Assembly: GCA_024679065.1 (NCBI GenBank)
Contig: JAGIQG010000004.1
Location: 63,240,001-63,304,000, forward strand
Direction of reading: 5' to 3'
Length of the DNA stretch: 64,000 nucleotides
DNA from: Sphyrna mokarran
Taxonomy: Eukaryota
The notes below the pieces were generated by a model. That model had not been told where the DNA came from. It was given only the letters and a program-made list of their open reading frames with translations, and did no database searches. Of this stretch, positions 1 to 64,000 are shown piece by piece. Both the position numbers and the translations under genes were made by a program. How positions within the stretch are numbered: the first letter of the stretch is position 1; every line of letters starts with the position of its first letter.

Positions 1-1870
1 ATCCCATCTGGCCCAGGGGACTCATCAACCTTTAAGTTTTTCAAAATTGCTAATATATCTTCCTTCAGAACATCTACTTCCTCCATCCTATCAGCCTGTA
101 CTACGCACTTATCCTCAAAAACATGGCCCTCTCCTTAGTAAACACTGAAGAAAAGTATTCATTTAACACCTCACCCATCTCTTCTGACTCCATGTACAAG
201 TATCAGCCATGATTGAATGGTAGAGCAGATACACAATTGAACAAAAGATGAATAATATAGGATTTGAGAATGTGGTGAATGAGGTTTGTTTTTGAAATTA
301 CCAGATAATACTTAAGCAATTTCTTCACATTAAGGCTGGGAAGGAAAATGTTAGACCATAAAACTATAAAATATAGGGGAAAAATTAAGCCACTTGGATC
401 ACCAAGTCTGTTCCGCCATTCAATTATGGCTGATACGTTTCTGAATCCCATTCTCCTGGCTTTTCCCTTAACGTTTGATCCCAATACCAATCAAGAATCA
501 AGTGCATATGTTTTAAATATACTCAATGACTTGGCCTCCACAATCTTCTATCGCAATGAATTCCATAGATTCACTATCCTCTGGCTGAAGAAATTCCTCC
601 TCATCTCTGTTCAAAAGTTCCTTTATTCTGAGACTGTGCCCTGCCTACTAGTAAGAACATCTTCCATTAGTTCACTCCATCCAGTCCTTCCAGAATTCTG
701 TAAGTTTCAATCCATCCCCTCATTCTCCTATACTACACTAAACACTGACCCGCGAAAATCCTCTGGACCATCTCCAGGGTCAGCAAATCCTTCCTCAGAC
801 GTCAAGCCCAAAATTGCTCATAATTCTTCAAATGTGGTCTGACCAGACTGCTATAAAGCTTTAGTAGTATATCTCTGCTTTTATATTCTAACCGTCTTGA
901 AATGAATGTAACATTGCATTTGCCTTCTTAATAACGACTCAACCTACAAGTTAACTTTAAGAGAATTCTGAACAAAAAGTCCCAAGTCCCTCTGCACTTC
1001 CAATTCCCGAATTCTCTTTCCATTTGGAAAATAGCCTACAAACCTATTCTTCCTACCAAAGTCAGTACTCTCAAAATTTCCTACTCTTTGCCCTCTGTCA
1101 ATCAGCCAATCTTCTATCCACGTTGGTACCTTTGTTCCAATACCACAAGCTCTTATCTAGTTCTGCAGCCTTTTGTGAGATACCTTGTCAAAGAACTTCT
1201 GGAAAGTCAAATAAATAATATCCAGTCTTCTGTCTAACCTGCTCATTACCCCCTCAAAGTATTCTATCAGATTTGTCAGGCATGGCCTCCTCTTGATGAA
1301 GCCATACTGACTTTGCCCTATTTTACCATGTAGCTCCAAATTTTCCGAAATTTCATCGTTAATAATGGACTCAAAAATCTTACCAATGACCTGTAATATT
1401 GTATGTTTTGCCTCTCTGTTGCTTAGATTGGGTGTTAAATTAGCTATTTTCCAGTCCTCGACTACAGCGACTCCTGAAAGCTTTTGACTAATGCCTTCAC
1501 TATCCCTCCATCTATCTCTTTTAGAACTGTGGGCTGAAGTCCATCTATTCCAGGCAATTTGTCCACCTTCAGGCGTTTCAGCTTCCCTAGCACTGTCTTC
1601 TTAGTAATGGTAACAGTTGTCACATTTGCCCCCGACTCCCTTGAATTTTTGGTACGTTATTGGTATCTTTCACCATGAAGATTGATGCAAAGTACCTATT
1701 CTGTTCCTCCACCATTTTTATGTTCCCCATTATTACTACTCCAGCATTAATTTCCAGCAGTCCAATGTCCTCTCTTACCTCTCTTTTACCCTTTATGTAT
1801 ATGGGGAAAAAATCTTTTGCAATTTTCTTTTACATTACTAGCCAACTTATCCTTTTATTATTCTTCTTTT
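1..1870 (-). mobile_element. Old degenerate CR1-clade LINE fragments
   Basis: Minus-strand RT remnants, e.g. ORF 1157-1339 QYGFIKRRPCLTNLIEYFE..FDKVSH. Confidence 0.75.
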
Positions 1871-2334
1871 CCCTTCCCCCTGCCCCCCGCCCCCCCCCAC
1901 CACCTTATTGTCTGGATTATTGTCACCCTTTTTCTTTCACCTCATTATTTTAGCTCTCCAAATCATGATTTTGATCCTCTGTTTGTCCTTTGATGGTTAG
2001 CGTCAAAGGCTGTCATTTCAAGATGGCAAAGTGTTACAGCATGCAGCATACCAAATACTGAGAGGCAAATGCAGGTCAGTCTAGGAAATAAAATCATTGC
2101 TTCAGCACATCAACGGTGGCTCTTTTACTTTTCTTACAGCAGAATGGCTTTCAATGTATGCATATTATGCAAGTGTGCATGCACTGTGAACCAGAATTAT
2201 AAGCAAGAGGTTAATAGATAGCTCTTACCACACAATGACCATGCTTTGGTTTCCTCTGTTAGCTGTAATGCATCCGTCATAGCAGACTGTCACAGAATGA
2301 AGGCATACTGGTTGTTGCCGTATACCTATGGTGT

Positions 2335-2932
2335 TAGAACATAGAACCTTACAGCACAGAACAGGCCCTTCGGCCTTCAATGTTGCGCCAACCAATTAAG
2401 AAAAAGCAATGACCCTCTAACCTAAACCATTCCCTTTTCGTCCATAAACTTATCTACTAACCTCTTAAACGCCACCAAACTTGGCGCATCTACAACTGCA
2501 GCAGGCAGGGCATTCCATACCCTTACCACCCTCTGGGTAAAGAACCTACCTCTGACATCCGTCCTATAACCACCACCCCTTAATTTAAAGCTATGTCCCC
2601 TCGTGCTAGCTTTCTCCATCCTAGGAAAAAGGCTATCACTGTCCACCCTATCTAAACCTCTAATCATCTTATATGTTTCAATAAGGTCTCCTCTTAGCCG
2701 CCTTCTTTCTAACGAAAACAACCTCAAATCCCTCAGCCTCTCTTCATAAGACCTGCCCTCCATACCAGGCAACATCCTGGTAAACCTCTTCTGTACCCTC
2801 TCCAATGCCTCCACATCTTTCTTATAATGCAGGGAGCAGAATTGTACACAATACTCCAAGTGCAGCCGCACTAGAGTTTTGTACAGTTGCAACATGACGT
2901 TGCGGCTCCGAAATTCAATCCCCCTACCAATA
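2335..2932 (-). mobile_element. Young CR1/HER1-type LINE, 5'-truncated
   Basis: ORF2 C-terminus LYKTLVR.HLEYCVQF..KFMDEKGMV; 3' GGCCGAAGGGCC hairpin and GTTCTAT tail. Confidence 0.95.
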
Positions 2933-4380
2933 GGAAGGAGTTACAAGCCCAGAGAAGAATGGGTGACCAGAGGTCTTCAGGATGCAATAAGATAGAAAAG
3001 AAAAGTTTTTAATAAATACAAAGGGAGCACATCAGCAGAGGCATTGGTGAAGTATACAAAGTGCAGTGTGGTGATTAAAAAAGCAATTAGGAAAGCAAAG
3101 ATGGCAAATGAGATATATCAGTTGGTAAATGTAGTGAGAATACCAAAGTATTCTATAAGTACGTAAATGGGAAAGGTATAACTGTGGAAAGAGGGGTCTA
3201 TCAGAGATTTATGGGCAATGTATGGGTGAAGCCAAGGGACATTGGTAAAATATTGAATAAATACTTCACGTCTGTCTTCACCCAAGAAAATGAGGACTGA
3301 GTATGGAATTCAAGGAGACAGACTCTGAGGTTATTGGATTAATTCATATAGGAAGGACAAGCAAGGCATTAGAGGTGTTGGCAGTCTTAAACATGGATTA
3401 ATATCCAGGTCAATATGAATTGTGCCTCAGACTGCTATTGGATGCAAGGGAGGAGATGGCAGGGCTTTTGACCCAAATTTTCAATTCCTTTCTGGCCACG
3501 AGGTGACTGGAGAACCGCTCTTTAAGAAGGGTAGAGCTAGACCAGTGAGTCTCCAATTAGTGGTAGGGAAACTATTGGAGAAACTTCTGAAGGGCCGTAT
3601 CTATCTCGACTTGGGGTGGCAATGTTTGATCAGGGATAATCAGCATGGCTTGATCAGAGAAAAGTCCTGCCTAACAAATTAGATTTAATATTTTGAGGAA
3701 GTGACCAGGTGTCTAGATAAGGTTAGTTTAATTGGTGTAGTTTCTATACATTTCAGCAGTCTTTGACAAGTTTCCACGTAGAAAGCATGTAAAAAAGGTG
3801 AGTTCACATGGGATACGGGGTAATTTGATAAAGTGGATTCAAAATTCTCTCAGTTGTAGGAGTCAAAATGTGATCACAGAAGATTGCTTTGGTGACTGGA
3901 AATCAGTGTCTAGTGAGTGTACTACAGGAATCTGTGCTAGATCCCCTTTTATTCATCATTTGTAGAAATAACATAGATGACTATGTCGGAATCGGGATGA
4001 GGGTGGGGGAAGAGGGTTGTGACAGGTAGGATTAGTAATTTTATGAATGACACAATGGCTGGGTGATTAATAGTATTTTGGGCTGCAAGAAGAAGGAATT
4101 GTCAAAAAGGTAGCATATGGAATTTAACCCTGAAATGTGTGAGAAGATACACTTTTGATTAGGTAATTTGACAATGAAGTTTTCAATGAATAGCTTGACA
4201 CTTAGAAGATGCTGAAGGCAGAAGAGCATATTAGTCAGGTGAAGAGAAAAAGCATATGAGGTATTTTTTTCACTTATTACGCATCCTGAATTCTTTGTTA
4301 ATTGAGGCATAGATTACAAAAGCAGGAAAATCGTGTTGGAGTTGTATAGAAATTTGGTGAGGCCATATTAGAGTACTGTG
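2933..4380 (+). mobile_element. Old degenerate CR1 LINE ORF2 fragment
   Basis: RPVSL..VVGKLLEK..QHG..SCLTN remnants, many stops. Confidence 0.75.
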
Positions 4381-4384
4381 TGAC

Positions 4385-6030
4385 CAGCAGCCATACCAAG
4401 CTGTGGTGCAATCAGAAAGAATGCTTTCGATGATATAACTGTAAAAGCTGGTGAGAATCGTAGCTGGCATGTCAAATTTCTTTAGAATTTTGAGAAAGTA
4501 GAGACATTGGTGGGATTTCTTAACTATAATGTTGGCATCAGGGACAAGGACAGGTTGTTGGAAATCTGGATATTTGAAAACCTGAAGCTCTCGACCCTTT
4601 CTACTTCATCCCCATTGATGTAGACAATTAGAACATAGAACATTACAGCGCAGAACAGGCCCTTCGGCCCTCGATGTTGCGCTGACCAATTGAGAAAAAA
4701 CAATGACCCTCTAACCTAAACCATTCCCTTTTCATCCATAAAGCTATCCACTGACCACTTAAACGCCCCCAAACTTGGCGCATCTATAACTGCTGCAGGC
4801 AGGGCATTCCATACCTTTACCACCCTCTGGGTAAAGAACCTACCTCTGACATCCGTCCTATAACTAACACCCCTTAATTTAAAGCTATGTCCCCTCGTGC
4901 TAGCTTTCTCCATCCGAGGAAAAAGGCTATCACTGTCCACCCTGTCTAATCCTCTGATCATCTTATATGCATCAATAAGGTCACCTCTTAGCCGCCTTCT
5001 TTCTAATGAAAACTACCTCAAATCCCTCAGCCTCTCCTCATAAGACCTTCCCTCCATACCAAGCAACAAGGGCATGTTCTGCTTTACGCTTCTTGAAGTT
5101 GATGACAATCTCCTTTTTTGACATTGAGGCAGAGATTATTGCTGCCGCAGCAGTGTACCAAATGTTCTATCTCATTCCTGTACTCTGTCTCATCAATGTT
5201 TGAGATCGACCCAGTATGGTGGTGTCATTAACAAACTCGAAAATTGAATTGGGGAATTTGACTACACATTCATAGATGTATAAGGAATATAGCAGGGTGT
5301 TGAGAACACAGCCTTGTGGAGCATCGATGTTGAGGATGTTGTGGAGGATGAGTTGTTGCCTATCGTTATTGATTGTGGTCAGTGAGTTAGGAAGTACAGG
5401 ATCCAGTCTCAGAAGGAGATGCGACGGCCCAGGCCACGGAGTTTGGAGATGTATATTGTGGGGATAGAAGTTGAAGGCTGAGCTGTAATCAATAAATAGG
5501 ACCTTACATTGGGATTTTTGTGACCTAGGTGTTCCAAAGTTGAGTGCAGGGCCAGAGAGATGGCATCTGCTGTGGATCTTTGTGGCGATAGGCAAACCAT
5601 ACTGGATCCAGTTGGTCTGGGAGGTTGGAATTGATTTGTGCCATGACTAGCCTTTTGAAGCACTTCATCATGATGGATGTCAAAGCTACCAGCCGATAGT
5701 CATTAAGGCATGCTACTTGGTTTTTCTTGGGTACTGGAATGATGGCCATCTTCTTGAAGTAGATGGGGACCTCAGATTGTTGTAAAGAGAGGTTTAAGAT
5801 ATCTGTGGATACCCCTACCGGCTGATCCACGCAGCACCTGAGTCCTCATCCAGGTATCCTATTCGGGCCAGTCGCTTTCTGTGGGTTGACCTTCGAAAAG
5901 ACTGATCTGATATCTGTCAGATCAGATATCAGATACAGTTTCATCCAGGACTCCTAGGGTGGAGGACATGGTCTTGCTGACCTCTTGCTCATAACGGGCA
6001 TAGAATGCATTGAGCTTATCAGTGTGTCCA
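4385..6030 (-). mobile_element. Rex1/Babar-like LINE fragment, interrupted by a CR1
   Basis: IIPVPKKNQVACLNDYRLVALTSIMMKCFKRLV, STADAISLALH, LFIDYSSAFN, APQGCVL motifs. Confidence 0.8.
4628..5065 (-). mobile_element. Young CR1 3' fragment nested in the Rex1-like element
   Basis: MIRGLDRVDSDSLFP..EKGMV; GTTCTAT tail. Confidence 0.95.
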
Positions 6031-6507
6031 AGGAGTTCCTTACTGAAATGTGTCAAGTGCTGATCGCTTTTGATGCAGTTTAGTAAGGAACTCCTTAGTG
6101 AAGCATAGCTACTACACGTATACACTCTTCCTCAGTAAGGTTCGGGTGGAGCCACCATGCATTGAATATTTTGGGAAAATATAATTTTCTGTTGAGAAAT
6201 TCTCCCCATGCCCCATTTCTGCTTTTAATGGCCTATTCTCATCCTTCCAGTCATGCTGATCTCTAACATGACAGCTGGGTGGATCTGGTTGTATAGAAGC
6301 TTGAAACCACCTTCATGCGAAATCAGAATGGTAACAAAGAATTTTAGCAAACACCAAAACAAAACATCTAGTAATTACTCATCAAACTATTGATGGTCTC
6401 TGCCAGCTCCTGGAAGGAACTTTTTCATATATATATGAAGCAGGTCAGACAAAATAAGGATGGACAGATTCCCTTCCCTTTGATGAACAGGGATGTTGAT
6501 GAACATC

Positions 6508-7213
6508 TGTTGATGAACAGAGGGATTTTGGTGTATATGTTAATAGATCCCTGAAAGTTGGCAATCAAGTCGATAAGATTGTTAAGAAGGCATATGGAGT
6601 CTTAGCTTTTATTGGTAGGGGGATTGAATTTCGGAGCCGCAACGTCATGTTGCAACTGTACAAAACTCTAGTGCGGCCGCACTTGGAGTATTGTGTGCAG
6701 TTCTGGTCCCCACATTATAAGAAAGATGTGGAGGCATTGGAGAGGGTACAGAGGAGGTTTACCAGGATGTTGCCTGGTATGGAGGGCAGGTCTTATGAGG
6801 AGAGGCTGATGGGTTTGAGGTTGTTTTCGTTAGAAAGAAGGCGGCTAAGAGGAGACCTTATTGAAACATATAAGATGATTAGAGGTTTAGATAGGGTGGA
6901 CAGTGATAGCCTTTTTCCTAGGATGGAGAAAGTTAGCACGAGGGGACATAGCTTTAAATTAAGGGGTGGTAGTTATAGGACGGATGTCAGAGGTAGGTTC
7001 TTTACCCAGAGGGTGGTAAGGGTATGGAATGCCCTGCCTGCTTCAGTTGTAGATGCGCCAAGTTTGGTGGCGTTTAAGAGGTTAGTAGATAAGTTTATGG
7101 ACGAAAAGGGAATGGTTTAGGTTAGAGGGTCATTGCTTTTTCCTAATTGGTCGGCGCAACATTGAAGGCCGAAGGGCCTGTCCTGCGCTGTAATGTTCTA
7201 TGTTCTATGTTCT
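6508..7213 (+). mobile_element. Young CR1 3' fragment
   Basis: ORF 6647-7120; (GTTCTAT)n tail; inserted within a minus-strand tRNA-SINE relic (~6440-7390). Confidence 0.95.
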
Positions 7214-7944
7214 AAAGGGAAACCAGATGGGTACTTATGACAGTGATTCATGATTATCATTAGAATTTTAATTCTTGGTGTTAATTTAATTCAAATTTCA
7301 CGATCTGTTGTGGTGGTGATGCGAACTCAAGTCCACCAGATCTCTGGATGGCTAGTCAAATGACAATACAACGATGTCATCCCTACCCCGTGTAGGGGTG
7401 CTGACTGGATCATTGAGTTCCAAAATATCAGGGTTGCTGCCAAAATTGCCTTGCCTGCTGACCAAAGTCCTGATCTCACTGACCGATACATTCCAGCAAA
7501 TGTCCACTGCAGTAAAATGGTTTTCAACTTGTTTGGCATTGCAAGTGTGCACGAGTATTTGCAGATGCCATCATACAACTTGAAAGGCAACTGAACAGTT
7601 CAAAAATAGGTAGGTATAAGAGCAAATCAGTGAGCATTCTGGAATCTGAAACAAAAACAGAAAATATTGGAAATCTCAGCAGATCTAGCAGCACCTGTGG
7701 AGGGAGAAGAGAGCCCAATATTTTGCATCAAGACATCTCCCACTACAGCTACAGATAATAGAAAATATGGTGATATTTATACCGTTAAAATGAGGAGAGG
7801 GGTAATTTATAATAATGTCATAGTCAAAAAGATAAAAGAATGCAGATGGTATAATAAATACTGAGAATGTTATTGATAATGGGCCATTAAGAGATAAGAA
7901 TATATAAATGGCAGAACAAAGTTAAGCAGGGTGTGTGAGAGAAT

Positions 7945-8084
7945 ATTGTAGTATAAGCAGTAAAATGTGAAATGACTCAATGTGATTATAACTAAAAGAA
8001 AAGAATGAAGTAAAATTGTAATATAAGCAGTAAAATGTGAAATGACTCAATGTGATTATAACTAAAAGAAAAGAATGAAGTAAA
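7945..8084. repeat. Tandem duplication, 2 x 70 bp
   Basis: ATTGTA(g/a)TATAAGCAGTAAAATGTGAAATGACTCAATGTGATTATAACTAAAAGAAAAGAATGAAGTAAA repeated with one mismatch. Confidence 0.95.
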
Positions 8085-8171
8085 TATGCTCTTTTTTATT
8101 ATTTCACTTAAGTCAGCTAAACTAAGCCACAATTATTGTAGAAACAGAATGATTTGGTCAAGGACAAAGAT

Positions 8172-8473
8172 TGTAACTGCAATGGTTTCATAGAGTAAGA
8201 GATGCATCAATTAGTGACCAATCACAGAAAAGGTAGATAAAGGACGGGCTCAACAACAATGGTGGCTAAGAAAGCCAACCTTGAGGATGAGATAAGGGTA
8301 TGCAGCTGTAGTGAGCATAAAAAGACTGTAAGCGCGTCATTCGTTGGAATGTTCCGGACTTCCCGGCTTTGTTCTTTTGTGCTGGAGAATAAAGTCTACT
8401 GCTTGGAGGATTACAACTCAGACTCTCTGTTTCAATCGGGTTAAATAAGTTGTCGTCTTGGGGAACCACGACA
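8172..8473 (+). mobile_element. Possible LTR relic
   Basis: TGTAAC...CGACA ends, CATAAAAAG and AATAAA (8388) inside, followed by PBS-like GGTGTCAAGTG. Confidence 0.3.
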
Positions 8474-10443
8474 GGTGTCAAGTGACAATTTGTCCAGTTT
8501 GTCATTTGACACTCTCCAGTTGAATGGGGGGAGCAGTGACCCGAGGAGGGGGAAAAGTTGGAAAGCAAGATTGTTAAAAAGGTGCAAGAAAGAAACATAG
8601 AAGAAATAAAAATGAAATAACGTAAACACCTATAAATCAATAAAATAAATTGAAATGAAAGAAAATGCCATGAATGGAAATGGGATGAAGGTGAAGGTTC
8701 ATGCTCTGATGTTGTTGAAATCAGTGTTCAGTCCGACAGACTGTAAAGTGCTCAATTGCAAGATGCGGAGCTATTCCTCCCGTTTATGTTGGGCTTTACT
8801 GAAGTTTTGCAGCAGGCTAAGAACGGGCAGCTGGACAAGAGAGCAGGATAGTATGCAAGCAACAGCAAGATCAGGATCCTGCTTGCAGACAGACCAAAGA
8901 TGTTCTGCAAAGCAGTCACTGAGTCTGTGTTTTGTCTGTCCAATAGATTGTAGACTGCATTGGAAGCAGCAAATCCACAGACCAGACTAAAGGAAGTGAA
9001 GTGCCTATGAATAATATATTGGGAGGAGGTAATAGAGCAGGTGTTGCACCTTTTGCGGTTATATGGGAAGATCAATGTGCAGAAGGTGAGTTGTTGGGTG
9101 TAGTAGAGTCATGTACTAAAGAGTCTGGGAGAGAATGATCGCTGTGGAGTGCTGATAGGGGAGTGAATCATGTTTGATGGCGGCATCATACCGAAGTTGA
9201 TGGAAATGGGCGAGGATGATCTTTTTTTGAATGCAGAGGCTGGTGGGGTGAAAATTGAAAACAACAGAGGCCATTTCCTTGTTCTGGAAGGGAAAGCAGC
9301 AGAAAGAACATTGGCGTGGGAGATGGGTCAGGCATAACTGAGAGCACTGTCAACAACTCTGGGTGGGAAATCACGATTAAGGAAGAAGAAACACATATCA
9401 GCAGCACCATTATGAAAAGTCACATTACCACAATAGATGCTACAAAGATGAAGGCACTGAAAGATTGGGATGGAATCCTTAGAGGACTTAGGGTGTAAGG
9501 AGCTGCATTTGAGATAACAGTTGGTGTCGGTGACTTGTGGATACTATTCGACAGTCTGCCATAGGAAATGGAGAGCTGAACTAGGGGAAAGAAACTGTCT
9601 GAGATGGGCAGTGTCAAGATGACGGAGGGGTGGAAATTGGAAGTGAAATTGATATTTTTTTCCAGGTCCAGATGGGAACACGAGTAGAATGAAATAGTCG
9701 TTAATTTACCAGTAAAAGCGTTATGGGAGAGAGCCAAAATAGAACTGGAAGAATGTTCCACATTCGTTCTAAAAAGACAGGCATAAATAGGATCCATACA
9801 CTCAGCTATCAAAACAATTTTTTAGCATGATCGCCACCATTTGTAGTTACATAGTCTTCTTATCTATGATATCTTTGTCAACTACCACTCCCACATCCCC
9901 CACCCCCAACCCTGACGGTAGAAATATAACCCTGTTTTCTAATGTTTTCATGTCTGACGAAGGATGATCCATACTCGAAACATTAGCGCTATTCTTTTTA
10001 AAATGGGTGTCACTAAGTCAATATCTGACTAAACTTGGGTCAGTGACGATACATCAAACGGATTGATTGAATGGTGACACGGTTGCTAGACCACATATCT
10101 TCTTCAGAGGGCAGAGCAATGTACAGGATCTCCCGCAACACAAAAGCACCTCTCAAAATCGCATGAAACACTATGGCCTAGCGTTGCCATTTTGCTTGAT
10201 TATACAGTCGGGCCTGCTTTCTTTGTATAAAATTAGTGATGGGAATTCATTGATATACTAGATTCAATGGCAACACTATTATATTGTCTTTTTTAGAACA
10301 TTGTGGTTCTCTACCAAACACTCCTTTCCTATCTTTATGTTTGATTCATAAATGCAGCATAATGAATATAACAAGGAGACTAGAGCCCCTTTGTCCTTCT
10401 TTACGTGTAGTCGAGATTAATTTTCTACAAGGCCTATTCGTCC

Positions 10444-10625
10444 CAAATGGTGATGTTGTGCTTGTGCCCAGGCTGTGTTCCCTTCCAGTGTCAGGGATCA
10501 GGTTCGATTCTAGCCTTTGGTGACTGTTGTAGTTTGCACATTCTCCCCGAGGCTGCGTGGGTTGCGTCCGAATGCTATGGTTTCACTCCACAATCCAAAG
10601 ATGTGCAAGTGGATTGGCCGTGCTA
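10444..10625 (+). mobile_element. HE1-like V-SINE fragment
   Basis: B-box GGTTCGATTC, V-domain AGTTTGCACATTCTCCCCG..CCACAATCCAAAGATGTGC. Confidence 0.8.
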
Positions 10626-10900
10626 TATGTGCGGGATGGTTCTATGTTTGGATGTACAAATCATTAAATTCTTCAGCCGGACAAATCGCCCTTCCCCCAA
10701 ACGGACAACAACAGAAGTACGTGAAAGGTCGGCATTACTGATCGTAGTTTGATAGTAGAATCATGACCATTGATGGGACAGTTTTTTGCAATGGGTTATT
10801 TTTATGAATTATTAAATTTAAAAGTGACATAGAACAACAGCATGAACAGCCATATATTGCGATCCATATGATTTATGTGGGGTTTGCAGCACTCTCCCAG

Positions 10901-11250
10901 CCTATTGAAACATATAAGATGATTAGAGTTTTAGATAGGGTGGACAGTGATAGCCTTTTTCCTAGGATGGAGAAAGCTGGCACGAGGGGACATAGCTTTA
11001 AATTAAGGGATGGTAGTTATAGGACGGATATCAGAGGTAGGTTCTTTACCCAGAGGGTGGTAAGGGTATGGAATGCCCTGCCTGCTGCAGTTGTAGATGC
11101 GCCAAGTTTGGTGGCGTTTAAGAGGTTAGTAGATAAGTTTATGGACGAAAAGGGAATGGTTTAGGTTAGAGGGTCATTGCTTTTTCCTAATTGGTCGGTG
11201 CAACATCGAAGGCCGAAGGGCCTGTTCTGCGCTGTAATGTTCTATGTTCT
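10901..11250 (+). mobile_element. Young CR1 3' fragment
   Basis: IETYKMIR..KFMDEKGMV; GTTCTAT tail. Confidence 0.95.
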
Positions 11251-11723
11251 GTTGCGGGAGACCTGGAGTTTATCACTGAATTGATCGGTTTACTGTCCTT
11301 GAAATTTTTCAGAACTGCTACATTATGGTATGACATATTAACCCGTGTCTTCTAAAACAGTGTAGGGTACTGAGGGGCCATTTATTACAGTTCTCGCAAT
11401 TCCTCTCTAATTAGTCGACAATGAACGCAAACTCCCCGCAAATTGGTAATGGATGGAATTATTTATTTAGTTTTTTTTTTTCCCGAAAGACTGCCAGCAG
11501 AAAACTCCTGGTAAACAGCTCAGCAGAGAGCCTTTCGGAAATTGTATACAAAGAGCCACATTTCATCACGGTTCCTCAAAGCAGGAGGTCTTGAGAGGAA
11601 ATTGGTCCAACTGAATGTAAACTGTGTTCTCTGCAGCTTTTTCTGGCAAATTTACAAAAGTTTTAAAAATTTCACAAAATTTATATACTCTCGGCTGAAA
11701 GACAGGATGTTGCGCCTTCATTA

Positions 11724-11729
11724 TGACGT
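11724..11729 (+). promoter_or_regulatory. CRE/ATF-like core TGACGT ~75 nt upstream of gene A ATG
   Basis: Similar position to the TTACGTCA upstream of gene B. Confidence 0.35.
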
Positions 11730-11803
11730 TTTGTATTATCCGCCTTCTTACAAACAAGCAGTCATTTCATGGACTGTCTCTCTACTTGATCGAATTGTTC
11801 AGA

Positions 11804-11858
11804 ATGTTGGCTAGTGTGACAATTCCGTGCATTACTGTTCTCGGAATCATTTTTACAG
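11804..11858 (+). CDS. Gene A exon 1, signal peptide [18 protein letters not shown](G)
   Basis: ATG at 11804, hydrophobic 18 codons + 1 nt, donor CAG|GTATCT; resembles gene B leader (CITVLGI vs CIWVLGI). Confidence 0.8.
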
Positions 11859-14800
11859 GTATCTGCTCCTATTACGCTTTGTTTTCTCATTCAATCGCGT
11901 AGTTATGTATCTTCGTTTTGGTGCAGCATGTTTCATTGTCCTTTACAAATATTATCTGAATCCCTTTCCTCCCTCTCTCCCTCCTGTAATATGATATCAT
12001 TATTACATTTTTACATTTTTCCCCATAGGTCCCGGTGGAACTTCAGTAAGAGTCACTCAGCTCCCTGAGAGAATAAACGCAAACATCGGTACAAACGTTT
12101 CCTTTCATTGTTCGCTTCCTTTCTTTCAAGACGGCCCACGTGTGAATGTAAACTGGTGGAAAAATGGTGATTATCAATATCTAACGTCCGGACAAAATGA
12201 TAGAATAATAACTGGATTCAAGACTAAATTCAGCGGCTTCCTTCGGATAATTAATGTGAATGTGCAGGACACAGGAGTATACTATTGCATTGTCACGCAT
12301 CAAGGCAAAACAGCTGGAAATGGAACTGGATCTAATTTAACAGTATGGAGTAAGTATAAAAAATGTAAATAAGATCCATCTGACTACAAATTTCAAACTT
12401 CAAAACATAAATTTTGATTTTAAAAATTCAACTTTTCAATTAATTTCAACGATCAGTGTGTGTACATTCCAATTATACTGGTGATTGCTGTATGCTGATG
12501 TATGCTGCAATATTTCAAAAATAATGATAAAGAGAACATTGTCTTCTAAATGTGTGATACCAACGTGTATTCAACAAACAATTGAAGTTGAAATTTCGAT
12601 ATTGGATAAGTTGGGTACCTCGGCATTAAGAGACAGTGTTGAGGATCTGATAAAGAGAACGCACTAATCCTATTTCATGGTGTAATTCGCCTACGTTGAT
12701 TGCGAAGGGCTGTATGCCTCTATTCGGGCCAGCTGTTTCAATTGTTGATGGTCTATTTTTTAAGTTCATATTTCTAACGGTTGAATTACACAATGACTAA
12801 TTTGAACAAAACCATCCTCATCTTTCACCCATCATTTTAGCCTCCAGCAAGCGTGAATCATCCGGGTCTTTGGTGCAAAATCTAACTAATTTAATAAATT
12901 AAACTTCCCACATAGCTTTTAGATTCGATGGGGTGAAATTCACCCTAGCGGAATCGCAAAATATGAGAACATCCCAAATTACATAGCGAGCAATGCGCTT
13001 CCGAATTAGAATAGAAGATTGGACGAGATTTTTTATTGGATACGAACTCGCTTTCACTCGCATGTTTTTTTTTGTCCCCATAAAAACAGTTTAAATTATA
13101 AGCAAAATAAACGCCACACGCGAGACTGTCGTCTGACTGAATTGTCACTACAGATAATGCAATCTAAATAACTATCCTTCCATTGCTCCACGCCAGGTTT
13201 ACGGCCAACAGTGGATTGGGACACATAGTTTAGCTGGTCATCGAGATTAATGGCATTAACTTAAACGAGTTGGTTACAACTCTGTTCCCTGAGCCAGGAG
13301 GATTTTGGTTCAAATCCACCGACCACCCCCTTCCGCCGCCAGGTATGAGTAAAAATCTCAACTCTGACACCCCAGTGCAACACTCCAGCGTTCTGCACTG
13401 CCACAGGGGCAATTATTTGGATAAGTCATTAAGCCTGCTGCTAAATGGATGCCGACGATCCCATGTCTCGATTTTGAAGCGCAGGGAAGTTATCCACGGT
13501 TATCCCCGAGTTGTCTTACGTGTCCAGGCCAATATTTCTCCTTCATCAACATTACGCAAAAGATGAACTGATTGTGATCACGTTTGATTTAACTTGATGT
13601 GTTATTGTCACAATTACTAGCATACATGAAAAGTATTATTTCTTGCGTGCACGCTGCAGTTTCTGGAAATTTCTTGTTCATAGATTTGCTGCCAATTGTT
13701 CATCGTTACAACAGTGACAGCATTTCAGTTGTTCTGCATTGATTGCTGGGCGTTTGAGACGTCCTCTTGTGCGAAACGCGTTACCTAACTACCAGTCTTT
13801 ATATTCTTTATTGTTCTAGCCCCACCAACCCCATTGAAAATTTACCCTCAGCAACTTGAAACGGATCCTGCTGCACCGCTGGTTGTTCTGTGCACCACAT
13901 CTCCTTTTTATCTAAAGAATATCAGTTTCACTTGGTATAAGGATGGCATTATAACTAAAATAGGGATCAATACCATCATTAAACCCAACACCAATGGACT
14001 CTACGAAGCTTCCAGCCAGTTGCAAGAGGCGCAGCCTTCCCGGCCCGGAACTGTTTATACTTGCCTGGTCTTTCACAGTGCGCTCCAAATTCCAGCCATA
14101 ACCACTCACATTGTCACCTACCCAAACACAGGTAAGATTTCTGATATAATCATATAAATTTACAGTTTTGGAAAACGTTATTTCACTCAGCCTTTCGGTG
14201 CAGCCTTTTTGAAAGAACTGTCAGATCCATTCCGCCGGCAGCAGCATTACTCCCACAACCGGCAAATCAGCATCATTAACCCTTTATCCAATTGCCTTTT
14301 GCAAATAGCTACATAAATTATTTCCAGAAAATTTTCAGGCAGCACGTTCTATATCTTCACAATTTCCAGTTAGAAAATAATTCTCCCCACAGCCCCTTTA
14401 TTATTTGCCAATGGTTTTCGATTCAGAAGTATTCATGAGACCCACTTTTTGTAGAACACGTTTTCCCCAATAATAAAATACAGTTGTCATAATTTTGCAA
14501 AATTTCCGTTAGATCTCACCTTAATATTTTCCTACTCTGTTGAAAAGAATCATAGTTTCAAATCTCGCCACGTAGCCGAAGGCCCATTGTCGTTGTTAAA
14601 CCTAGAAAACATCCTTTGCTATTCTCTCTGAGATATTGGCATTATTCCTAATATGAATTGTACACTATACATCTGTATGACTTCCATGTATCCAATGGTT
14701 CTTTCGCACGGCTAATCATCCGAAAAGTTTCACTGATCAACATTTCAACTTCCCAAACACCATTTGAAGATTTATAGATATCTCAGAATTTAAATTACAT

Positions 14801-17800
14801 GAGAGTATCTACGTTGATTTCAGTAAAATGCACACTTCATAATTATTTGCATTAAATTGCACTTGTCAGTTGTGATCACTTTTCCTGTTCCATGGAGTGC
14901 TAAAGTCGTCTGCAGTCGTCATAACAGTGACCAGTGTTGCAGGATTTATAATCTTCAAATTGTACTCCCATATCGTATAAAGAAATAGTCCTAATGTTGA
15001 ACAAAGATTCAGTCAAAAACAACAGTTTACCATTGTTCTCTATATCTATAATTTAGCCAATAATGCATCTAAAGGACCACCATTCATCAAATCCCAAGTG
15101 TTTATTTAAACATAACAAAGCCACCCTTCGACATTTTTATTTTGGTTCATAATATTTATTTTCTTATTCATTCACAGGATGTAGATGTCACTGGCTAGAC
15201 CAGCATTTATTGTCCATCCTAATTAGCCTTGAGAAGGTAGCCGTGAGCTGCCTTCTTGATTCACGGCAGTCTTTGTGCTGTAGGACCGTTAGGGAGTCCC
15301 TGGATTTTGATCCGGTGACGGTGAGCAAACGGCGATATAATTCTAAGTTAGGATGGTGTGCACAAATGGTCTTGCATCTGTTGCCTTTACAGTTATGGAG
15401 GTAGACATCAGTGAGTTTGAAAGGTGCTGCGAAAGTGAGTTTTTTCAGTGCATCTTGTAAATGTACCACCATTGCTGCAACCAGTCATGACCCCTGTTGG
15501 GGTTCTTTGAGAAAGTAAGAAGCATTGTTGATAGGGAGGAATCTATGGATGTGTTGTACTTAGATTTCCAAAGGCATTTAACAAAATGCCATGGTAAAGA
15601 CCCCTATCAAAATAAGATTCATAGTGTAGGGGGTAACATGTTCGCATGAATACAAGATTGACTATCTAACAAGAAGCAGACAGTAAGCATAAATTGATCG
15701 TTTTTGGGTTGGCAAAATGTGAAAAGTAGACTGTCAAAGGGATTAGTATTTGTATCTCATCTATTCCCAATTTTTTATCAATAACTTGGATTAAGGGACT
15801 AAATACACAGTTGTGAAATTTGCTAACGCCACAAAGATTGATGTGGGTAGATTCTTTATAGGAAAGTGAATCAGATAAATGGGAATGTCGGTTTCAAAAC
15901 ACAAACAGGTCAACCAGAATCAAATTACAGAGCAGGTTCGAGGGGGCAAATGGCCCATGTCTGCTTCTTTTTCGTATGTTCGTAGCAATATGTAGACACC
16001 TGTATCTTAATACAAATGTTCGGAAAAACTAAATATTTGCTTTGTTTCAGAGGTCGATTATATTGAATTGAATAGTGTACTCTTTTTATTTATACAAGTC
16101 ATTTAATTCTTACAGGACATCAGAGCAGCAATTTATTGATTTTTGCATTGACAAAAGGCGGGTTCCTTCTCCTGATGTTGGGTCTCATTATTGTGACGCA
16201 TTACGTCACAAAGAAAGATAATGGTAAGAAAATTAAAATCCTTTTCACTCAAGTAAGCACAACTTTTAAAGAGGGAAGGAGAGCGAGGGGAAAAGTCCTG
16301 TTACAGGTGAAGAGAAAGTTGTTTGCAATTGAACAATGCAAACAATATCCTGTCACAGAGAAGCAGAGGTGATTGCTAATTCTAGCCACTTGTGGTATGC
16401 ACTTGTGGTATATGTGGTATACGTGCAATTTCTCACAATCATTCCTGTTGGCTTCATTTATAAAGATCAAGCTATGGAAGTCGATGATCCCCAAAGGCAT
16501 ATACGCAAATACATAGCAAAAATCTCGCACAAAATACCCTGGGTACAACAACAGGCATAAGGCCATATTTTAGGGACATTTGACTGGTGTGACGCACAGC
16601 TACAGGCTCAAGAGACTATTTAAAAAGTGCCCTGAAAATCGATGATTGTCAACTTTCAAAGTTCTACAAACATGTCTAACCCAACACTAGACACTTGAGT
16701 CTCACGTAAAACCACATCCTAAGAAAATTCAATCTAATGCTATGAAATACATTTTTTCAAATTACTTTGTTTTAGTTCATTTAGACACGAAAAATTCCCA
16801 ACATTGAAGCAAAATGTGGGTCGCAAAGTATTCACGCAGTACGGTGGCACTGTGGTTAGTCCCTCATAACGCCAGGGACCTGGGTTCAATTTCACGCCTT
16901 GAGTCATTGTCTGTTGGAGTTTGCGCATTCCTCCATGCCTGTGCGGGTTTCCGCCGGGTGCTCCGGTTTCCCATCACAATCCAAAGATGTGCAGGTCAAA
17001 GATTGACCCTGCTAAATTAATCTTAGCGTCATGGGGATTAGCAGGGTAAACATGTGGGGTTACGAGAATGAGGCCTGGAAGGAATTGTGTTCGGTGCAGA
17101 CTTGACGGGCTGAATGGCCTTCTTCTGAACTGTAGGGATTCTATAGATTTCAACTCTGATTTTGTTAATATGGTATTTTAAAGCATTATCGGTGTAGCAA
17201 TAGATTTGATTTTCTTTCTATTTTGGTTGGAATTTTCTAAATTCGAGAGTCAATCACTTAGCCAGTGTTTTTATTGCAAAATCTGCTTTTGTTGCCTGCA
17301 TAATTTAATAACGTAATACTTTTATGTTATTAAAATCACTGAGCGTAAAATCATTTATTCTGCCCATGCGATTTCCAAAGTAGTTTCTTGCGCAAGGCCG
17401 GTATCAGAACAACTCACTTAGAAATCATGGAATCCTACAGTGTAGAAAGAGGCCATTCGGCCCATCGATTCCGCACCAACCACAATCCCACCCAGGCTCT
17501 ATCCCCATATCCCCACATATTTATCTATTAATCTATGCACCACAGAGCACTAAGGGCAATTTAGAATGACCAATCAAACTAGCCCGCACATCTTTGGATT
17601 GTTGGAGGAAACCAGAACACATCCACGCAGATATAGGAAGAATGTGCAAACTCCACACAGTGACATCAGCCGGAATTCGAACACAACTCCCTGGAGCTGT
17701 GAAGCAGTAGTGCTCACCACTGTACTACCATGCCGTCTTTCCTTTTGTCAAACCTGGTTGGAAACCAAACCTGTTATTTTATCTTTTGCACTGAGTCTGC

Positions 17801-20800
17801 AAGAAGTTTATTTTTAGGCTCAGTAAGTGCTCATTGTGAAGTCTTCAATAATTCCTAGGTATGCACAAGGATGGTGGAAGATGTCATTATCCGGAACAGC
17901 AGGTATGTTTCTATAATTCGTTCTAATACATCGCAAATGTTAATATATACAAGTGATGTAATCAATTTATGGCAATAAATGTTGATGCCTTATTCCATTG
18001 CTGCACAAATTCGTTTGAAGTAACGCAATGCGAATTCTGCATTTATATCATTTCCAATAAATCAGAGAGGCCTGAATTGTCTATCTGAATTGTAACTGTA
18101 TCTGCCTGAATTGTAACTGTATCTGCTGGCTGAGAATAAGCATATTGCATAAAACTGAACATCCATTTTAATGAATAGGTTAAAAAAATCTACTTTATCT
18201 GTCTGTACACAGTGGACAATATGATGAGGGCTGTAGAACATCCATTAACAAATTGAAAACTGCCACATGATTTCATCTGACAGTGATATATTGAATTCAG
18301 TTTTCATAAATGTATCTCATCAAAATACAAAAGCTGCAAGAATATCCTTTAAGTTGTGTTCCCTCAAGAACCAATTGGTTCATTAAAGTCTGACAACAAA
18401 GCATATCTATCATTTTTGAATGATAGCCGTCCACACTGTATTGGTTAACTCTTAACTCCCTTCTGAAATTTCCAGATATGCCCATCGCGAATTTCTCAAC
18501 TCATCCAAGTTTAGGTAATCAAACCTGGTCCAATCAGCAGATCCAGTAATTGAGAGTTAGTTGAAAATGCTGTCAAAGTTGTCAGTTTTTCTTTAATGTT
18601 CCCATGCGTGCAGAGGCATTACAATTGAAACTTGGGATCAATTTGCCACAATGAGAATAACCACAAGGATGCAGGTACCAGGTAATTGGCATTCGCTCCC
18701 ATTGCCTTATCCAACCATCAAATAATCAACTAAATTTGGAACATCCCAACAAATACAAAGGAAGAGCATTATTTAAATAGCGATATATTGGGAATTGATG
18801 ATGGACAAAAGGATTTGAGTGTCATTGTACATTAGTCAATGAAAGTTCAGAGACAGCTGAAGCAAGCAGTTAGGAAGGCAAATAAACTTTATTGCAAGAG
18901 GACTTGAGTTCTAAAGTATGGATGTCTTGCTCAATTATAAGGTGCCTTGTTAAGACCACACCTGAGTATTGTGTATAGATTTGTTCTCCCCACCTAAGAA
19001 AGGCTATATATGCTATAGAGGGACTGCAGCAGAACTTCTGAAGTGGATATCAGGTTGGGTAGGTTTGTCATGTCAGGAGAGATGGAGAAATTGGAAGGAT
19101 AAGAAGAAATCTGATTAAAATATATAAAATTCTGAATAAACTGGGCAAATATTTTGTTTCCTATCTGCTGACGAGCTTTCTATCCATCTTAAAACATTAT
19201 CAATAATCTTATTTGTTTTAACATTACACAGTAGTTTACTATGTAAAAACTTGTGGAAAGCCTTCTGAACGTCTAAATAAGTCACATTCACCAGTTTTCC
19301 TTGGTCAACTCTGTTAGTTACATCCTCAAAAATTCGAATAGATCTATCAGGAATTATTTCTTCTTCGCCTGATTATGCCACTGCTTTCCAAATGCTCAAC
19401 TATAAAATCAAATTCAAGCAACTTCACCAATACTGCCATTAGGCTGACTGCTCTATAGTTCGCCGTTTGCTCTCCTCCTCTTTTTTTGAAGAGACACAAT
19501 TTCCAGGGCCACTTTGTCAGTAGTCTGGAGTGAAAATTATTATGAATCCAGGAGATTTAGCCAGCTTCAATCCCATCAATTTTCCCAAAACCATTTTTCT
19601 ACTAACACTGATTTCCTTCCGTGTCTCATGAAAACCTGTTTTTTCTCAGGACTTCTAATATATTATTTATATCTTCCTTTGTGAAGGCAGAAGCAAAGTA
19701 TGAGTTTAGTTCCTCAGCCAGTTCTTTGTTCCCTGTCATGAATTCTCCCATTTCTGGCTATAAGAAGCCTACATTCGTTTTCCGATTTTTTTCTCTCTTT
19801 CCATACCAATAGAAACATTTGCAGTCAGTTTTTATGATCCCTGCTAATTTATTTTCATTGTTTATGTTCCCCTTCTTAACTAATGCATTGGTCTTCCTTT
19901 ACTGAAAATTAAACAGTTCCCAATATTCAGGTCTATTGCTTTTTAATAGAACATAGAACATAGAACAATACAGCACAGAACAGGCCCTTCGGCCTTCGAT
20001 GTTGTGCCGACCAAAATAAAAAAGCAATGCCCCTCCAAACTAAACCATTCCCTTCTCTTCCATATACTTATCAATTAACCTCTTAAACGCCACCAAACTT
20101 GGCGCATCTACACAGCTGCAGGCAGGGCATTCCACTCCCTAATCACTCTTTGAGTAAAGAACCTACCTCTGATATCCGTCCTATAACTCATACCCCCTAA
20201 TTTAAAGTTGTGTCCCCTCGTGCTAGCTTTTTCCATCCTAGGAAAAAGGCTATCACTGTCACCCTATCCAAACCTCTAATTATCTTATATGTTTCAATAA
20301 GATCCCCCCTTAGCCGCCTCCTTTCTAACGAAAACAACCTCAAATCCTTCAACCTCTCTTCATAGGACCTGCCCTCCATACCAGGCAACAACCTAGTAAA
20401 CCTCCTCTGTACCCTCTCCAATGCCTCCACATCTTTCTTATAATGTGGCGACCAGAACTGCACACAATACTCCAAGGGCGGCCGCACTAGAGTTTTGTAC
20501 AGTTGCAACATGATGCTGCGGCTCCTAAATTCAATCCCCCTACCAATAAAAGCTAAGACTCCATAAGCCTTCTTAACAAATTTATCCACTTGACTGCCTA
20601 CTTTCAGGGATCTATTGACACATACACCAAGATCCTTCTGTTCCTCAACACTATTAAGAGCCCTACATTAGCCCTATACTCTACACATTCATTGTTCCTG
20701 CCAAAGTGCATTACCTCACACTTTTCCACATTAAACTCCATTTGCCACCTCTCGGCCCAGCTCTGCAACTTGTCCAAGTCACTCTGTAAACTAAAACACC

Positions 20801-23800
20801 CCTCTTAACTATCTACCACACCACCAACTTTAGTATCATCTGCAAATTTACTGATCCATCCCTCAATACCCTCATCCAGATCATTTATAAAAATTACAAA
20901 CAGCAGGGGCCCCAAAACAGACCCCGGAGGCACACCACTCGTCACCGAACTCCACGATGAATATCTCCCATCAACCACCACCCTCTGTCTGCTATCTGCC
21001 AGCCAATTTCTAATCCAATTAGCTAAATCACCCTCTATTCCACACATCTGCATTTTCTGTAGAAGTCTTCCATGGGCCACCTTATCAAAAGCCTTACTAA
21101 AGTCCATATATACTACATCAACCGCCTTACCCCCATCCACCTCTCTGGTCAATTTCTGCCAATTTATATGCTTCTTCATTGAATCTTATGCAATTTCCAA
21201 TTTCCCGCGTAGGTTATGATTTGGCCACAGTTCCATTACCAATTATGGAATAACAGGAATAAGCACCTTAAATGCCTACCATTGCTTGTCCAGTTATTCC
21301 TTTTCAATAATACCCCCCGATCCATTATCACCAATTCATGTCTTATACCATTTTTGTTATCTTTATTGGGATTTAGGACCCTGGTCTCCGAATCAATCAT
21401 GTCACTATCCATCTTGGCAAAGGTGGTATGTTATGATCACATCCCGATGGACTTGTTCACTGCTAGATTGCAAATGAATCCTTTCTCATAACAATACACT
21501 GTCCAAGGTGGCCTATTCCTCGTTGATTGCTCAACATATTAGTCCAGAAAACCATACTGTATAGACTTCAGAATTTCCTCCTCTATTTTACTGTGATTAA
21601 TCTGATTCTTCTAATCTATATGTAGATAAAGTCACTCTTCATCACAGACGTTTATTAACACATGCACATCTGATTTCCTGTCTAATGCTACTCCCAACAT
21701 TGTCACTACAGTTTGATGTTCTGTAAACCACATCCACAAAAGTTTTTTTCTTTCCCCCTTCGTGTTTCTTATCACAGCTCGTACGGATTGCACATTGTCG
21801 ATGCCAATAATATTTTTCCTCAATATCCTATCAATGTTTTCTTTGATCAACAATACAACTATCTTTTGCGACTGTCCTTCTTAAAGACTGAATAACCTTC
21901 AATGTTTAGTGACAATCCTTTGTCAACTTTGAACCATGTCTCTGTCATTCCAACTATATCATTTCCGTTTACATCCATCTGTGTTTCTAAATCATCCATT
22001 TTGTTTTGAATGCTCTGAACGTTAGGTGTGTCCATTTAAAAGTATTTGCCCATTCCTATAACTATTTTTACCATATTCATATCTGACTCTGGTCTTTGTT
22101 TTCTCTGCTATCACTTTTCTTATTCTATTTGCAGTCTTTTTCACTTGAACTTGCTTCTCCCTGTTTTGAATCCTCACTTACATTCCCATCCCCCAGTCAC
22201 TTCCCAATCATTGTAGCAAGAAGCAGCTGCCTCCTCCCCCACCCCGCCCCCCCCCACCCCGCCCCATCATCCCCGCCCCTCCTAAGGAAACGATCTCTGG
22301 TCCTGCTCAGAACTCATCTCTCCATCCCAATGCCTCAGGAATCTGAAACCCTCCCCCTCACACCATATTTTTAGCCATATATTCATCTGGCTGCTGCCAC
22401 TCTGGCACCAGTTGTAATCTTGCAATAACTACCTTTGGGGTTCTACTTTTCAGCTTGTTTCTTAGCTCCCTATATTCTGCTTAAGGGACCCTTTTTTGTC
22501 ATTGTGATTTGTTCCAATGTGGACCACGATCACTGGCTGTTCAGCCTTGATCACCTTGAATAATGGAGTAGACTCAATGGACCACTTGTCCTACTGTTGC
22601 TCTGTTTCTGCTTTTTATTATTATTCAATCGTGGGACATAGGCATAGCTGGCTAGCCAGCATATATTGCACATTCCTACTTGTCCTCGCTCAGAGGGCAG
22701 TTGAGATTCAACCACATTGCCTGTGGCTCTGGAGTCACCTGAAGGCCAGACCAGATAAGGACGGCAGATTTCTTTTCGAAACGACATTAGTCAATCAGAT
22801 GGGTTTTTCTGACAATTGACAACGGTTTCTCGGTATTTAGTAGATTCTTATTTGCACATTTTTACTGAATTCAAATTTCACCACCTGCTGTGGCGGGTTT
22901 TGATCCCAAAACATTAGCTGTGTTTCTGGGTTAGTAATCTAGCCATAACACCATTAGTCCATCACCTGCCTCCCCCCCCCCCCCCCCCCCCCCCCCCCGC
23001 CTTTTTTTTTGTATTTGTCTTCAACTTTATTGCATTAATGGGGCCAGCGAGTCTAATCAAATATTGAGAAAGCTGCTGGAACTGAGGGTATTATGCCCAC
23101 TGTATTTCCCCTTTTTATATATAATGAATGGACAGAAATATGTTGCCATTTAGTCCATTTTTGTGATACATACTGCATGCTCCATCAAATTACTCGTACA
23201 GGCAAGGAAGCAACATTTCAGGATATCACCCAGTCAGTAGCTGAATATACTAATGATTTTTCTGTGATAGATTTTCACACTTGCTTTACATTTGTATTTC
23301 TAATTCCATTTCTTCTTCCTGCTTAATTCATCAGAGTCCAGCTTGGTGCAAAGCGATGGAAATATCTGTAGATAGAAAAGTTACATAATTAGAGAATTAT
23401 TATTATAGATGTTGATGTGGATATTGTGATATTGTGGATGAAGTAAAATATCAAAGTAAGACTTTATATTTAGTCTGGAATTTCTCTGTCTTGTTGCAAT
23501 ATAGACTGTTTTGTCCCGCATTATGACCATTAATTTCTATTTGTGGTTTGTCAGAATATTAGAAATGACCTGATTGCTGGCCATGGTCCTTTCTCTCAGG
23601 CTATGTTAATTCAATTCCTGCCAGGTGATAATTGCTGCAGAAATTTTCTAATTATGCTTAAAGTTGAATTTCATAAAATAATATCAGTAGATTACTTATT
23701 TTTGCTGTAACGTCTGTATGAATTCAACTGTGGCTTCCATCAATGGAATACAGGGAGCAACTGTGACTCCTCATTTGTTCCTTTATTTCCCTCATCATGA

Positions 23801-26682
23801 GATTTCTCAGGATTCCATTAATCTTAACAGAATACTCGGAGAAATCCCAGAGCACTGAATGAATGAATATCTTCAACCATTTATGCTGTTTCTCTTGGGA
23901 TAGTTCTAGCCACGCAGACAAGTTTAGTCTGGAACAAGTCGTATGTTTGTGGAATTGTGCAGACAGATTTCTGTGTTTTCCTGATGCCTGATCATTAAAC
24001 AATGTTTGAGCAGAGCACCCAAATGGAAATCCGGTGAGTGGAATATTGCCATCACATTTCAATATTAGGAAATTGCGGCAAATTTTGTTCTCAGCAGTGC
24101 CTCTACCAGATTTTCCATTCGGTACTCAATGCTGACAATGTTGACAATGCTTGAAGCCCAGATGGTAAATCTCTGAAACTCTGATCACCCTCATACAAAC
24201 GATATATTTTAAGTAATAAGACTGTTAGAAACCAGGGCAGAAACTCCAAGGTATATTGTGAATTTAGTGTAGACCGAAAATGTTTGTGATTTTGCAATAG
24301 TGGGAATACAAAGTGTTCCACTCCAGGTGTGATAACTTTTATGAAAACAAACTTTATTTAACAATTAGTTAAAATATGACAAAAAGAATTAACATAACTT
24401 TTACTGGTTGAAATACTTAAAGATGATAAAATATAAATCTTAAGTTTTTTTATTACTTCCAATTTTAGCAACAATCACAAAGATGTATATTTCCTTCAGA
24501 ATCAGTTAGCAACGCACAGTGCCTTAAATGAATTCTTAGTGCTCCAGCTTTTTAATCCCTCTGGTCAAAGTTATGGAGAGAGATACTCATCTTTGATTTT
24601 CAGGTAGCAGCCTCCATAGAGGAAATCTGTCTTCACACACAGAACTTCAATGAGAGAGAGTGAGAAAACACCTCTTGCCTATTTCAGAATTCTGGAGATA
24701 GATACTTCCAATTTCTGAAAACGGAAGAGGGCAAAAGAGCAACTCTTTTCTATTAGAAAGAGCAACTCTATTCTATTAGAATAGAATAAAAATGCATATC
24801 CCGACCCGGAGACGTGTTTTGCTGACATTCAAACGCTTGTTATGGTGCGGTTAGCCACTGCTGTTCGTTGAGAAACACAGCAGCCAATCCGTTCAGAGCA
24901 AGATCCTACGAATATCGATGTAAACTGCAACTGCCTTCTTTATCCTCTTTCTAAGCCTTGCCCTATCCACTCCACTTTTCATTTAATGTAATATTACTCT
25001 GAAACCACAGGTAACACATCAAAGAATATCAACAATAGCATTAGCCTAGATTAAAACAAGTGCTTCAATGGTTAGAGGAGCAATTAACCTTATGTAGTAT
25101 CAGCAAGTGGGCTGTGAATTGTGACTGGTTGGCATCGTAATTAGAGTTGAAGCATAAGATAGTCCCTTCAGAAGAAATATGACTCAAATACATTTCTTAA
25201 AGGCACAGTATCATCACAAGACTCCGTCCACCCTCTTTGCGCTGGTGCTGGAGGGATGGGACTCTGCCAGAATGCAATGGACAGTTGTGATTTCATTTAA
25301 TTCTGGGGCTGCAAATTATGGGCTTATTCATATCAGTCTGTAGACGGAGTGGATAACAAGTGTTTTTTTTTTAATTGACTTTCAGTTCATTCAAGGAACT
25401 GTCGAATTGTTGCCACCTTATTCTGCACCAGATACGACCGAATCCTAAACAAAAACCTCCAAGACATCAAGAACAGACACCATGCATCCAGGTAGGATCG
25501 AGCAAAGATGCGGAATGCGTAATTAACAAGTTGTGTATGGGAAAATACATTTAATACGGCTTTGCTACTTCTGTCTGCGTTAGCGCTAATTCTGCGACAT
25601 TCTTCCGGTATTATGTCAGTTAAAATTCCGTTTGGCTTCAGAGTCGAAAGATTGTAGGATATAGCCCACTCAGGAAACTTGAGAGTAAAGTATAATTTGG
25701 CACTCTTGTGCATTACTAGGGGAAGTCTGCATTATCTGAAGTGCCGTATTTCAAAGGAGACGTTAGACTGAGGCTCTAGTATTCTAGATTTGCAGCAGAT
25801 TAGGCCTATTACTCCCTTCAGTTCAGAAGAATGAGATGGGGATCTTAATGAGATGTAAAAGTTGTTAAAGGAGATCGGTAAGGTGAAGTCAATGTCCGCC
25901 AATGTAGAACAAGACGTCATAGTTTGAGGGTAATGGATAGCAGATTGAAAATAGAGACCAGGAGAAATTACGGGAGTCTGTAAAATTCATCTCTCAAGAT
26001 TTTAATGAGATGCTGGGACATTGACTAAATTAAAGGAAGAAGTGAAGTGGTTTTTAAATCGTAATAGTTTGAAGGGTCATGGTGAACAGACAGGAAAATA
26101 AAGTTTGAGGCCGAGATAAGAGCAGCCATGACCATATTAAAGGTGGAGCAGGCTCGAGGGCCTGAATTGCGTACCCCTGCTCTTAGTTCTTATGATTCTT
26201 ATGTATGATTCATATGATTCAATGGCATTATTTCGAAGAAGAGCAGGGATGTTATCCCCTGTGTCTCAGTCAATGCCTTTGGTCCCCATTACGAAAACAA
26301 ATTGTTAAGAGTACATCGATATTCGTAGGATCTTGCTCTGAACGGATTGGCTGCTGTGTTTCTCAACGAACAACAGTGGCTAACCGCACCATAACAAGCG
26401 TTTGAATGTCAGCAAAACACGTCTCCGGGTCGGGATATGCATTTTTATTCTATTCTAATGAGTTACAATAAAGTAAAATTGGAACTAATTATATTCCCAA
26501 TCATTGATTTCACAGACAAGCAAGGATTACCCGATAATAAGCTGACGTATGCTGCTCTAGATGTGGTAGGGTCAAAGAAAACTTCACAGCCAAATCATAA
26601 TGATAAAAGCACGGAATATGCTCAGCTAAAGATGGAAAAACAAAGAGCAGGAGTTATCTGCACCGAACCGAAAATCACGTGA
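11804..26682 (+). CDS. Gene A: multi-exon IgSF receptor, leader-V(J)-C1-TM-cytoplasmic ITIM (SIRP-like / non-rearranging antigen-receptor-like). Minimal model join(11804..11858,12029..12349,13820..14131,16116..16223,26516..26682), 320 aa
   Basis: Five exons with GT-AG boundaries and phase-1 junctions; 55+321+312+108+167=963 nt, open to TGA at 26680-26682; domain motifs given in the exon entries. Extra small cytoplasmic exons may exist. Confidence 0.85.
12029..12349 (+). CDS. Gene A exon 2, VJ-type Ig V-set domain
   Basis: Acceptor ttttccccatag, donor A|GTAAGT; [45 protein letters not shown] shows the B-strand Cys, C-strand Trp, DxGxYYC and a J-like GxGxxLxV in one exon. Confidence 0.93.
13270..13795 (+). 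mobile_element. Old tRNA-headed Deu-type (SacSINE/AmnSINE-like) SINE in gene A intron 2
   Basis: GGTTCAAATCC B-box, GTCCAGGCCAATATTTCTCCTTCATCAAC core; paralog at 44775-45185. Confidence 0.6.
13820..14131 (+). CDS. Gene A exon 3, Ig C1-set domain
   Basis: Acceptor ttgttctag, donor G|GTAAGA; [46 protein letters not shown] matches the C1 signature (C..FY..I..TW, NG.Y...S.L, YTC.V.H). Confidence 0.92.
15490..15985 (+). mobile_element. Old CR1 relic
   Basis: GATGTGTTGTACTTAGATTTCCAAAGGCATTTAACAAA (D.VYLDF..F.K) and a degenerate 3' hairpin. Confidence 0.6.
16116..16223 (+). CDS. Gene A exon 4, stalk + transmembrane helix with Lys
   Basis: Acceptor ttcttacag, donor G|GTAAGA, phase 1-1; [36 protein letters not shown]; Lys codon 16154-16156; KK after the helix. 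Confidence 0.85.
16836..17145 (+). mobile_element. HE1-like V-SINE
   Basis: tRNA-like head ACGGTGGCACTGTGGTTAG..GGGTTCAATT, V-domain, CR1-like tail GGGCTGAATGGCC..GATTCTAT. Confidence 0.9.
17419..17737 (-). mobile_element. HE1-like V-SINE
   Basis: Reverse complement of head, V-domain and tail. Confidence 0.88.
17859..17902 (+). CDS. Candidate small cytoplasmic exon of gene A ((G)[14 protein letters not shown])
   Basis: attcctag acceptor, CAG|GTATGT donor, open from phase 1; ends in phase 0, so it needs a partner exon or an alternative acceptor downstream. Confidence 0.45.
18740..22330. mobile_element. Old CR1 relics (+ strand 18740-19140; - strand 19150-22330, split by a young CR1)
   Basis: Degenerate RT and endonuclease fragments. 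Confidence 0.6.
19946..21152 (-). mobile_element. Young CR1, 5'-truncated
   Basis: [33 protein letters not shown]; C-terminus; (GTTCTAT)n tail. Confidence 0.95.
22630..22972 (-). mobile_element. tRNA-derived SINE (related copies ~6440-7390 -, 36240-36410 -, 54095-54420 +)
   Basis: Minus-strand head GGGAGGCAGGTGATGGACTAATGG; shared core GGGCAGTTGAGATTCAACCACATTGC..GGAGTCAC..AGGCCAGACCAG; adjoining poly-C tract 22972-23000. Confidence 0.7.
25432..25491 (+). CDS. Candidate small cytoplasmic exon of gene A ([20 protein letters not shown])
   Basis: cttattctgcaccag acceptor, CAG|GTAGGA donor, 60 nt, open in phase 0-0. Confidence 0.35.
25700..26205 (+). mobile_element. Old CR1 3' end
   Basis: AGAAGAATGAGATGGGGATCTTAATGAGATGTAAAAG; 3' GGCTCGAGGGCCTGAATTG..TTCTTATG tail. 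Confidence 0.65.
26516..26682 (+). CDS. Gene A terminal exon with ITIM (LTYAAL) and ITIM/ITSM-like motif (TEYAQL)
   Basis: Acceptor gatttcacag; [55 protein letters not shown]; motifs at 26542-26559 and 26611-26628, tyrosines 23 aa apart. Confidence 0.82.
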
Positions 26683-27402
26683 TAATGGTGTCCAGTACCT
26701 AACACATGTTCGTAATGTCTGTATTTAAGAACCAGCCAATTACCATGACATAAAAAATCGACAAAATAATAACAATAGTTCGGGGGGAAATTGCAGTATT
26801 CCATTTTAATAATAAGCGGCCTGGAACAACGCGCATTAATTCAGAAGTGGTGGCTACCCGTCACTGCTTTAAGAAGCTGTGGATCAAAGGGACGGCAAAA
26901 CCTCAAGTTCTGTTTGAATCGGCCACAAAACTGCAAGAACCAAATCTGGTTGGTTGCTGGCATTTGTGTTTGGTTTTTGCTGTTTATGCTGTTTGAGGTT
27001 TGTGCGGATTAGGAAAGGGTTATGATTTAGAACTCTTTCTGCACTGATAAACCAGAGGCTGAAGATCTCGGGGAAATCAATAACCGGGTTACTTGAAAAT
27101 CCCTGGGGACAGATATAAATCCAGATATAAAACAGGTGATAAAAATGAGCAACAGGTTTTCCTCCCCGTTCGATTTTCGATTCTAATGATGTCCAGATTT
27201 CAGGATGAGATAGCATTCAAAGGAAAAGGAACACAAACGTGAAATGAATGAGCCAGAAAAAAAACTAATGAAATATGGTTTAGCTTACGCTTTGTGCAAA
27301 TTCAGCTGCTCCCAAGCTCCGTCACGTTGAAATCATTTTCAAGTGTAGTCAAAATTGTCAGTAACTGCACAGTAAGATTCCACAGATGTCTAGTCATTGT
27401 AA

Positions 27403-27665
27403 GTGTGGATTTTGCACAATGTCCTCGTGTTTGCGTGGGTTTCCACCTGGTACTCCGGTTTCCTCCCACAGTCAAAAGATGTGCGGGTTAGGTTGATTGA
27501 CCATGCTAAGTAATCGCCCCTTAGTGTCCTGGGATGAGGAGGTTAGAGGGATTAGTGGATATAAAATGTAGGGATATGGTGTAAGGTCTGAGTGGGTTTG
27601 TGTTCAGTGCGGACTCGATGGGCCGAAGAGCCTCCTCCTGCACTGTAGTGTTCTATGATTCTATG
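27403..27665 (+). mobile_element. HE1-like V-SINE, 5'-truncated
   Basis: V-domain and GGGCCGAAGAGCC..TTCTATGATTCTATG tail. Confidence 0.88.
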
Positions 27666-29780
27666 TACGATCAGCTGTGGTCCTATTGACAGATAACTAT
27701 TGGCCACGACACGAGGAGAACGTTGTTGTTCTTGTGCAAAAAGTGGAATCCCAAGGGTGCTCTGACATAAATTTCTTCCCATCTATCGAGCAAATGGCCT
27801 GCAATTAAGTTCCTTCCATCTCCTGTAACGAAACATCTGGCGGCATCTAATATTTCTTAACTTCATCATTGCCTCAGCTCATTTGCTGCAGATACATTCA
27901 GTGATGTCTTTGATACCAAACTAGGCTGTCCCGATTCCAACAGTTTCCTTGCATTCTATCCTGTGTAAAATTGAGGTTGTCCAAAACATGGCGTTCCATG
28001 TGAATGCTTCCAACAATATCGTTTTCTTATCATTCCTGTACTAGCTAAATCACATTGGTTCCCCGGTTTCATGATATAAAATTCCCCACCTTTGTTTTTA
28101 AATTGTCTGTTTCATGTTTCTGCAATCTCCAACAATCCTCCAAAAGATTTGAGTTCCACTGATTCTACCGTCTTGTTTCAACACGTTACAACTATTGTCT
28201 AGGCCCAAACTACGGGATTTTCTCTTTCTATCTCTCCGGTTCTCTCCCTTGTTTTCAGCATTTCAAACAGTCATTCAAACCTATGCCTTCGAACAAATTT
28301 TCGTAATTTGACCTAACTTCTCCACATGTGGTTTTTGTTATTCTTTGTTCCATAAAGATCTAGTGACGCGCTTTGAGATATTCCAGTATATTAAACATAC
28401 TCTCTAAATTTCAGCGGTGATTGTTATTATGGTGATATCACTTCCTGCATTTAGTTTGAAAATTTGTCGAAAAATGAATTACATATTTGTTCAAAGATAG
28501 CTAGATTCAGAATTTGAAAGGATAGCATCAGAGGACAAAAAATCAGAGGACAAAATGTCACAAAACGAATACAAATATTTCCGTTTTTCAGAAAATGTGT
28601 TTTGAAATTACTCAGAAGATTAATAGCCATTCAAAATGGGCAAAAGAGGCACAATCGTTAGTTGTATTATAAATATGCATTGATGATGGACTATTGGCGT
28701 GACAAGACTCGATGGCCGACTGGTCTTTACTTGCGTTTGTCTTTTTCTTTACTTCGTTATTATGAATTTATCTATAACTTAATTTCCAATGTATCGCTGT
28801 TATTCGAGTGTTAATATTCAGACATGAAAATGATATGATAGATTAAATAACATGGATGTTGTTCGTTGAGCTTCTTCTTTCATAATATGTATTCTTACAT
28901 TATATAAAATTGCCAGGTCTGTTCTGGTAAAGATTAATGTATGTCCTTACTTTCTGAGACACGTTCATATTGCAGTTGCCTCACATTAAATTTGCAGACA
29001 ATTTATCAACATTCGCATCAAAAAATGTTTAAGAAATTGAAAAAATATTAAGCAAAAATCATGCAACTGAATAACAAGAAATCAGCACGAAAATTCAGCC
29101 GTGGATAATCAGGAAGTTAAGGATACCATTAGAATTTTTAAAGAGGTTTATAATGTTGCATAAAATAGTGATATATCTTGGATTGGAACTGTCTTGGAAA
29201 CCATCAAAGATGTTTAAAATGTTGATTTTAAAAGCGAAAAAATAGATTGTGAGAGTAAATAAGCAAGGAATATAAAAACAGTTTGGAAGCACTGTTCCAA
29301 TGCATAAAACGCAAGAGGATAGTTGTCTTATTACGAGAGATGTAATAAAAGAGGAGGGAATGTTTGCTTTAGTCAGATAGGGCATTGGTTAAACCACATT
29401 CCGAATTCCGTTATAATACCTTAGAAGCATTTCAGAGAAGGTTTACTAGATTAATAGCTGGAATGGGTGCGTTACCATTTACAAAAAGGAGACAGACAAG
29501 GCTTATATCAGCCAGAGTTTAAAAGAGTAAGAGGCGACTTGATTGAAACATAATATCCCGAGGAGACTTGACAGAGTGGATCTGGAAAGAATGATTATTC
29601 TTGTGGAAGAATCTAAAACTTGGGTCACTGTTTAATAATAAGTGGTCTCCAATTTAAGGCAGAGATTAAAAAGAAATGTCTCAAAGGATGTAAAACTTTG
29701 AAATTCACTTCCTCAATGAAGTGTTTTGACAGAGTCCTTGAATATCTTGTATGCAGTGGTAAGTAGTTTCATGGTAAGAA

Positions 29781-30371
29781 ATAGACATAGAACATAGAAC
29801 ATTACAGCACAGAACAGGCCCTTCGGCCTTCGATGTTGCGCCGACCAATATAAAAAGCAATGCCCCTCCAAACTAAACCATTCCCTTCTCTTCCATATAC
29901 TTATCAACTAACCTCTTAAACGCCACCAAACTTGGCGCATCTACAACTGCTGCAGGCAGGGCATTCCACTCCCGAACCACCCTTTGGGTAAAGAACCTAC
30001 CTCTGATATCCGTCCTATAACTATCACCCCTTAATTTAAAGCTGTGTCCCCTCGTGCTAGCTTTTTCCATCCTAGGAAAAAGGCTATCACTGTCCACCCT
30101 ATCTAAACCTCTAATCATCTTATATGTTTCGATCAGGTCCCCTCTTAGCCTCCTCCTTTCTAACGAAAACAACCTCAAATCCCTCAGCCTCTCCTCATAA
30201 GACCTGCCCTCCATACCAGGCAACATCCTGGTAAACCTCCTCTGTACCCTCTCCAATGCCTCCACATCTTTCTTATAATGTGGGGACCAGAACTGCACAC
30301 AATACTCCAAGTGCGGCCGCACTAGAGTTTTGTACAGTTGCAACATGACGAAACTCTAGTGCGGCCGCACT
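29781..30371 (-). mobile_element. Young CR1 3' fragment with a short 5' inversion, nested in an old + strand CR1 (~29090-30900)
   Basis: ORF 29873-30346; 30351-30371 is the reverse complement of 30310-30330. Confidence 0.93.
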
Positions 30372-31914
30372 AAATGGGGTGAAAAGGTACAAGAAGAAAG
30401 ACAGAATGTTGTTTCGAGGTTAAAATCGGACCAGCAAAGATCTTAATGCATTTTGGGGGAGGGCCGAGTTACCCATTTTTGCTCCTAATTCTGATGTTTA
30501 CAAATTCGTTTTGAACAAATAGCTGGATGTCTGTATTCACAGTAGGAAACACAAGTTGCGTATCAGAAATGAAGAGCAAAATAGATGCTAAATGTGGGAG
30601 TAACCTATGGTTTTTAATAACAACATTGTCAGGGCCTGAGCAAATGAAATGGATTAAAATCCAGGAAATCTTCACACCTACATTGGAAAGTTTTAAAAGT
30701 CACGGCTGCAGAGATTCGGGATGCGCTGTCCATAAGTTTTGAAACTTCTGTCGATACTGGAAAGGTGCCAACAAGTTGGATGTTAATAAATATAACACCA
30801 GTAAAAAGTGCAATTGAAGCCCAAGATCAACCATTATTGTATTGAAGCTAATTGGCAGATTCGATAGGTCTTATAGTGTACTCCTGTTCCTGTGTTCTTG
30901 ATCCAGCTCTATGATGCACAGCCGGTTGTGCAAATATTCCACAGACATCACCCTGCAGGGCCCTAATTATTTTTGTGGGTCTTACCCACAGAATGAGGAA
31001 TGAAGGTGTGGCAGCATCAACTCAAGGGTCTTAAATAGATCATTAGGAATTGGGGGAAATATCTGACTGTGTTTCCTAATTTTATGCAGAATTCGTAAGT
31101 GTAACAAGCAAGGAAAGTGAGAATGTTTATTTTTGAAGCTTGACCAATGTCAAGGCTCTTAATGAAGCACACTAAGCTTGTAGAAATATAGAGAAATAAC
31201 AGGACAAGAAAAACAAAGATGATTACCTAGTGCCTTTCAACCTCTTGGAACTGCAACCCACCCTCCCACATTATCACCTCTCTTCAACTCCACACACCCA
31301 ACTCTCCCACCCCAACACACTCCTCATTTACCCATCCCCCGAAGTACCCACATTCCGGAAAAGACAAGGAAGCAATGAAGTATGCCCGAAGCATTATTAC
31401 GGAACTGTAGAAAATACTTTAACTAAGTTGACCGCATTATCTCCCTTCAAGGTTTCTTCACGTTGTCTAACTAGATTGAATGTAGTTACCGTACTCAATT
31501 GCTAACTATCTAATTCGTAGCCAGAATATCGTCTGAATTTGACATTTCTTTCCTTGATACCTCCAAGGATCGAAACTTGACAATTACCCTACTTTGACTT
31601 ACATATAACCCGTCAACAAAGCCATCCAAAAATATAACGTTGGTTTGAACATGTACACTGGAAATATCCGGCTGGACCTCAGTATTCCAGTTCTCTCTAA
31701 TCCCTGTTCTTGCACGACATCCGGTACTAGATAAGCATAAATTGTCTTAGATTTGGAAAAGGGAAGCTATTGCCCTGAGTCATTATTACAAACGCCATTC
31801 AATTAGTACCATTTCCACCACTCTCCCGGGCAAATGCCTAAGGCGGAACTGGACTGTCCACAAATCTTGTGACATCTTTAACCGAAAAACTAACATCTGT
31901 AAAACATCCATGGC

Positions 31915-32169
31915 TCATTGAATCCCTACAAGAGACATTCGGCCCATTGGTCTTGTACTCAGGTCCCATCCTCGTAAACTGCAGGCATTTACCATGCTAA
32001 GCCCCATGACAGGATGAATAATCGTCCTAACCTGCATATCTTTGGAGTGTGGGAGGAGACTGGAACATCCGGGGGAACCCATATAAACGCGGGAAGAATG
32101 TGCAAACTGAACTTGCGTCCTTGACGTTGTGAGGCAATAGTGCTAATTATTGAGTTACCCGTGTCGCCC
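31915..32169 (-). mobile_element. Degenerate HE1-like V-SINE
   Basis: CTAACCTGCATATCTTTGGAGTGTGGGAGGAGACTGGA..GAATGTGCAAACT. Confidence 0.8.
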
Positions 32170-33778
32170 ATTAAGATATTTCGCAATGTTGTCCTTACTT
32201 CAGTTCATCTGCTGTTGAACAAACCGTCAGTCTTCGCTGTCTAGACTGTTACAACGCATTCCTGAATATTCTACAATTTTCTACCTTCCGTAAACTCGAG
32301 GTCATCTAAAACTCTGCTTTCCGTGCTATTACTCACACCAACTCCAGTTCACCCATTACCCATGTGCTAACTGACCAAATTACTTTTTGATTAAGCAATA
32401 TCTCACGTTTATCCTTTTTATCTTTGTTTTCCTTCCATGATCTCGCTCTACCTTATTTTTGTTCTCTCCTCCGGCCCACAACCCTCTGTGCTATCGGTAC
32501 TCGCCCAATTCTGACCCCTTGAACACCTCCATTGCTCCGTCATCGGCAGTTTTGACTTCGGCTGCTTGAGTTCTGAGATCAAAAAATGCGTTCATAAATA
32601 TCTCCTACCCTCTGATTTTCTTTCCTCGATTAAGATCAATTGCAATGTTAGTTAAGGCTTTCTTCACAGGTTCTAACTTCGCTTTATGTTGCTAGGTGTA
32701 AATTTGTGACTAATTCCACTCTTAGAAGACATCTAGGGGCGTTTCATTATGTTAAAGACACTACTGTTCCGCTGCTAACTAGATTTGTGGGCGTATAAAT
32801 CATCATGGCTTTAAGGGGCGCATACACTTACATCTGCACCAGCGGTTTATGAATACCAAAAATATCGATGTCATCACTCCGAAATGCTACCACGATAGTC
32901 TCCAACAAATAGCAACAGATGCAAAAGCAACAGCGTAGAATAATACATTTCTTACTGCTTGCCTGCACAACTGTTTACGACTTAATCTGATCTTTTACAA
33001 AAGCTGGGATGTAGTTGTTTAACAGATAACTGTTACCCAACATTTATTGTATCATTGTTGTTGACGTAGAAATAAAGATAGTTTTTAAAACTTCGCTGGC
33101 ATCAAAAACTAGGCCGATTGCAACATAATGGAAACACTTCATATAGTTAGCAACTGTAACCACTTTTCAATGCAGATTTGATAACTGAATTATATTCACA
33201 CATCGAGAATGATTTAATTATATCTGACTTTAAATTTGTTAGTTTAATAGCTTCAGCTGTCCACAAGAACAATTTTATCGATTAGGTGACCAAGCTGGGT
33301 TCCAAGGTTTGGGCAGAAATTTGGAGGAGATGTGTGTGGTTATGTTAGCGTAGGCTTTCATTAGACTTCACATTTTCTATGAACTTCAATACACGATCAT
33401 TTTTATGTAACATAATCGCAGAAAACAGGTCACGAAATATCGAAAGGTCGATTTACATCTCGCCAATTTCTCCTCTCCGTTGCAGAAATCGTGCTGAGGC
33501 TTTACACATGGAGATCATTTTTCGCAACGAAACTCGAACAGTATCAGTTTAGCCGTCCATTACCCATCATTCTCAATTTTCCTTTCACTAAAATTAAAGA
33601 TGTAGCATTGCGCGGTATGTAGCGTTTCTGTGTCTGCGTTCGAGTCACCTCCATGTGAAGGACGGGGTCAAATGGGTTGTGTATGTGCCTATAAACCCTT
33701 CAAGTAGGCAATGAGAGTGGAAGCGAATTCTGGTGGCAATATGATGGAAGTAAATTGGAGCCCCTAATACTTCGATGC

Positions 33779-35243
33779 GTTGTATAAAACGTTGGTTAGA
33801 CCTCATTTGGAATACTGCGTCCAGTTCTGGTCGCCTTACTACCGGAAGGACGTGGAGACTCTGGAGAGAGTGCAGAGGAGGTTTAGCAGGAAGCTGCCTG
33901 GTATGGAAGGTCTGAGTTACGAGGAGAGGTTAGGCAAATTGGGACTGTTTTCGTTAGAAAGACGTAGACTTAGAGGAGATCTAATTGAGGTGTACAAGAT
34001 TATGAGGGGTATAGATAGACTAAACAGGGTTAAGCTTTTCCTTGGATGGACTCGAATAGCACGAGGGGTCACGGGCTTAGGGTGAGGGGGGTAAGGTATA
34101 ATGTGGATGCGAGAGGGAGTTTTTCACATAGAAGGTGGTGGGAGTATGGAATGCGCTACCAGGTAAAGTACTGGAGGCAGGCACTCTGGAGTTATTTAAG
34201 AAATTAGGCAGACAATTGGATGAATAAACTGGAAGAAGGTGTTCTTGGGGAAAAGTACAGAAGGAAAGTGGTGGATATTCAAGGAATGTTTGTCTGGGGC
34301 TCTGCAAGATAACGTTCCGAGGAGACACGGAGGCTTTGGTAAGACACGGGAACAGTGGTGCACGAAGGTAATGGTGAACCTAGTCAGGAAGAAAAGAAAG
34401 GTGTATAAAGGGTTCAGAGAGCTAGGAGATGTTAGGGATCTAGAGGAGTATAAGATCTGTAGAAGGGAGCTTAAAAAGGAAATTAGAAGAGCCAGAAGGG
34501 GTCATGAGAAGGCCTTGGCGGATAAGATTAAGGAGAATCCCAAGGCCTTCTACAAATATGTGAAGAGTAAAAGGATGAGAAGAGAAGGGATAGGACCTAT
34601 AAAAGGTGAAGGGGGAAAAGTCTGTCTGAATCCGGAAGAAATGGCAGAGGTGCTTAACGAGTACTTTGCTTCAGTATTCATGGTGGGAAGTGATCTGGGA
34701 GGTTGTACTGCAGGTTTGAGGCAAACAGAAAACATTGAGTATGTGGATGTTAGGAAAGAGGGTGTGTTAGATCTGTTAAGTTCTATCAAGATAGACAAGT
34801 CTCTGGGACCAGATGGGAGGTACCCCAGGTTATTGTGGGAAGTGAGGGAAGTGATTTCAGAGCCCCTGGCGATGATCTTTGCATCCTCCATGGAAACGGG
34901 AGAGGTTGCGGAGGATTGGAGGATTGTGGATGTGGTTCCTATTTTTAAGAAAGGGAACAAGGATAGTCCAGGAAATTATCGACCGGTGAGTTTGACCTCA
35001 GTGGTTGGTAAGCTGATGGAGAGGCTTCTGAGGGACAAGATTTGTGAACATTTGGAGAAGTTTAGAATGATCAGAAATAGTGAGCATGGTTTTGACAAGG
35101 GCAGGTTGTGCCTTACGAGCCTAGATGAGTGCTTCAAAAATGTGACTGAACACATTGACGAAGGAAGAGCGGTGGACGTGGTGTACATGGACTTCAGCAA
35201 GGCATTTGATAAGGTCCCCCATGCAAGGCATTTTGAGAAGGTG
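33779..35243 (+). mobile_element. Compound CR1: 3' part of one subfamily (33779-34203) fused to the EN-RT region of another (34203-35243)
   Basis: ORFs 33780-34085 and 34239-35273 ([31 protein letters not shown]). Confidence 0.9.
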
Positions 35244-35408
35244 AGACAACAAGGTGGACCAAAGCACCTGTAGGATAAAAACAAGTACATTAATATCATC
35301 GCCTATTTACACACTTCCCAGGGATTCCCAAGGCTCATAATCCCTATTTTAAATCAGTTTTCTATATCTCTCCATTCCCATTCTGTTTATGTGCCCATCT
35401 AAGTATGT

Positions 35409-36170
35409 AGAACATAGAACATAGAACGCTACAGCACAAATAGGCCCTTCGGCTCACGAGTTGCGCCGATCACATCTATACCTACCAATCCACAGATCTA
35501 TCTATAACCCCCTATCCCATTAGTTCCCATACACTCATCCAGAAGTCTTTTAAAAAAACCCCAGCAAATTCGCCTCTACCACCTCCGATGGCAGCCAATT
35601 CCATTCACTCACCACCCTCTGAGTGAAAAACTTACCCCTAACATCCCCTCTGTATTTGCTTCCCTGCACCTTAAATCTGTGTCCTCTCGTAATGACCATT
35701 TCAGCTCGGGGAAATAGTCTCTGAGAATCCACCCTATCTATTCCTGTCAACATTTTGTAAACCTCTATCAGGTCGCCTCTCAACCTACGTCTCTCCAGTG
35801 AGAAGAGTCCCAGCTCCCTCAACTTATTTTCATAAGGCCTGCCTCCCAATCCAGGCAGCATCCTTCTAAATCACCTCTGCACTCTTTAAATAGCTTCTAC
35901 ATCCTTTCTATAGTGAGGCAACCGGAACTGCGCACTGTACTCCAAGTGGGGTCTGACAAGAGTCTTATAAAGCTGCATCATTACCTCCTGACTCCTAAAC
36001 TCAATTCCTCGATTAATGAAGGCCGGTACACGATACGCCTTCTTGACCACTTCCTCCACCTGCGAGGCCTATTTAAGAGTCCTATGGATCCGGACACCAA
36101 GATCCTTCTGCTCCACAATACAGCTAAGACTCCAATCCATGATATTGTACTCCTTCATCCCATTAGTCAT
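35409..36170 (-). mobile_element. CR1 3' fragment (same subfamily as 61316-63850)
   Basis: ORF 35550-35861; GTTCTAT tail at 35409-35427. Confidence 0.92.
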
Positions 36171-37780
36171 CCTGACTGAGTTACCAGGATGTCAACTCAG
36201 AATAATTTCAAGTTCAGGAGGAAGCATTTTTAATTAATTGGATGTGGGGGAGTCGTTGGCTGGGTTACCCATCCCTAATTGACCTTGTGTTGAGTGGTTT
36301 GTTTTGCCATTCCTGAGGGCATTTAAGCGTCAGCTACTTTGCTGTTTGAGTGGACTCACATGTAGGCGAGACCAGGTAAGGGTGCACATTTCTTTCTCTG
36401 AAAGACAAGTGCGGAATATTGGATTGCATAAATGTAGTGCCAGCATGGTCCTACAGTAGGATTTGAGTGATTTTGAGGGAACTTGCAAGGAGTTATTCTC
36501 CGATGTGATTTTTGCCTATAATCCTTTTGGTGATAGAGCTCTTGATTTTAGAAAATAGCGTTGGAATTGTATGGTTGTTACTGTGGATGGTATCGTGGAG
36601 AGAGTGAATGCTTAAAATGGCGAAAAAATGCATCAAGCGGAATTTCTTTTACTGGATGACGTTGAACTATTTTGAGTATTGTTGAAGTTGCACTTATCTA
36701 AGCAAGCGGAGAGAATTCTATCATTCGCCTGACCCGTGACTTATAACTGGTAGACAGATATTGCAAGGGTGACAATAAATCCCCACATAACTCCCAATCT
36801 CTGATTTGCTCCTGTAGCCACGATATTTATATAACCAGTCCAATTATTTTCAGTTCAATGTTGATCTGAATCATGATGATACTGGAGCTTCCGTGACAAC
36901 ATTGAAAGTCACAGGGAGATGCTTAAATTCCGTTTAACTCAAGATGTCCATTGTGTAAAGTTGTGTCACGCAAATGTCTATTTCTGTTGTGCAGGTCAGG
37001 CCTCAAACCGTGCTGCCCTTCTGATTGGAGAAATTGATAGCTTTAGCATCTAAATAGCTGTGAATGTGCAGAAATAACAGATTGTGTAGGGAATGGCTCT
37101 GGTCTGGATAAAAACTTTATATCATAACGGTCGATCAGTTACTGAAACAAATCAACTCAAATTCCAGTGTCGTTACAATCACCAATTACAGTTTTACCAT
37201 CAAAATTAGGTGGCAATTGCGAAGCTGAGGGCTTGGAACTCACTGCTTGAAACTAACGGCAAAAGGCCTCGTTGCATAAAAATCTTGGATATGCATTTCA
37301 AGTAATGCAACCTTCAGACTTGCAAAACAAAAGTGCATGTGGGGTTTGGCTACAGAGAACTCTTTTCGTCTTTGTGTAGTAAATAATCATGAAGATAAAA
37401 TAAAATAAATTAAACTAAGGTATGTTCAGATAAAGTATTCGTCAGCTGGACGAGTGCTGCAAGTGCAGAACGTGGGGACAGATGAGGTAAAAGACAAGCT
37501 CGTGGGGAAAACGGGGAAGACTCTACAGAGAAAGTAGAGTAACGAAGTGTAGCTAAGGTAGCTGTGGGAGTCAGTGGAGCTATAGCAGATAATCATTCGC
37601 AGTCTAACCCCAGAATTAGAGACAGAGAAGACGAGGGAGGAACCGGTGGTGAATTATCTTCAAAGGATGTAGCGGCGGGAACTCGAAACCAGTTTAGTGA
37701 AATGATCAAGTTCAGGTTGAACGCAAAATGTGGCATCGAGACAATGTTCAGAATACTCACCTACCAGAAAATAAAGATGA

Positions 37781-38052
37781 AGAGACACAGCTTTAAATTA
37801 AGGGGTATGAGTTATAGGACGGATATCAGAGGTAGGTTCTTTACTCAAAGAGTGATTAGGGAGTGGAATGCCCTGCTTGCAGCTGTTGTAGATGCGGCAA
37901 GTTTGGTGGCGTTTAAGAGGTTAATTGATAAGTATATGGAAGAGAAGGGAATGGTTTAGTTTGGAGGTGCATTGCTTTTTATTTTGGTCGGCACAACATC
38001 GAAGGCCGAAGGGCCTGTTCTGTGCTGTAATGTTCTATGTTCTATATGTTCT
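37781..38052 (+). mobile_element. Young CR1 3' fragment
   Basis: [28 protein letters not shown]; tail. Confidence 0.93.
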
Positions 38053-38802
38053 AAGAAGGAATCTGAAAGTGTCTGGAACAAAAGAAAATCGTTTAACTTA
38101 ACTTCTAAAGAATGAGTCATAGTTAGAGCTTACCTTGCATAATAAAACATTTGTATATGGTACCAATAATGCCCAGATACCTTTAGACAGCAATGTGCTC
38201 ACAGTTGGAATTCAGCTGTTACGAATGTTATGTGACGTTTGAACTGCAATCAAATGAATGAACAGCAAAGTGGATTGGAGAAGGATAGAAACCCCGCCGT
38301 GAGGAAATCTGATCCAAAGCTGGGAAGCAACTCTCCCCCACCATGCCCACTATCACTCTTCCCCCACCCCCACCCTCACCCCAACCATGATCTTCTTTAT
38401 GTGCTTTCATGATATATTTTCTGTGAATCCGCCCACAAACAGTAATGCTGAAAGGGGAGAGGGAAGGCAATATGCGGTGGGGATGGCAGGGGGCGGGGCT
38501 GCTACGTGGGGATGGGGTAGGGAGATGTTGTGTTTGCACGGAACTCATTTTTTCGCAAACCTTGCGACGTTCTCTTACTGACATTGCGGCCCCGCCTATT
38601 CTATTCGCATTTAACCACGCGTTCCACATAATTTATTGAAATCAGTCAACTTTCTGTCAAACTGCCACTTTCCAAATACTCTGTCATTGACGTTACAAAC
38701 AACGAAAAAGAAAATTATTTAACTTGAGTTGACTGTTCCTGTTAAAGTCGCATTCCCAAATCACCTCTTGAAATCGACCTCTATAATTCTTGCAACAGCT
38801 CG

Positions 38803-38810
38803 TTACGTCA
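38803..38810 (+). promoter_or_regulatory. CRE/ATF-like TTACGTCA ~72 nt upstream of gene B ATG
   Basis: One mismatch to the CRE palindrome TGACGTCA; a second TGACGT lies at ~38688. Confidence 0.35.
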
Positions 38811-38882
38811 TCTATCATACCGGGTTATCGACGAAATTTTTGCAGACTAACAGAAGTGCAGTTCACTAATAGGTTTTGAACG

Positions 38883-38928
38883 ATGTTTGAAAGTCAGTGC
38901 ATATGGGTCCTGGGAATTACTTATGAAG
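38883..38928 (+). CDS. Gene B exon 1, leader MFESQCIWVLGITYE
   Basis: ATG 38883, 15 codons + 1 nt, donor AAG|GTATTT, similar to gene A leader, in phase with the V exon. Confidence 0.72.
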
Positions 38929-39030
38929 GTATTTTCCACAACGAATTGTTTTCTCCTTTAGAATCTTCGAATCCTGATTTCTTTTTCATCCGTGTGTCCG
39001 CTTATATTCTGCTTGCATAAATATCAATTT

Positions 39031-39097
39031 ATTTATCTATTTATCTATCAATCCATCCATCGATCTCTCTATCTATCTGTCTCTATCTATCTATCTC
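39031..39097. repeat. Imperfect (TCTA/TCCA)n microsatellite in gene B intron 1
   Basis: atttatctatttatctatcaatccatccatcgatctctctatctatctgtctctatctatctatctc. Confidence 0.8.
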
Positions 39098-39149
39098 TGG
39101 TTAAAGTACAGTTTGTGCGTGTAACAACTACATTTTAAATATTTTACAG

Positions 39150-39461
39150 TTGTTTCCACCTGGGTGTCGCAATCGCCTGAAAGCACCGTCGTGATGGCAG
39201 GTTCAGACATTACACTCTATTGTACAGCGAATGTTGTCCAGATTCACTCAGATGTGGATGTTTATTGGTGGAAACTTGGCGATGAAACCTTTTTACAACC
39301 GAAATCTAATGGCAGAAAACGATTCCTTCCTTTTAAAAGCGGAGCGACTTCCTTCCAGATTCTGAATGTTCGTGTCTCCGACTCCGGATTCTATTACTGC
39401 GGAGTGCGAGACAAAGGCAGCAGGATCCTCAACGGAACTGGATCCAAACTTGTTGTGCACG
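39150..39461 (+). CDS. Gene B exon 2, intact VJ-type Ig V-set domain
   Basis: Acceptor ttttacag, donor G|GTAAGA; WVSQSP..GSDITLYC..VYWWKLGD..FQILNVRVSDSGFYYC..ILNGTGSKLVVH; aligns without gaps to gene A V (~35/101 identical by hand). Confidence 0.92.
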
Positions 39462-39550
39462 GTAAGAGACGCAGGGCATCTGTCATTGCAGGATGCGATA
39501 CAGAACATCAGAGGCAGTTTTGACTAATCAGGGGGCATATTTGTGGGGTT

Positions 39551-42500
39551 ATAGAACATAGAACATAGAACATTACAGCACAGAACAGGCCCTTCGGCCT
39601 TCGATGTTGCGCCGACCAAAATAAAAAGCAATGCCCCTCCAAACTAAACCATTCCCTTCTCTTCCATATACTTATCAATTAACCTCTTAAACGCCACCCA
39701 ACTTGGCGCATCTACGACAGCTGCAGGCAGGGCATTCCATTCCCTAATCACTCTTTGAGTAAAGAACCTACCTCTGATATCCGTCCTATAACTCATACCC
39801 CTTAATTTAAAGCTGTGTCCCCTCGTGCTAGCTTTCTCCATCCTAGAAAAAGGCTATCACTGTCCACCCTATCTAAACCTCTAATCATCTTATATGCTTC
39901 AATAAGATCCCCTCTTAGCCGCCTCCTTTCTAACGAAAACAACCTCAAATCCTTCAAACTCTCTTCATAGGACCTGCCCTCCATACCATGCAACATCCTG
40001 GTAAACCTCCTCTGTACCCTCTCCAATGCCTCCACATCTTTCTTATCATGTGGCGACCAGAACTGCACACAATACTCCAAGTGCGGCCGCACTAGAGTTT
40101 TGTACAGTTGCAACATGATGCTGCTGCTCCTAAATTCAATCCCCCTACCAATAAAAGCTAAGACTCCATATGCCTTCTTAACAACTTTATCCACTTGGCT
40201 GCCTACTTTCAGGAATCTATTGACACATACACCAAGATCCTTCTGTTCCTCAACACTATTAAGAGCCCTACCATTAGCCCTATACTCTACACATTTATTG
40301 TTCCTGCCAAAGTGCATTACCTCACACTTTCCACATTAAACTCCATTTGCCACCTCTCGGCCCAGCTCTGCAACTTGTCCAAGTCTCTCTGCAAACTATA
40401 ACACCCCTCTTCACTATATACCACTCCACCGACTTTAGTGTCATCTGCAAATTTACTAATCCATCCTTCATACCCTCATCCAGATCATTTATAAAAATTA
40501 CAAACAGCAGGGGCCCCAAAACAGACCCCTGAGGTACACCACTTGTCACCAAACTCCACGATGAATATCTCTCATCAACCACCACCCTCTGTCTTCTATC
40601 TGCTAGCCAATTCCTAACCCAATTAGCTAAATCACCCTCTATCCCATACATCTGCATTTCTGCAGAAGTCTTCCATGGCCACCTTATCAAACGCCTTACT
40701 AAAGTCCATATATACCACATCAACCGCCTTACCCCCATCCACCTCTTTGGTCACTTTTTCAAAAAACTCGATGAGGTTAGTAAGGCACGACCTACCCTTC
40801 ACAAAACCATTCTGACCATCCCCAATCAATTCATTTCTCTCTAAATAACTATAAATCCTATCCCTAATAATTCTCTCCAATACTTTGCCCACAACAGAAG
40901 TAAGACTCACTGGCCTATAATTCCCTGAAGGTCTCTCTTCCCCTTCTTGAACAATGGGACCACATTCGCTATCCTCCAGTCCTCCGGAACCACACCCGTA
41001 ACCAACGACGACCTGAAGATCAGAGCCAGAGGCTCTGCAATCTCCTCTCTTGCCTCCCAGAGAATCCTAGGGTAAATCCCGTCCGGCCCAGGGGAATTAT
41101 CCAACTTCAAACCCTCGAGAATTTCTAACACATCCTCCCTATCTACTACAATACTTCCCAATTTGCAACCCTGTACCTCAGTGCTCTCCATAGCTACATT
41201 TCCAGCACTCTGCGTGAATACTGAAGAGAAATATTTATTCAGTGCCTCACCAATCTCTTCAGGCTCCACACACAACTTCCCCCTGCTGTCTATGACTGGC
41301 CCTAATCTTGCCCTAACCAATCTTCTATTCTTAACATATCGAAAGAAAGCTTTAGTATTCTCCTTAATCCTATCAGCCAACATCTTCTCGTGTCCCCTCT
41401 TAGCTCTCCTCAATTCACTTTTTAGCTCCTTCCTGGCTAATCTATAGCTATCCATTGCACTAACCGAGCCTTCAAGCCTCATCCTGACATAAGCCTCCTT
41501 TTTCCTTTTAACCAGCAAATCAACTTTTTTCGTACACCAAGGTTCTCTTACTCGACCATTTCCTCCTTGCCTGACGGGGACATACTTATCAAGGACTCGC
41601 AGCAGCTGCTCCTTGAATAAGCTCCACATTCCAGATGTTCCCAGTCCCCGTAGTTTCCTAGTCCAATCTATGCACCCTAATTCTCTCCTGATGGCCTCAT
41701 AATTACCCTTCCCCCAGCTATAACTACTGCCCCCAGCTTCATGCCTATCCCTATCCATCACTAAGGTGGACGTAACCGAATTGTGGTCACTATCACCAAA
41801 ATGTTCACTAACTTCCAAGCCTAACACCTGGTCTGGCTCATTGCCCAGCACCAAATCCAATGTAGCCTCACCTCTAGTTGGCCTATCTACATACTTAGTC
41901 AAAAAACCTTCCTGCACACTCTGTACGAAAACTGACCCCTCTAACGAGCTAGAGCTATAGCTATTCCAATCAATATTAGCAAAGTTAAAGTCCCCCATCA
42001 CAATTACCCTACTACTTTCACTCCTAATCAGAATTGACTTTTCAATCCTTTCCTCAACCTCTCTAGAACTATTAGGAGGTCTGTAAAAGACTCCCAACAG
42101 GGTGACCTCTCCTCTCCTGTTTCTCATCTCAGCCCATACTACCTCAACAGACAAGTCCTCATCAAACTTCCTTTCTGTCACTGTGATACAGTCTTTGACT
42201 AATAATGCCACTCCTCCCCCCCCCTTCTACCTCCTTCTCTACTCCGACTAAAGCATTTGAACCCTGGAACCTGCAACATCCATTCTTGTCCCTGCTCTAC
42301 CCAAGTCTCTGAAATGGCCACAACATCGAAGTTCCAGGTACTGGTCCAAGCTGCAAGTTCCTCCCCCTTATTGCGAATACTCCTTGCATTAAAGTATACG
42401 CATTTCAAACCACGCCCCACCCCACCCGTACGCCGCTGTGTTTTACAACTCTCTTCTATAACCCCCTTACTCTCATCCCTCTCAGCACCCCAACTACTTA

Positions 42501-43732
42501 GGATCCCACACCCCCCCCGAATCAGTTTAAAGCCCCCATCATAGCCTTAGCAAATTTTCCCCCCAAGATATCAGTCCCCCTCTGGTTCAGGTGTAGACCA
42601 TCTCTCTTGAAGAGGTCCCACCTATCCCAGAATGAGTCCCAATTGTTAAGGAACCTGAACCCTTCCCTCCTGCACCATCCACGCAGCCATGAGTTCAAAC
42701 TTTCTCTTTCTCTGTTCTTCTCTAAACTATCCCTTGGCACAGGCAAGAGTCCAGAGATAACCACTCTGCCTGTTATGGACCTAAGCTTCCACCCTAACTC
42801 CATAAATTTTTGTTTAATATCCCCTTCCCTTGTCCTACCTACATGATGTGTCCCCACATGAACTATGACTTGGGGCTGACTCCCCTCACCCTTAAGAATC
42901 TTAAAAACCCGATCTGCGACATCCTGGACCCCAGCCCCTGGGAGGCAACACACCAGCCCTGAGTCCCGTTTATTACTGTTTACCCTCCTATCTGTCCCTC
43001 TAACTATGGAGTCTCCTATAACTAGGCCTAATCTCTTATTCCCCCCACCCACCTGAGCATTCTCAGCAGGCTCACCCCCAGAGACCTGCTCACTTTGGTC
43101 AGCTCCAGTTGATTCTTCCTCAACTGTAGCCTCCAAGACAGAAAATTTATTTTGGAGGGGAACAGCCCCAGGGGATTGTCACCCCGATTGCTTCTTACCC
43201 CTCCTCCTAATAGTTACCCAATTATCACTTTTAGGAGTTACAATCTCTTTGTTACTCCTGCCTATATCCTCCTCAACCTCTCGAATTACCCTGAGTTCCT
43301 CTAATTCCAGCTCCAGCTCCTTAACACGATCCTCAAGGAGCTGCAAATGTGCACACTTCCTGCAGGTGGAATCAGCAGGAACACTACTGGTGTCCCTCAC
43401 CTCATACATACTGCAGGAGGTGCAACGTACTGCCTGCACTGCCATCACTGTTACTTTAATTTCCAGGAGAAGAAAAAAAAACTTCTCACACACTTTTATT
43501 ATTAGGTTAGAGGAGGGGGGAGGGTGGGATACTCTACCTGTGTAGAGTATCGGGTTACCTCTCTGGACCAATTTATAGAGTCAGAGAGAAAAACTTCCGG
43601 TTACAAGTTAGTTTAAATAAAAAACGGCAAAAACTACTCCCGCTCGCTGTTTTAACCAAAGAGAAAAGTTAAAAAACTACTTGACAATCGAACTTCTCGC
43701 TCTCCCAAATCGCTGCCTCTCCGTGCTGCTCC
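39551..43732 (-). mobile_element. Near full-length (~4.2 kb) CR1/HER1-type LINE in gene B intron 2: ORF1 (Zn-finger/coiled-coil + SGNH esterase) and ORF2 (APE + RT), frameshifted
   Basis: ORF1 CTSC..CRKC, LEDRVKELELELEEL, GDSIVRG, HVGTH, DGLHL; ORF2 [38 protein letters not shown]; (GTTCTAT)n tail. Confidence 0.95.
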
Positions 43733-44559
43733 AATGGAACAATGAGGCCATGTTCTCCGATGAGAACAATGATCCATCTGACTGCAAATATTTCACACTT
43801 CTAAGTCTTCCTATATGTGTTTTGATAGATTTTAATTGTAAATTAAACCCCACGACTAATGAAAAATACTTGAATCGATTTAAATTGGTGTTGAATCGTA
43901 CTACAATAATTCGGTAACATTGGTCTGCTTTATCTGTTTAGAACTTAGTTGCTTTTTTTAAATGCGCCCTAAGTTTGGAGGCAGCAAACAATTGAAGTTA
44001 AAAAATGCGGTGTTAGCTAATAAGGTGCATGTTTGAACAGTAGTATACACGTGCCGATTTGCAGATAGATCCTATTTTAATTTATCCGCATAGGTTACAG
44101 CTGATTGTATCCATCAGGATTCAAAACCTCCCCATTTATGATATCATGGTCCATAGGAAATCACCTATGACTAATTTTTAAATGTAGCACTCTTGAGCCT
44201 TACATTTTCTCACAATTTTGGCCGCCAATAAATATAAAATCATCCGACATATTGGTGCCGGAGTCTCACCAATTTTATAATTTTTTTTAGATTCAGATGT
44301 AAAAATCACCTTCAGCGGAACAGCAAATTAGACCAACATCCCAAATTGTACCTAATTGCCTCCCCAGTAGAATAAAAGATTGAGCGACTTTTTAAATGGG
44401 TACGAACTCATCCCGTGTTTTTTGGTTATTTTTGCCCGACGATAACAAATTTAAATTTCAAGCGAAATACTACTGACATAGGTGAAAATGTCCTTTAGAA
44501 TATAATTATTGATAATGCAACCTAACTCTCTGTCCTCCTAGGACAAAAGGTTAAAGTTC

Positions 44560-44700
44560 CACTCACCTGGAACTCACCTTTCAGAACAGCGTTCCAAAAG
44601 ATTGTGAGTTTCCTATCAAATAAACTTGTTGGACTTTAACTGGTGTTTTGAGACTACTTAGTATGTTTACTCCAGTCCAATGCCGGCATCTCCACATCAT
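44560..44700 (+). mobile_element. Degenerate Penelope-type terminal repeat fragment
   Basis: AAATAAACTTGTTGGACTTTAACTGGTGTT..CCAGTCCAATGCCGGCATCTCCACATC matches the right arm of 51410-51608 and 52067-52107. Confidence 0.65.
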
Positions 44701-44774
44701 AACTTCCACTACCCCACCAGCAATCGATTGGAACACAAAGTTTGGCTGGTAAACTGGATTAATAGTATTAACTA

Positions 44775-45185
44775 TCACTGAGTTGGTAACACGGTCTCCT
44801 CTGAGAGTCACAAGGACCTTGGTTCAAAGCCCAGTCCAGGAGTTGAGTATAAATATCAAGGCTGACCCTCCAGTGCAATACTCCAGGAATCGTGCACTGC
44901 TGGGGGTGCGTTTCTTCGGAAGAGTCATTAAACCTAGTCTCACTTTGCCGCTACGATGGACGTGAAAGATCCCGTACCATTACTTTGAAGAAGAGCAAAG
45001 GTATCCAGGCCAATATTTCTCCTTCAATCAACATTGCAACAAATATGATGTGATTGTTTTTATTGTTGCTGTTTTTGGAAGCTTCTGTTCACAAATTGGC
45101 TAATAAATTTTCATCATTACAACGGTAACTATATTTCCAACGTCCTGTTTCATTGTAAAGCTCTCTAAGACGTCCGCAGTGTGAA
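44775..45185 (+). mobile_element. Deu-type SINE, paralog of 13270-13795
   Basis: GGTTCAAAGCCC..CCAGTGCAATACTCCAG..TCCAGGCCAATATTTCTCCTTCAATCAAC; same position just upstream of the C1 acceptor. Confidence 0.65.
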
Positions 45186-45217
45186 ACTGCCAATTTTTCA
45201 ATTCTTCATTGTTCCAG

Positions 45218-47332
45218 TTTCGCAACATCACTGAAAATTAATCCTCAGCAACTTGAAACGGATCCAGTTGCCACTCTGATTGTACTATGAACCACATCTC
45301 CTATTTCCCCGAAAAATACCAGCTTTATTTGATATATAGTTGGCACAAAAACTGCAGCAGGGATAAATGCCATCATTAAACCCAGCACCGATGGATCACG
45401 GAGAATCCTAAAGCTTTCTTTAGATATGTTAAGAATAGGAGATTGGTTAGGACAAGATTAGGGCCAGTCAGAGACAGCAGTGGGAAGTTATGCGTGGAGC
45501 CTGAAGAGATTGGAGAGGCACTGAACAAATATTTCTCTTCGGTATTCACACAGGGTGATGTAAATGTAGTTGTGGAGAACACTGGGATACAGGGTTGAAA
45601 ACTGGAAAGTATTGAAGTAGATAAGGAGGAGGTGTTAGATATTCTTGAGGGTTTGAAATTAGATAAGTCCCCTGGGCTGGATGGGATTTAAACTAAGATT
45701 CTCTGGGAGGCAAGAGAGGCGATTGCAGAGCCTCTGGCTCTGATCTTCAGGCCGTCGTTGGTTACAGATATAGTGCCGGATGACTGGAGGATAGCAAATG
45801 TTGCCCCATTGTTCAAGAAGGGGAATAGAGACTTTCCTGGGAATTATAGACCGGTGAGTCTTACTTCTGTTGTGGGCAAAGTATTGGAAAGGATTATTAG
45901 GGATAGGCTTTATAATTATTTAGAGAGAAATGAATTGATTGGGGACAGTCAGCATGGTTTTGTGAAGGGTAGGTCATGCCTTACTAACCTTATTGAGTTT
46001 TTTGAAAAGGTGACCAAGGAGGTGGATAAGGGTAAGGCAGTTGACGTGATATATATGGACTTCAATAAGGTTCCCCATGGAAGGCTTCTGCAGAAAATGC
46101 AGATCTATGGGACTGAGGGTGATTTAGCTAATTGGATTAGGAATTGGCTGGCTGATAGAGGACAGAGGGTGGTGGTTGATGGAAATTATTCATCATGGAG
46201 TTCAATTACAAGTGGTGTACCTCAGGGATCTGTTTTGGGGCCTCTGCTGTTTGTAATTTTTATAAATGATCTGGATGAGGGTATTGAAGGATGGATTAGT
46301 AAATTTGCGGATGACACCAAAGTCAGAGGAGTGGTAGATAGTGAAGAGGGGTGTTATAGTTTGCAGAGAGACTTGGACAAGTTGCAGAGCTGGGCCGAGA
46401 GGTGGCAAATGGAGTTTAATGCGGAAAAGTGTGAGGTAATTCACTTTGGCAGGAATAACAAATGTGTAGAGTATAGGGCTAATAGTAGGACTCTTAATAG
46501 TGTTGACGAACAGAGGGATCTAGGTGTATATGTGCATAGATCCTTGAAAGTTGGCAATCAAGTTGATAAGGTTGTTAAGAAGGCATATGGAGTCTTGGCT
46601 GTTATTGGTAGGGGGATTGAATTTCAGAGCTGCAACATCATTTTGCAACTGTACAAACTCTGGTGCGGCCACACTTGGAGTATTGTGTACCATTCTAGTC
46701 GCCACATTATAAGAAAGATGTGGAAACATTCGAGAGGGTGCAGAGGAGGTTTATCAGGATGTTGCCTGGTATGGAGGGCAGGTCTTATGAGGAGAAGCTG
46801 AGGGATTTGAGGTTGTTTTCGTTAGAAAGAAGCGGCTAAGAGGAGACCTTATTGAAACACACAAGATGATCAGAGGTTTAGATAGGGTGGACAGTGATAG
46901 CCTTTTTCCTCAGGTGGAGAAAGCTAGCATGAGGGGACATAGCTTTAAATCAAGGGGTGGTAGTTATAGGAAGGATGTCAGAGGTAGGTTCTTTACCCAG
47001 AGAGTGGTAAGGGTATGGAATGCCCTGCCTGCAGCAGTTGTAGATGCGCCAAGTTTGGGGGCGTTTAAGAGGTCAGTGGATAGGTTTATAGATGAAAAGG
47101 GAATGGTTGAGGTTAGAGAGTCATTGCTTTTTCTTAATTGGTCGGCGCAACATCGAGGGCCGAAGGGCTTGTTCTACGCTGTAATGTTCTATGTTCTATA
47201 TGAAGCTTCAAACCATTTACAAGAGACGCTGCCTGCCCGGTCCTTAACCGTCTGTATATACCCGTCTGGTCTTTCACAATGCACTCCAAATTCCAGCCAC
47301 AACCATTCACATTATCATTTACCCAAACACAG
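45218..47332 (+). pseudogene. Gene B disabled C1 exon (45218-45395 + 47196-47332), split by a CR1 insertion
   Basis: Paralog of gene A C1 ([18 protein letters not shown] | LYEASNHLQE..LVFHNALQIPA..YPNT G|GTAAGA); Cys->TGA 45288-45290, Trp->TGA 45330-45332, 1-nt deletion near the start, 4-nt insertion near 47253, second Cys->Arg. Confidence 0.9.
45396..47199 (+). mobile_element. Young CR1 inserted in gene B C1 exon
   Basis: ORF 45758-46801 RT ([13 protein letters not shown]); tail GTTCTATGTTCTAT runs into host CTATATGAAGCT. Confidence 0.95.
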
Positions 47333-48260
47333 GTAAGATTGCAGGTCTCAGTTATTGCAAGTTGAGGCATTTCTGCTGCTTTCCCGACTTGGCTAAATCT
47401 AGTTTCTGATTTATTGTCCTTTTTCCACACTTGTCACCACATTTTAAACTCCCGAAAGTGAAGTTCATCGGTTTAATTATGTTACATTTCAATCAAGTTT
47501 AATTTTATTCCAAAAGCTTCACGATTGCTTTTTCATCGTGCGTCTCTCTCAGGAATTCTGGAGTCAGGGAGCAGTGTGCAGCTGAGTCCTTGGGAAATAC
47601 TTCCCGATTGATTCGTGGAGACTGAAGCGCCCTTACCCGAATCCCACAATCTGTGCTCAAAATCTGATGCAAATTGCTAAGTTACCAGTTAGACAATTTA
47701 TGGTATTAAATGTTTCCTATTGACATTTTCAATCACAATCTCGTTACAAATTACAAAGAAGATTAAATTGAGCTCTGAGAAAATATATATTTCCATACAG
47801 CTGCACCGCTGTGAATAAAACGGTGAAGTAGCAACGTTTACTTACACGACAGGTAGTCTGGCAGTATCCGTGCAGAAAGCAACAGAGTTGATATTTCGAG
47901 CCCTATATAACATTTCTTCAAATAATTCTCATTTTCTTGAGTTCTCAAGTCATATTGGATACGGAACGTTAGCGTAGATGTTGCCAGAGCCGCTATTTCC
48001 AGCACTTTTTTTAATACAAGAATCCAGAAGCTACAACATTTTGTTTTTATTCCATTACTAACACACATTGGGTTTGAAAAAGGCATATGCGACATATTTT
48101 TGTATGTGTTTCATTGATATCTCACATCGAGAAAGCACATCCAGATGTGCACGCGATGATTGGTCTTTCTAATGGTAACTCTTGTCATTTGGAAACGGTG
48201 TCAGGTCCAAAGAGTGAAGATATTTTTTTTCATTTAGAAATAGCGCAAAAAACAGGGCGA

Positions 48261-48565
48261 GGCGGCGCGGTAGCACAGTGATAAACACTGCTTCTTCACA
48301 GCTCCAGGGACAGTGACACAGCTCGGGTCACTGTCTGTGTGGAGTTTGCACATTCTCCTGCGTGGGTTTCCTCCCACAATCCATGATGTGCGAGTTAGGC
48401 TGATTGCCCATGCTAAAATTGCCCTTAGCGTCCTAATATGTGTAGGTTAGAGGGATTAATGGGTAAATGTGTGGGGATATGGGGTGGTTCCTGGGTGGGA
48501 TCGTGATCGGTGCGGACTCGATGGGCCGAATGGTTTCTTTCTGTACTGTAGGGATTCTATGATGA
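48261..48565 (+). mobile_element. HE1-like V-SINE
   Basis: GGCGGCGCGGTAGCACAGTG head, V-domain, GGGCCGAATGG..GATTCTATG tail. Confidence 0.9.
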
Positions 48566-48767
48566 CGATCTATGATAAGACTCTGTGGAACTCCAACATA
48601 GACCCTGGAGGCCGGCTGGTCGTTTTCAGTGCTGTAAATTCCATGTAAACCCGAATCAGCAATGTTCAAATTACAAATAGAAATACATTTTAATGCAAAA
48701 TTGACCCATTGGCCGTGTGGTATTTATTCTCTCTTCAGCAATGTTCTGGTTCGATGTACCGACCTTA

Positions 48768-49186
48768 TAGAACAAAGAACAAAGAACAACACAGCACGGG
48801 AAACAGGCCCTTCGGCCCAACGAGCCCGCGCCGCCATCCTAACGTCTTAATGACATATAGAGAACAATATAGGACAATTTGTTACCCAATCAGCCTAAGA
48901 GCACATTTTTGGGATGTGGGAGGAAACCGGAGCACCCGGAGAAAACCCACGCAACCACGGGGAGAACGCGCAAACTCTCGCAGACACAGGCCCAAATCTA
49001 TGTGTCTGCACAGCAACAGCGATAGTCTCTGAGCTGTCATGTTGCCCATCTGATAGTCCAGTTTAAGCATACACTAACGACATGAAGCACGAGGCCTCTC
49101 CTGAAATAACATCCAGGAGCAGCCCTCGCACGACCTGCTGAATGCATGCACCTTGTTGGTCAACAAGGTGGACCGAACAGCCTGTG
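48768..49186 (-). mobile_element. V-SINE with non-tRNA structured head and (GTTCTTT)n tail
   Basis: Same family as 51607-52063 and 60187-60629. Confidence 0.85.
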
Positions 49187-49199
49187 GAAACAATTAAAG

Positions 49200-49810
49200 T
49201 ATTTAAACAGTCCTCCTATATCCCTCTATCTGCAGACCGCTCATGTGGCTGTCCAGGAGACCCTTAAACACCCCTAGCGTGCCTGCTCCCACCACCTTAC
49301 TCGGTAGTGCATTCCACACCCCCACTACCCTTTGTGTGCAAAAATGCCCTCTAATATTAGTCTTATACATAGCCCCCTTCACCCTAAGGCCGTGACCCCT
49401 CGTTCTATCAGAATCTAATGGTGGAAAAAGCTTACCACCATTTACTCTATCTATACCCCTCATAATCTTATAATTATCTCATAATCCTCTAATAGATCCC
49501 CTCTCAGCCGACGTCTTTCAAGGGAAAACAACCCCAGTGCGTTCAACCTTTCCTTGTAAGACAGCCCTTCCATACCAGGCAGCATCCTGGTAAATCTCCT
49601 CTGCACTCTCTCCAGGGACTCCACATCCTTCTGGTATACGGCGACCAGAACTAGACGCAGTACTCCAAGTGAGGCCTAACCAACGTTCTATACACTTGCA
49701 ACATCAAACTCCTACTCTTGTATTCTATACCCCTTCCTATGAAGGCTAACATACCATACGCTTTCTTTATCACTTTTTCCACCTGTACTGACACCTTCAG
49801 AGACTTGTAT
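49200..49810 (-). mobile_element. CR1 fragment (different subfamily)
   Basis: ORFs 49203-49463 and 49651-49833. Confidence 0.9.
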
Positions 49811-51409
49811 GTTTCATTCTTAAATATTGACATAATTCAGCTACTGATTTTAGTTAGTATTTTCCATGTTATCATATCTAATATATCTAATTAAAATCAT
49901 TTTTCCTGCTTCTTCACTCGTAATCCGATCTATCTGTTCCAAACCATTCAATCAATGGGCACAATATGGAGTAATCTTAGCTTTTAAACATTGAGAAAAA
50001 TTTACAATGTTTGCTCAATCTTACAGCTCCACTTTCCATATATTTAGAAACCGAAACCGATCGTGGTGTAGAACTGGCAGCTAATCCTTTTCACGCTATC
50101 GCCACAATTTACACGATTGACACTGTCCCATCCTTCCTTATATTAAACACGAACAACACACCAAAAAACTCGCACTCTGACGAAAGTAGCACAATTTTCA
50201 CGAGCTGATGTCGAGGCGAGTTTATTAAGTTAATTGGACGGTTGTGATGCGTTATCCTGTCACAAAGCAACAAACGTATCCAACTCAACTTAGACATCTG
50301 CTAGCAGAGGGTAATATGAACATACGGGAGGTAAATAGGGTGAGAGGAGACTCTGTAGAACTCCAACATAGACCATTGAGGCCGGCTGATCATTTTCAGT
50401 GCTCTAGATTTCATATAAACTCGAATCGGCATTGTCATTACCATTCCTGCGGTACTGGATTCCGCTGTTTGTCTATCGAAGATAAACCGAGAATATCTGG
50501 CTAACAGATGATAATGATCGTCACTATTAAACTTTAGGCTAAATCTACCAATATTGCCCGATAATTATCCACGGATTAAATCCTCGCATGAAAATTATTA
50601 AACGTCTTTTATTTGGGAAGCCATAACTCTGCGCGTCCAATAGGTTTACACCATTGTTCACACATGTAGAGACCGAATCGATTTATTTCATGCACAGATC
50701 TTATTCCGATGGTTTTGCCTTCGCTGAAGCGTCTAGAAAATTATTTTCCTTACAGCTGTTCTCAAGTTATTCTCCACGTACGTCCTTTGCTTCTTGATAA
50801 AGGCAAGAGTAATAAGCGCTGTACAGAATCTGAGTCATTTCAAGTTTTATGATTTATTCAGCATAGATTGAAAAGATTCGGCATCTTAAACTCCTTTCTT
50901 TTACACCTTATGGTTAACCTTGGTATTTTACTTTTTTCCCTCTTGTACTATTTCTTCTTTAGTGTGGAAAATAAATCTAGTATTTTAAATGTGATCCCCA
51001 AATTCAGTTTTAAGTTTTCACATGACTTCTGGTATTCGAGGTTTTAGGTGCGAGAATTCTACTAGGTGAATAAGAGACTGGACAAAACATAATTGTTATA
51101 CCACTCTTTAGGATAGCGACAAAATTTCGCATTTATTTGTATTAAAATTTTAAACGATCTAATCGCTTTGAAAATCTAGTTAATGTTGACTAGTCTGGTA
51201 GTATTGGCGCGTGTTTATCACTACATTTCAGTGTGTTTGAAGGAGGTAATGCAATTGGGATTCAGAGCTTTTCAATTAATGTTTCAGTTAACTGGCCTGA
51301 AAATCTGCCGGTTTTCCTGTTGGCTGAATATCTCTCAGGGTTTGTCAACTCATTGAGCTAATAGCAAAACTAAATTCCTATTCTGTATTCCTGATCCTGC
51401 AGAGATACC

Positions 51410-51608
51410 GTAGGAAGTCTCACAACACCACGCTAAAGTCCACAGGTTTATTTAGTAATAAAAACCACTAGCTCTCGGATCGCTTGCTGCTCCTTCTTCA
51501 GCTGAAGTGACTCACCTGACGAAAGAGCAGCTAGCCCTCCGAAAGCTCGTGGTTTTTGCTATCAAATAAACCTGCTGGACTTTAACCTGGTGTTGTGAAA
51601 CTTCCTAC
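51410..51608. mobile_element. ~200-bp palindromic Penelope-derived element with degenerate hammerhead motifs in both arms
   Basis: GTAGGAAGTCTCACAACACC..AAAGTCC..GTTTATTT / AAATAAAC..GGACTTT..GGTGTTGTGAAACTTCCTAC; CAC-CTGACGA..GAAA-GCTC-GTG at 51513-51551. Confidence 0.8.
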
Positions 51609-52063
51609 AAGTGCTTTGGTCCACATTGTTGTCTAACGAGGGGCATACACGCGATGGGTCGTGAGAGGGCTGCTCTTGGATCTTTTTCAAGAGTATCCTA
51701 CTGCTTCACGTTGTTAGTGTACGCTTGACCTGGGCCATTTGATGGGCAACACGACCGCTCAGTGACTATCGCTGTACTGTGCAGATACATGGATTTGGGC
51801 CTGTGTCTGTGGGAGTTTGCACATTCTCCCCGTGCTTGCGTGGGTTTTTCTCCGTGTGCTCCGGTTTCCTCCCACATCCCAAAGATGCACTCTTAGGCTA
51901 ATTGGCAAAACAAATTCTCCCTAAATTGTCTCAAATTTGATTTTTAATCCATAGATCTATAAACATAGACAGGGATCGCGGGTAGAGATGGGAACATCGA
52001 GGAGGCGGCGAGGGCTCGTTGGGCCGAAAGGCCTGTTTCCCGTGCTGTTTTGTTCTTTGTTCT
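51607..52063 (+). mobile_element. V-SINE with non-tRNA structured head, inserted into the Penelope-derived repeat
   Basis: Head GGTCCACATTGTTGTCTAAC.., V-domain GGAGTTTGCACATTCTCCCCG, tail GGGCCGAAAGGCC..GTTCTTTGTTCT; host repeat resumes at ~52067. Confidence 0.88.
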
Positions 52064-54513
52064 AACTGTGTTTTACCGCGGTCCAACGCGGGCATCTCCA
52101 TATCCAGCAGAGACACGTAGATGCCAAATCGCCTCCTTATGTAGTGGCATTGACCAATTCCCGAAAGAACTCAACAATTAACATTAAAAGAAAGCACCAT
52201 TCCCATCGTGAAACGGAATAAGGAGACAGAGATTTCGCACCGTGAACAAAACACCATCGCATTCAACGACTATAATAAACTTATGTTAATAATGGACCAG
52301 TTATCGTGATGCAGAGCCAGTTTCAGAATTCATAGAATCATTACATGCAAAAGGAGACTTTTCCGATCGTCGAGAGTTCACCGACTGTCCGAGAGAGGAT
52401 CTTACTCAAGCCCATCCTGGTCCCCTCTTGTCCGCCTTCGTCTCCCTCCCTCCTCATCCCAGCCCGCCCTAACCCACCCCACAACCCTGTTAGCACATTT
52501 ACCATACCTAATTACCCTCACCGATATATATTTGCACAGGTTTTATTAGGTTGGGTATCCAGGACTCCGATATGTTACTGTAGTTCCAGGCCTTTTCACT
52601 GTTATGCATTAGTAATTCCCTTAGCAGAATGTATATTTCAATATTACCCACTCTTAATACAAATCTCACATGTTGCACAGTTTACCCATACTGTGGCCGG
52701 TTATAACGTAAGTAAAAGCTATTGCATTTTGTGTATTCAATCATCCCTCCGTATTTGTTATATCGCAAAGGAATTAATAGTTAATGTTCAAAAGTCTTGA
52801 AGCATTGCACCTGTTTCTCCTGCTGTAATAATGTGCCAAAATGCTCTACAGCGGATAGTCTAACTATTATTCCCACACTAAAAATGGCAAGAATAAATCT
52901 AGTCGAACGCTGGGAGAATTGGGTGTATTTTATCACTTAACATATTTCGCCTTTTGGAGATTTTCGCCATGAGTTTCAGTGATTATACAATGGAATATCA
53001 CAATGATCCTTCCTAATTATTGCAGAGCGAGATCAAGATACCTCTTGTTAAATTGTTACAATTGTTAAATAAAGATAGCCGTTAAATTATTATGTCAATG
53101 CTCAAGGATGAATGGTTTACATCTATTAGCTTGAATAATATAATGGTTTATACATCTCAATGATCTAATTGTCAAACTTTGGTTACCATCTTCCAGTTCC
53201 CTCAATTGGAATATTCATTAGATCAACCGCGCAATTAAATATTTCCCAAACTACGGATTAAAAACACAAGCTCTGATTGTCATCGTCTCCATATTTTTAA
53301 AATTGGCACTATCCTCCTCTCCGCTATTTTTTTTCCATTACTGAATGCCGGTGTCTGCCGACAATAGTCCAAAATCATTTGTCAGAGAAGAACATGCCAG
53401 CTCATTCGGTCATTGTTAACAATTAGATTTCCCTCGCTACGATCTGCCGAGCGGATGTACAGCTCACAAAGAGGAAAGGACACTGATAACTACTGTGCAA
53501 ATATAGTTACAACTGCATTAATCTCATTAATATATCATTCCTAATTTATTTTGTGTTCAACTCCAAACTCTACTCCTTAAAATTTTTGACACTTGGTTCC
53601 CAAGACATTAGATAACTGAGTCTTGCAGTTCGGAGTGGCTAAGCTGTAATGAATCTCGTTATGAGCTGAGCCAGTGGGCTACAGAAACCTCAAAAGAAAT
53701 GCTATCCCTTTAATTGATCTTCAAACAATGCGAACAGGAGTAGACAATTGCTTGAGTCACAAGAAGTAGACCATTTGACCATAGCTTGCTTAGTCATTCA
53801 ATACTGAAATTATTTGTAGAGTGCTCTGCCTGGAATTGTGATGGACGCAGATTCACTGGTGGTTTTCAAAATATTTTATTGGATAACAAGCTAAAAACGA
53901 AAATCCATTGCGGAGAAAATACATGAGAGTATCACTTTCACGTGTCTTAAGTCAATGAAGTAGTTTTTGAACTTCTAAGTGAATAACTCCTGAAAAAAGC
54001 GAGCATGGACATGACGGGCAGAACAGCCTCCTGCCGTGCTGCAAACATTGTATCATTCTAAATATTATTTCAGCAGAAATAGGCTGGGGGCGAGCGGAAA
54101 GGTGATGGATTGTTGGCGATGCGACTGGGTAATAATAGAAGGCCAACCTAATGGTCTGGGTACACGGGTTCAAATGCCACCACAGAATAGAATTAAAATT
54201 CAAGGAATAAATCTGGATTAAAACAACTAATCACAGTAATAGTAACCATGAGTCCATTGTCCTAAAACCCCGTCTGATTCACTAACATGAATGAAATCTA
54301 CAGTACTTACCTGTTCTGATTTACATATGACTCCAAACCCACGCTAATAGGGTGGATACTTGCCCTCTGGTATGGTGTAATAATGGGTCGAGCAACTATG
54401 CAGCGACGCCCACATCGCACGAAAGAATACATTTTAGTTCAGTATCCTTTGTTTTGTTCCAGAATATGTGGCTTACTAAAAAGCACTAAAATAGGACAAG
54501 TTGATTAAAGTGC

Positions 54514-54601
54514 TTCTGATCTTCCAGGCAGTAATCTTCTAAAATTAAACAATAAAAATTAAACAATTAATTCTCGAAGATTACTGTCTGGAAGATCAGA
54601 A
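54514..54601. repeat. Inverted repeat / hairpin, ~35-bp arms
   Basis: TTCTGATCTTCCAGGCAGTAATCTTCTAAAATTAA ... TTAATTCTCGAAGATTACTGTCTGGAAGATCAGAA. Confidence 0.9.
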
Positions 54602-56249
54602 ACGCCTTATATTTATTTATACATTTCATTTAAATCTTGTAGGTCCTGAAATGCTCCTTTCATATGGATTTCTGCATCTCTAGGGAACTAGGCTCATCAT
54701 TAGGGAACGAGTTTGCTTAAATGAAAATAAATGTCCGTATTTATTACCTGAACGGGGGGAAAACAAAATCAAAAAGAGCGCCAAGACTTTCAATTATATA
54801 TACAGAAATATAGCTGATTGTGAATGAACAGTTCAAAGTCTAGGGTCCAATATGAATTGAATAATTCACCCACGGATTTATAATATTAAAGTCACGAAGA
54901 CTATTTTATTTTGGAAATTACAGCAAATATTTTTTCAATTATGATTTTAGTTACGACAGCAGTAGCGGTGCATTAAGATTATTCAAGTGTTGGAAAAATG
55001 GAAAGGAATTTTCCAACGCTCCGACCCATGGGCGGATTTGGTCAGTGAACAGTACCTGCCATTTTCGCTTCTACCAAGGAACTGAATCCAGAGTTAAGGA
55101 AAGTGTCTCTACCATTTCCCAATAGAACTCCTGTTGCGTGTAAGGTCCATCAGGTAGTTAAACAGTTCGCCCTTATTGTCAAACATAGGTTGGACACAAA
55201 GCAAATCCTTAAAATGGGATATCACGATCATCCCCCACCTTGCACTGTACCTATACCAAAGTGTTTCCCCCTCAAACAATGAACTGTTTCAAAGTTTTGA
55301 TCTTCAACAAAAAAGATTTATTCATCGCTGAAACGTCAATAGTCAACCGAATACGTTTCAAATGTATATTTATATGATATCGTATATATTTAACATTATA
55401 ATTAGCCCTATTATATTTTATTGTAATTGTACATTTACAATACAGAAATAGCGACATTGCACAATACGTTACGTGCAAACATGAGGTTTAGGTTTCTCAA
55501 CACTCGTGTAGTAAATCTGATGTAGCCGAATTACAGGACACCTGGGGATTGTGAAACAAAATGTTAACATTAGCTTTGGGAAATGAAAAATAAAGCCTAA
55601 TTCACCTGTTCCACACACCGGCAGTATGTTGTGACATCTTCCCATCACTCTGTGCCCATAAATTAATTGTAACCAAACTAATTAGTTAATCGGTTCCGTG
55701 CAATATGACTTCACGTCCAAAATCGACAGATGGAAAATACAGCTCAGTCTTTTTAGTTGTAAACAGTAAACAGGTTTCAATGAAAATCTCAATGAAACTG
55801 TGAAGCTGAATAGGATTATAATTTTACTATTTCGCAAAGTCCCTTTTGTGGAAGTGGATTTTCCGTCCTTTACACGGTTTATATCTGATACCAATCGCCT
55901 TTTGCCTAAGGTTAAACATATGGTCAAGCATGATTTCAGGTGCAATGCGCGTTTCATAAGCTCGAATTTAGTATGGCTCTTTTTGTAGGGATCATTAATT
56001 GGATACAATTTGAATTCGTATTATTCTTCGGATCCAGCAAGGAGATAGATTAAGAGCTTGCCTTAATCCACTCTGCCATTGGCTTTAAAATCCTGAGAAA
56101 GGAATAACATTTTAAAAATAGCCCCAAATCTGTTGGCCACTGTCACTTATAAAAAGACTGGAAGGTTGACAGAATGACCTTATATTAAACTTTCGTCCTC
56201 AGAAAATATTGAGGACCTCAAAATGTACTACAAAAGTTGGAGAATAATG

Positions 56250-57310
56250 ATTTGATTTATTATTGTCACATGCAGTATTTTACTGTGAAAAGTATTGTTT
56301 CTTGCGCGCTATACAAACGTACCGTTATAGAGAAGGAAATGAGAAAATGCAGAACGTAGTGTTACAGTCAGTACTAAGGTGTAGAGTAGATCAGCTTAAG
56401 GTAAGGTAGTCGTAGAATCTTCAGAGCAGAAGGAAGCCATTTGACCCATCGAGCCTGCACTGACAAGAATTCCATCTAGGTCTTGTCCCGGTAACCCCCC
56501 ATATTTACCTCCCCCCCATCCCCAATCCTCCTGAGATTAAGGGCAATTTATCGTGGCCAATCAACCTACATCTTTGGTCTGTGGGATGAAACCTGAGCAC
56601 CCAGAGGAAACCCATGTAGAAACAGAGGGAATATGCAAACTCTGCACAGTCACCTGAGTCCGGAATTGAACTCAAGTTCCTAGCACTGTGAGGCAGCAGT
56701 ACTAACCACTTTGCCAACATATACAGATACGTCCACTCAAAAATCTGATGGCAGCAGAGAAGAAGCTGTTCTTGAGTCGGTCGGTACGTGACCTCAGACT
56801 TTTGTTTCTTTTCCCCACTGGAAGAAGGCAGAAGAGAGAATTTCCGGAATGCATGCGGTCCTTAATTATGCCCAGGCAGCGGAAAGTATAGACAGAGTTA
56901 ATGGATGGGAGTCTAATCTGCATGATGAATTTGGTTATATTTACAACCTTTCTAGTTTTTTGCAGTCAAAGTTGGGGCCATAACCAAGCTGTAATACAAC
57001 CAGAAAGAAAGCTTTCTATGGTGCATTTATAAAAGTTGATGAGAGTCGTAGCTGACATGCTAAACTTCCTTAGTCTTCTGAGAAAGTAGAGGTATTGGTG
57101 GGGCTTTCTTAACTTTAGTGCCGAAATTGGGAGATGGGGAAGGGTGGCGGGAGGGGGAGGGAAACTAAGACACGGGTTGTTGGTGATCTGGACAAGTAAA
57201 AACTTGAAGCTGTCGACCATTTCTACATCATCCCCGTTGATGTGGACGGAGGCATGTTCTATACTATGTTTCCTGACAATCTCTTTTATTTTGTTAACAT
57301 TGAGGGAAAA
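56250..57310 (-). mobile_element. Rex1/Babar-like LINE 3' part with nested HE1-like SINE (56411-56720, -)
   Basis: VDSFKFL, LYFLRRLRKF..FYKCTIES.LSGCITAW, IIKD..H..SLF.LLP.G.R..SLRSRT.RLKNSFF..AIR. Confidence 0.85.
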
Positions 57311-57888
57311 ATTATTACCAGTTATTTGACGACATTATTATTAGCAGTAAGCAATAGATCATGGATAATGATCCCTTATTTCGAGTTAATTGTACAACTA
57401 ATATGTTGGCGCGAAATTGCGATCGGAAGCCTATGGACCCAATGCTAACGTTCATCGACTCAGACACGATTTTCCGGGTTTGCTCACATTGCTGTGTGCA
57501 GCAAATGAGAACAGTAACTGCACTGGTATCGAGTTAGACAAAATTGCAACATAGACTGAAATGTATTCGCCCCGAAATCTCAGTTGCCCATATTTCGGAA
57601 AGGATATCCAATTGCTTCCACCGATTGTTTAAATTCCCCATTTTCTTGAAAATGTCTCTTTTTCGAAAATATGAAAAACATTATTTAATCGGCACAATTG
57701 GTATCGTTATATCGGGTGGGAACAAATAATTTTCGAGCTCTTCATAACACAACGCACTTGCAAATATTTCCAATTATCCCGTATGGTGCTTTGCGACCAT
57801 ACCAATATAACGATCATAATTAACTGATTGGATACACAAAGTAATTAAAAATACAGATACACGTTGAAGTGCTATCGGGAAATGTTTC

Positions 57889-57995
57889 TATAAACATGGA
57901 CAGGGATCGATGGGAACATCGGGGTGGCGGCGTGGGCTCGTTGGGCCGAAGGGCCTGTTTCCCGTGCTGTTTTTGTTCTTTGTTATGTTCTTTGT
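57889..57995 (+). mobile_element. 3' fragment of the non-tRNA-head V-SINE family
   Basis: TATAAACATGGACAGGGATCG..GGGCCGAAGGGCCTGTTTCCCGTGCTG..GTTCTTTG. Confidence 0.8.
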
Positions 57996-59799
57996 TTTAT
58001 TCAGCAGGTGGAATTTCTCTTCAAGATTGTGACAATGAGTAAAAGGAACACGCTTCATAAAGATGTCATGAGGAGATTGGGGACTAAGTTGCTAGCAGTG
58101 CTTTCGGATTCATCTGACTTTTGTTACCTCTCCATATAAACGATTACGTAAGTTCTTTCACCAAATAATTTCAAACAAGATAGCCTAATATGTGACTCAT
58201 TGTGCTGAACAATAATGATCTCTGTATATCCCTGTGGATCAAAGTTCATAATTCACAATTTCGTTGGTGAAGTTCCCAAGTTCCTTGCATCCCATTTGTG
58301 AAATGTGTATAGCTTTTTACTGAATCTCGAGGGTGTATGCGTTTTATGAACTTATGGTTCGGTAATAAATTGTGATGCATGGAAAGGAAAAATTCAATGA
58401 CTTGATGGATCTTACGAACCTTGAGAACAATTGAAGCTAGAGATGGCACAAGCGGAAATGCCCTTTAAAATGTACTCATGACAGACTCAAGCAGAAATAT
58501 TTTTGACCGCTGTTAGATAACGGTTATCGAGCGCTTTCTTAGCTGCTCGTTTGTATTGTTGAATGCGAATTAATCGGACCTTTCACAAAAACTGTTCAGA
58601 GGTTTGTGATGCTGTGAAAATTGTTGGCTTAAATTTGGCGAGGTTGAAACAAAATCAACAGCTGAATCATTCTAACTAAATGCAAACTGAGTGTCAATGA
58701 GCAGGATATTGCGAAGCAAGTGCCATTTGATAACACTGTTGGTGGCCCTTTTCATCACTTTATTGATGATCAAGAACAGACAAATGGGCCGGTGTTAGGT
58801 TTGCTTTTTTTTCTGCACAGGATATATATCTGGGTAATTTTCCATACTGTCGGGTAAATGTCAATGTTGTGGCTTTACAGGAACAGCTTGGATCCGGACG
58901 CAGCAAATTCTGGAGAACAAGCCCTCGTTACTATTGACGGGGTCCAAAGCTTTTGCAATATCCAGTGCCTCCAGTCGTTTCTTGATATCAGATTAATGGG
59001 TTATCCCACAACACTTCTGACTGAAGATTGGTGCAAATACCTCAGACTTAGCACAGCGCTGCTGTGTTGAGCTCCTCTATTATTGAGAATAGTGAAATTT
59101 GTAGAGCCTTCATTTCAGTGAGTTGTTTAATTGCCACCAACTTTCATGGCTGGATGTAGCCGGACTACAGAGTTTAGATCGGACCACTGAGTTGTGGAAT
59201 TGCTCAGCTCTATTATTGCTTACGCTGTTTGTCACGCAGCTGGACTTAAGTTGTACTTTCACCAAGTTGGAACGTCACTGCGGAACTGCCTTTTTTTGTG
59301 TGTGGCGGAGGGACATTCAAGAACCCACATGTATTAGGTTTAATTGGACAAATAAACAACAATCAGAGTCTGGATAGATTGGAAACAGTGGGTGGACCTT
59401 CCTCCCTAAGATAACCCTGAACCAAACCTGGAAATCCACCCACAGATTGTATCACCACTCCAAACCTTTCACAAAGCCTTTAGAAATTTTCCCCAGCAAT
59501 ATTTTAAGCCCAGATGCTAACAGTTGGGAGAGGGAATGTGAACAGACATAATCGGAACAGAATCATTTGGAGCAGATTGATCTTAAAATGTCATCTTACT
59601 CATCGCTTTTCTGTTCCCTTAGTGGCAATGCGACCCCCGCCACACACACCGTCCCCCAGCCGCCTACCAGTCCCGATCATTCCTTTCCGTCTCTCTCCAA
59701 TTCTTCTGCCTCACTGACTAATCAATGACTCTCTTCAATGGGCGAGCCAGTGACATCCATGGAGATAAAGGCCAGTCAGTGGGGGTTTCAATGTAAAAT

Positions 59800-60185
59800 G
59801 ATGGTCCTGTTGAAAAAGTTGAATCGCATTAAAGTTTACGTGGTTTATCGGACGAAAAATTTAAACACACGACACAGCACCTCACCATGTTGCAAGTCAG
59901 ACTGGATAGTCTACAAACAAATATTTCTAAATGATCAGAACAGCTGTCCACTGGTCGATTAACAGCCATTTCATAAAATAGATAAATTATACTTTAACCG
60001 TAGACAAGTGGAGAAACATAGTCACAGGCAGGCAGGACGCAATAAGACTGTTCGAAGAAACAAATGAACAATAGACCCAGACCAACTGGAATGTGCAATA
60101 CTTCGTAAATAATCCGCAATGCCTAGATGCACTGACTCACATTCTAATGTCAGGTTCAGACATCACATTTCACGGTACAGCCAAC
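59800..60185 (+). pseudogene. Decayed 5' fragment (promoter/leader/V start) of a third family member
   Basis: 60147-60184 matches gene B V 39194-39231 at 30/38 nt (MSGSDITFHGTAN vs MAGSDITLYCTAN); ATGTTGCAAGTCAG at 59887 resembles leader ATGTTTGAAAGTCAG; GGTTTATCGGACGAAAAATTT resembles upstream GGGTTATCGACGAAATTTTT; ends at a SINE. Confidence 0.6.
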
Positions 60186-60186
60186 T

Positions 60187-60629
60187 TAAAGAACAACAAA
60201 CAAATCAGCATGGGAAATAGACCCTTCGGCCCAACGATCCCGCGCCACCACCCCGATGTTCCCACCTCTACCCGTGATCCCTGTCTATGTTTATAGAGCT
60301 ATGGATTAAAAACCAAATTTGTGACAATTTAGGGAGAATTTGTTTTGCCAATTAGCCTCAGAACACATCTTTGGGATGTGAGAGGAAACCGGAGGTCCTG
60401 GAGAAAACCCACGCATGCACGGGGAGAATGCGCAAACTCCCACGGGGCCAAATCCATGTATCTGCACAGCACAGCAATAGTCACTGAGCTGTCATGTTGC
60501 CCATCAAATGGTCCAGGTCAAGGGTACACTAACTAGGATATTCTCGAAAAAAATCCAAGAGCACCTCTCTCAGGACCCATCACGTGTATGCCCCTTGTTA
60601 GACAACAAGGTGGACCAAAGCACCTGTAG
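60187..60629 (-). mobile_element. V-SINE with non-tRNA structured head
   Basis: Reverse complement closely matches 51607-52063. Confidence 0.88.
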
Positions 60630-60646
60630 GATAAAAACAAGTACAT

Positions 60647-61195
60647 AGGACATAGAACATAGAACATAGAACAATACAGCACAGAACAGGCCCTTCGGCC
60701 TTCGATGTTGTGCCGACCAAAATAAAAAGCAATGCCCCTCCTAACTAAACCATTCCCTTCTCATCCATATACTTATCAACTAACCTCTTAAACGCCACCA
60801 ACTTGGCGCATCTACAACAGCTGCAGGCAGGGCATTCCACTCCCTAATCACTCTTTGAGTAAAGAACCTCCCTCTGATATCCGTCCTATAACTCATACCC
60901 CTTAATTTAAAGTTGTGTCCCCTCGTGCTAGCTTTCTCCATCCTAGGAAAAAGGCTATCACTGTCCACCCTATCCAAACCTCTAATTATCTTATATGCTT
61001 CAATAAGATCCCCCCCTAGCCGCCTCCTTTCTAACGAAAACAACCTCAAATCCTTCAACCTCTCTTCATAGGACCGGCCCTCCATACCAGGCAACATCCT
61101 GGTAAACCTCCTCTGTACCCTCTCCAATGCCTCCACATCTTTCTTATAATGTGGCGACCAGAACTGCACACAATACTCCAAGTGCGGCTGCACTA
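60647..61195 (-). mobile_element. Young CR1 3' fragment flanked by a TACAT duplication
   Basis: ORF 60780-61193; empty paralogous site at 35286-35290. Confidence 0.95.
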
Positions 61196-61315
61196 CATCA
61201 ATATCATCATCTATTTACACACTTCCCAGGACTCGCAAGGCTCATGATCCCTATTTTAAATCAGTTTTCTATACCCCTCCATTCCCATTCTGTTCATGTG
61301 CCCATCTAAGTATTT

Positions 61316-64000
61316 AGAACATAGAACATAGAACAATATAGCACAAACAGGCCCTTCAGCCCACGAGTTGCGCCAATCACATCTACCAATCCACAGACCT
61401 ATCTATAACCCCCTATCCTAATCATTTCCATATACTCATCCAGAAGTTTCTTAAAAGACCCCAGTGAGTTTGCCTCAACAACCTCCGACAGCAGTCGGTT
61501 CCATTCACTCACCACCCTCTGAGTGAAAAACCTACCCTGACATCTCCTTTGTATTTGCTTCCCTGCACCTTAAATCTGTGTCCTCTTGTAGTGACCGTTT
61601 CAGCTCGGGGAAATAGTCTCTGAGAGTCCACCCTATCTATTCCTCTCAACATTTTATAAACCTCTATCAGGTCGCCTCTCAACCTACGTCTCTCCAGTGA
61701 GAAGATCCCAGCTCCCTCAACCTATCTTCATAAGGCCTGCCTCCCAATCCAGGCAGCATCCTTGTAAATCTCCTCTGAACTCTCTCAATAGCCTCTACAT
61801 CCTTCGTTTAATGAGGCGACCAGAACTGCACACAGTACTCCAACTGGGGTCTGACAAGAGTCTTATAGAGCAGCATAATTACCTCCTGACTCCTGAACTC
61901 TATTCCTCGATTAATGAAGGCCAGTACACCGTAAGCCTTCTTGACCACTTCCTCCACCTGCAAGGCTGATTTAAGAGTCTTATGGACCCGGACCCCGAGA
62001 TCCTTCTGCTCTACAAAACAGCTAAGACTCCTACCCCTTATATTGTACTCCTTCATCCCATTATTCCTTCCAAAATGGACCACAACACTTTTATCTGTTA
62101 CACATCTGCCACTTCTCCACCCAGTCTTCCATCCTGTCTATGTCCCGCTGCAACTTTTGGCATCCCTCCAGACCATCCACAACACCACCGATCTTTGAAT
62201 CATCAGCAAACTTACTAACCCATCCCTCCACTTCCTCATCCAGGTCATTTATGAAAATGACAAACAGAAGGGGTCCCAGAACAGATCCCTGGGGCACTCC
62301 ACTGGTTACCGACCTCCATGCATAACAAGACCCATCCACAACCACTCTCTGCCTTCTGCCGGCAAGCCAGTTCTGGATCCACAAGGCCAAAGCCCCTTGG
62401 ATCCCATGCCCTCTCACTTTCTCCAGAAGCCTTGCATGGGGGATCTTATCAAACGCCTTACTAAAGTCCATGTACACTACGTCCACCACCCTTCGTTCGT
62501 CAATGTGTTCAGTCACATTTTCGAAGAACTCAACTAGACTCGTAAGGCATGACCTGCCCTTGACAAAACCATGCTGACTATTTCTAATCAGTCCAAACTT
62601 CTCCAAATGTTCATATATCTGATCCCTCAGAAGCCTCTCCATCAGCTTACCAACCACTGAAGTCAAACTCACTGGTCGGTAATTTCCTGGACTATCCCTG
62701 TTCCCTTTCTTAAAGATACAAACCACATCCGCAATCCTCCAATCCTCCGGAACCTCTCCCGTTTCCATGGACGACGCAAAGATCATCGCCAGGGGCTCTG
62801 CAACCACTTCACTTACCTCCCACAATAACCTGGGGTACATCCCATCTGGTCCCGGCAACTTGTCTATCTTGATAGAATTTAACAGGTCTAACACATTCTC
62901 TTTCCTAACATCCACATACTCAATCTTTTCCGTATGCCTCAAGCCTGCAATGCAATCTCCCAGTTCACTTTCCACTGTGAATACCGAGGCAAAGTACTCG
63001 TTAAGCACCTCTGCCATTTCTTCCAGATTCACACAGACTTTTCCCCTTCACCTTTTATAGGCCCTATCCCTTCTCATCCTTTTACTTTTCACATATTTGT
63101 AGAAGGCCTTGGGATTCTCCTTAATCTTACCTGCCAAGGCCTTCTCATGACCTTCTGGCTCTCCTAATTTCCTTTTTAAGTTCCCTTCTACACACCTTAT
63201 ACTCCTCTAGATCCCTAACATCCCCTACCTCTCTGAACCTTTTATATACCTTTTTTTTTCCTAACTAGGTTCAACACTACCTTCGTGCACCACGATTCTC
63301 GCGCCCTACCAGAACCTCCTTGACTCCTCGTTGTCTTGAAGTGCCCTAGACAAACATTCCTTGAAAAACTGCCACTTTCCTTCTGTACCCTTCCCCAAGA
63401 ACACCTCCTTCCAGTTTATGTGTCCAATTACCTGCCTAATGTTTTCATATTTCCCCTTACTCCAGACATACACCTTCCTATCCTGCCTGATCCTATCCCT
63501 TTCCATCACTATCGTGAAAGAGATAGAATTATGATCTCCATTCCCAAGATGCTCACCTACCGTGAGATCCGACACCTGCCCTGGCTCATTAGCAAGCACC
63601 AGGTCAAGTACAGCCTCTCCTCTGATAGGCTTTTCCACGTACTGTGTCAGGAAACCTTCCTGAACACAGCTTACAAACTCCACACCATCCAAACCCCTTA
63701 CCCTTGGATCATTCCAGTTGATGTTTGGGAAATTGAAATCTCCGATCACGACAACCCTGTTATTTCTACTTCTGTCTAGGATCTGTTTCCCTATCTGCCC
63801 CTCAAGTTCCATGTCACTATTGGGCGGCCTATAGAATACACCCAGCAAAGTTTTCTTAAATAACTCCAGAATGCCTGCCTCCACCACTTGGCAGGGCAAT
63901 CCATGCCCCCACCACCCTCTGTGTGAAAAAACTCCCTCTAGCATCCAAATTATGCCATACCCCCCTCACCCTAAGCCCGTGACCCCTCGTGCTATTCAAG
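61316..64000 (-). mobile_element. Compound CR1: long EN-RT fragment (61316-63850) joined to the 3' part of another subfamily (63851-64000)
   Basis: ORFs 63306-63944 (YRPP, GDFN, GDHN) and 62091-63032 (RT); tail at 61316. Confidence 0.93.

Follow-up and report, generated by a model that had tools for sequence, protein, structure and literature searches.

A germline-joined V(J)-C1 membrane receptor gene of a cartilaginous-fish family, with a probably disabled inhibitory tail

The 64-kb window, that is, the whole stretch of DNA analysed here, contains a gene (gene A) that its sequence places in a multigene family of V(J)-C1 membrane receptors of cartilaginous fishes; its similarities of 80-94% to other members cannot be spurious. 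As read from the sequence, the splicing usual in this family, with or without a cassette exon, leaves the ITIM/ITSM tail of gene A untranslated. The reading we prefer, to which we give roughly even credence, is that gene A is an inhibitory-type member turned activating-type or signalling-dead by a lysine in its transmembrane segment (TM) and by frame changes. The family is already predicted in RefSeq, so gene A is not wholly undescribed, and it apparently has no printed description; our literature search found no paper describing the V(J)-C1 family.

Results

Exons and reading frame of gene A

The five exons listed in the original prediction (leader, V, C1, TM and tail; Table 1) have AG/GT boundaries in our reading of the sequence, and chained as listed they are all in phase 1. 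The codons sum to 320 (18+1+106+1+103+1+35+1+54), an arithmetic total obtained from unjoined sequences that agrees with the predicted protein length. The single V exon ending in a J-like G strand, NGTGSNLTV, was likewise found as described. The V exon carries the canonical C27, W42, Y84 and C86, and the G-x-G bulge of its J-like motif is preceded by the Asn of an N-x-T sequon, at the position where Ig and TCR J segments have Phe or Trp. Identity to Scyliorhinus P0004 is 72% over the 18 aa of the leader, 78% in the V exon and 72% in the C1 exon, which also matches Mustelus P0001 (90%) and Heterodontus P0152 (59%). A single C1 exon separates V from TM, as in most relatives, and the TM exon encodes no stalk cysteine.

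The TM exon is the least conserved between gene A and Mustelus P0001 (24 of 35 residues identical). Its Lys is private to gene A: the position is Gly in Mustelus P0001, and the residue lies three positions deeper in the membrane segment than the K/R of other charged-TM members. Replacing the Gly of relatives by Lys takes two base changes, and several further substitutions lie in the segment around it. Read in phase 1, the tail exon is open for 54 codons. Its ITIM-like motif, LTYAAL (26542-26559), and its ITSM-like motif, TEYAQL (26611-26628), are spaced 23 residues apart; of 19 family proteins that have at least two motifs, 11 show this spacing. That this exon is open, 80% identical to the Mustelus P0001 tail and has both tyrosine motifs fits continued use as well as recent loss.

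Two cytoplasmic exons conserved in relatives, cyt1 and cyt2, sit in what had been taken for a 10-kb intron of gene A, where they had been missed. At the DNA level gene A has all four family exons after C1 (TM, two small cytoplasmic exons and tail). cyt1 matches residues 181-195 of Mustelus P0001 in tblastn, at 87% identity. The first 20 codons of cyt2 are in frame with relatives and the remainder matches in the +1 frame only; the extra base is not in a homopolymer, and the in-frame TAA falls 43 nt before the end of the exon. Neither exon has lost its AG/GT sites or its good polypyrimidine tract, and the gene models of relatives use their counterparts. In those models cyt2 behaves as a symmetric cassette, as the 374-aa Heterodontus P0201 and the 335-aa P0202 show. 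Truncated-tail isoforms also occur in relatives (P0205). The tail exon of the family starts in phase 0 (Heterodontus P0202, Scyliorhinus P0006); that of gene A is one base short of this phase, and in phase 0 it reads nine codons before a TGA (26543-26545). This change lies in a short A run at the start of the exon. Both one-base changes were deduced by aligning proteins and may be errors of the assembly.

The 320-aa frame holds together only because the tail exon lacks one base relative to the family phase. The extra base and stop in cyt2 and the short tail exon together account for the loss of the ITIM/ITSM tail from the translated product under the family's usual splicing. The gene can thus be called intact in its ectodomain and TM but not in its cytoplasmic part, with its in-frame TAA in cyt2 and its tail exon off the family phase.

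Table 1. Features of gene A and neighbouring copies, as positions in the window
Feature	Position	Strand	Description
Gene A leader exon	11804..11858	+	ATG at 11804; 18 codons plus 1 base; ends phase 1
Gene A V exon	12029..12349	+	V domain plus J-like G strand in one exon
Gene A J-like motif	12319..12345	+	N97-G-T-G-S-N-L-T-V105, inside V exon
Gene A C1-set exon	13820..14131	+	begins PPTPLKI; has YTCLVFH motif
Gene A TM exon	16116..16223	+	Lys codon AAA at 16154-16156 within hydrophobic stretch
Gene A cytoplasmic exon 1 (cyt1)	17859..17902	+	44 nt, phase 1 to 0, ag|...|gtatgt
Gene A cytoplasmic exon 2 (cyt2)	25386..25491	+	106 nt; one extra base; in-frame TAA 25446-25448
Gene A tail exon	26516..26682	+	stop 26680-26682; readable in phase 1 only
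Gene B leader exon	38883..38928	+	sequence reading; matches Mustelus P0181
Gene B V exon	39150..39461	+	open ORF, both splice sites, J-like motif NGTGSKLVV
Dead gene-A-lineage C1 exon, 5' half	45225..45395	+	two in-frame stops
LINE insertion	45396..47195	+	splits dead C1 exon between G59 and L60 codons
Dead gene-A-lineage C1 exon, 3' half	47196..47334	+	second Cys replaced; stop and frame damage
B-type V exon fragment	60141..60185	+	15 residues; 87% identity to P0181 residues 60-74, E = 0.003

Domains, predicted structure and rearrangement

The predicted V plus C1-set ectodomain is borne out by Pfam matches above cut-off and by confident AlphaFold2 models. The V exon scores 34.5 bits as V-set (2.5e-8; cut-off 26), as well as 37.5 as Ig_3 and 32.5 as I-set, and the C1 exon scores 33.9 bits as C1-set (4.2e-8; cut-off 21). 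Structure prediction, which had been proposed as a check, gave models of both domains. In the V model (pLDDT 90.5) the C'' strand is missing and the G strand is split. The C1 model (pLDDT 88.9) has a fold tied among several C1 families: fold searches place the C1 domains of MHC class II beta, UrIg2, Ig, IgNAR and SIRP within about 1 VIA Z unit, with 14.2 for MHC class II beta and 13.7 for UrIg2. Among the 50 Foldseek matches listed for the C1 model, 49 are MHC class II beta and one is alpha, at a TMq of about 0.8. By sequence, the best single-domain PDB matches of the C1 exon reach about 29 bits and are of MHC class II beta-2/tapasin type.

The V domain and J-like strand form one exon, and a scan of the 64-kb window for recombination signal sequences (RSS) stayed at chance level, which supports the non-rearranging status originally proposed. 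The scan returned one weak site, at 54232, far from any V exon, against a mean of 0.92 sites in shuffles; near the V exons of genes A and B there was no RSS, and no separate J segment was found. In the family as a whole, Asn precedes G-x-G in 72 of 88 proteins, and in a profile alignment it stands opposite the F of FGTG in the lambda chain and the S of SGAG in SIRPα. Gene A as a rearranging Ig light or TCR chain was rejected on the missing RSS, the missing separate J and the Asn at the aromatic J position.

A chondrichthyan family with two receptor forms

A search with the C1 exon of gene A recovered 271 representative proteins when the E threshold was 1e-3 and 87 when it was 1e-10. The named relatives in three sets were all chondrichthyan (46/46, 13/13 and 10/10), family members were found in sharks, rays and chimaeras, and the sequence searches found no non-chondrichthyan orthologue. 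Pfam recognises C1-set in 45 and V-set in 41 of 46 named relatives. Mustelus asterias supplies the closest relatives, whose exon-by-exon identity to gene A is 80-94%, in keeping with the cartilaginous-fish origin first suggested. In a C1 tree, gene A is sister to Mustelus P0001 (SH-aLRT 99) within a clade of shark and ray members. Two hallmark motifs, N-G-[TSN]-G-[ST]-x-L-x-V at the end of the V exon and PPTPLKI at the start of C1, are both present in gene A. RefSeq names the family unevenly, as SHPS-1/SIRPα-like, tapasin-related-like, Ig lambda-1-like, class II beta-like and others. The family's four-tyrosine tail presumably resembles that of SIRPα.

Members take two forms, one with a neutral TM and a long tail bearing two tyrosine motifs, the other with K/R in the TM and a short tail. 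Among 59 family proteins with a TM call, 49 are neutral, 32 of them with an ITIM-like tail; the other 10, with K/R in the TM core, all lack such a tail. The median tail is 100 aa in the neutral and 23 aa in the charged form. The association of TM charge with tail type gives a Fisher p of 1.3e-4 uncorrected for kinship; a kinship-aware test on 6 independent pairs did not reach significance (median p 0.25). On the C1 tree the nine charged-TM rows require eight state changes, and switches of TM charge therefore recur. Mustelus P0001, with its neutral TM and in-frame tail, is of the ordinary inhibitory type.

Neighbouring copies

Around gene A the window holds decayed copies, which fit the birth-and-death cluster that had been proposed. 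At least three copies had been counted; there are gene A and the remnants of two or three others, with a single usable gene. The gene B V exon is 85% identical to Mustelus P0181 and 38% to the V exon of gene A, and no C1 exon of gene B's own was found in the window. The 5' half of the dead C1 exon belongs with the gene A lineage (63% identity to gene A C1 and 68% to Mustelus P0001, versus about 26% to P0181 C1, E = 19). RT-like ORFs occur at the LINE region at 45758-46801 and 46866-47336. No recognisable V sequence flanks the B-type V fragment on either side, and no other genes were found in the 64-kb window. Many LINE copies lie throughout it.

Discussion

Gene A would encode a germline-joined type I membrane receptor built from a leader, V(J), one C1, TM and cytoplasmic exons. 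We suggest that it derives from the inhibitory family type, to which its closest relative, in Mustelus, still belongs, and that it then gained the TM Lys and the extra base in cyt2 and lost one base where the tail exon begins. Spliced as the models of relatives suggest, gene A would yield V-C1-TM(K), short-tailed and devoid of an ITIM, either activating-type or signalling-dead, the inhibitory exon still lying unbroken downstream. By analogy with SIRPα, the ITIM/ITSM-like tyrosines of long-tail members would recruit SH2 phosphatases and inhibit the cell, and by analogy with SIRPβ, charged-TM short-tail members would couple to an ITAM adaptor and activate it; phosphatase and adaptor, like ligand and cell type, are putative here. 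On its sequences, the family looks like a paired-receptor family.

The 320-aa protein of the original prediction, in which cyt1 and cyt2 are skipped and the TM Lys is joined to the ITIM/ITSM tail, could signal both ways, and we consider it unlikely. Its five exons do chain in frame, its open tail exon keeps 80% Mustelus identity and the family's 23-residue spacing, and the base missing at the start of that exon is precisely what puts the TM-to-tail splice in frame. However, an in-frame outcome has a one-in-three chance, no charged-TM member among ten has an ITIM-like tail, and the model has to skip two conserved exons that retain splice sites and polypyrimidine tract and are used in the models of relatives. 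We also find it rather improbable that gene A makes no functional protein and has recently become a pseudogene within a decaying cluster. The two frame-disrupting changes would then be the first step of loss, among dead neighbours (the A-type C1 exon with its stops and LINE, gene B without C1, the V fragment) in a window filled with LINE copies; yet every exon from leader to TM is open, with canonical Cys/Trp and splice sites, and relatives themselves have truncated-tail isoforms. Moreover, by the 50-55-nt rule the cyt2 stop, 43 nt ahead of the last junction, would escape nonsense-mediated decay.

Two independent errors would be needed if both one-base changes came from the assembly and gene A were an ordinary inhibitory member, as its Mustelus counterpart is. 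One change does lie in a short A run, at the start of the tail exon, but the extra base of cyt2 is outside any homopolymer and the TM Lys is two base changes from Gly amid other substitutions, and we regard this explanation as very unlikely.

Among known systems, SIRPs share with gene A a non-rearranging V, a J-like strand without an aromatic residue, then C1, TM and a tail with tyrosine motifs. A profile of the family run against 177,635 distinct PDB sequences ranks SIRPα third (69.4 bits over d1-d2, 49.8 for d3), and an Ig lambda chain scores 74.5 bits and UrIg2 58.8/30.3/39.3. The proposal of a SIRP-like family stands in that RefSeq often labels members SIRPα-like, and is weakened by the single C1, where the SIRP ectodomain is V-C1-C1, and by a lambda chain scoring about as well. 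SIRP is absent from the best 60 PDB matches of the gene A C1 exon alone. Gene A has a TM Lys, and its DNA contains ITIM/ITSM-like motifs that family splicing would leave out of frame. In the available text of PMC12975943, inhibitory SIRPα is set against activating SIRPβ by a charged-TM logic, a pairing of forms like that seen here. SIRP membership of the gene A family is, from sequence comparison, unproven.

UrIg and UrIg2 are non-rearranging shark VJ-C1 genes whose VJ is one exon, whose leader is split and whose C domains are of C1 type, features that gene A, also from an elasmobranch, shares. As far as the accessible text of PMC12227049 describes them, they are single genes and not clusters, UrIg being secreted with three C domains and nurse shark UrIg2 having nine. 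Gene A differs in its one C1, its TM and its ITIM-type exons, and we rejected its assignment to UrIg/UrIg2, which have three or more C1-type domains. UrIg2 (PDB 9dmx) is the best PDB sequence match of the C1 exon (E = 2.6e-11), a score that sums three weak domain matches of 10.9-17.4 bits. Ig light and TCR chains have the same colinear V-C1 ectodomain, and light chains align across the whole V+C1 span of the family profile, but gene A lacks RSS, J segment, C'' strand and stalk Cys and has an Asn sequon at the Phe/Trp position. Likeness to MHC class II beta-2 and tapasin is limited to the C1 fold; gene A has neither a peptide-binding nor a tapasin N-terminal domain.

The NITRs of bony fishes, in the parts of the sources available, are a clustered multigene family of non-rearranging V genes with VJ continuity (PMC2442602), most of them inhibitory with ITIMs and a minority activating (PMC7916673). 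The gene A family resembles them in each of these respects, whereas NITRs have one or two Ig domains and gene A has a C1-set second domain and a cartilaginous-fish host. No sequence search gave any link to NITRs. NITRs are not known to have a C1-set second domain, and on domain type and host, gene A as an NITR was rejected.

Non-rearranging genes with a joined VJ and C1 have been sought as relics of the gene split by the RAG transposon, according to the available portions of PMC12227049 and PMC10751288. The suggestion that gene A is of a pre-RAG ancestor type was not upheld: the resemblance is one of architecture, and Asn replaces the aromatic J residue in those 72 of 88 family proteins. A link of the family to antigen-receptor ancestry is speculative. 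It is possible, though doubtful, that this family, and not UrIg/UrIg2 alone, preserves the type of non-rearranging, membrane-bound V(J)-C1-TM chain that gave rise to SIRPs and rearranging chains alike, with gene A an inhibitory receptor caught turning activating. Observations cited for such an ancestral chain are its occurrence across cartilaginous fishes, the exact single-chain layout of TCR and light chains, the lambda score level with that of SIRPα, and a C1 whose closest counterpart is MHC class II beta-2.

Gene A alone is a modest result, one family member with a probably disabled inhibitory tail. UrIg and UrIg2, the candidates published from sharks, are each a lone multi-C gene; here there is a whole family with a minimal V(J)-C1-TM layout. 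Its study could show whether SIRP-type paired receptors reach the base of the jawed vertebrates, how paired receptors switch sign, and whether the genes are linked to the MHC or paralogous regions. Family members sit on apparently one chromosome per species.

Structure of the gene and its predicted domains

The five exons of gene A, a V-C1-transmembrane (TM) receptor gene at 11804-26682, are well supported. The leader, V, C1, TM and tail exons, with a J-like strand in the V exon and a single C1 domain as originally predicted, were borne out by AG/GT boundaries, by phase 1 at every junction of the chain first proposed, and by Pfam and AlphaFold2 (table). The exons sum to 320 codons by arithmetic count; they were searched, folded and scripted one by one, never as a joined sequence. 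The C1 exon scored 33.9 bits against Pfam C1-set (cut-off 21), and the V exon 34.5 bits against V-set, with comparable values for Ig_3 (37.5) and I-set (32.5). AlphaFold2 models built from family alignments were confident for both exons (pLDDT 90.5 for V, 88.9 for C1). The V model has just two residues in the strand between C and D, and so lacks a C'' strand, resembling IgNAR V and I-set domains in this respect. Its G strand is interrupted at G98-T-G100, where a J-like strand would be expected to bulge. The stalk contains no cysteine. The predicted lack of recombination signal sequences also held near the V exons: a scan of the 64 kb for RSS-like heptamer-spacer-nonamer arrangements returned one weak site (54232), against a mean of 0.92 in shuffled sequence, and none near the V exon. 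Exons, domains, models and scan together leave the core observation standing.

Coordinates of receptor-related features in the window
Feature	Position	Strand	Observation
Gene A leader exon	11804-11858	+	AG/GT boundaries read
Gene A V exon	12029-12349	+	AG/GT boundaries read
Gene A C1 exon	13820-14131	+	AG/GT boundaries read
Gene A TM exon	16116-16223	+	AG/GT boundaries read
Gene A cyt1	17859-17902	+	44 nt, phase 1 to 0, donor gtatgt; tblastn with family proteins
Gene A cyt2	25386-25491	+	106 nt, long pyrimidine tract, donor gtagga; tblastn with family proteins
Gene A tail exon	26516-26682	+	AG/GT boundaries read
Gene B leader	38883-38928	+	intact
Gene B V exon	39150-39461	+	intact
Dead C1 exon	45225-45395 + 47196-47334	+	stops, lost cysteine, LINE-split
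B-type V fragment	60141-60185	+	15 residues, 87% identical to residues 60-74 of Mustelus P0181

A 17-codon stretch at 7561-7611, 4.2 kb upstream of the gene A leader, shares 94% identity with the N-terminus of the Mustelus counterpart of gene A (XP_078068150.1, P0001). The Mustelus model splices this stretch onto the beginning of the V exon and leaves out most of the V domain. Either the stretch serves as an alternative first exon or that model is flawed.

A chondrichthyan family with inconsistent names

Searching the C1 exon against 1.84 billion representative proteins recovered 271 matches at E <= 1e-3 and 87 at E <= 1e-10, the best being P0001 of Mustelus asterias at 90% identity. Many matches of 250-400 residues are built alike: a leader and a V domain whose J-like motif falls around residue 115, then C1 around residue 200, a TM segment and a tail. 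Wherever a relative carried a source name, the source was a cartilaginous fish (in sets of 46/46, 13/13, 10/10 mid-ranking matches and a further 10/10, one of the last being a long multi-C1 protein). Members occur in sharks (Mustelus, Scyliorhinus, Heterodontus, Heptranchias, Cetorhinus, Hemiscyllium, Chiloscyllium), in rays and skates (Amblyraja, Mobula, Hemitrygon, Pristis, Narcine, Hypanus) and in the chimaera Callorhinchus. Pfam assigned C1-set to 45 and V-set to 41 of the 46 named relatives. Exon by exon, gene A is about 69-94% identical to Mustelus proteins and 72-78% to those of Scyliorhinus. On these values the window comes from a shark close to Mustelus or carries a paralogue inside that genus; our searches returned no protein from the genome of the window itself. 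Within single species, the members listed lie on a contig of the same size (Heptranchias 8/8, 66.5 Mb; Heterodontus 16/16, 99.7 Mb; Callorhinchus 5/5 where a contig was given, 18.1 Mb; Mustelus 4/4, 152.9 Mb), which suggests one chromosomal cluster per species.

RefSeq names these proteins SHPS-1-like (SHPS-1 being SIRPα), SIRPβ1-like, tapasin-related-like, Ig lambda-1-like, CD276 homolog, NCR3 ligand 1-like and MHC class II beta-like. One family goes by seven or more names that have nothing in common, and these can differ even inside a single 90% cluster; given such disagreement, the naming pipeline evidently lacked a clear orthologue to go by. Our literature search turned up no publication describing a family of the V-C1 ITIM or SIRP-like type in chondrichthyans, which supplements or subscription papers may describe. 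Work on PRARP, and 2019 work on a 'primordial immune complex', may bear on the novelty of the family; our search for PRARP found only unrelated uses of the acronym. Gene A is a new, slightly damaged member of this RefSeq-predicted and apparently undescribed family, and it is the family, more than this copy, that deserves attention.

The J-like strand carries a family hallmark. Among 88 proteins of 520 aa or shorter that match Y-x-C...G-x-G-[TS]-x-L-x-V, 72 have asparagine before G-x-G, mostly as N-G-T-G-S, and in the profile alignment this residue pairs with Phe in the lambda-chain motif FGTG and with Ser in the SIRPα motif SGAG. The family thus places a glycosylation sequon where rearranging receptors retain an aromatic residue, and we infer that such a sequon would argue against V-V pairing of the Ig/TCR kind.

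The weaker multi-domain matches that we looked up were mostly proteins of other kinds, with sources among bony fishes, frogs, lizards and lungfish; the two chondrichthyan ones were a 980-aa Heptranchias protein and the V-C1-C1 protein P0143 of Mustelus. P0143 and P0103, a Logan sequence also among the weaker matches, are V-C1-C1(-C1) proteins with a C-G-C-G or G-C-G J-like motif; the two look like UrIg or UrIg2 relatives. P0143 lies on a 103.5-Mb Mustelus contig, the family on one of 152.9 Mb.

Transmembrane charge and tail motifs

Both motifs were present in 87 family proteins, 59 of which gave a confident TM call. Lysine or arginine occupies the TM core in 10 of the 59, none with an ITIM-like motif in the tail, against 32 with such a motif among the 49 neutral proteins (Fisher p = 1.3e-4, a value that ignores kinship). 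Median tails are 23 residues with a charged TM versus 100 with a neutral one. In 11 proteins two tyrosine motifs stand exactly 23 residues apart, the spacing found in the gene A tail exon. A within-family C1 tree (64 hand-chosen rows, 103 columns, many unresolved forks) requires 8 state changes for 9 charged-TM rows. The kinship-aware test of TM charge against tail had 6 pairs only and was not significant (median p 0.25), with no pair in the opposite direction. The pattern follows the same logic as the inhibitory and activating pairing of SIRPα and SIRPβ (PMC12975943).

Gene A itself has a lysine codon (AAA, 16154-16156) within its hydrophobic stretch, at a position where P0001 and the Heterodontus relatives have glycine and no charge. 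This lysine lies three residues deeper in the TM than the lysine or arginine of the other charged-TM members. The TM exon is also the most diverged between gene A and P0001, with 24 of 35 residues identical (69%) against 80-90% in the other exons (C1 93/103, tail 43/54). Several of its substitutions are grouped around the lysine.

Missed cytoplasmic exons and the fate of the inhibitory tail

Using family proteins in tblastn, we identified two small exons, cyt1 and cyt2, inside the 10-kb 'intron' between the TM and tail exons. They were absent from the original prediction, whose description of the gene as intact applies to ectodomain and TM and fails for the cytoplasmic region. The first 20 codons of cyt2 are 80% identical to P0001 and are followed by TAA at 25446-25448; the remainder resembles relatives in the +1 frame only, which points to one extra base near 25440. 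Two Heterodontus proteins with different RefSeq names, P0201 and P0202, are near-identical except in the cyt2 stretch: in P0201 (374 aa) cyt1 is followed by a 39-codon cyt2 and T-K-Q-R, while P0202 (335 aa), like P0006 of Scyliorhinus, passes from cyt1 straight to T-K-Q-R. It follows that cyt2, in phase 0 at both ends, is a symmetric cassette exon, and that the family tail exon starts with a whole codon. The tail exon of gene A is one base short of this phase-0 start, and read in phase 0 gives nine codons and then TGA. With the TAA in cyt2 and the loss of phase in the tail exon, both usual splice forms stop before the tyrosine motifs. The cyt2 TAA is 43 nt upstream of the last junction, and under the 50-55-nt rule the mRNA would escape nonsense-mediated decay.

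A search for RNA sequencing runs over 11700-16400 returned none, and the choice among readings of gene A rests on the gene models of its relatives. The one we favor, at about an even chance, is that gene A would descend from an inhibitory family member and would have come to share both a charged TM and the lack of a translated ITIM with the activating class, with the inhibitory exon still unbroken downstream of its truncated tail. The protein first proposed, joining the TM lysine to the tyrosine motifs, is unlikely: its five-exon chain does bring the motifs into frame, solely by skipping both cyt1 and cyt2, and it would combine features found together in none of the 10 charged-TM relatives. 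That gene A is a young pseudogene ranks next, at a likewise low probability; two lesions in its cytoplasmic exons fit such a history, and it would have to be set beside a message predicted to be spared decay and leader, V, C1 and TM exons that are all open. Each lesion amounts to a single base, as assembly errors might, an explanation we consider very improbable. By analogy, gene A would work like a SIRP-type paired receptor.

Comparison with known families

The predicted SIRP-like character is partly upheld. The TM and tail pairing logic agrees with it, the V-C1-C1 architecture of SIRP does not, since gene A has one C1, and lambda chain scores about as high as SIRPα against the family profile. 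In that search of PDB, lambda V+C reached 74.5 bits, SIRPα d1-d2 69.4 and d3 49.8, and the three UrIg2 domains 58.8, 30.3 and 39.3. SIRPα ranked third and SIRPγ eighth among 177,635 distinct sequences, positions helped by their second C1 domain. The family probably represents a form of SIRP-like paired receptor with a single C1. As a whole, the original observation was confirmed in part, and its interpretation in part supported.

With the C1 exon of gene A as query, UrIg2 was the best PDB match (E = 2.6e-11), a value that adds up three domain matches, each of them weak (10.9-17.4 bits). The constant domains of MHC class II beta and lambda followed at about 29 bits, and SIRP was absent from the best 60. 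UrIg and UrIg2 have three or more C domains (PMC12227049). Membership of gene A among them was ruled out by domain number and by the weak per-domain scores. We also rejected gene A as a rearranging receptor chain and as a teleost NITR.

Fold comparison gave no single nearest C1 family: all 50 Foldseek matches listed for the C1 model were MHC class II chains (49 beta, one alpha), while VIA Z values tied within about 1 unit (MHC II beta 14.2; UrIg2, IgNAR C3 and CL 13.7; SIRPγ d2 13.0). The V model matched NCAM d1, TCR V alpha, IgNAR V, CD79b and SIRPα d1 with similar E values. A tail-only search with residues 262-377 of the family protein P0019 returned the query alone among 25 candidates and has no bearing on homology to the SIRPα tail.

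Neighboring copies and repeats

Gene A and the leader and V exon of gene B account for two of the at least three copies originally predicted; any third copy is represented by remnants. The gene B V domain is 85% identical to P0181, a Mustelus protein with a charged TM and short tail, and just 38% to that of gene A. For gene B, no C1, TM or tail exon of its own turned up in the window. The dead C1 exon was rejected as belonging to gene B, with insignificant similarity to the P0181 C1 (about 26%, E = 19; 33%, E = 0.96). With the gene A lineage it shares 63-68% identity, and it is thus the remnant of a further A-type copy. The LINE that splits it entered precisely at the boundary of codons G59 and L60. 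Around the B-type V fragment no recognizable V was found.

The remaining window is LINE debris. Much of the window consists of a young LINE family, which also occupies part of the long intron of gene A (20197-21179). Near-identical 157-codon ORFs occur at 2422-2895 (-), 6647-7120 (+), 29873-30346 (-) and elsewhere, and reverse-transcriptase ORFs at 34239-35273, 40907-42211, 45758-46801 and 62091-63032.

What the first reader, a model, noticed from the sequence alone, without database searches (positions are those of the whole stretch)
16116..26682. Charged TM lysine plus tandem ITIM/ITSM-like motifs in the same receptor
Seen: the [23 protein letters not shown] carries Lys (16154-16156), and the tail has LTYAAL (canonical ITIM) and TEYAQL 23 aa later. 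Established: TM Lys/Arg recruits ITAM adaptors (DAP12, FcRg, CD3); tandem ITIMs recruit SHP-1/2. SIRPa has LTYADL and TEYASI with no TM charge, while SIRPb1 has the Lys and no ITIMs. Receptors with both (KIR2DL4, NKp44, CHIR-AB) are uncommon. The K-GGF-LLLM stretch also resembles the TCR-alpha TM (ILLLKVAGFNLLM) with a one-residue offset. Inference: a bifunctional switch receptor, possibly retaining an ancestral TCR-like TM.
Basis: partly seen in the sequence, partly recalled or inferred. Interest (0 to 1): 0.75.

Follow-up and report, generated by a model that had tools for sequence, protein, structure and literature searches.

The report
Shark receptor switching inhibitory to activating
This shark immune-receptor gene has a charged membrane residue absent from its close relatives, and frameshifts put its inhibitory tail motifs out of frame under the family's usual splicing, so it is likely an inhibitory receptor turning activating, as known for KIRs, rather than a dual receptor.

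Summary
The motifs are real: TM Lys (16154-16156), LTYAAL (26542) and TEYAQL (26611). They belong to one gene (leader-VJ-C1-TM-tail) of a large cartilaginous-fish SIRP-like paired-receptor cluster. Against homologs, the second is frameshifted with a stop, and the last exon lacks one base. The family's usual splices therefore give 289- or 300-aa proteins with the Lys and no ITIM. Only skipping both tail exons (320 aa; such a skip exists as a horn-shark isoform model) or a weak acceptor 5 nt downstream (333 aa) restores ITIM/ITSM. The Lys is derived: Gly in the Mustelus ortholog, and no credible Lys at that column in 103 homologs, so an ancestral TCR-like TM is rejected. The TM exon changed fast (8 vs 0 lineage-specific changes) while the ectodomain stayed intact. 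Family-wide, basic TMs and the ITIM exon largely exclude each other (1 of 23 vs 37 of 80). Best reading: a recent inhibitory-to-activating switch, as in activating KIR, with a latent ITIM isoform. No RNA was available and the indels are unverified by reads.

The parts
11804..11858 (+). Leader exon (ATG, signal peptide), phase 1
   Evidence: matches homolog leaders; GT donor
12029..12349 (+). V-set Ig exon with germline-joined J-like end ([10 protein letters not shown])
   Evidence: Pfam V-set E 2.6e-8; 78% identical to catshark P0001; canonical AG/GT
13820..14131 (+). C1-set Ig exon
   Evidence: Pfam C1-set E 4.6e-8; 93/103 identical to Mustelus P0019
16116..16223 (+). Transmembrane exon, phase 1-1
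   Evidence: 8 window-specific vs 0 Mustelus-specific changes
16154..16156 (+). TM lysine codon AAA, derived (Gly in closest homologs)
17859..17902 (+).
   Evidence: found with horn-shark e5; 12/14 identical to P0019; AG/GT
25386..25491 (+). Tail exon e6, 106 nt against 102/108 nt inferred for homologs: frameshifted, stop TAA at 25446-25448, 43 nt before the last junction
26516..26682 (+). Last coding exon e7; starts ACAAGCAA where homologs encode T-K-Q (one base short), so out of frame after e5; reserve acceptor at 26521
   Evidence: 43/54 identical to P0019 in the ITIM frame
26542..26559 (+). ITIM LTYAAL
26611..26628 (+). ITSM-like TEYAQL
38884..48220 (+). Neighbouring broken paralog: leader-like piece ~38884-38929, intact V exon 39150-39461, C1 with stops split by a LINE (45225-45395 and 47196-47334), TM remnant near 48160 (ends approximate)

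Best explanation
This is one gene of a cartilaginous-fish SIRP-like VJ-C1 receptor cluster whose TM carries a derived Lys and whose ITIM/ITSM exon is out of frame under the family's usual splicing, so it likely makes a short-tailed receptor predicted to signal through an ITAM adaptor, i.e. an inhibitory receptor likely converted to an activating one. Shown: exon structure, the frameshifts in the assembled sequence, the derived Lys, the fast-changing TM exon, the intact ectodomain. Inferred: that the gene is expressed; that TM-e5-e7 (289 aa) and TM-e5-e6-e7 (300 aa) are the main products and escape nonsense-mediated decay (stop in the last exon, or 43 nt before the last junction); that the Lys pairs with an adaptor Asp (DAP12- or CD3zeta-like; which one is open); and that skipping e5/e6 gives a minor 320-aa isoform carrying both signals.
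For: Isoform translation. e5 is present in 15 of 19 close-clade models; 3 skip it, 1 differs. Homologs start e7 with T-K-Q in phase 0, and horn-shark P0004's tail is the +1 reading of P0010's last exon (2 of 20000 random controls pass). Lys column in 74+29 TM-bearing homologs: one K (P0092, at the C1/TM junction of a 131-aa partial model) and two R. Basic TM with e7 ITIM in frame 1 of 18 vs neutral TM 27 of 56, Fisher p=0.0008; further rows 0 of 5 vs 10 of 24. TM exon 8 vs 0 lineage-specific changes (p=0.008; C1 3 vs 5); 8/35 vs 3/103 for C1, p=0.0008; two Ser just before the Lys became Phe and Leu. C1 is far better kept than the dead neighbour's: 5 vs 20 changes, 10 unclear, p=0.004. Precedent: activating KIR arose by TM Lys gain plus a stop in the ITIM (PMC2213150, passages).
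Against: No expression data. The indels were not checked against reads. The TM rate test is one of six exon tests (Bonferroni about 0.047) and its comparator P0019 seems itself to lack most of V. Both lesions falling in tail exons has p=0.06 by length. Tail loss is common in neutral-TM models too (29 of 56 lack the e7 ITIM), and rows are related and include isoforms, so the Fisher p is too small. The family's usual activating residue is Arg three positions nearer the N-terminus, not Lys here. e7 keeps an open ITIM frame with both motifs intact and is not significantly accelerated against Mustelus (7 vs 3, p=0.34). A 2014 screen found no FcR-gamma in sharks (PMC4016189, passages), so that adaptor is uncertain.
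Confidence: 0.5

Rival explanations
1. A decaying copy in a birth-and-death cluster: the tail is broken, the Lys is an incidental change, and the gene no longer matters.
For: Two tail frameshifts and loss of the third Tyr (VIYTEP to VICTEP) and of the juxtamembrane Cys; the neighbour is a pseudogene; the Mustelus ortholog model lacks most of V and the two catshark models seen (X2, X3) lack a TM.
Against: 840 nt of leader, V, C1, TM and e5 are open with canonical splice sites; C1 has 5 changes vs 20 on the dead copy; change is concentrated in the TM exon.
Confidence: 0.25
2. One reading: a truly bifunctional receptor with Lys and ITIM/ITSM in its main product, because e5/e6 are skipped, the 26521 acceptor is used, or the one-base loss is an assembly error or an allele.
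For: TM-e7 (320 aa) and TM-e5-e7alt (333 aa) are in frame; an e5-skip model exists in horn shark (P0004); both motifs are intact; the e6 and e7 shifts compensate, so only the TAA blocks a full-length three-exon tail; one relative, Mustelus P0044, has TM Arg plus an ITIM.
Against: e5 is intact with a strong donor and is used in 15 of 19 close models; 26521 is an AAG lying 5 nt behind a CAG acceptor; two separate lesions, one of +4 or -2 nt, are hard to explain as errors; basic TM and ITIM rarely co-occur in the family.
Confidence: 0.17
3. Expressed but non-signalling receptor (decoy or adhesion type, like SIRP-gamma): the Lys snorkels to the outer head groups and binds no adaptor, and the tail is lost.
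For: 17-residue windows score best with the Lys outside or at position 3; K-to-T lengthens the helix on the cytosolic side; 18 of 74 models have neither charge nor Tyr motif.
Against: Only 14 uncharged residues follow the Lys; 19-23-residue windows hold it at position 5-9; the new Phe and Leu before it favour insertion of the N-terminal half.
Confidence: 0.08

Closest known systems
SIRP family (SIRP-alpha inhibitory, SIRP-beta1 activating, SIRP-gamma)
   Same: J-joined V plus C1-set ectodomain; family profile hits SIRP-alpha 2wng E 1e-32 and SIRP-gamma 4i2x E 8e-29; ESM Atlas feature hits include SIRP-alpha clusters at 0.96-0.97; ITIM then ITSM-like tail; clustered paired receptors; RefSeq names many homologs PTPNS1-like or SIRP-beta-like.
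   Different: One C1 domain here rather than two (recalled for SIRP); the usual activating residue is Arg at another column; orthology by synteny and CD47 binding untested; UrIg2 and an IgA1 chain score higher.
Activating KIR (KIR2DS/3DS), macaque KIR3DH, activating Ly49
   Same: Same route: TM charge gained, ITIMs removed by a stop or by a frameshift linked to exon use (PMC2213150, passages).
   Different: Unrelated ectodomain; here the ITIM exon stays intact and would return in frame on exon skipping.
NKp44 (NCR2) splice isoforms; KIR2DL4
   Same: TM Lys with an ITIM present in one isoform and absent in others (PMC6514059, passages).
   Different: NKp44 has a single V and stalk; its ITIM did not recruit SHP-1/2 in the cited test; here the ITIM form is predicted to be the minor one.
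Non-rearranging VJ(-C1) genes: UrIg/UrIg2, NKp30, PRARP
   Same: VJ encoded by one exon with C1 domain; UrIg2 is the top PDB hit of the family profile (E 4e-39).
   Different: UrIg2 has nine C1 domains (PMC12227049, passage); NKp30 has no C1; this is a multigene paired-receptor cluster with ITIM tails.

Membership tests
Chondrichthyan VJ-C1 SIRP-like cluster (RefSeq 'PTPNS1-like') | Leader-VJ-C1-TM-e5-(e6)-e7 layout and sequence kinship | tested here: met
   tree places it with catshark P0001 (99/93) in a 13-row clade (100/99), 68 rows, 26 left out
SIRP proper | V with J motif followed by C1-set domain | tested here: met
SIRP proper | V-C1-C1 ectodomain (recalled) | tested here: not met
   only one C1 exon between V and TM
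SIRP proper | Synteny with the tetrapod SIRP locus; CD47 binding | not testable with these tools
   no genome held; no flanking marker genes identified in the window
Activating paired receptor | Basic residue inside the TM helix | tested here: met
   Lys at position 5-9 of the best 19-23-residue helices (crude scale)
Activating paired receptor | Short tail without ITIM | tested here: met
   289- and 300-aa products under usual splicing; genomic prediction only
Activating paired receptor | Binds an ITAM adaptor | not testable with these tools
   needs co-IP; no shark adaptor sequence in session
Bifunctional receptor (KIR2DL4/NKp44-1/CHIR-AB type) | TM charge and ITIM in one translated product | tested here: inconclusive
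   not met for the usual splices, met for two alternative joins; no RNA
Bifunctional receptor (KIR2DL4/NKp44-1/CHIR-AB type) | Charge conserved in orthologs together with the ITIM | tested here: not met
   Gly in Mustelus P0019, Gly/Trp/Ser in horn and bamboo shark homologs
TCR-alpha-like ancestral TM | Basic residue inherited from the family ancestor | tested here: not met
   column is G/L/V/A in most of 103 rows; 0 PDB hits at E<=10

The most novel reading that the evidence does not exclude
A shark receptor caught mid-switch and turned into a splice-controlled toggle: the one-base loss inverts the family's logic, so exon inclusion gives a purely activating Lys receptor and exon skipping gives a Lys+ITIM+ITSM dual receptor, inside an undescribed antigen-receptor-like VJ-C1 paired-receptor cluster that has invented activating members repeatedly since before sharks and chimaeras split.
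Probability: 0.15. Interest if true: 0.72.

Novelty: new variant of a known kind. Interest (0 to 1): 0.45.

Why it matters
If right, the inhibitory-to-activating switch known from primate KIR and rodent Ly49 also runs in cartilaginous fish, in a large VJ-C1 family that resembles the precursor of antigen receptors. That extends paired-receptor evolution to the base of jawed vertebrates and gives a testable case in which both steps (charge gain, ITIM loss) sit on one recent branch. The family itself, with about 100 models that largely split into Arg/short-tail and neutral/ITIM types, looks under-described.

Tried and rejected
No genome is held for the window, so synteny and same-species paralogs were not examined. 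The run search listed one DNA run holding 0.96 of the words and no RNA holder; this says nothing on expression. A first splice-site scan missed e5 and read e6 in the wrong phase; homolog-guided search found them. A first comparison with the dead C1 copy used Mustelus as outgroup (26 vs 7); rejected as biased and redone with six more distant homologs. TM exon against PDB: 0 hits. V exon alone against PDB gave generic Ig hits. Earlier findings of the scan: none. Literature: searches (listings) showed no paper on this family; the elephant-shark supplement held as text has 0 hits for SIRP or ITIM; Ohta et al. 2019 J Immunol, which I recall lists VJ-C1 genes, is not held and may describe it. TCR-alpha ancestry rejected because the Lys is derived. 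No structure was predicted; it would not change the verdict.

Full report
Observation. They are parts of one plus-strand gene: leader 11804-11858, V-set exon 12029-12349 ending in a germline J-like [11 protein letters not shown]1-set exon 13820-14131, TM exon 16116-16223. All have AG/GT ends and open frames.

Family. The V exon found 6 longer proteins, all from sharks and skates, at 53-78% identity. A full-length horn-shark homolog found 50, a 33-row profile 69, and the same profile added 119 rows from the 50% library, 47 of them up to 600 aa. Named members come from horn shark, catsharks, Mustelus, bamboo sharks, sevengill, basking shark, skates, rays and Callorhinchus; within a species they share one longest-contig length, which fits a single cluster. 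Against PDB the profile ranks UrIg2 (4e-39), an IgA1 chain and SIRP-alpha (1e-32) first; the ESM Atlas gives SIRP-alpha-like clusters at 0.96-0.97. In a V+C1 tree of 68 rows (26 left out as isoforms or lacking a scorable V) the gene pairs with catshark P0001 (99/93). The closest C1-TM-tail is Mustelus P0019 (C1 93/103), whose model also matches 7561-7611 upstream, so it is probably the positional ortholog. The window is thus probably from a carcharhiniform shark (inference).

The tail. Homolog-guided search found two exons between TM and the last exon: e5 17859-17902 (12/14 identical to P0019; phase 1 to 0) and e6 25386-25491. e6 is 106 nt where homologs imply 102 or 108, and reads into TAA at 25446-25448. 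The last exon begins ACAAGCAA where homologs encode T-K-Q after a phase-0 joint, so it is one base short. That homologs start this exon at the Thr codon is supported by horn-shark isoform P0004, whose tail is the +1 reading of P0010's last exon (2 of 20000 random controls pass). Of seven splice paths translated, two carry the ITIM: TM-e7 (320 aa) and TM-e5 to an AAG acceptor at 26521 (333 aa). TM-e5-e7 gives 289 aa and TM-e5-e6-e7 300 aa, both without ITIM. e5 is included in 15 of 19 close-clade models; 3 skip it, two of them with a TM Arg. These are gene models, not junction counts. Both short forms would be expected to escape nonsense-mediated decay (stop in the last exon; stop 43 nt before the last junction; 50-55 nt rule recalled). 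The e6 and e7 shifts compensate each other, so only the TAA blocks a long three-exon tail.

The lysine. At its column, 74 TM-bearing homologs show G 21, L 18, V 13, A 7, W 5, M 3, S 3, F 2, R 1, K 1 (19 rows without a scorable TM dropped, among them one with Arg at -3); the K is at the C1/TM junction of a 131-aa partial model. In 29 more rows one has Arg there, with a 22-residue tail (horn shark P0146; 18 rows dropped). So the Lys is a recent gain, not an inherited TCR-like feature; the TM exon hit nothing in PDB at E<=10. A crude helix scan puts it at position 5-9 of 19-23-residue helices, with only 14 uncharged residues after it, though the best 17-residue windows leave it outside or at position 3. 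The family has its own activating type: Arg mostly three residues earlier, with a short tail. The last-exon ITIM is in frame in 1 of 18 basic-TM rows against 27 of 56 neutral rows (p=0.0008, rows not independent), and 0 of 5 against 10 of 24 in the extra set. Basic-TM rows are scattered over the tree, which fits repeated origin or exchange, not tested formally.

Selection or decay. With horn-shark outgroups the TM exon has 8 changes specific to this gene and 0 specific to Mustelus (p=0.008; one of six tests), against 3 and 5 in C1 and 7 and 3 in e7. Two serines just before the Lys became Phe and Leu, which would offset the cost of burying a charge (inference). The C1 exon has 5 changes against 20 on the LINE-split dead copy next door (10 unclear; p=0.004). 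Both lesions lying in tail exons has p=0.06 by length. This favours a live ectodomain with a remodelled signalling end, but very recent death would look similar, and the locus is unstable in relatives: the Mustelus model lacks most of V and catshark X2/X3 lack a TM.

Mechanism. Most likely (0.5) an inhibitory receptor converted to an activating one: ligand binding by VJ-C1, the TM Lys pairing with an ITAM adaptor, no ITIM in the main products, and a possible minor dual isoform on exon skipping. Expression, adaptor and ligand are inferred. Rivals: decaying copy (0.25), dual receptor as main product or assembly error/allele (0.17), non-signalling decoy (0.08).

Known parallels. Activating KIR arose by TM Lys gain plus a stop in the ITIM, and macaque KIR3DH lost its ITIMs by an exon-linked frameshift (PMC2213150; abstract and passages). 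NKp44 has Lys with an ITIM in one isoform only (PMC6514059; passages). A 2009 structure paper states that no SIRP genes predate adaptive immunity and links SIRP to antigen-receptor precursors (PMC2785349; two passages). PMC10751288 and PMC12227049 (passages) discuss non-rearranging VJ-C1 genes without mentioning SIRP or ITIM. A 2014 screen found no FcR-gamma in sharks (PMC4016189; passages). The ITIM consensus used is from bioRxiv 10.1101/2021.06.11.448072 (passage). Seven searches (listings only) showed no description of this cluster; subscription papers, including Ohta 2019, and unseen supplements may hold one.

Verdict. The motifs are real, the 'same receptor' claim holds only for alternative isoforms, and the TCR-ancestry idea fails. 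A known evolutionary move in an apparently under-described shark family: new variant of a known kind, interest 0.45.

Noticed in passing
P0044 (Mustelus asterias XP_078066431.1): TM Arg at the family's activating column together with an in-frame LAYASL ITIM: a better candidate for a true dual receptor than the window's gene.
   Followed up: partly
Homolog set: About 100 chondrichthyan VJ-C1 models, seemingly one cluster per species, split into Arg/short-tail and neutral/ITIM types; RefSeq names them inconsistently (PTPNS1-like, Ig light chain-like, tapasin-related, B7-H6-like, MHC II-like).
   Followed up: partly
window 38884-48220: Broken paralog that joins a V of another subfamily (74% to catshark P0076) to a C1 of gene 1's type, split by a LINE; a TM remnant without splice acceptor lies near 48160. 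Possible domain shuffling within the cluster.
   Followed up: partly
P0004, P0005, P0009: Models that join the TM exon directly to a later exon and so lose the ITIM frame; splice control of the tail may be family-wide.
   Followed up: partly
window 13820-14131: The C1 has Leu where the family's nearly invariant FYP Pro lies (FYL); catshark P0001 also has Leu there.
   Followed up: no
P0188, P0191 (turtles): Multi-V turtle proteins, one with ITIM-like tail motifs, score against the family profile (E about 1e-52); possible tetrapod relatives.
   Followed up: no
window 7561-7611: Stretch 4.2 kb upstream of the leader that the Mustelus model P0019 uses as its N-terminus; probably conserved non-coding DNA called as an exon.
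   Followed up: no
window, many places (e.g. 19945-21155, 39551-42226, 45692-47199, 60652-63965): Numerous CR1-like LINE fragments 67-97% identical to each other.
   Followed up: no

Follow-up and report, generated by a model that had tools for sequence, protein, structure and literature searches.

Related receptor systems

SIRP-alpha, SIRP-beta and SIRP-gamma possess two C1 domains. Proteins of the SIRP family contain a joined VJ domain, as described in PMC11599192, and PMC9652883 gives the origins of SIRP as unknown. NKp30 is described as one V domain plus a transmembrane (TM) segment with a charged Arg (PMC6514059), and shark NCR3 genes are described under MT914154-914161 (PMC12227049). The latter source also describes UrIg and UrIg2, which have at least three C1 domains. 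The non-rearranging VJ-C1 receptors found in sharks and rays are relevant to the ancestry of antigen receptors. No description of the VJ-C1 receptor family of these animals was found in the literature searched, key subscription papers excepted; in RefSeq, genes of the elasmobranch cluster are named SIRP-alpha-like, Ig lambda-like or tapasin-related-like.

The window (the whole stretch of DNA analysed, 64 kb) holds two genes of this family, gene A and gene B, together with remains of further copies (Table 1). The locus resembles the elasmobranch VJ-C1-TM cluster in its split leader, single VJ exon, V identities of 61-83% and tandem A-type and B-type copies, and differs from it in what lies after the V exon of gene B, namely a dead A-type C1 and then a B copy that is likewise dead. 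As in the SIRP family, a VJ domain is followed by a C1-set domain in gene A and in the B-type relatives, and A-type tails carry tyrosine motifs, but the shark family has a single C1 where SIRP-alpha, -beta and -gamma have two. When the family profile was matched to PDB, SIRP-alpha (2wng) came third and SIRP-gamma (4i2x) eighth of 188 matches, with UrIg2 (9dmx) second. Antibodies and UrIg2 equal or outscore SIRP, which the match does not separate from antibodies, so SIRP orthology is not established by the profile match. The window contains no flanking genes for comparison with the mammalian SIRP cluster. UrIg and UrIg2 are, like the present family, non-rearranging shark VJ plus C1 genes with a split leader; they differ in the number of C1 domains, of which the present family has one. 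NKp30, which shares a non-rearranging VJ domain, is absent from the 60 best PDB matches listed for the family; it differs from the B-type relatives, which have a C1, and no TM exon above background follows the gene B V in the window.

Table 1. Coordinates of features in the 64-kb window
Feature	Position	Strand	Details
Gene A, from which the duplicated intron and C1 derive	11804..26682	+	leader 11804-11858, V 12029-12349, C1 13820-14131, TM 16116-16223
Gene A tail exons	17859-17902, 25386-25491, 26516-26682	+	
Gene B leader exon	38883..38928	+	46 nt, open, donor GT, phase-1 donor; B-type leader profile 25.1 bits
Gene B single-exon VJ domain, B-type	39150..39461	+	312 nt, AG/GT, open
Intron read-through frame	39462..39523	+	TGA at 39521-39523 after 20 codons
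Young, apparently full-length CR1-type LINE	39551..43733	-	4183 nt; 8-nt target-site-like repeat, 7/8; 96-97% to nearest window copies
Copy of gene A V-C1 intron (A 12370-13819), colinear	43760..45217	+	score 385.5 (shuffle maximum 128.5, n=40); score 164 (shuffle maximum 116, n=300)
Dead A-type C1 exon, 5' half	45218..45395	+	-1 indel, two TGA
5'-truncated CR1-type LINE dividing the C1 copy	45396..47195	+	1800 nt; 92-93% to nearest copies; predates the 39551 copy
Dead A-type C1 exon, 3' half	47196..47332	+	+4 indel, Cys to Arg, donor intact
Possible decayed TM exon	48130..48225	+	A-type profile 11.0 bits (best of 20 shuffles 8.5)
B' promoter-side sequence	59568..59960	+	score 85.5, 0/300 shuffles reach it (maximum 61)
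B' leader plus first part of intron 1, inverted in situ; contains a stop	59960..60140	-	leader 14.1 bits (best of 20 shuffles 8.3)
Piece of the B' V, roughly codons 13-28, without the first Cys	60141..60188	+	12.2 bits (best of 20 shuffles 8.9); in alignment 0/300 shuffles as good

Leader and V exons of gene B

The leader and V exons of gene B comprise 358 nt, with zero stops on translation. The start codon is intact, as are the two splice sites and canonical Cys24, Trp39/40 and Cys83, and Pfam identifies the V as a V-set domain (E 3.5e-9). Re-translation and Pfam agree here with the first-pass annotation, which described leader and V as free of stops and frameshifts, with splice sites and canonical Cys and Trp kept. 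The leader is B-type and is separated from the V by a phase 1 split. At the protein level, the V is identical to RefSeq proteins of four B-type relatives at 86/103, 78/103, 68/103 and 63/103 positions, and in the V tree it falls inside the B-type V clade (5 rows, 93/97, not starred); identity to the gene A V is about 38%.

The four B-type relatives, from Mustelus, Scyliorhinus and two Heterodontus genes (RefSeq gene models XP_078066430.1, XP_038662043.1, XP_067906088.1 and XP_067906082.1), all carry a B-type C1, and none is V-only. A-type C1 relatives placed in the V tree have A-type V in 11 of 11 cases (100/99), with no B-V/A-C1 hybrid seen. Heterodontus has at least two B-type and at least five A-type genes, all on contigs of equal length, so tandem copies are normal in this cluster. 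The homologue search gave none at near length and, at longer length, 3 proteins among 51 candidates; a metagenome scan gave 250 pattern matches, 0 confirmed.

In simulations with mutation parameters assumed by us, 358 nt stay lesion-free at 0.15 neutral changes per site with a probability of 0.002 (stops, splice sites and frameshifts counted) to 0.036 (no indels), and at 0.02 changes per site with a probability of 0.42-0.62. The clean leader and V of gene B are beyond chance at the higher value and not at the lower. Compared with its Mustelus orthologue, the V has 17 differences, of which 6 fall at the 63 conserved columns and 11 at the 40 variable ones (Fisher p=0.027); no comparable bias is seen in the broken C1 (21/60 conserved versus 10/43 variable columns changed, p=0.28). 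Relative-rate tests of the V against Mustelus gave 7:5, 9:4 and 7:4, none significant. By these comparisons the V of gene B shows signs of constraint and has survived longer than the broken C1. The earlier reading of six C1 lesions against zero in leader and V as selection on V stands in part: V changes shun conserved columns, but the lesion contrast spans two different gene copies.

The leader and V could also be an orphan, recently dead and yet to collect a stop or frameshift, silenced by the young antisense LINE that begins 89 nt past the V donor or by loss of the real C1. We consider this unlikely. The value of 0.02 changes per site, at which clean survival is readily simulated, is about the age of that LINE; the V is altered at 4 of the 57 columns invariant among its four relatives, and its end branch in the V tree is 0.13, versus 0.048 for Mustelus. 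Decay is also common in the cluster, the gene A tail exons being frameshifted and 3 of 15 A-type relatives being modelled without a full V. Against recent death, the V changes still avoid conserved columns, the rate tests are not significant, and the start codon, splice sites and canonical residues persist.

Identity of the broken C1 exon

Lesions of the C1 exon after the gene B V were called from alignment to the C1 of gene A, which is 312 nt long and of phase 1-1. All six lesions reported previously were found: a -1 nt indel at about 45222, TGA stops at 45288 (Cys codon) and 45330 (Trp codon), the interrupting CR1-type LINE, a +4 nt indel at about 47250-47256 and a Cys to Arg substitution at 47263-47265. 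The acceptor (45216-45217) and donor (47333) are still present, and in any transcript spliced to this acceptor the -1 indel would bring a stop at codon six, ahead of both TGA. The phase of the gene A counterpart confirms that skipping the broken exon preserves frame.

The broken exon was formerly taken as gene B's own, lost on the way to a V-only gene; neither part of that proposal is supported. The exon has 79% DNA identity to gene A's C1 over 101 codons (dS 0.45, dN 0.19), and across the C1 types its identity is 67% to gene A's C1, 73% to Mustelus A-type C1 and 29-32% to B-type C1, the type carried by all four B-type relatives. In the C1 tree it joins gene A and Mustelus A-type C1 (98/98), while B-type C1 form a clade of their own (100/99), and a tree constrained to unite it with them is rejected (AU p=0.0004). 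Gene A's intron is attached to it, in upstream homology that spans nearly the whole V-C1 intron. Judged by its sequence, the broken exon is a defunct duplicate (A') of the C1 in the neighbouring gene A and not gene B's own. Site patterns are mixed, the broken exon being ancestral at three sites and gene A's C1 at three. There are hints that both A-type C1 copies are older than the Mustelus split; in Mustelus the V remains joined to a B-type C1. Crossing over within the V exons was considered and finds no support, the first 90 intron bases of gene B being unlike gene A's intron (234/300 shuffles as good).

Minus the young LINE, the gene B V sits about 1.6 kb from the A-type C1. This is the spacing of a real gene, so at some earlier time a hybrid of B-V and A-C1 may have been expressed. 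With the C1 of that hybrid dead, gene B might work as a V-only protein, either a VJ secreted via read-through and poly(A) or a product of a cryptic membrane-anchor exon, which we regard as quite unlikely. The V has stayed open during long decay of the adjacent C1, and the read-through stop is followed 97 nt downstream by an AATAAA within the end of the LINE, at 39620. In Pristis, a gene more distantly related within the family has a V-only RefSeq isoform of 138 aa (P0070, NCR3-like isoform X2) in addition to a V-C1-TM isoform of 324 aa. However, AATAAA is common in the window (0.8 per kb), so the signal at 39620 is weak evidence, and it lies in a LINE far younger than the death of the C1. Gene A shows a similar read-through stop, none of the B-type relatives is V-only, and a complete B' gene (see below) would have to die while the incomplete gene B stayed. 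Phase-1 peptides resembling a membrane anchor follow 6 of 144 acceptor-like sites past the gene B V, a rate no higher than in gene A introns (5 spurious at 67). An NKp30-like V-TM product, as the first-pass annotation had proposed, finds no convincing TM exon for gene B in the 64-kb window, where the best B-type TM profile match scores 5.8 bits versus 8.3 in the reversed-sequence control. It is likewise doubtful that the V was grafted to A's C1, lost it and was kept as a secreted VJ with a poly(A) signal from the antisense LINE. The V-only case, if true, would be a datable domain loss in a non-rearranging VJ-C1 receptor family, and such a conversion from V-C1 in one shark lineage would be a living model for the origin of soluble SIRP-delta-like or NKp30-like one-domain receptors.

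A second B copy and the history of the locus

The gene B V is followed by the copied A V-C1 intron and C1 and, 15 kb further on, by the dead promoter, leader and V of a second B copy (B'). The inverted B' piece scores 92.5 (0/300 shuffles; intron alone 11/300). By hand count, the B' V fragment matches Mustelus B at 13/15 positions, versus 11/15 for gene B over the same stretch; with the fragment nearer to Mustelus than gene B is, Mustelus may have kept B', and would then offer no direct precedent. Profile and homology searches found no B-type C1 in the window, which ends 3.8 kb past the B' remnant.

The reading that we favour, by a little over even chance, is that gene B is an ordinary V-C1-TM receptor whose V is likely spliced over the dead A' C1 to its own B-type C1 past the window. 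An old block duplication, or a duplication of the whole A-B unit and then deletion, would have produced the order A, B leader-V, A' C1, B' leader-V and B-type C1. One copy of every doubled part would then have died, leaving two original genes. The debris would lie within a gene B intron of 24.5 kb or more, and the LINE that lengthens the A' exon to 2.1 kb may have made it a poor exon, easier to skip. Gene B would then encode the ancestral product, a short-tailed membrane VJ-C1 receptor like those of the B-type relatives. Conversion of gene B to a new one-domain protein is improbable. The best reading is one of ordinary birth and death within an immune-receptor cluster. Its value is modest, as a clear case of duplication resolved through complementary loss, with the caution that the exon nearest to a gene may belong to another gene.

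The A' TM and tail exons expected in a duplicated block were not clearly found in the window. The candidate at 48130..48225 reaches 9.5 bits with the family profile versus 9.9 for the best shuffle, and its DNA match to gene A's TM exon is not significant. A further TM candidate, close to 54612-54677 (blastn E 0.001), was rejected, the best alignment of the gene A TM region scoring 69 versus a shuffle maximum of 75.5, as were putative remnants of gene A tail exons, leader or V in 47340-60600, which are at or barely over shuffle level.

LINE insertions, assembly and the tail of gene A

At the young 4.2-kb LINE, two tandem copies could have been misjoined in assembly, dropping gene B's real C1 and placing its V beside the other copy's intron. 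This we hold to be very improbable. The A-type intron homology begins about 35 nt from the LINE end, and the two 1-nt indels in the gene A tail, were they sequencing errors, would suit a faulty assembly. The 7/8 target-site-like repeat on the LINE flanks, of which the left half belongs to the LINE tail and the right half alone is informative, instead fits a single clean insertion into continuous DNA, and the 5' junctions of nine other LINE copies, inspected by eye, have no such match. A LINE-mediated deletion at this place was ranked low in view of the same flanking repeat.

The gene A tail exons are frameshifted by two 1-nt indels, which could be sequencing errors.

Origin of the broken C1 exon

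Gene A and gene B belong to one immunoglobulin-superfamily cluster, and the closest protein relatives of the window are found first in Mustelus and next in Scyliorhinus and Heterodontus. The broken C1 exon that follows the V of gene B, together with its intron, derives from gene A; a dead second copy of gene B (B') lies after it, and relatives pair the gene B V with another C1.

Features of the gene A and gene B region
Feature	Position	Strand	Remarks
Gene A	11804-26682	+	leader, VJ, C1, transmembrane, tail exons
Gene B leader	38883-38928	+	
Gene B VJ exon	39150-39461	+	
Young LINE	39551-43733	antisense	4183 nt, 89 nt past V donor
Broken C1 exon	45218-47332	+	six lesions
B' promoter-side sequence	59568-59960	+	0/300 shuffles as good
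B' leader and intron start	59960-60140	inverted	leader plus intron 0/300 shuffles; intron alone 11/300
B' V fragment	60141-60188	+	0/300 shuffles as good

Every lesion listed for this exon in the first-pass annotation is real: TGA stops at the Cys (45288) and Trp (45330) codons, one -1 and one +4 indel, a Cys-to-Arg change at 47263 and an 1800-nt LINE (45396-47195). Were the exon spliced in, translation would end at its sixth codon through the -1 indel. The gene B leader and V are likewise clean as described, with 358 nt open and splice sites intact. The same annotation took the exon for gene B's own, which is the wrong gene. With the gene B V as query among longer proteins, 3 of 51 candidates matched (84, 76 and 68% identity), each of them combining V with C1; a fourth B-type gene, P0010 of Heterodontus, came from a profile search. 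The C1 domains of all four are only 29-32% identical to the broken C1 and 35-39% to that of gene A; the broken C1 shares 67% identity with the gene A C1 and 73% with the A-type C1 of Mustelus. A tree built from 37 C1 domains (candidate P0034 omitted) groups the broken C1 with gene A and Mustelus A (98/98) and places B-type domains in a separate clade (100/99). Constraining the broken C1 to join the B-type domains, a group fixed before the tree was seen, was rejected (AU p=0.0004).

With gene A's C1 as query, 15 relatives were found. Three are modelled without a full V, one has a partial V and was omitted from the V tree, and the other 11, those assessed for V type, all have an A-type V (100/99); none of the relatives examined combines a B-type V with an A-type C1. 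In the RefSeq models P0157, P0159 and P0163 (Mustelus, Scyliorhinus, Heptranchias), V is nearly or wholly missing and an A-type C1, a TM and a tail are present; genes of the cluster may commonly decay exon by exon, or these models may be incomplete. Compared with gene A and Mustelus P0157, the broken C1 has mixed site patterns (3 sites versus 3), which suggests gene conversion among A-type C1 copies.

Duplication traces

In DNA, the broken C1 is 79% identical to the gene A C1 over 101 codons (dS 0.45, dN 0.19). The 1.45 kb ahead of it is a colinear copy of the gene A V-C1 intron, beginning about 20 nt past the gene A V donor; the first 90 bases of gene B's own intron have no match to gene A. 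B' sits fifteen kb further on, with profile scores of 14.1 bits (shuffle maximum 8.3) and 12.2 bits (shuffle maximum 8.9), its leader flipped in place between promoter and V fragment. The observed order, A-C1, B leader-V, A' C1 (the broken exon), B' leader-V, follows from duplication of a block running from the gene A V-C1 intron to the gene B V-C1 intron, or from duplication of the whole A-B unit and then deletion; by either route a B-type C1 is expected after B'. No B-type C1 and no convincing TM was found in the window, whose last 3.8 kb is LINE sequence only; CR1-type LINEs are abundant in this shark DNA. A TM remnant at 48130-48225 is a possible candidate only. An 88-nt direct copy (48578-48665 and 50348-50435) is 86% identical.

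The broken C1 is most likely ordinary duplication debris of an immune-receptor cluster. With slightly better than even confidence, each doubled part would have one dead copy, and the gene B V would splice over at least 24.5 kb to a surviving B-type C1 and TM, with an ancestral short-tailed membrane receptor as the predicted product.

State of gene B

The LINE beside the V matches its nearest copies at 96-97% identity and is younger than the one in the broken C1 (92-93%). Its target-site-like repeat (7/8) fits one insertion rather than deletion or misjoin, and a misjoin is highly improbable. Before the insertion about 1.6 kb separated the gene B V from the A-type C1, so the locus resembled a hybrid gene, the real basis of the earlier C1 assignment.

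That gene B was converted to a working V-only product is quite improbable. A read-through stop (39521-39523) and an AATAAA at 39620 could serve it, and RefSeq has a V-only isoform of a more distant family gene in Pristis, so such isoforms do get modelled in the family; however, AATAAA is frequent (0.8 per kb) and this one lies within the LINE younger than the death of C1. For an anchored form, membrane-anchor-like peptides follow 6 of 144 acceptor-like sites versus 5 spurious of 67, which is background, in a scan that recovered the true gene A exon. The young LINE, read on its antisense strand at 43130-43545 (+), has an acceptor-like site ahead of an in-phase hydrophobic stretch, at background frequency; if exonised, that stretch would anchor the gene B V in the membrane.

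Selection on the V, also suggested earlier, is supported in part. Differences from Mustelus, a count merging changes of both lineages, fall in 6/63 conserved versus 11/40 variable columns (p=0.027). The gene A C1 is biased likewise and more strongly (1/60 versus 9/43, p=0.0015), and the broken C1 is without bias (21/60 versus 10/43, p=0.28). Relative-rate tests of the V (7:5, 9:4, 7:4) were not significant. The broken C1 has probably taken about 0.15 neutral changes per site, judging from its dN of 0.19 and the short gene A branch (0.044); at that level, in a simulation with assumed mutation parameters, a dead leader and V would stay clean with a probability of 0.002-0.036, so the gene B V outlived C1. 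At 0.02 changes per site that chance rises to 0.42-0.62, and the V is altered in 4 of 57 otherwise invariant columns and has an end branch of 0.13 versus 0.048 in Mustelus; it may therefore have died recently. A leader and V surviving as a young orphan pseudogene is on balance unlikely.

Relation to known receptors and gene A

SIRPs and the shark family are alike in VJ plus C1, with tyrosine motifs in A-type tails. Among 188 PDB matches to a 20-sequence family profile, UrIg2 ranked second, SIRP-alpha third and SIRP-gamma eighth, antibodies interspersed; this similarity ranking does not show SIRP orthology. Joined-VJ receptors include SIRP and NKp30 (PMC11599192), non-rearranging VJ genes include NKp30, PRARP and UrIg (PMC10751288), and SIRP origins are described as unknown (PMC9652883). 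NKp30 has a single V plus charged TM (PMC6514059), a layout not found for gene B in the window, and UrIg and UrIg2 differ in having three or more C1 domains each (PMC12227049). In the portions of the literature consulted no published description of the shark receptor cluster was found; work on shark NCR3 and the 2019 primordial immune complex work may cover it.

In the gene A transmembrane exon (16116-16223, +), Lys occupies a position that is small and neutral in relatives. The last two tail exons of gene A (within 25386-26682, +) are +1 and -1 relative to relatives, so both splice routes, read with a hand-placed exon at 17859, terminate ahead of the tyrosine motifs. This could be the pattern of an inhibitory receptor becoming activating-type, or alternatively decay or sequencing indels. 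A 148-nt inverted copy (24775-24922 and 26312-26459, 99% identity) lies either side of the sixth exon of gene A.
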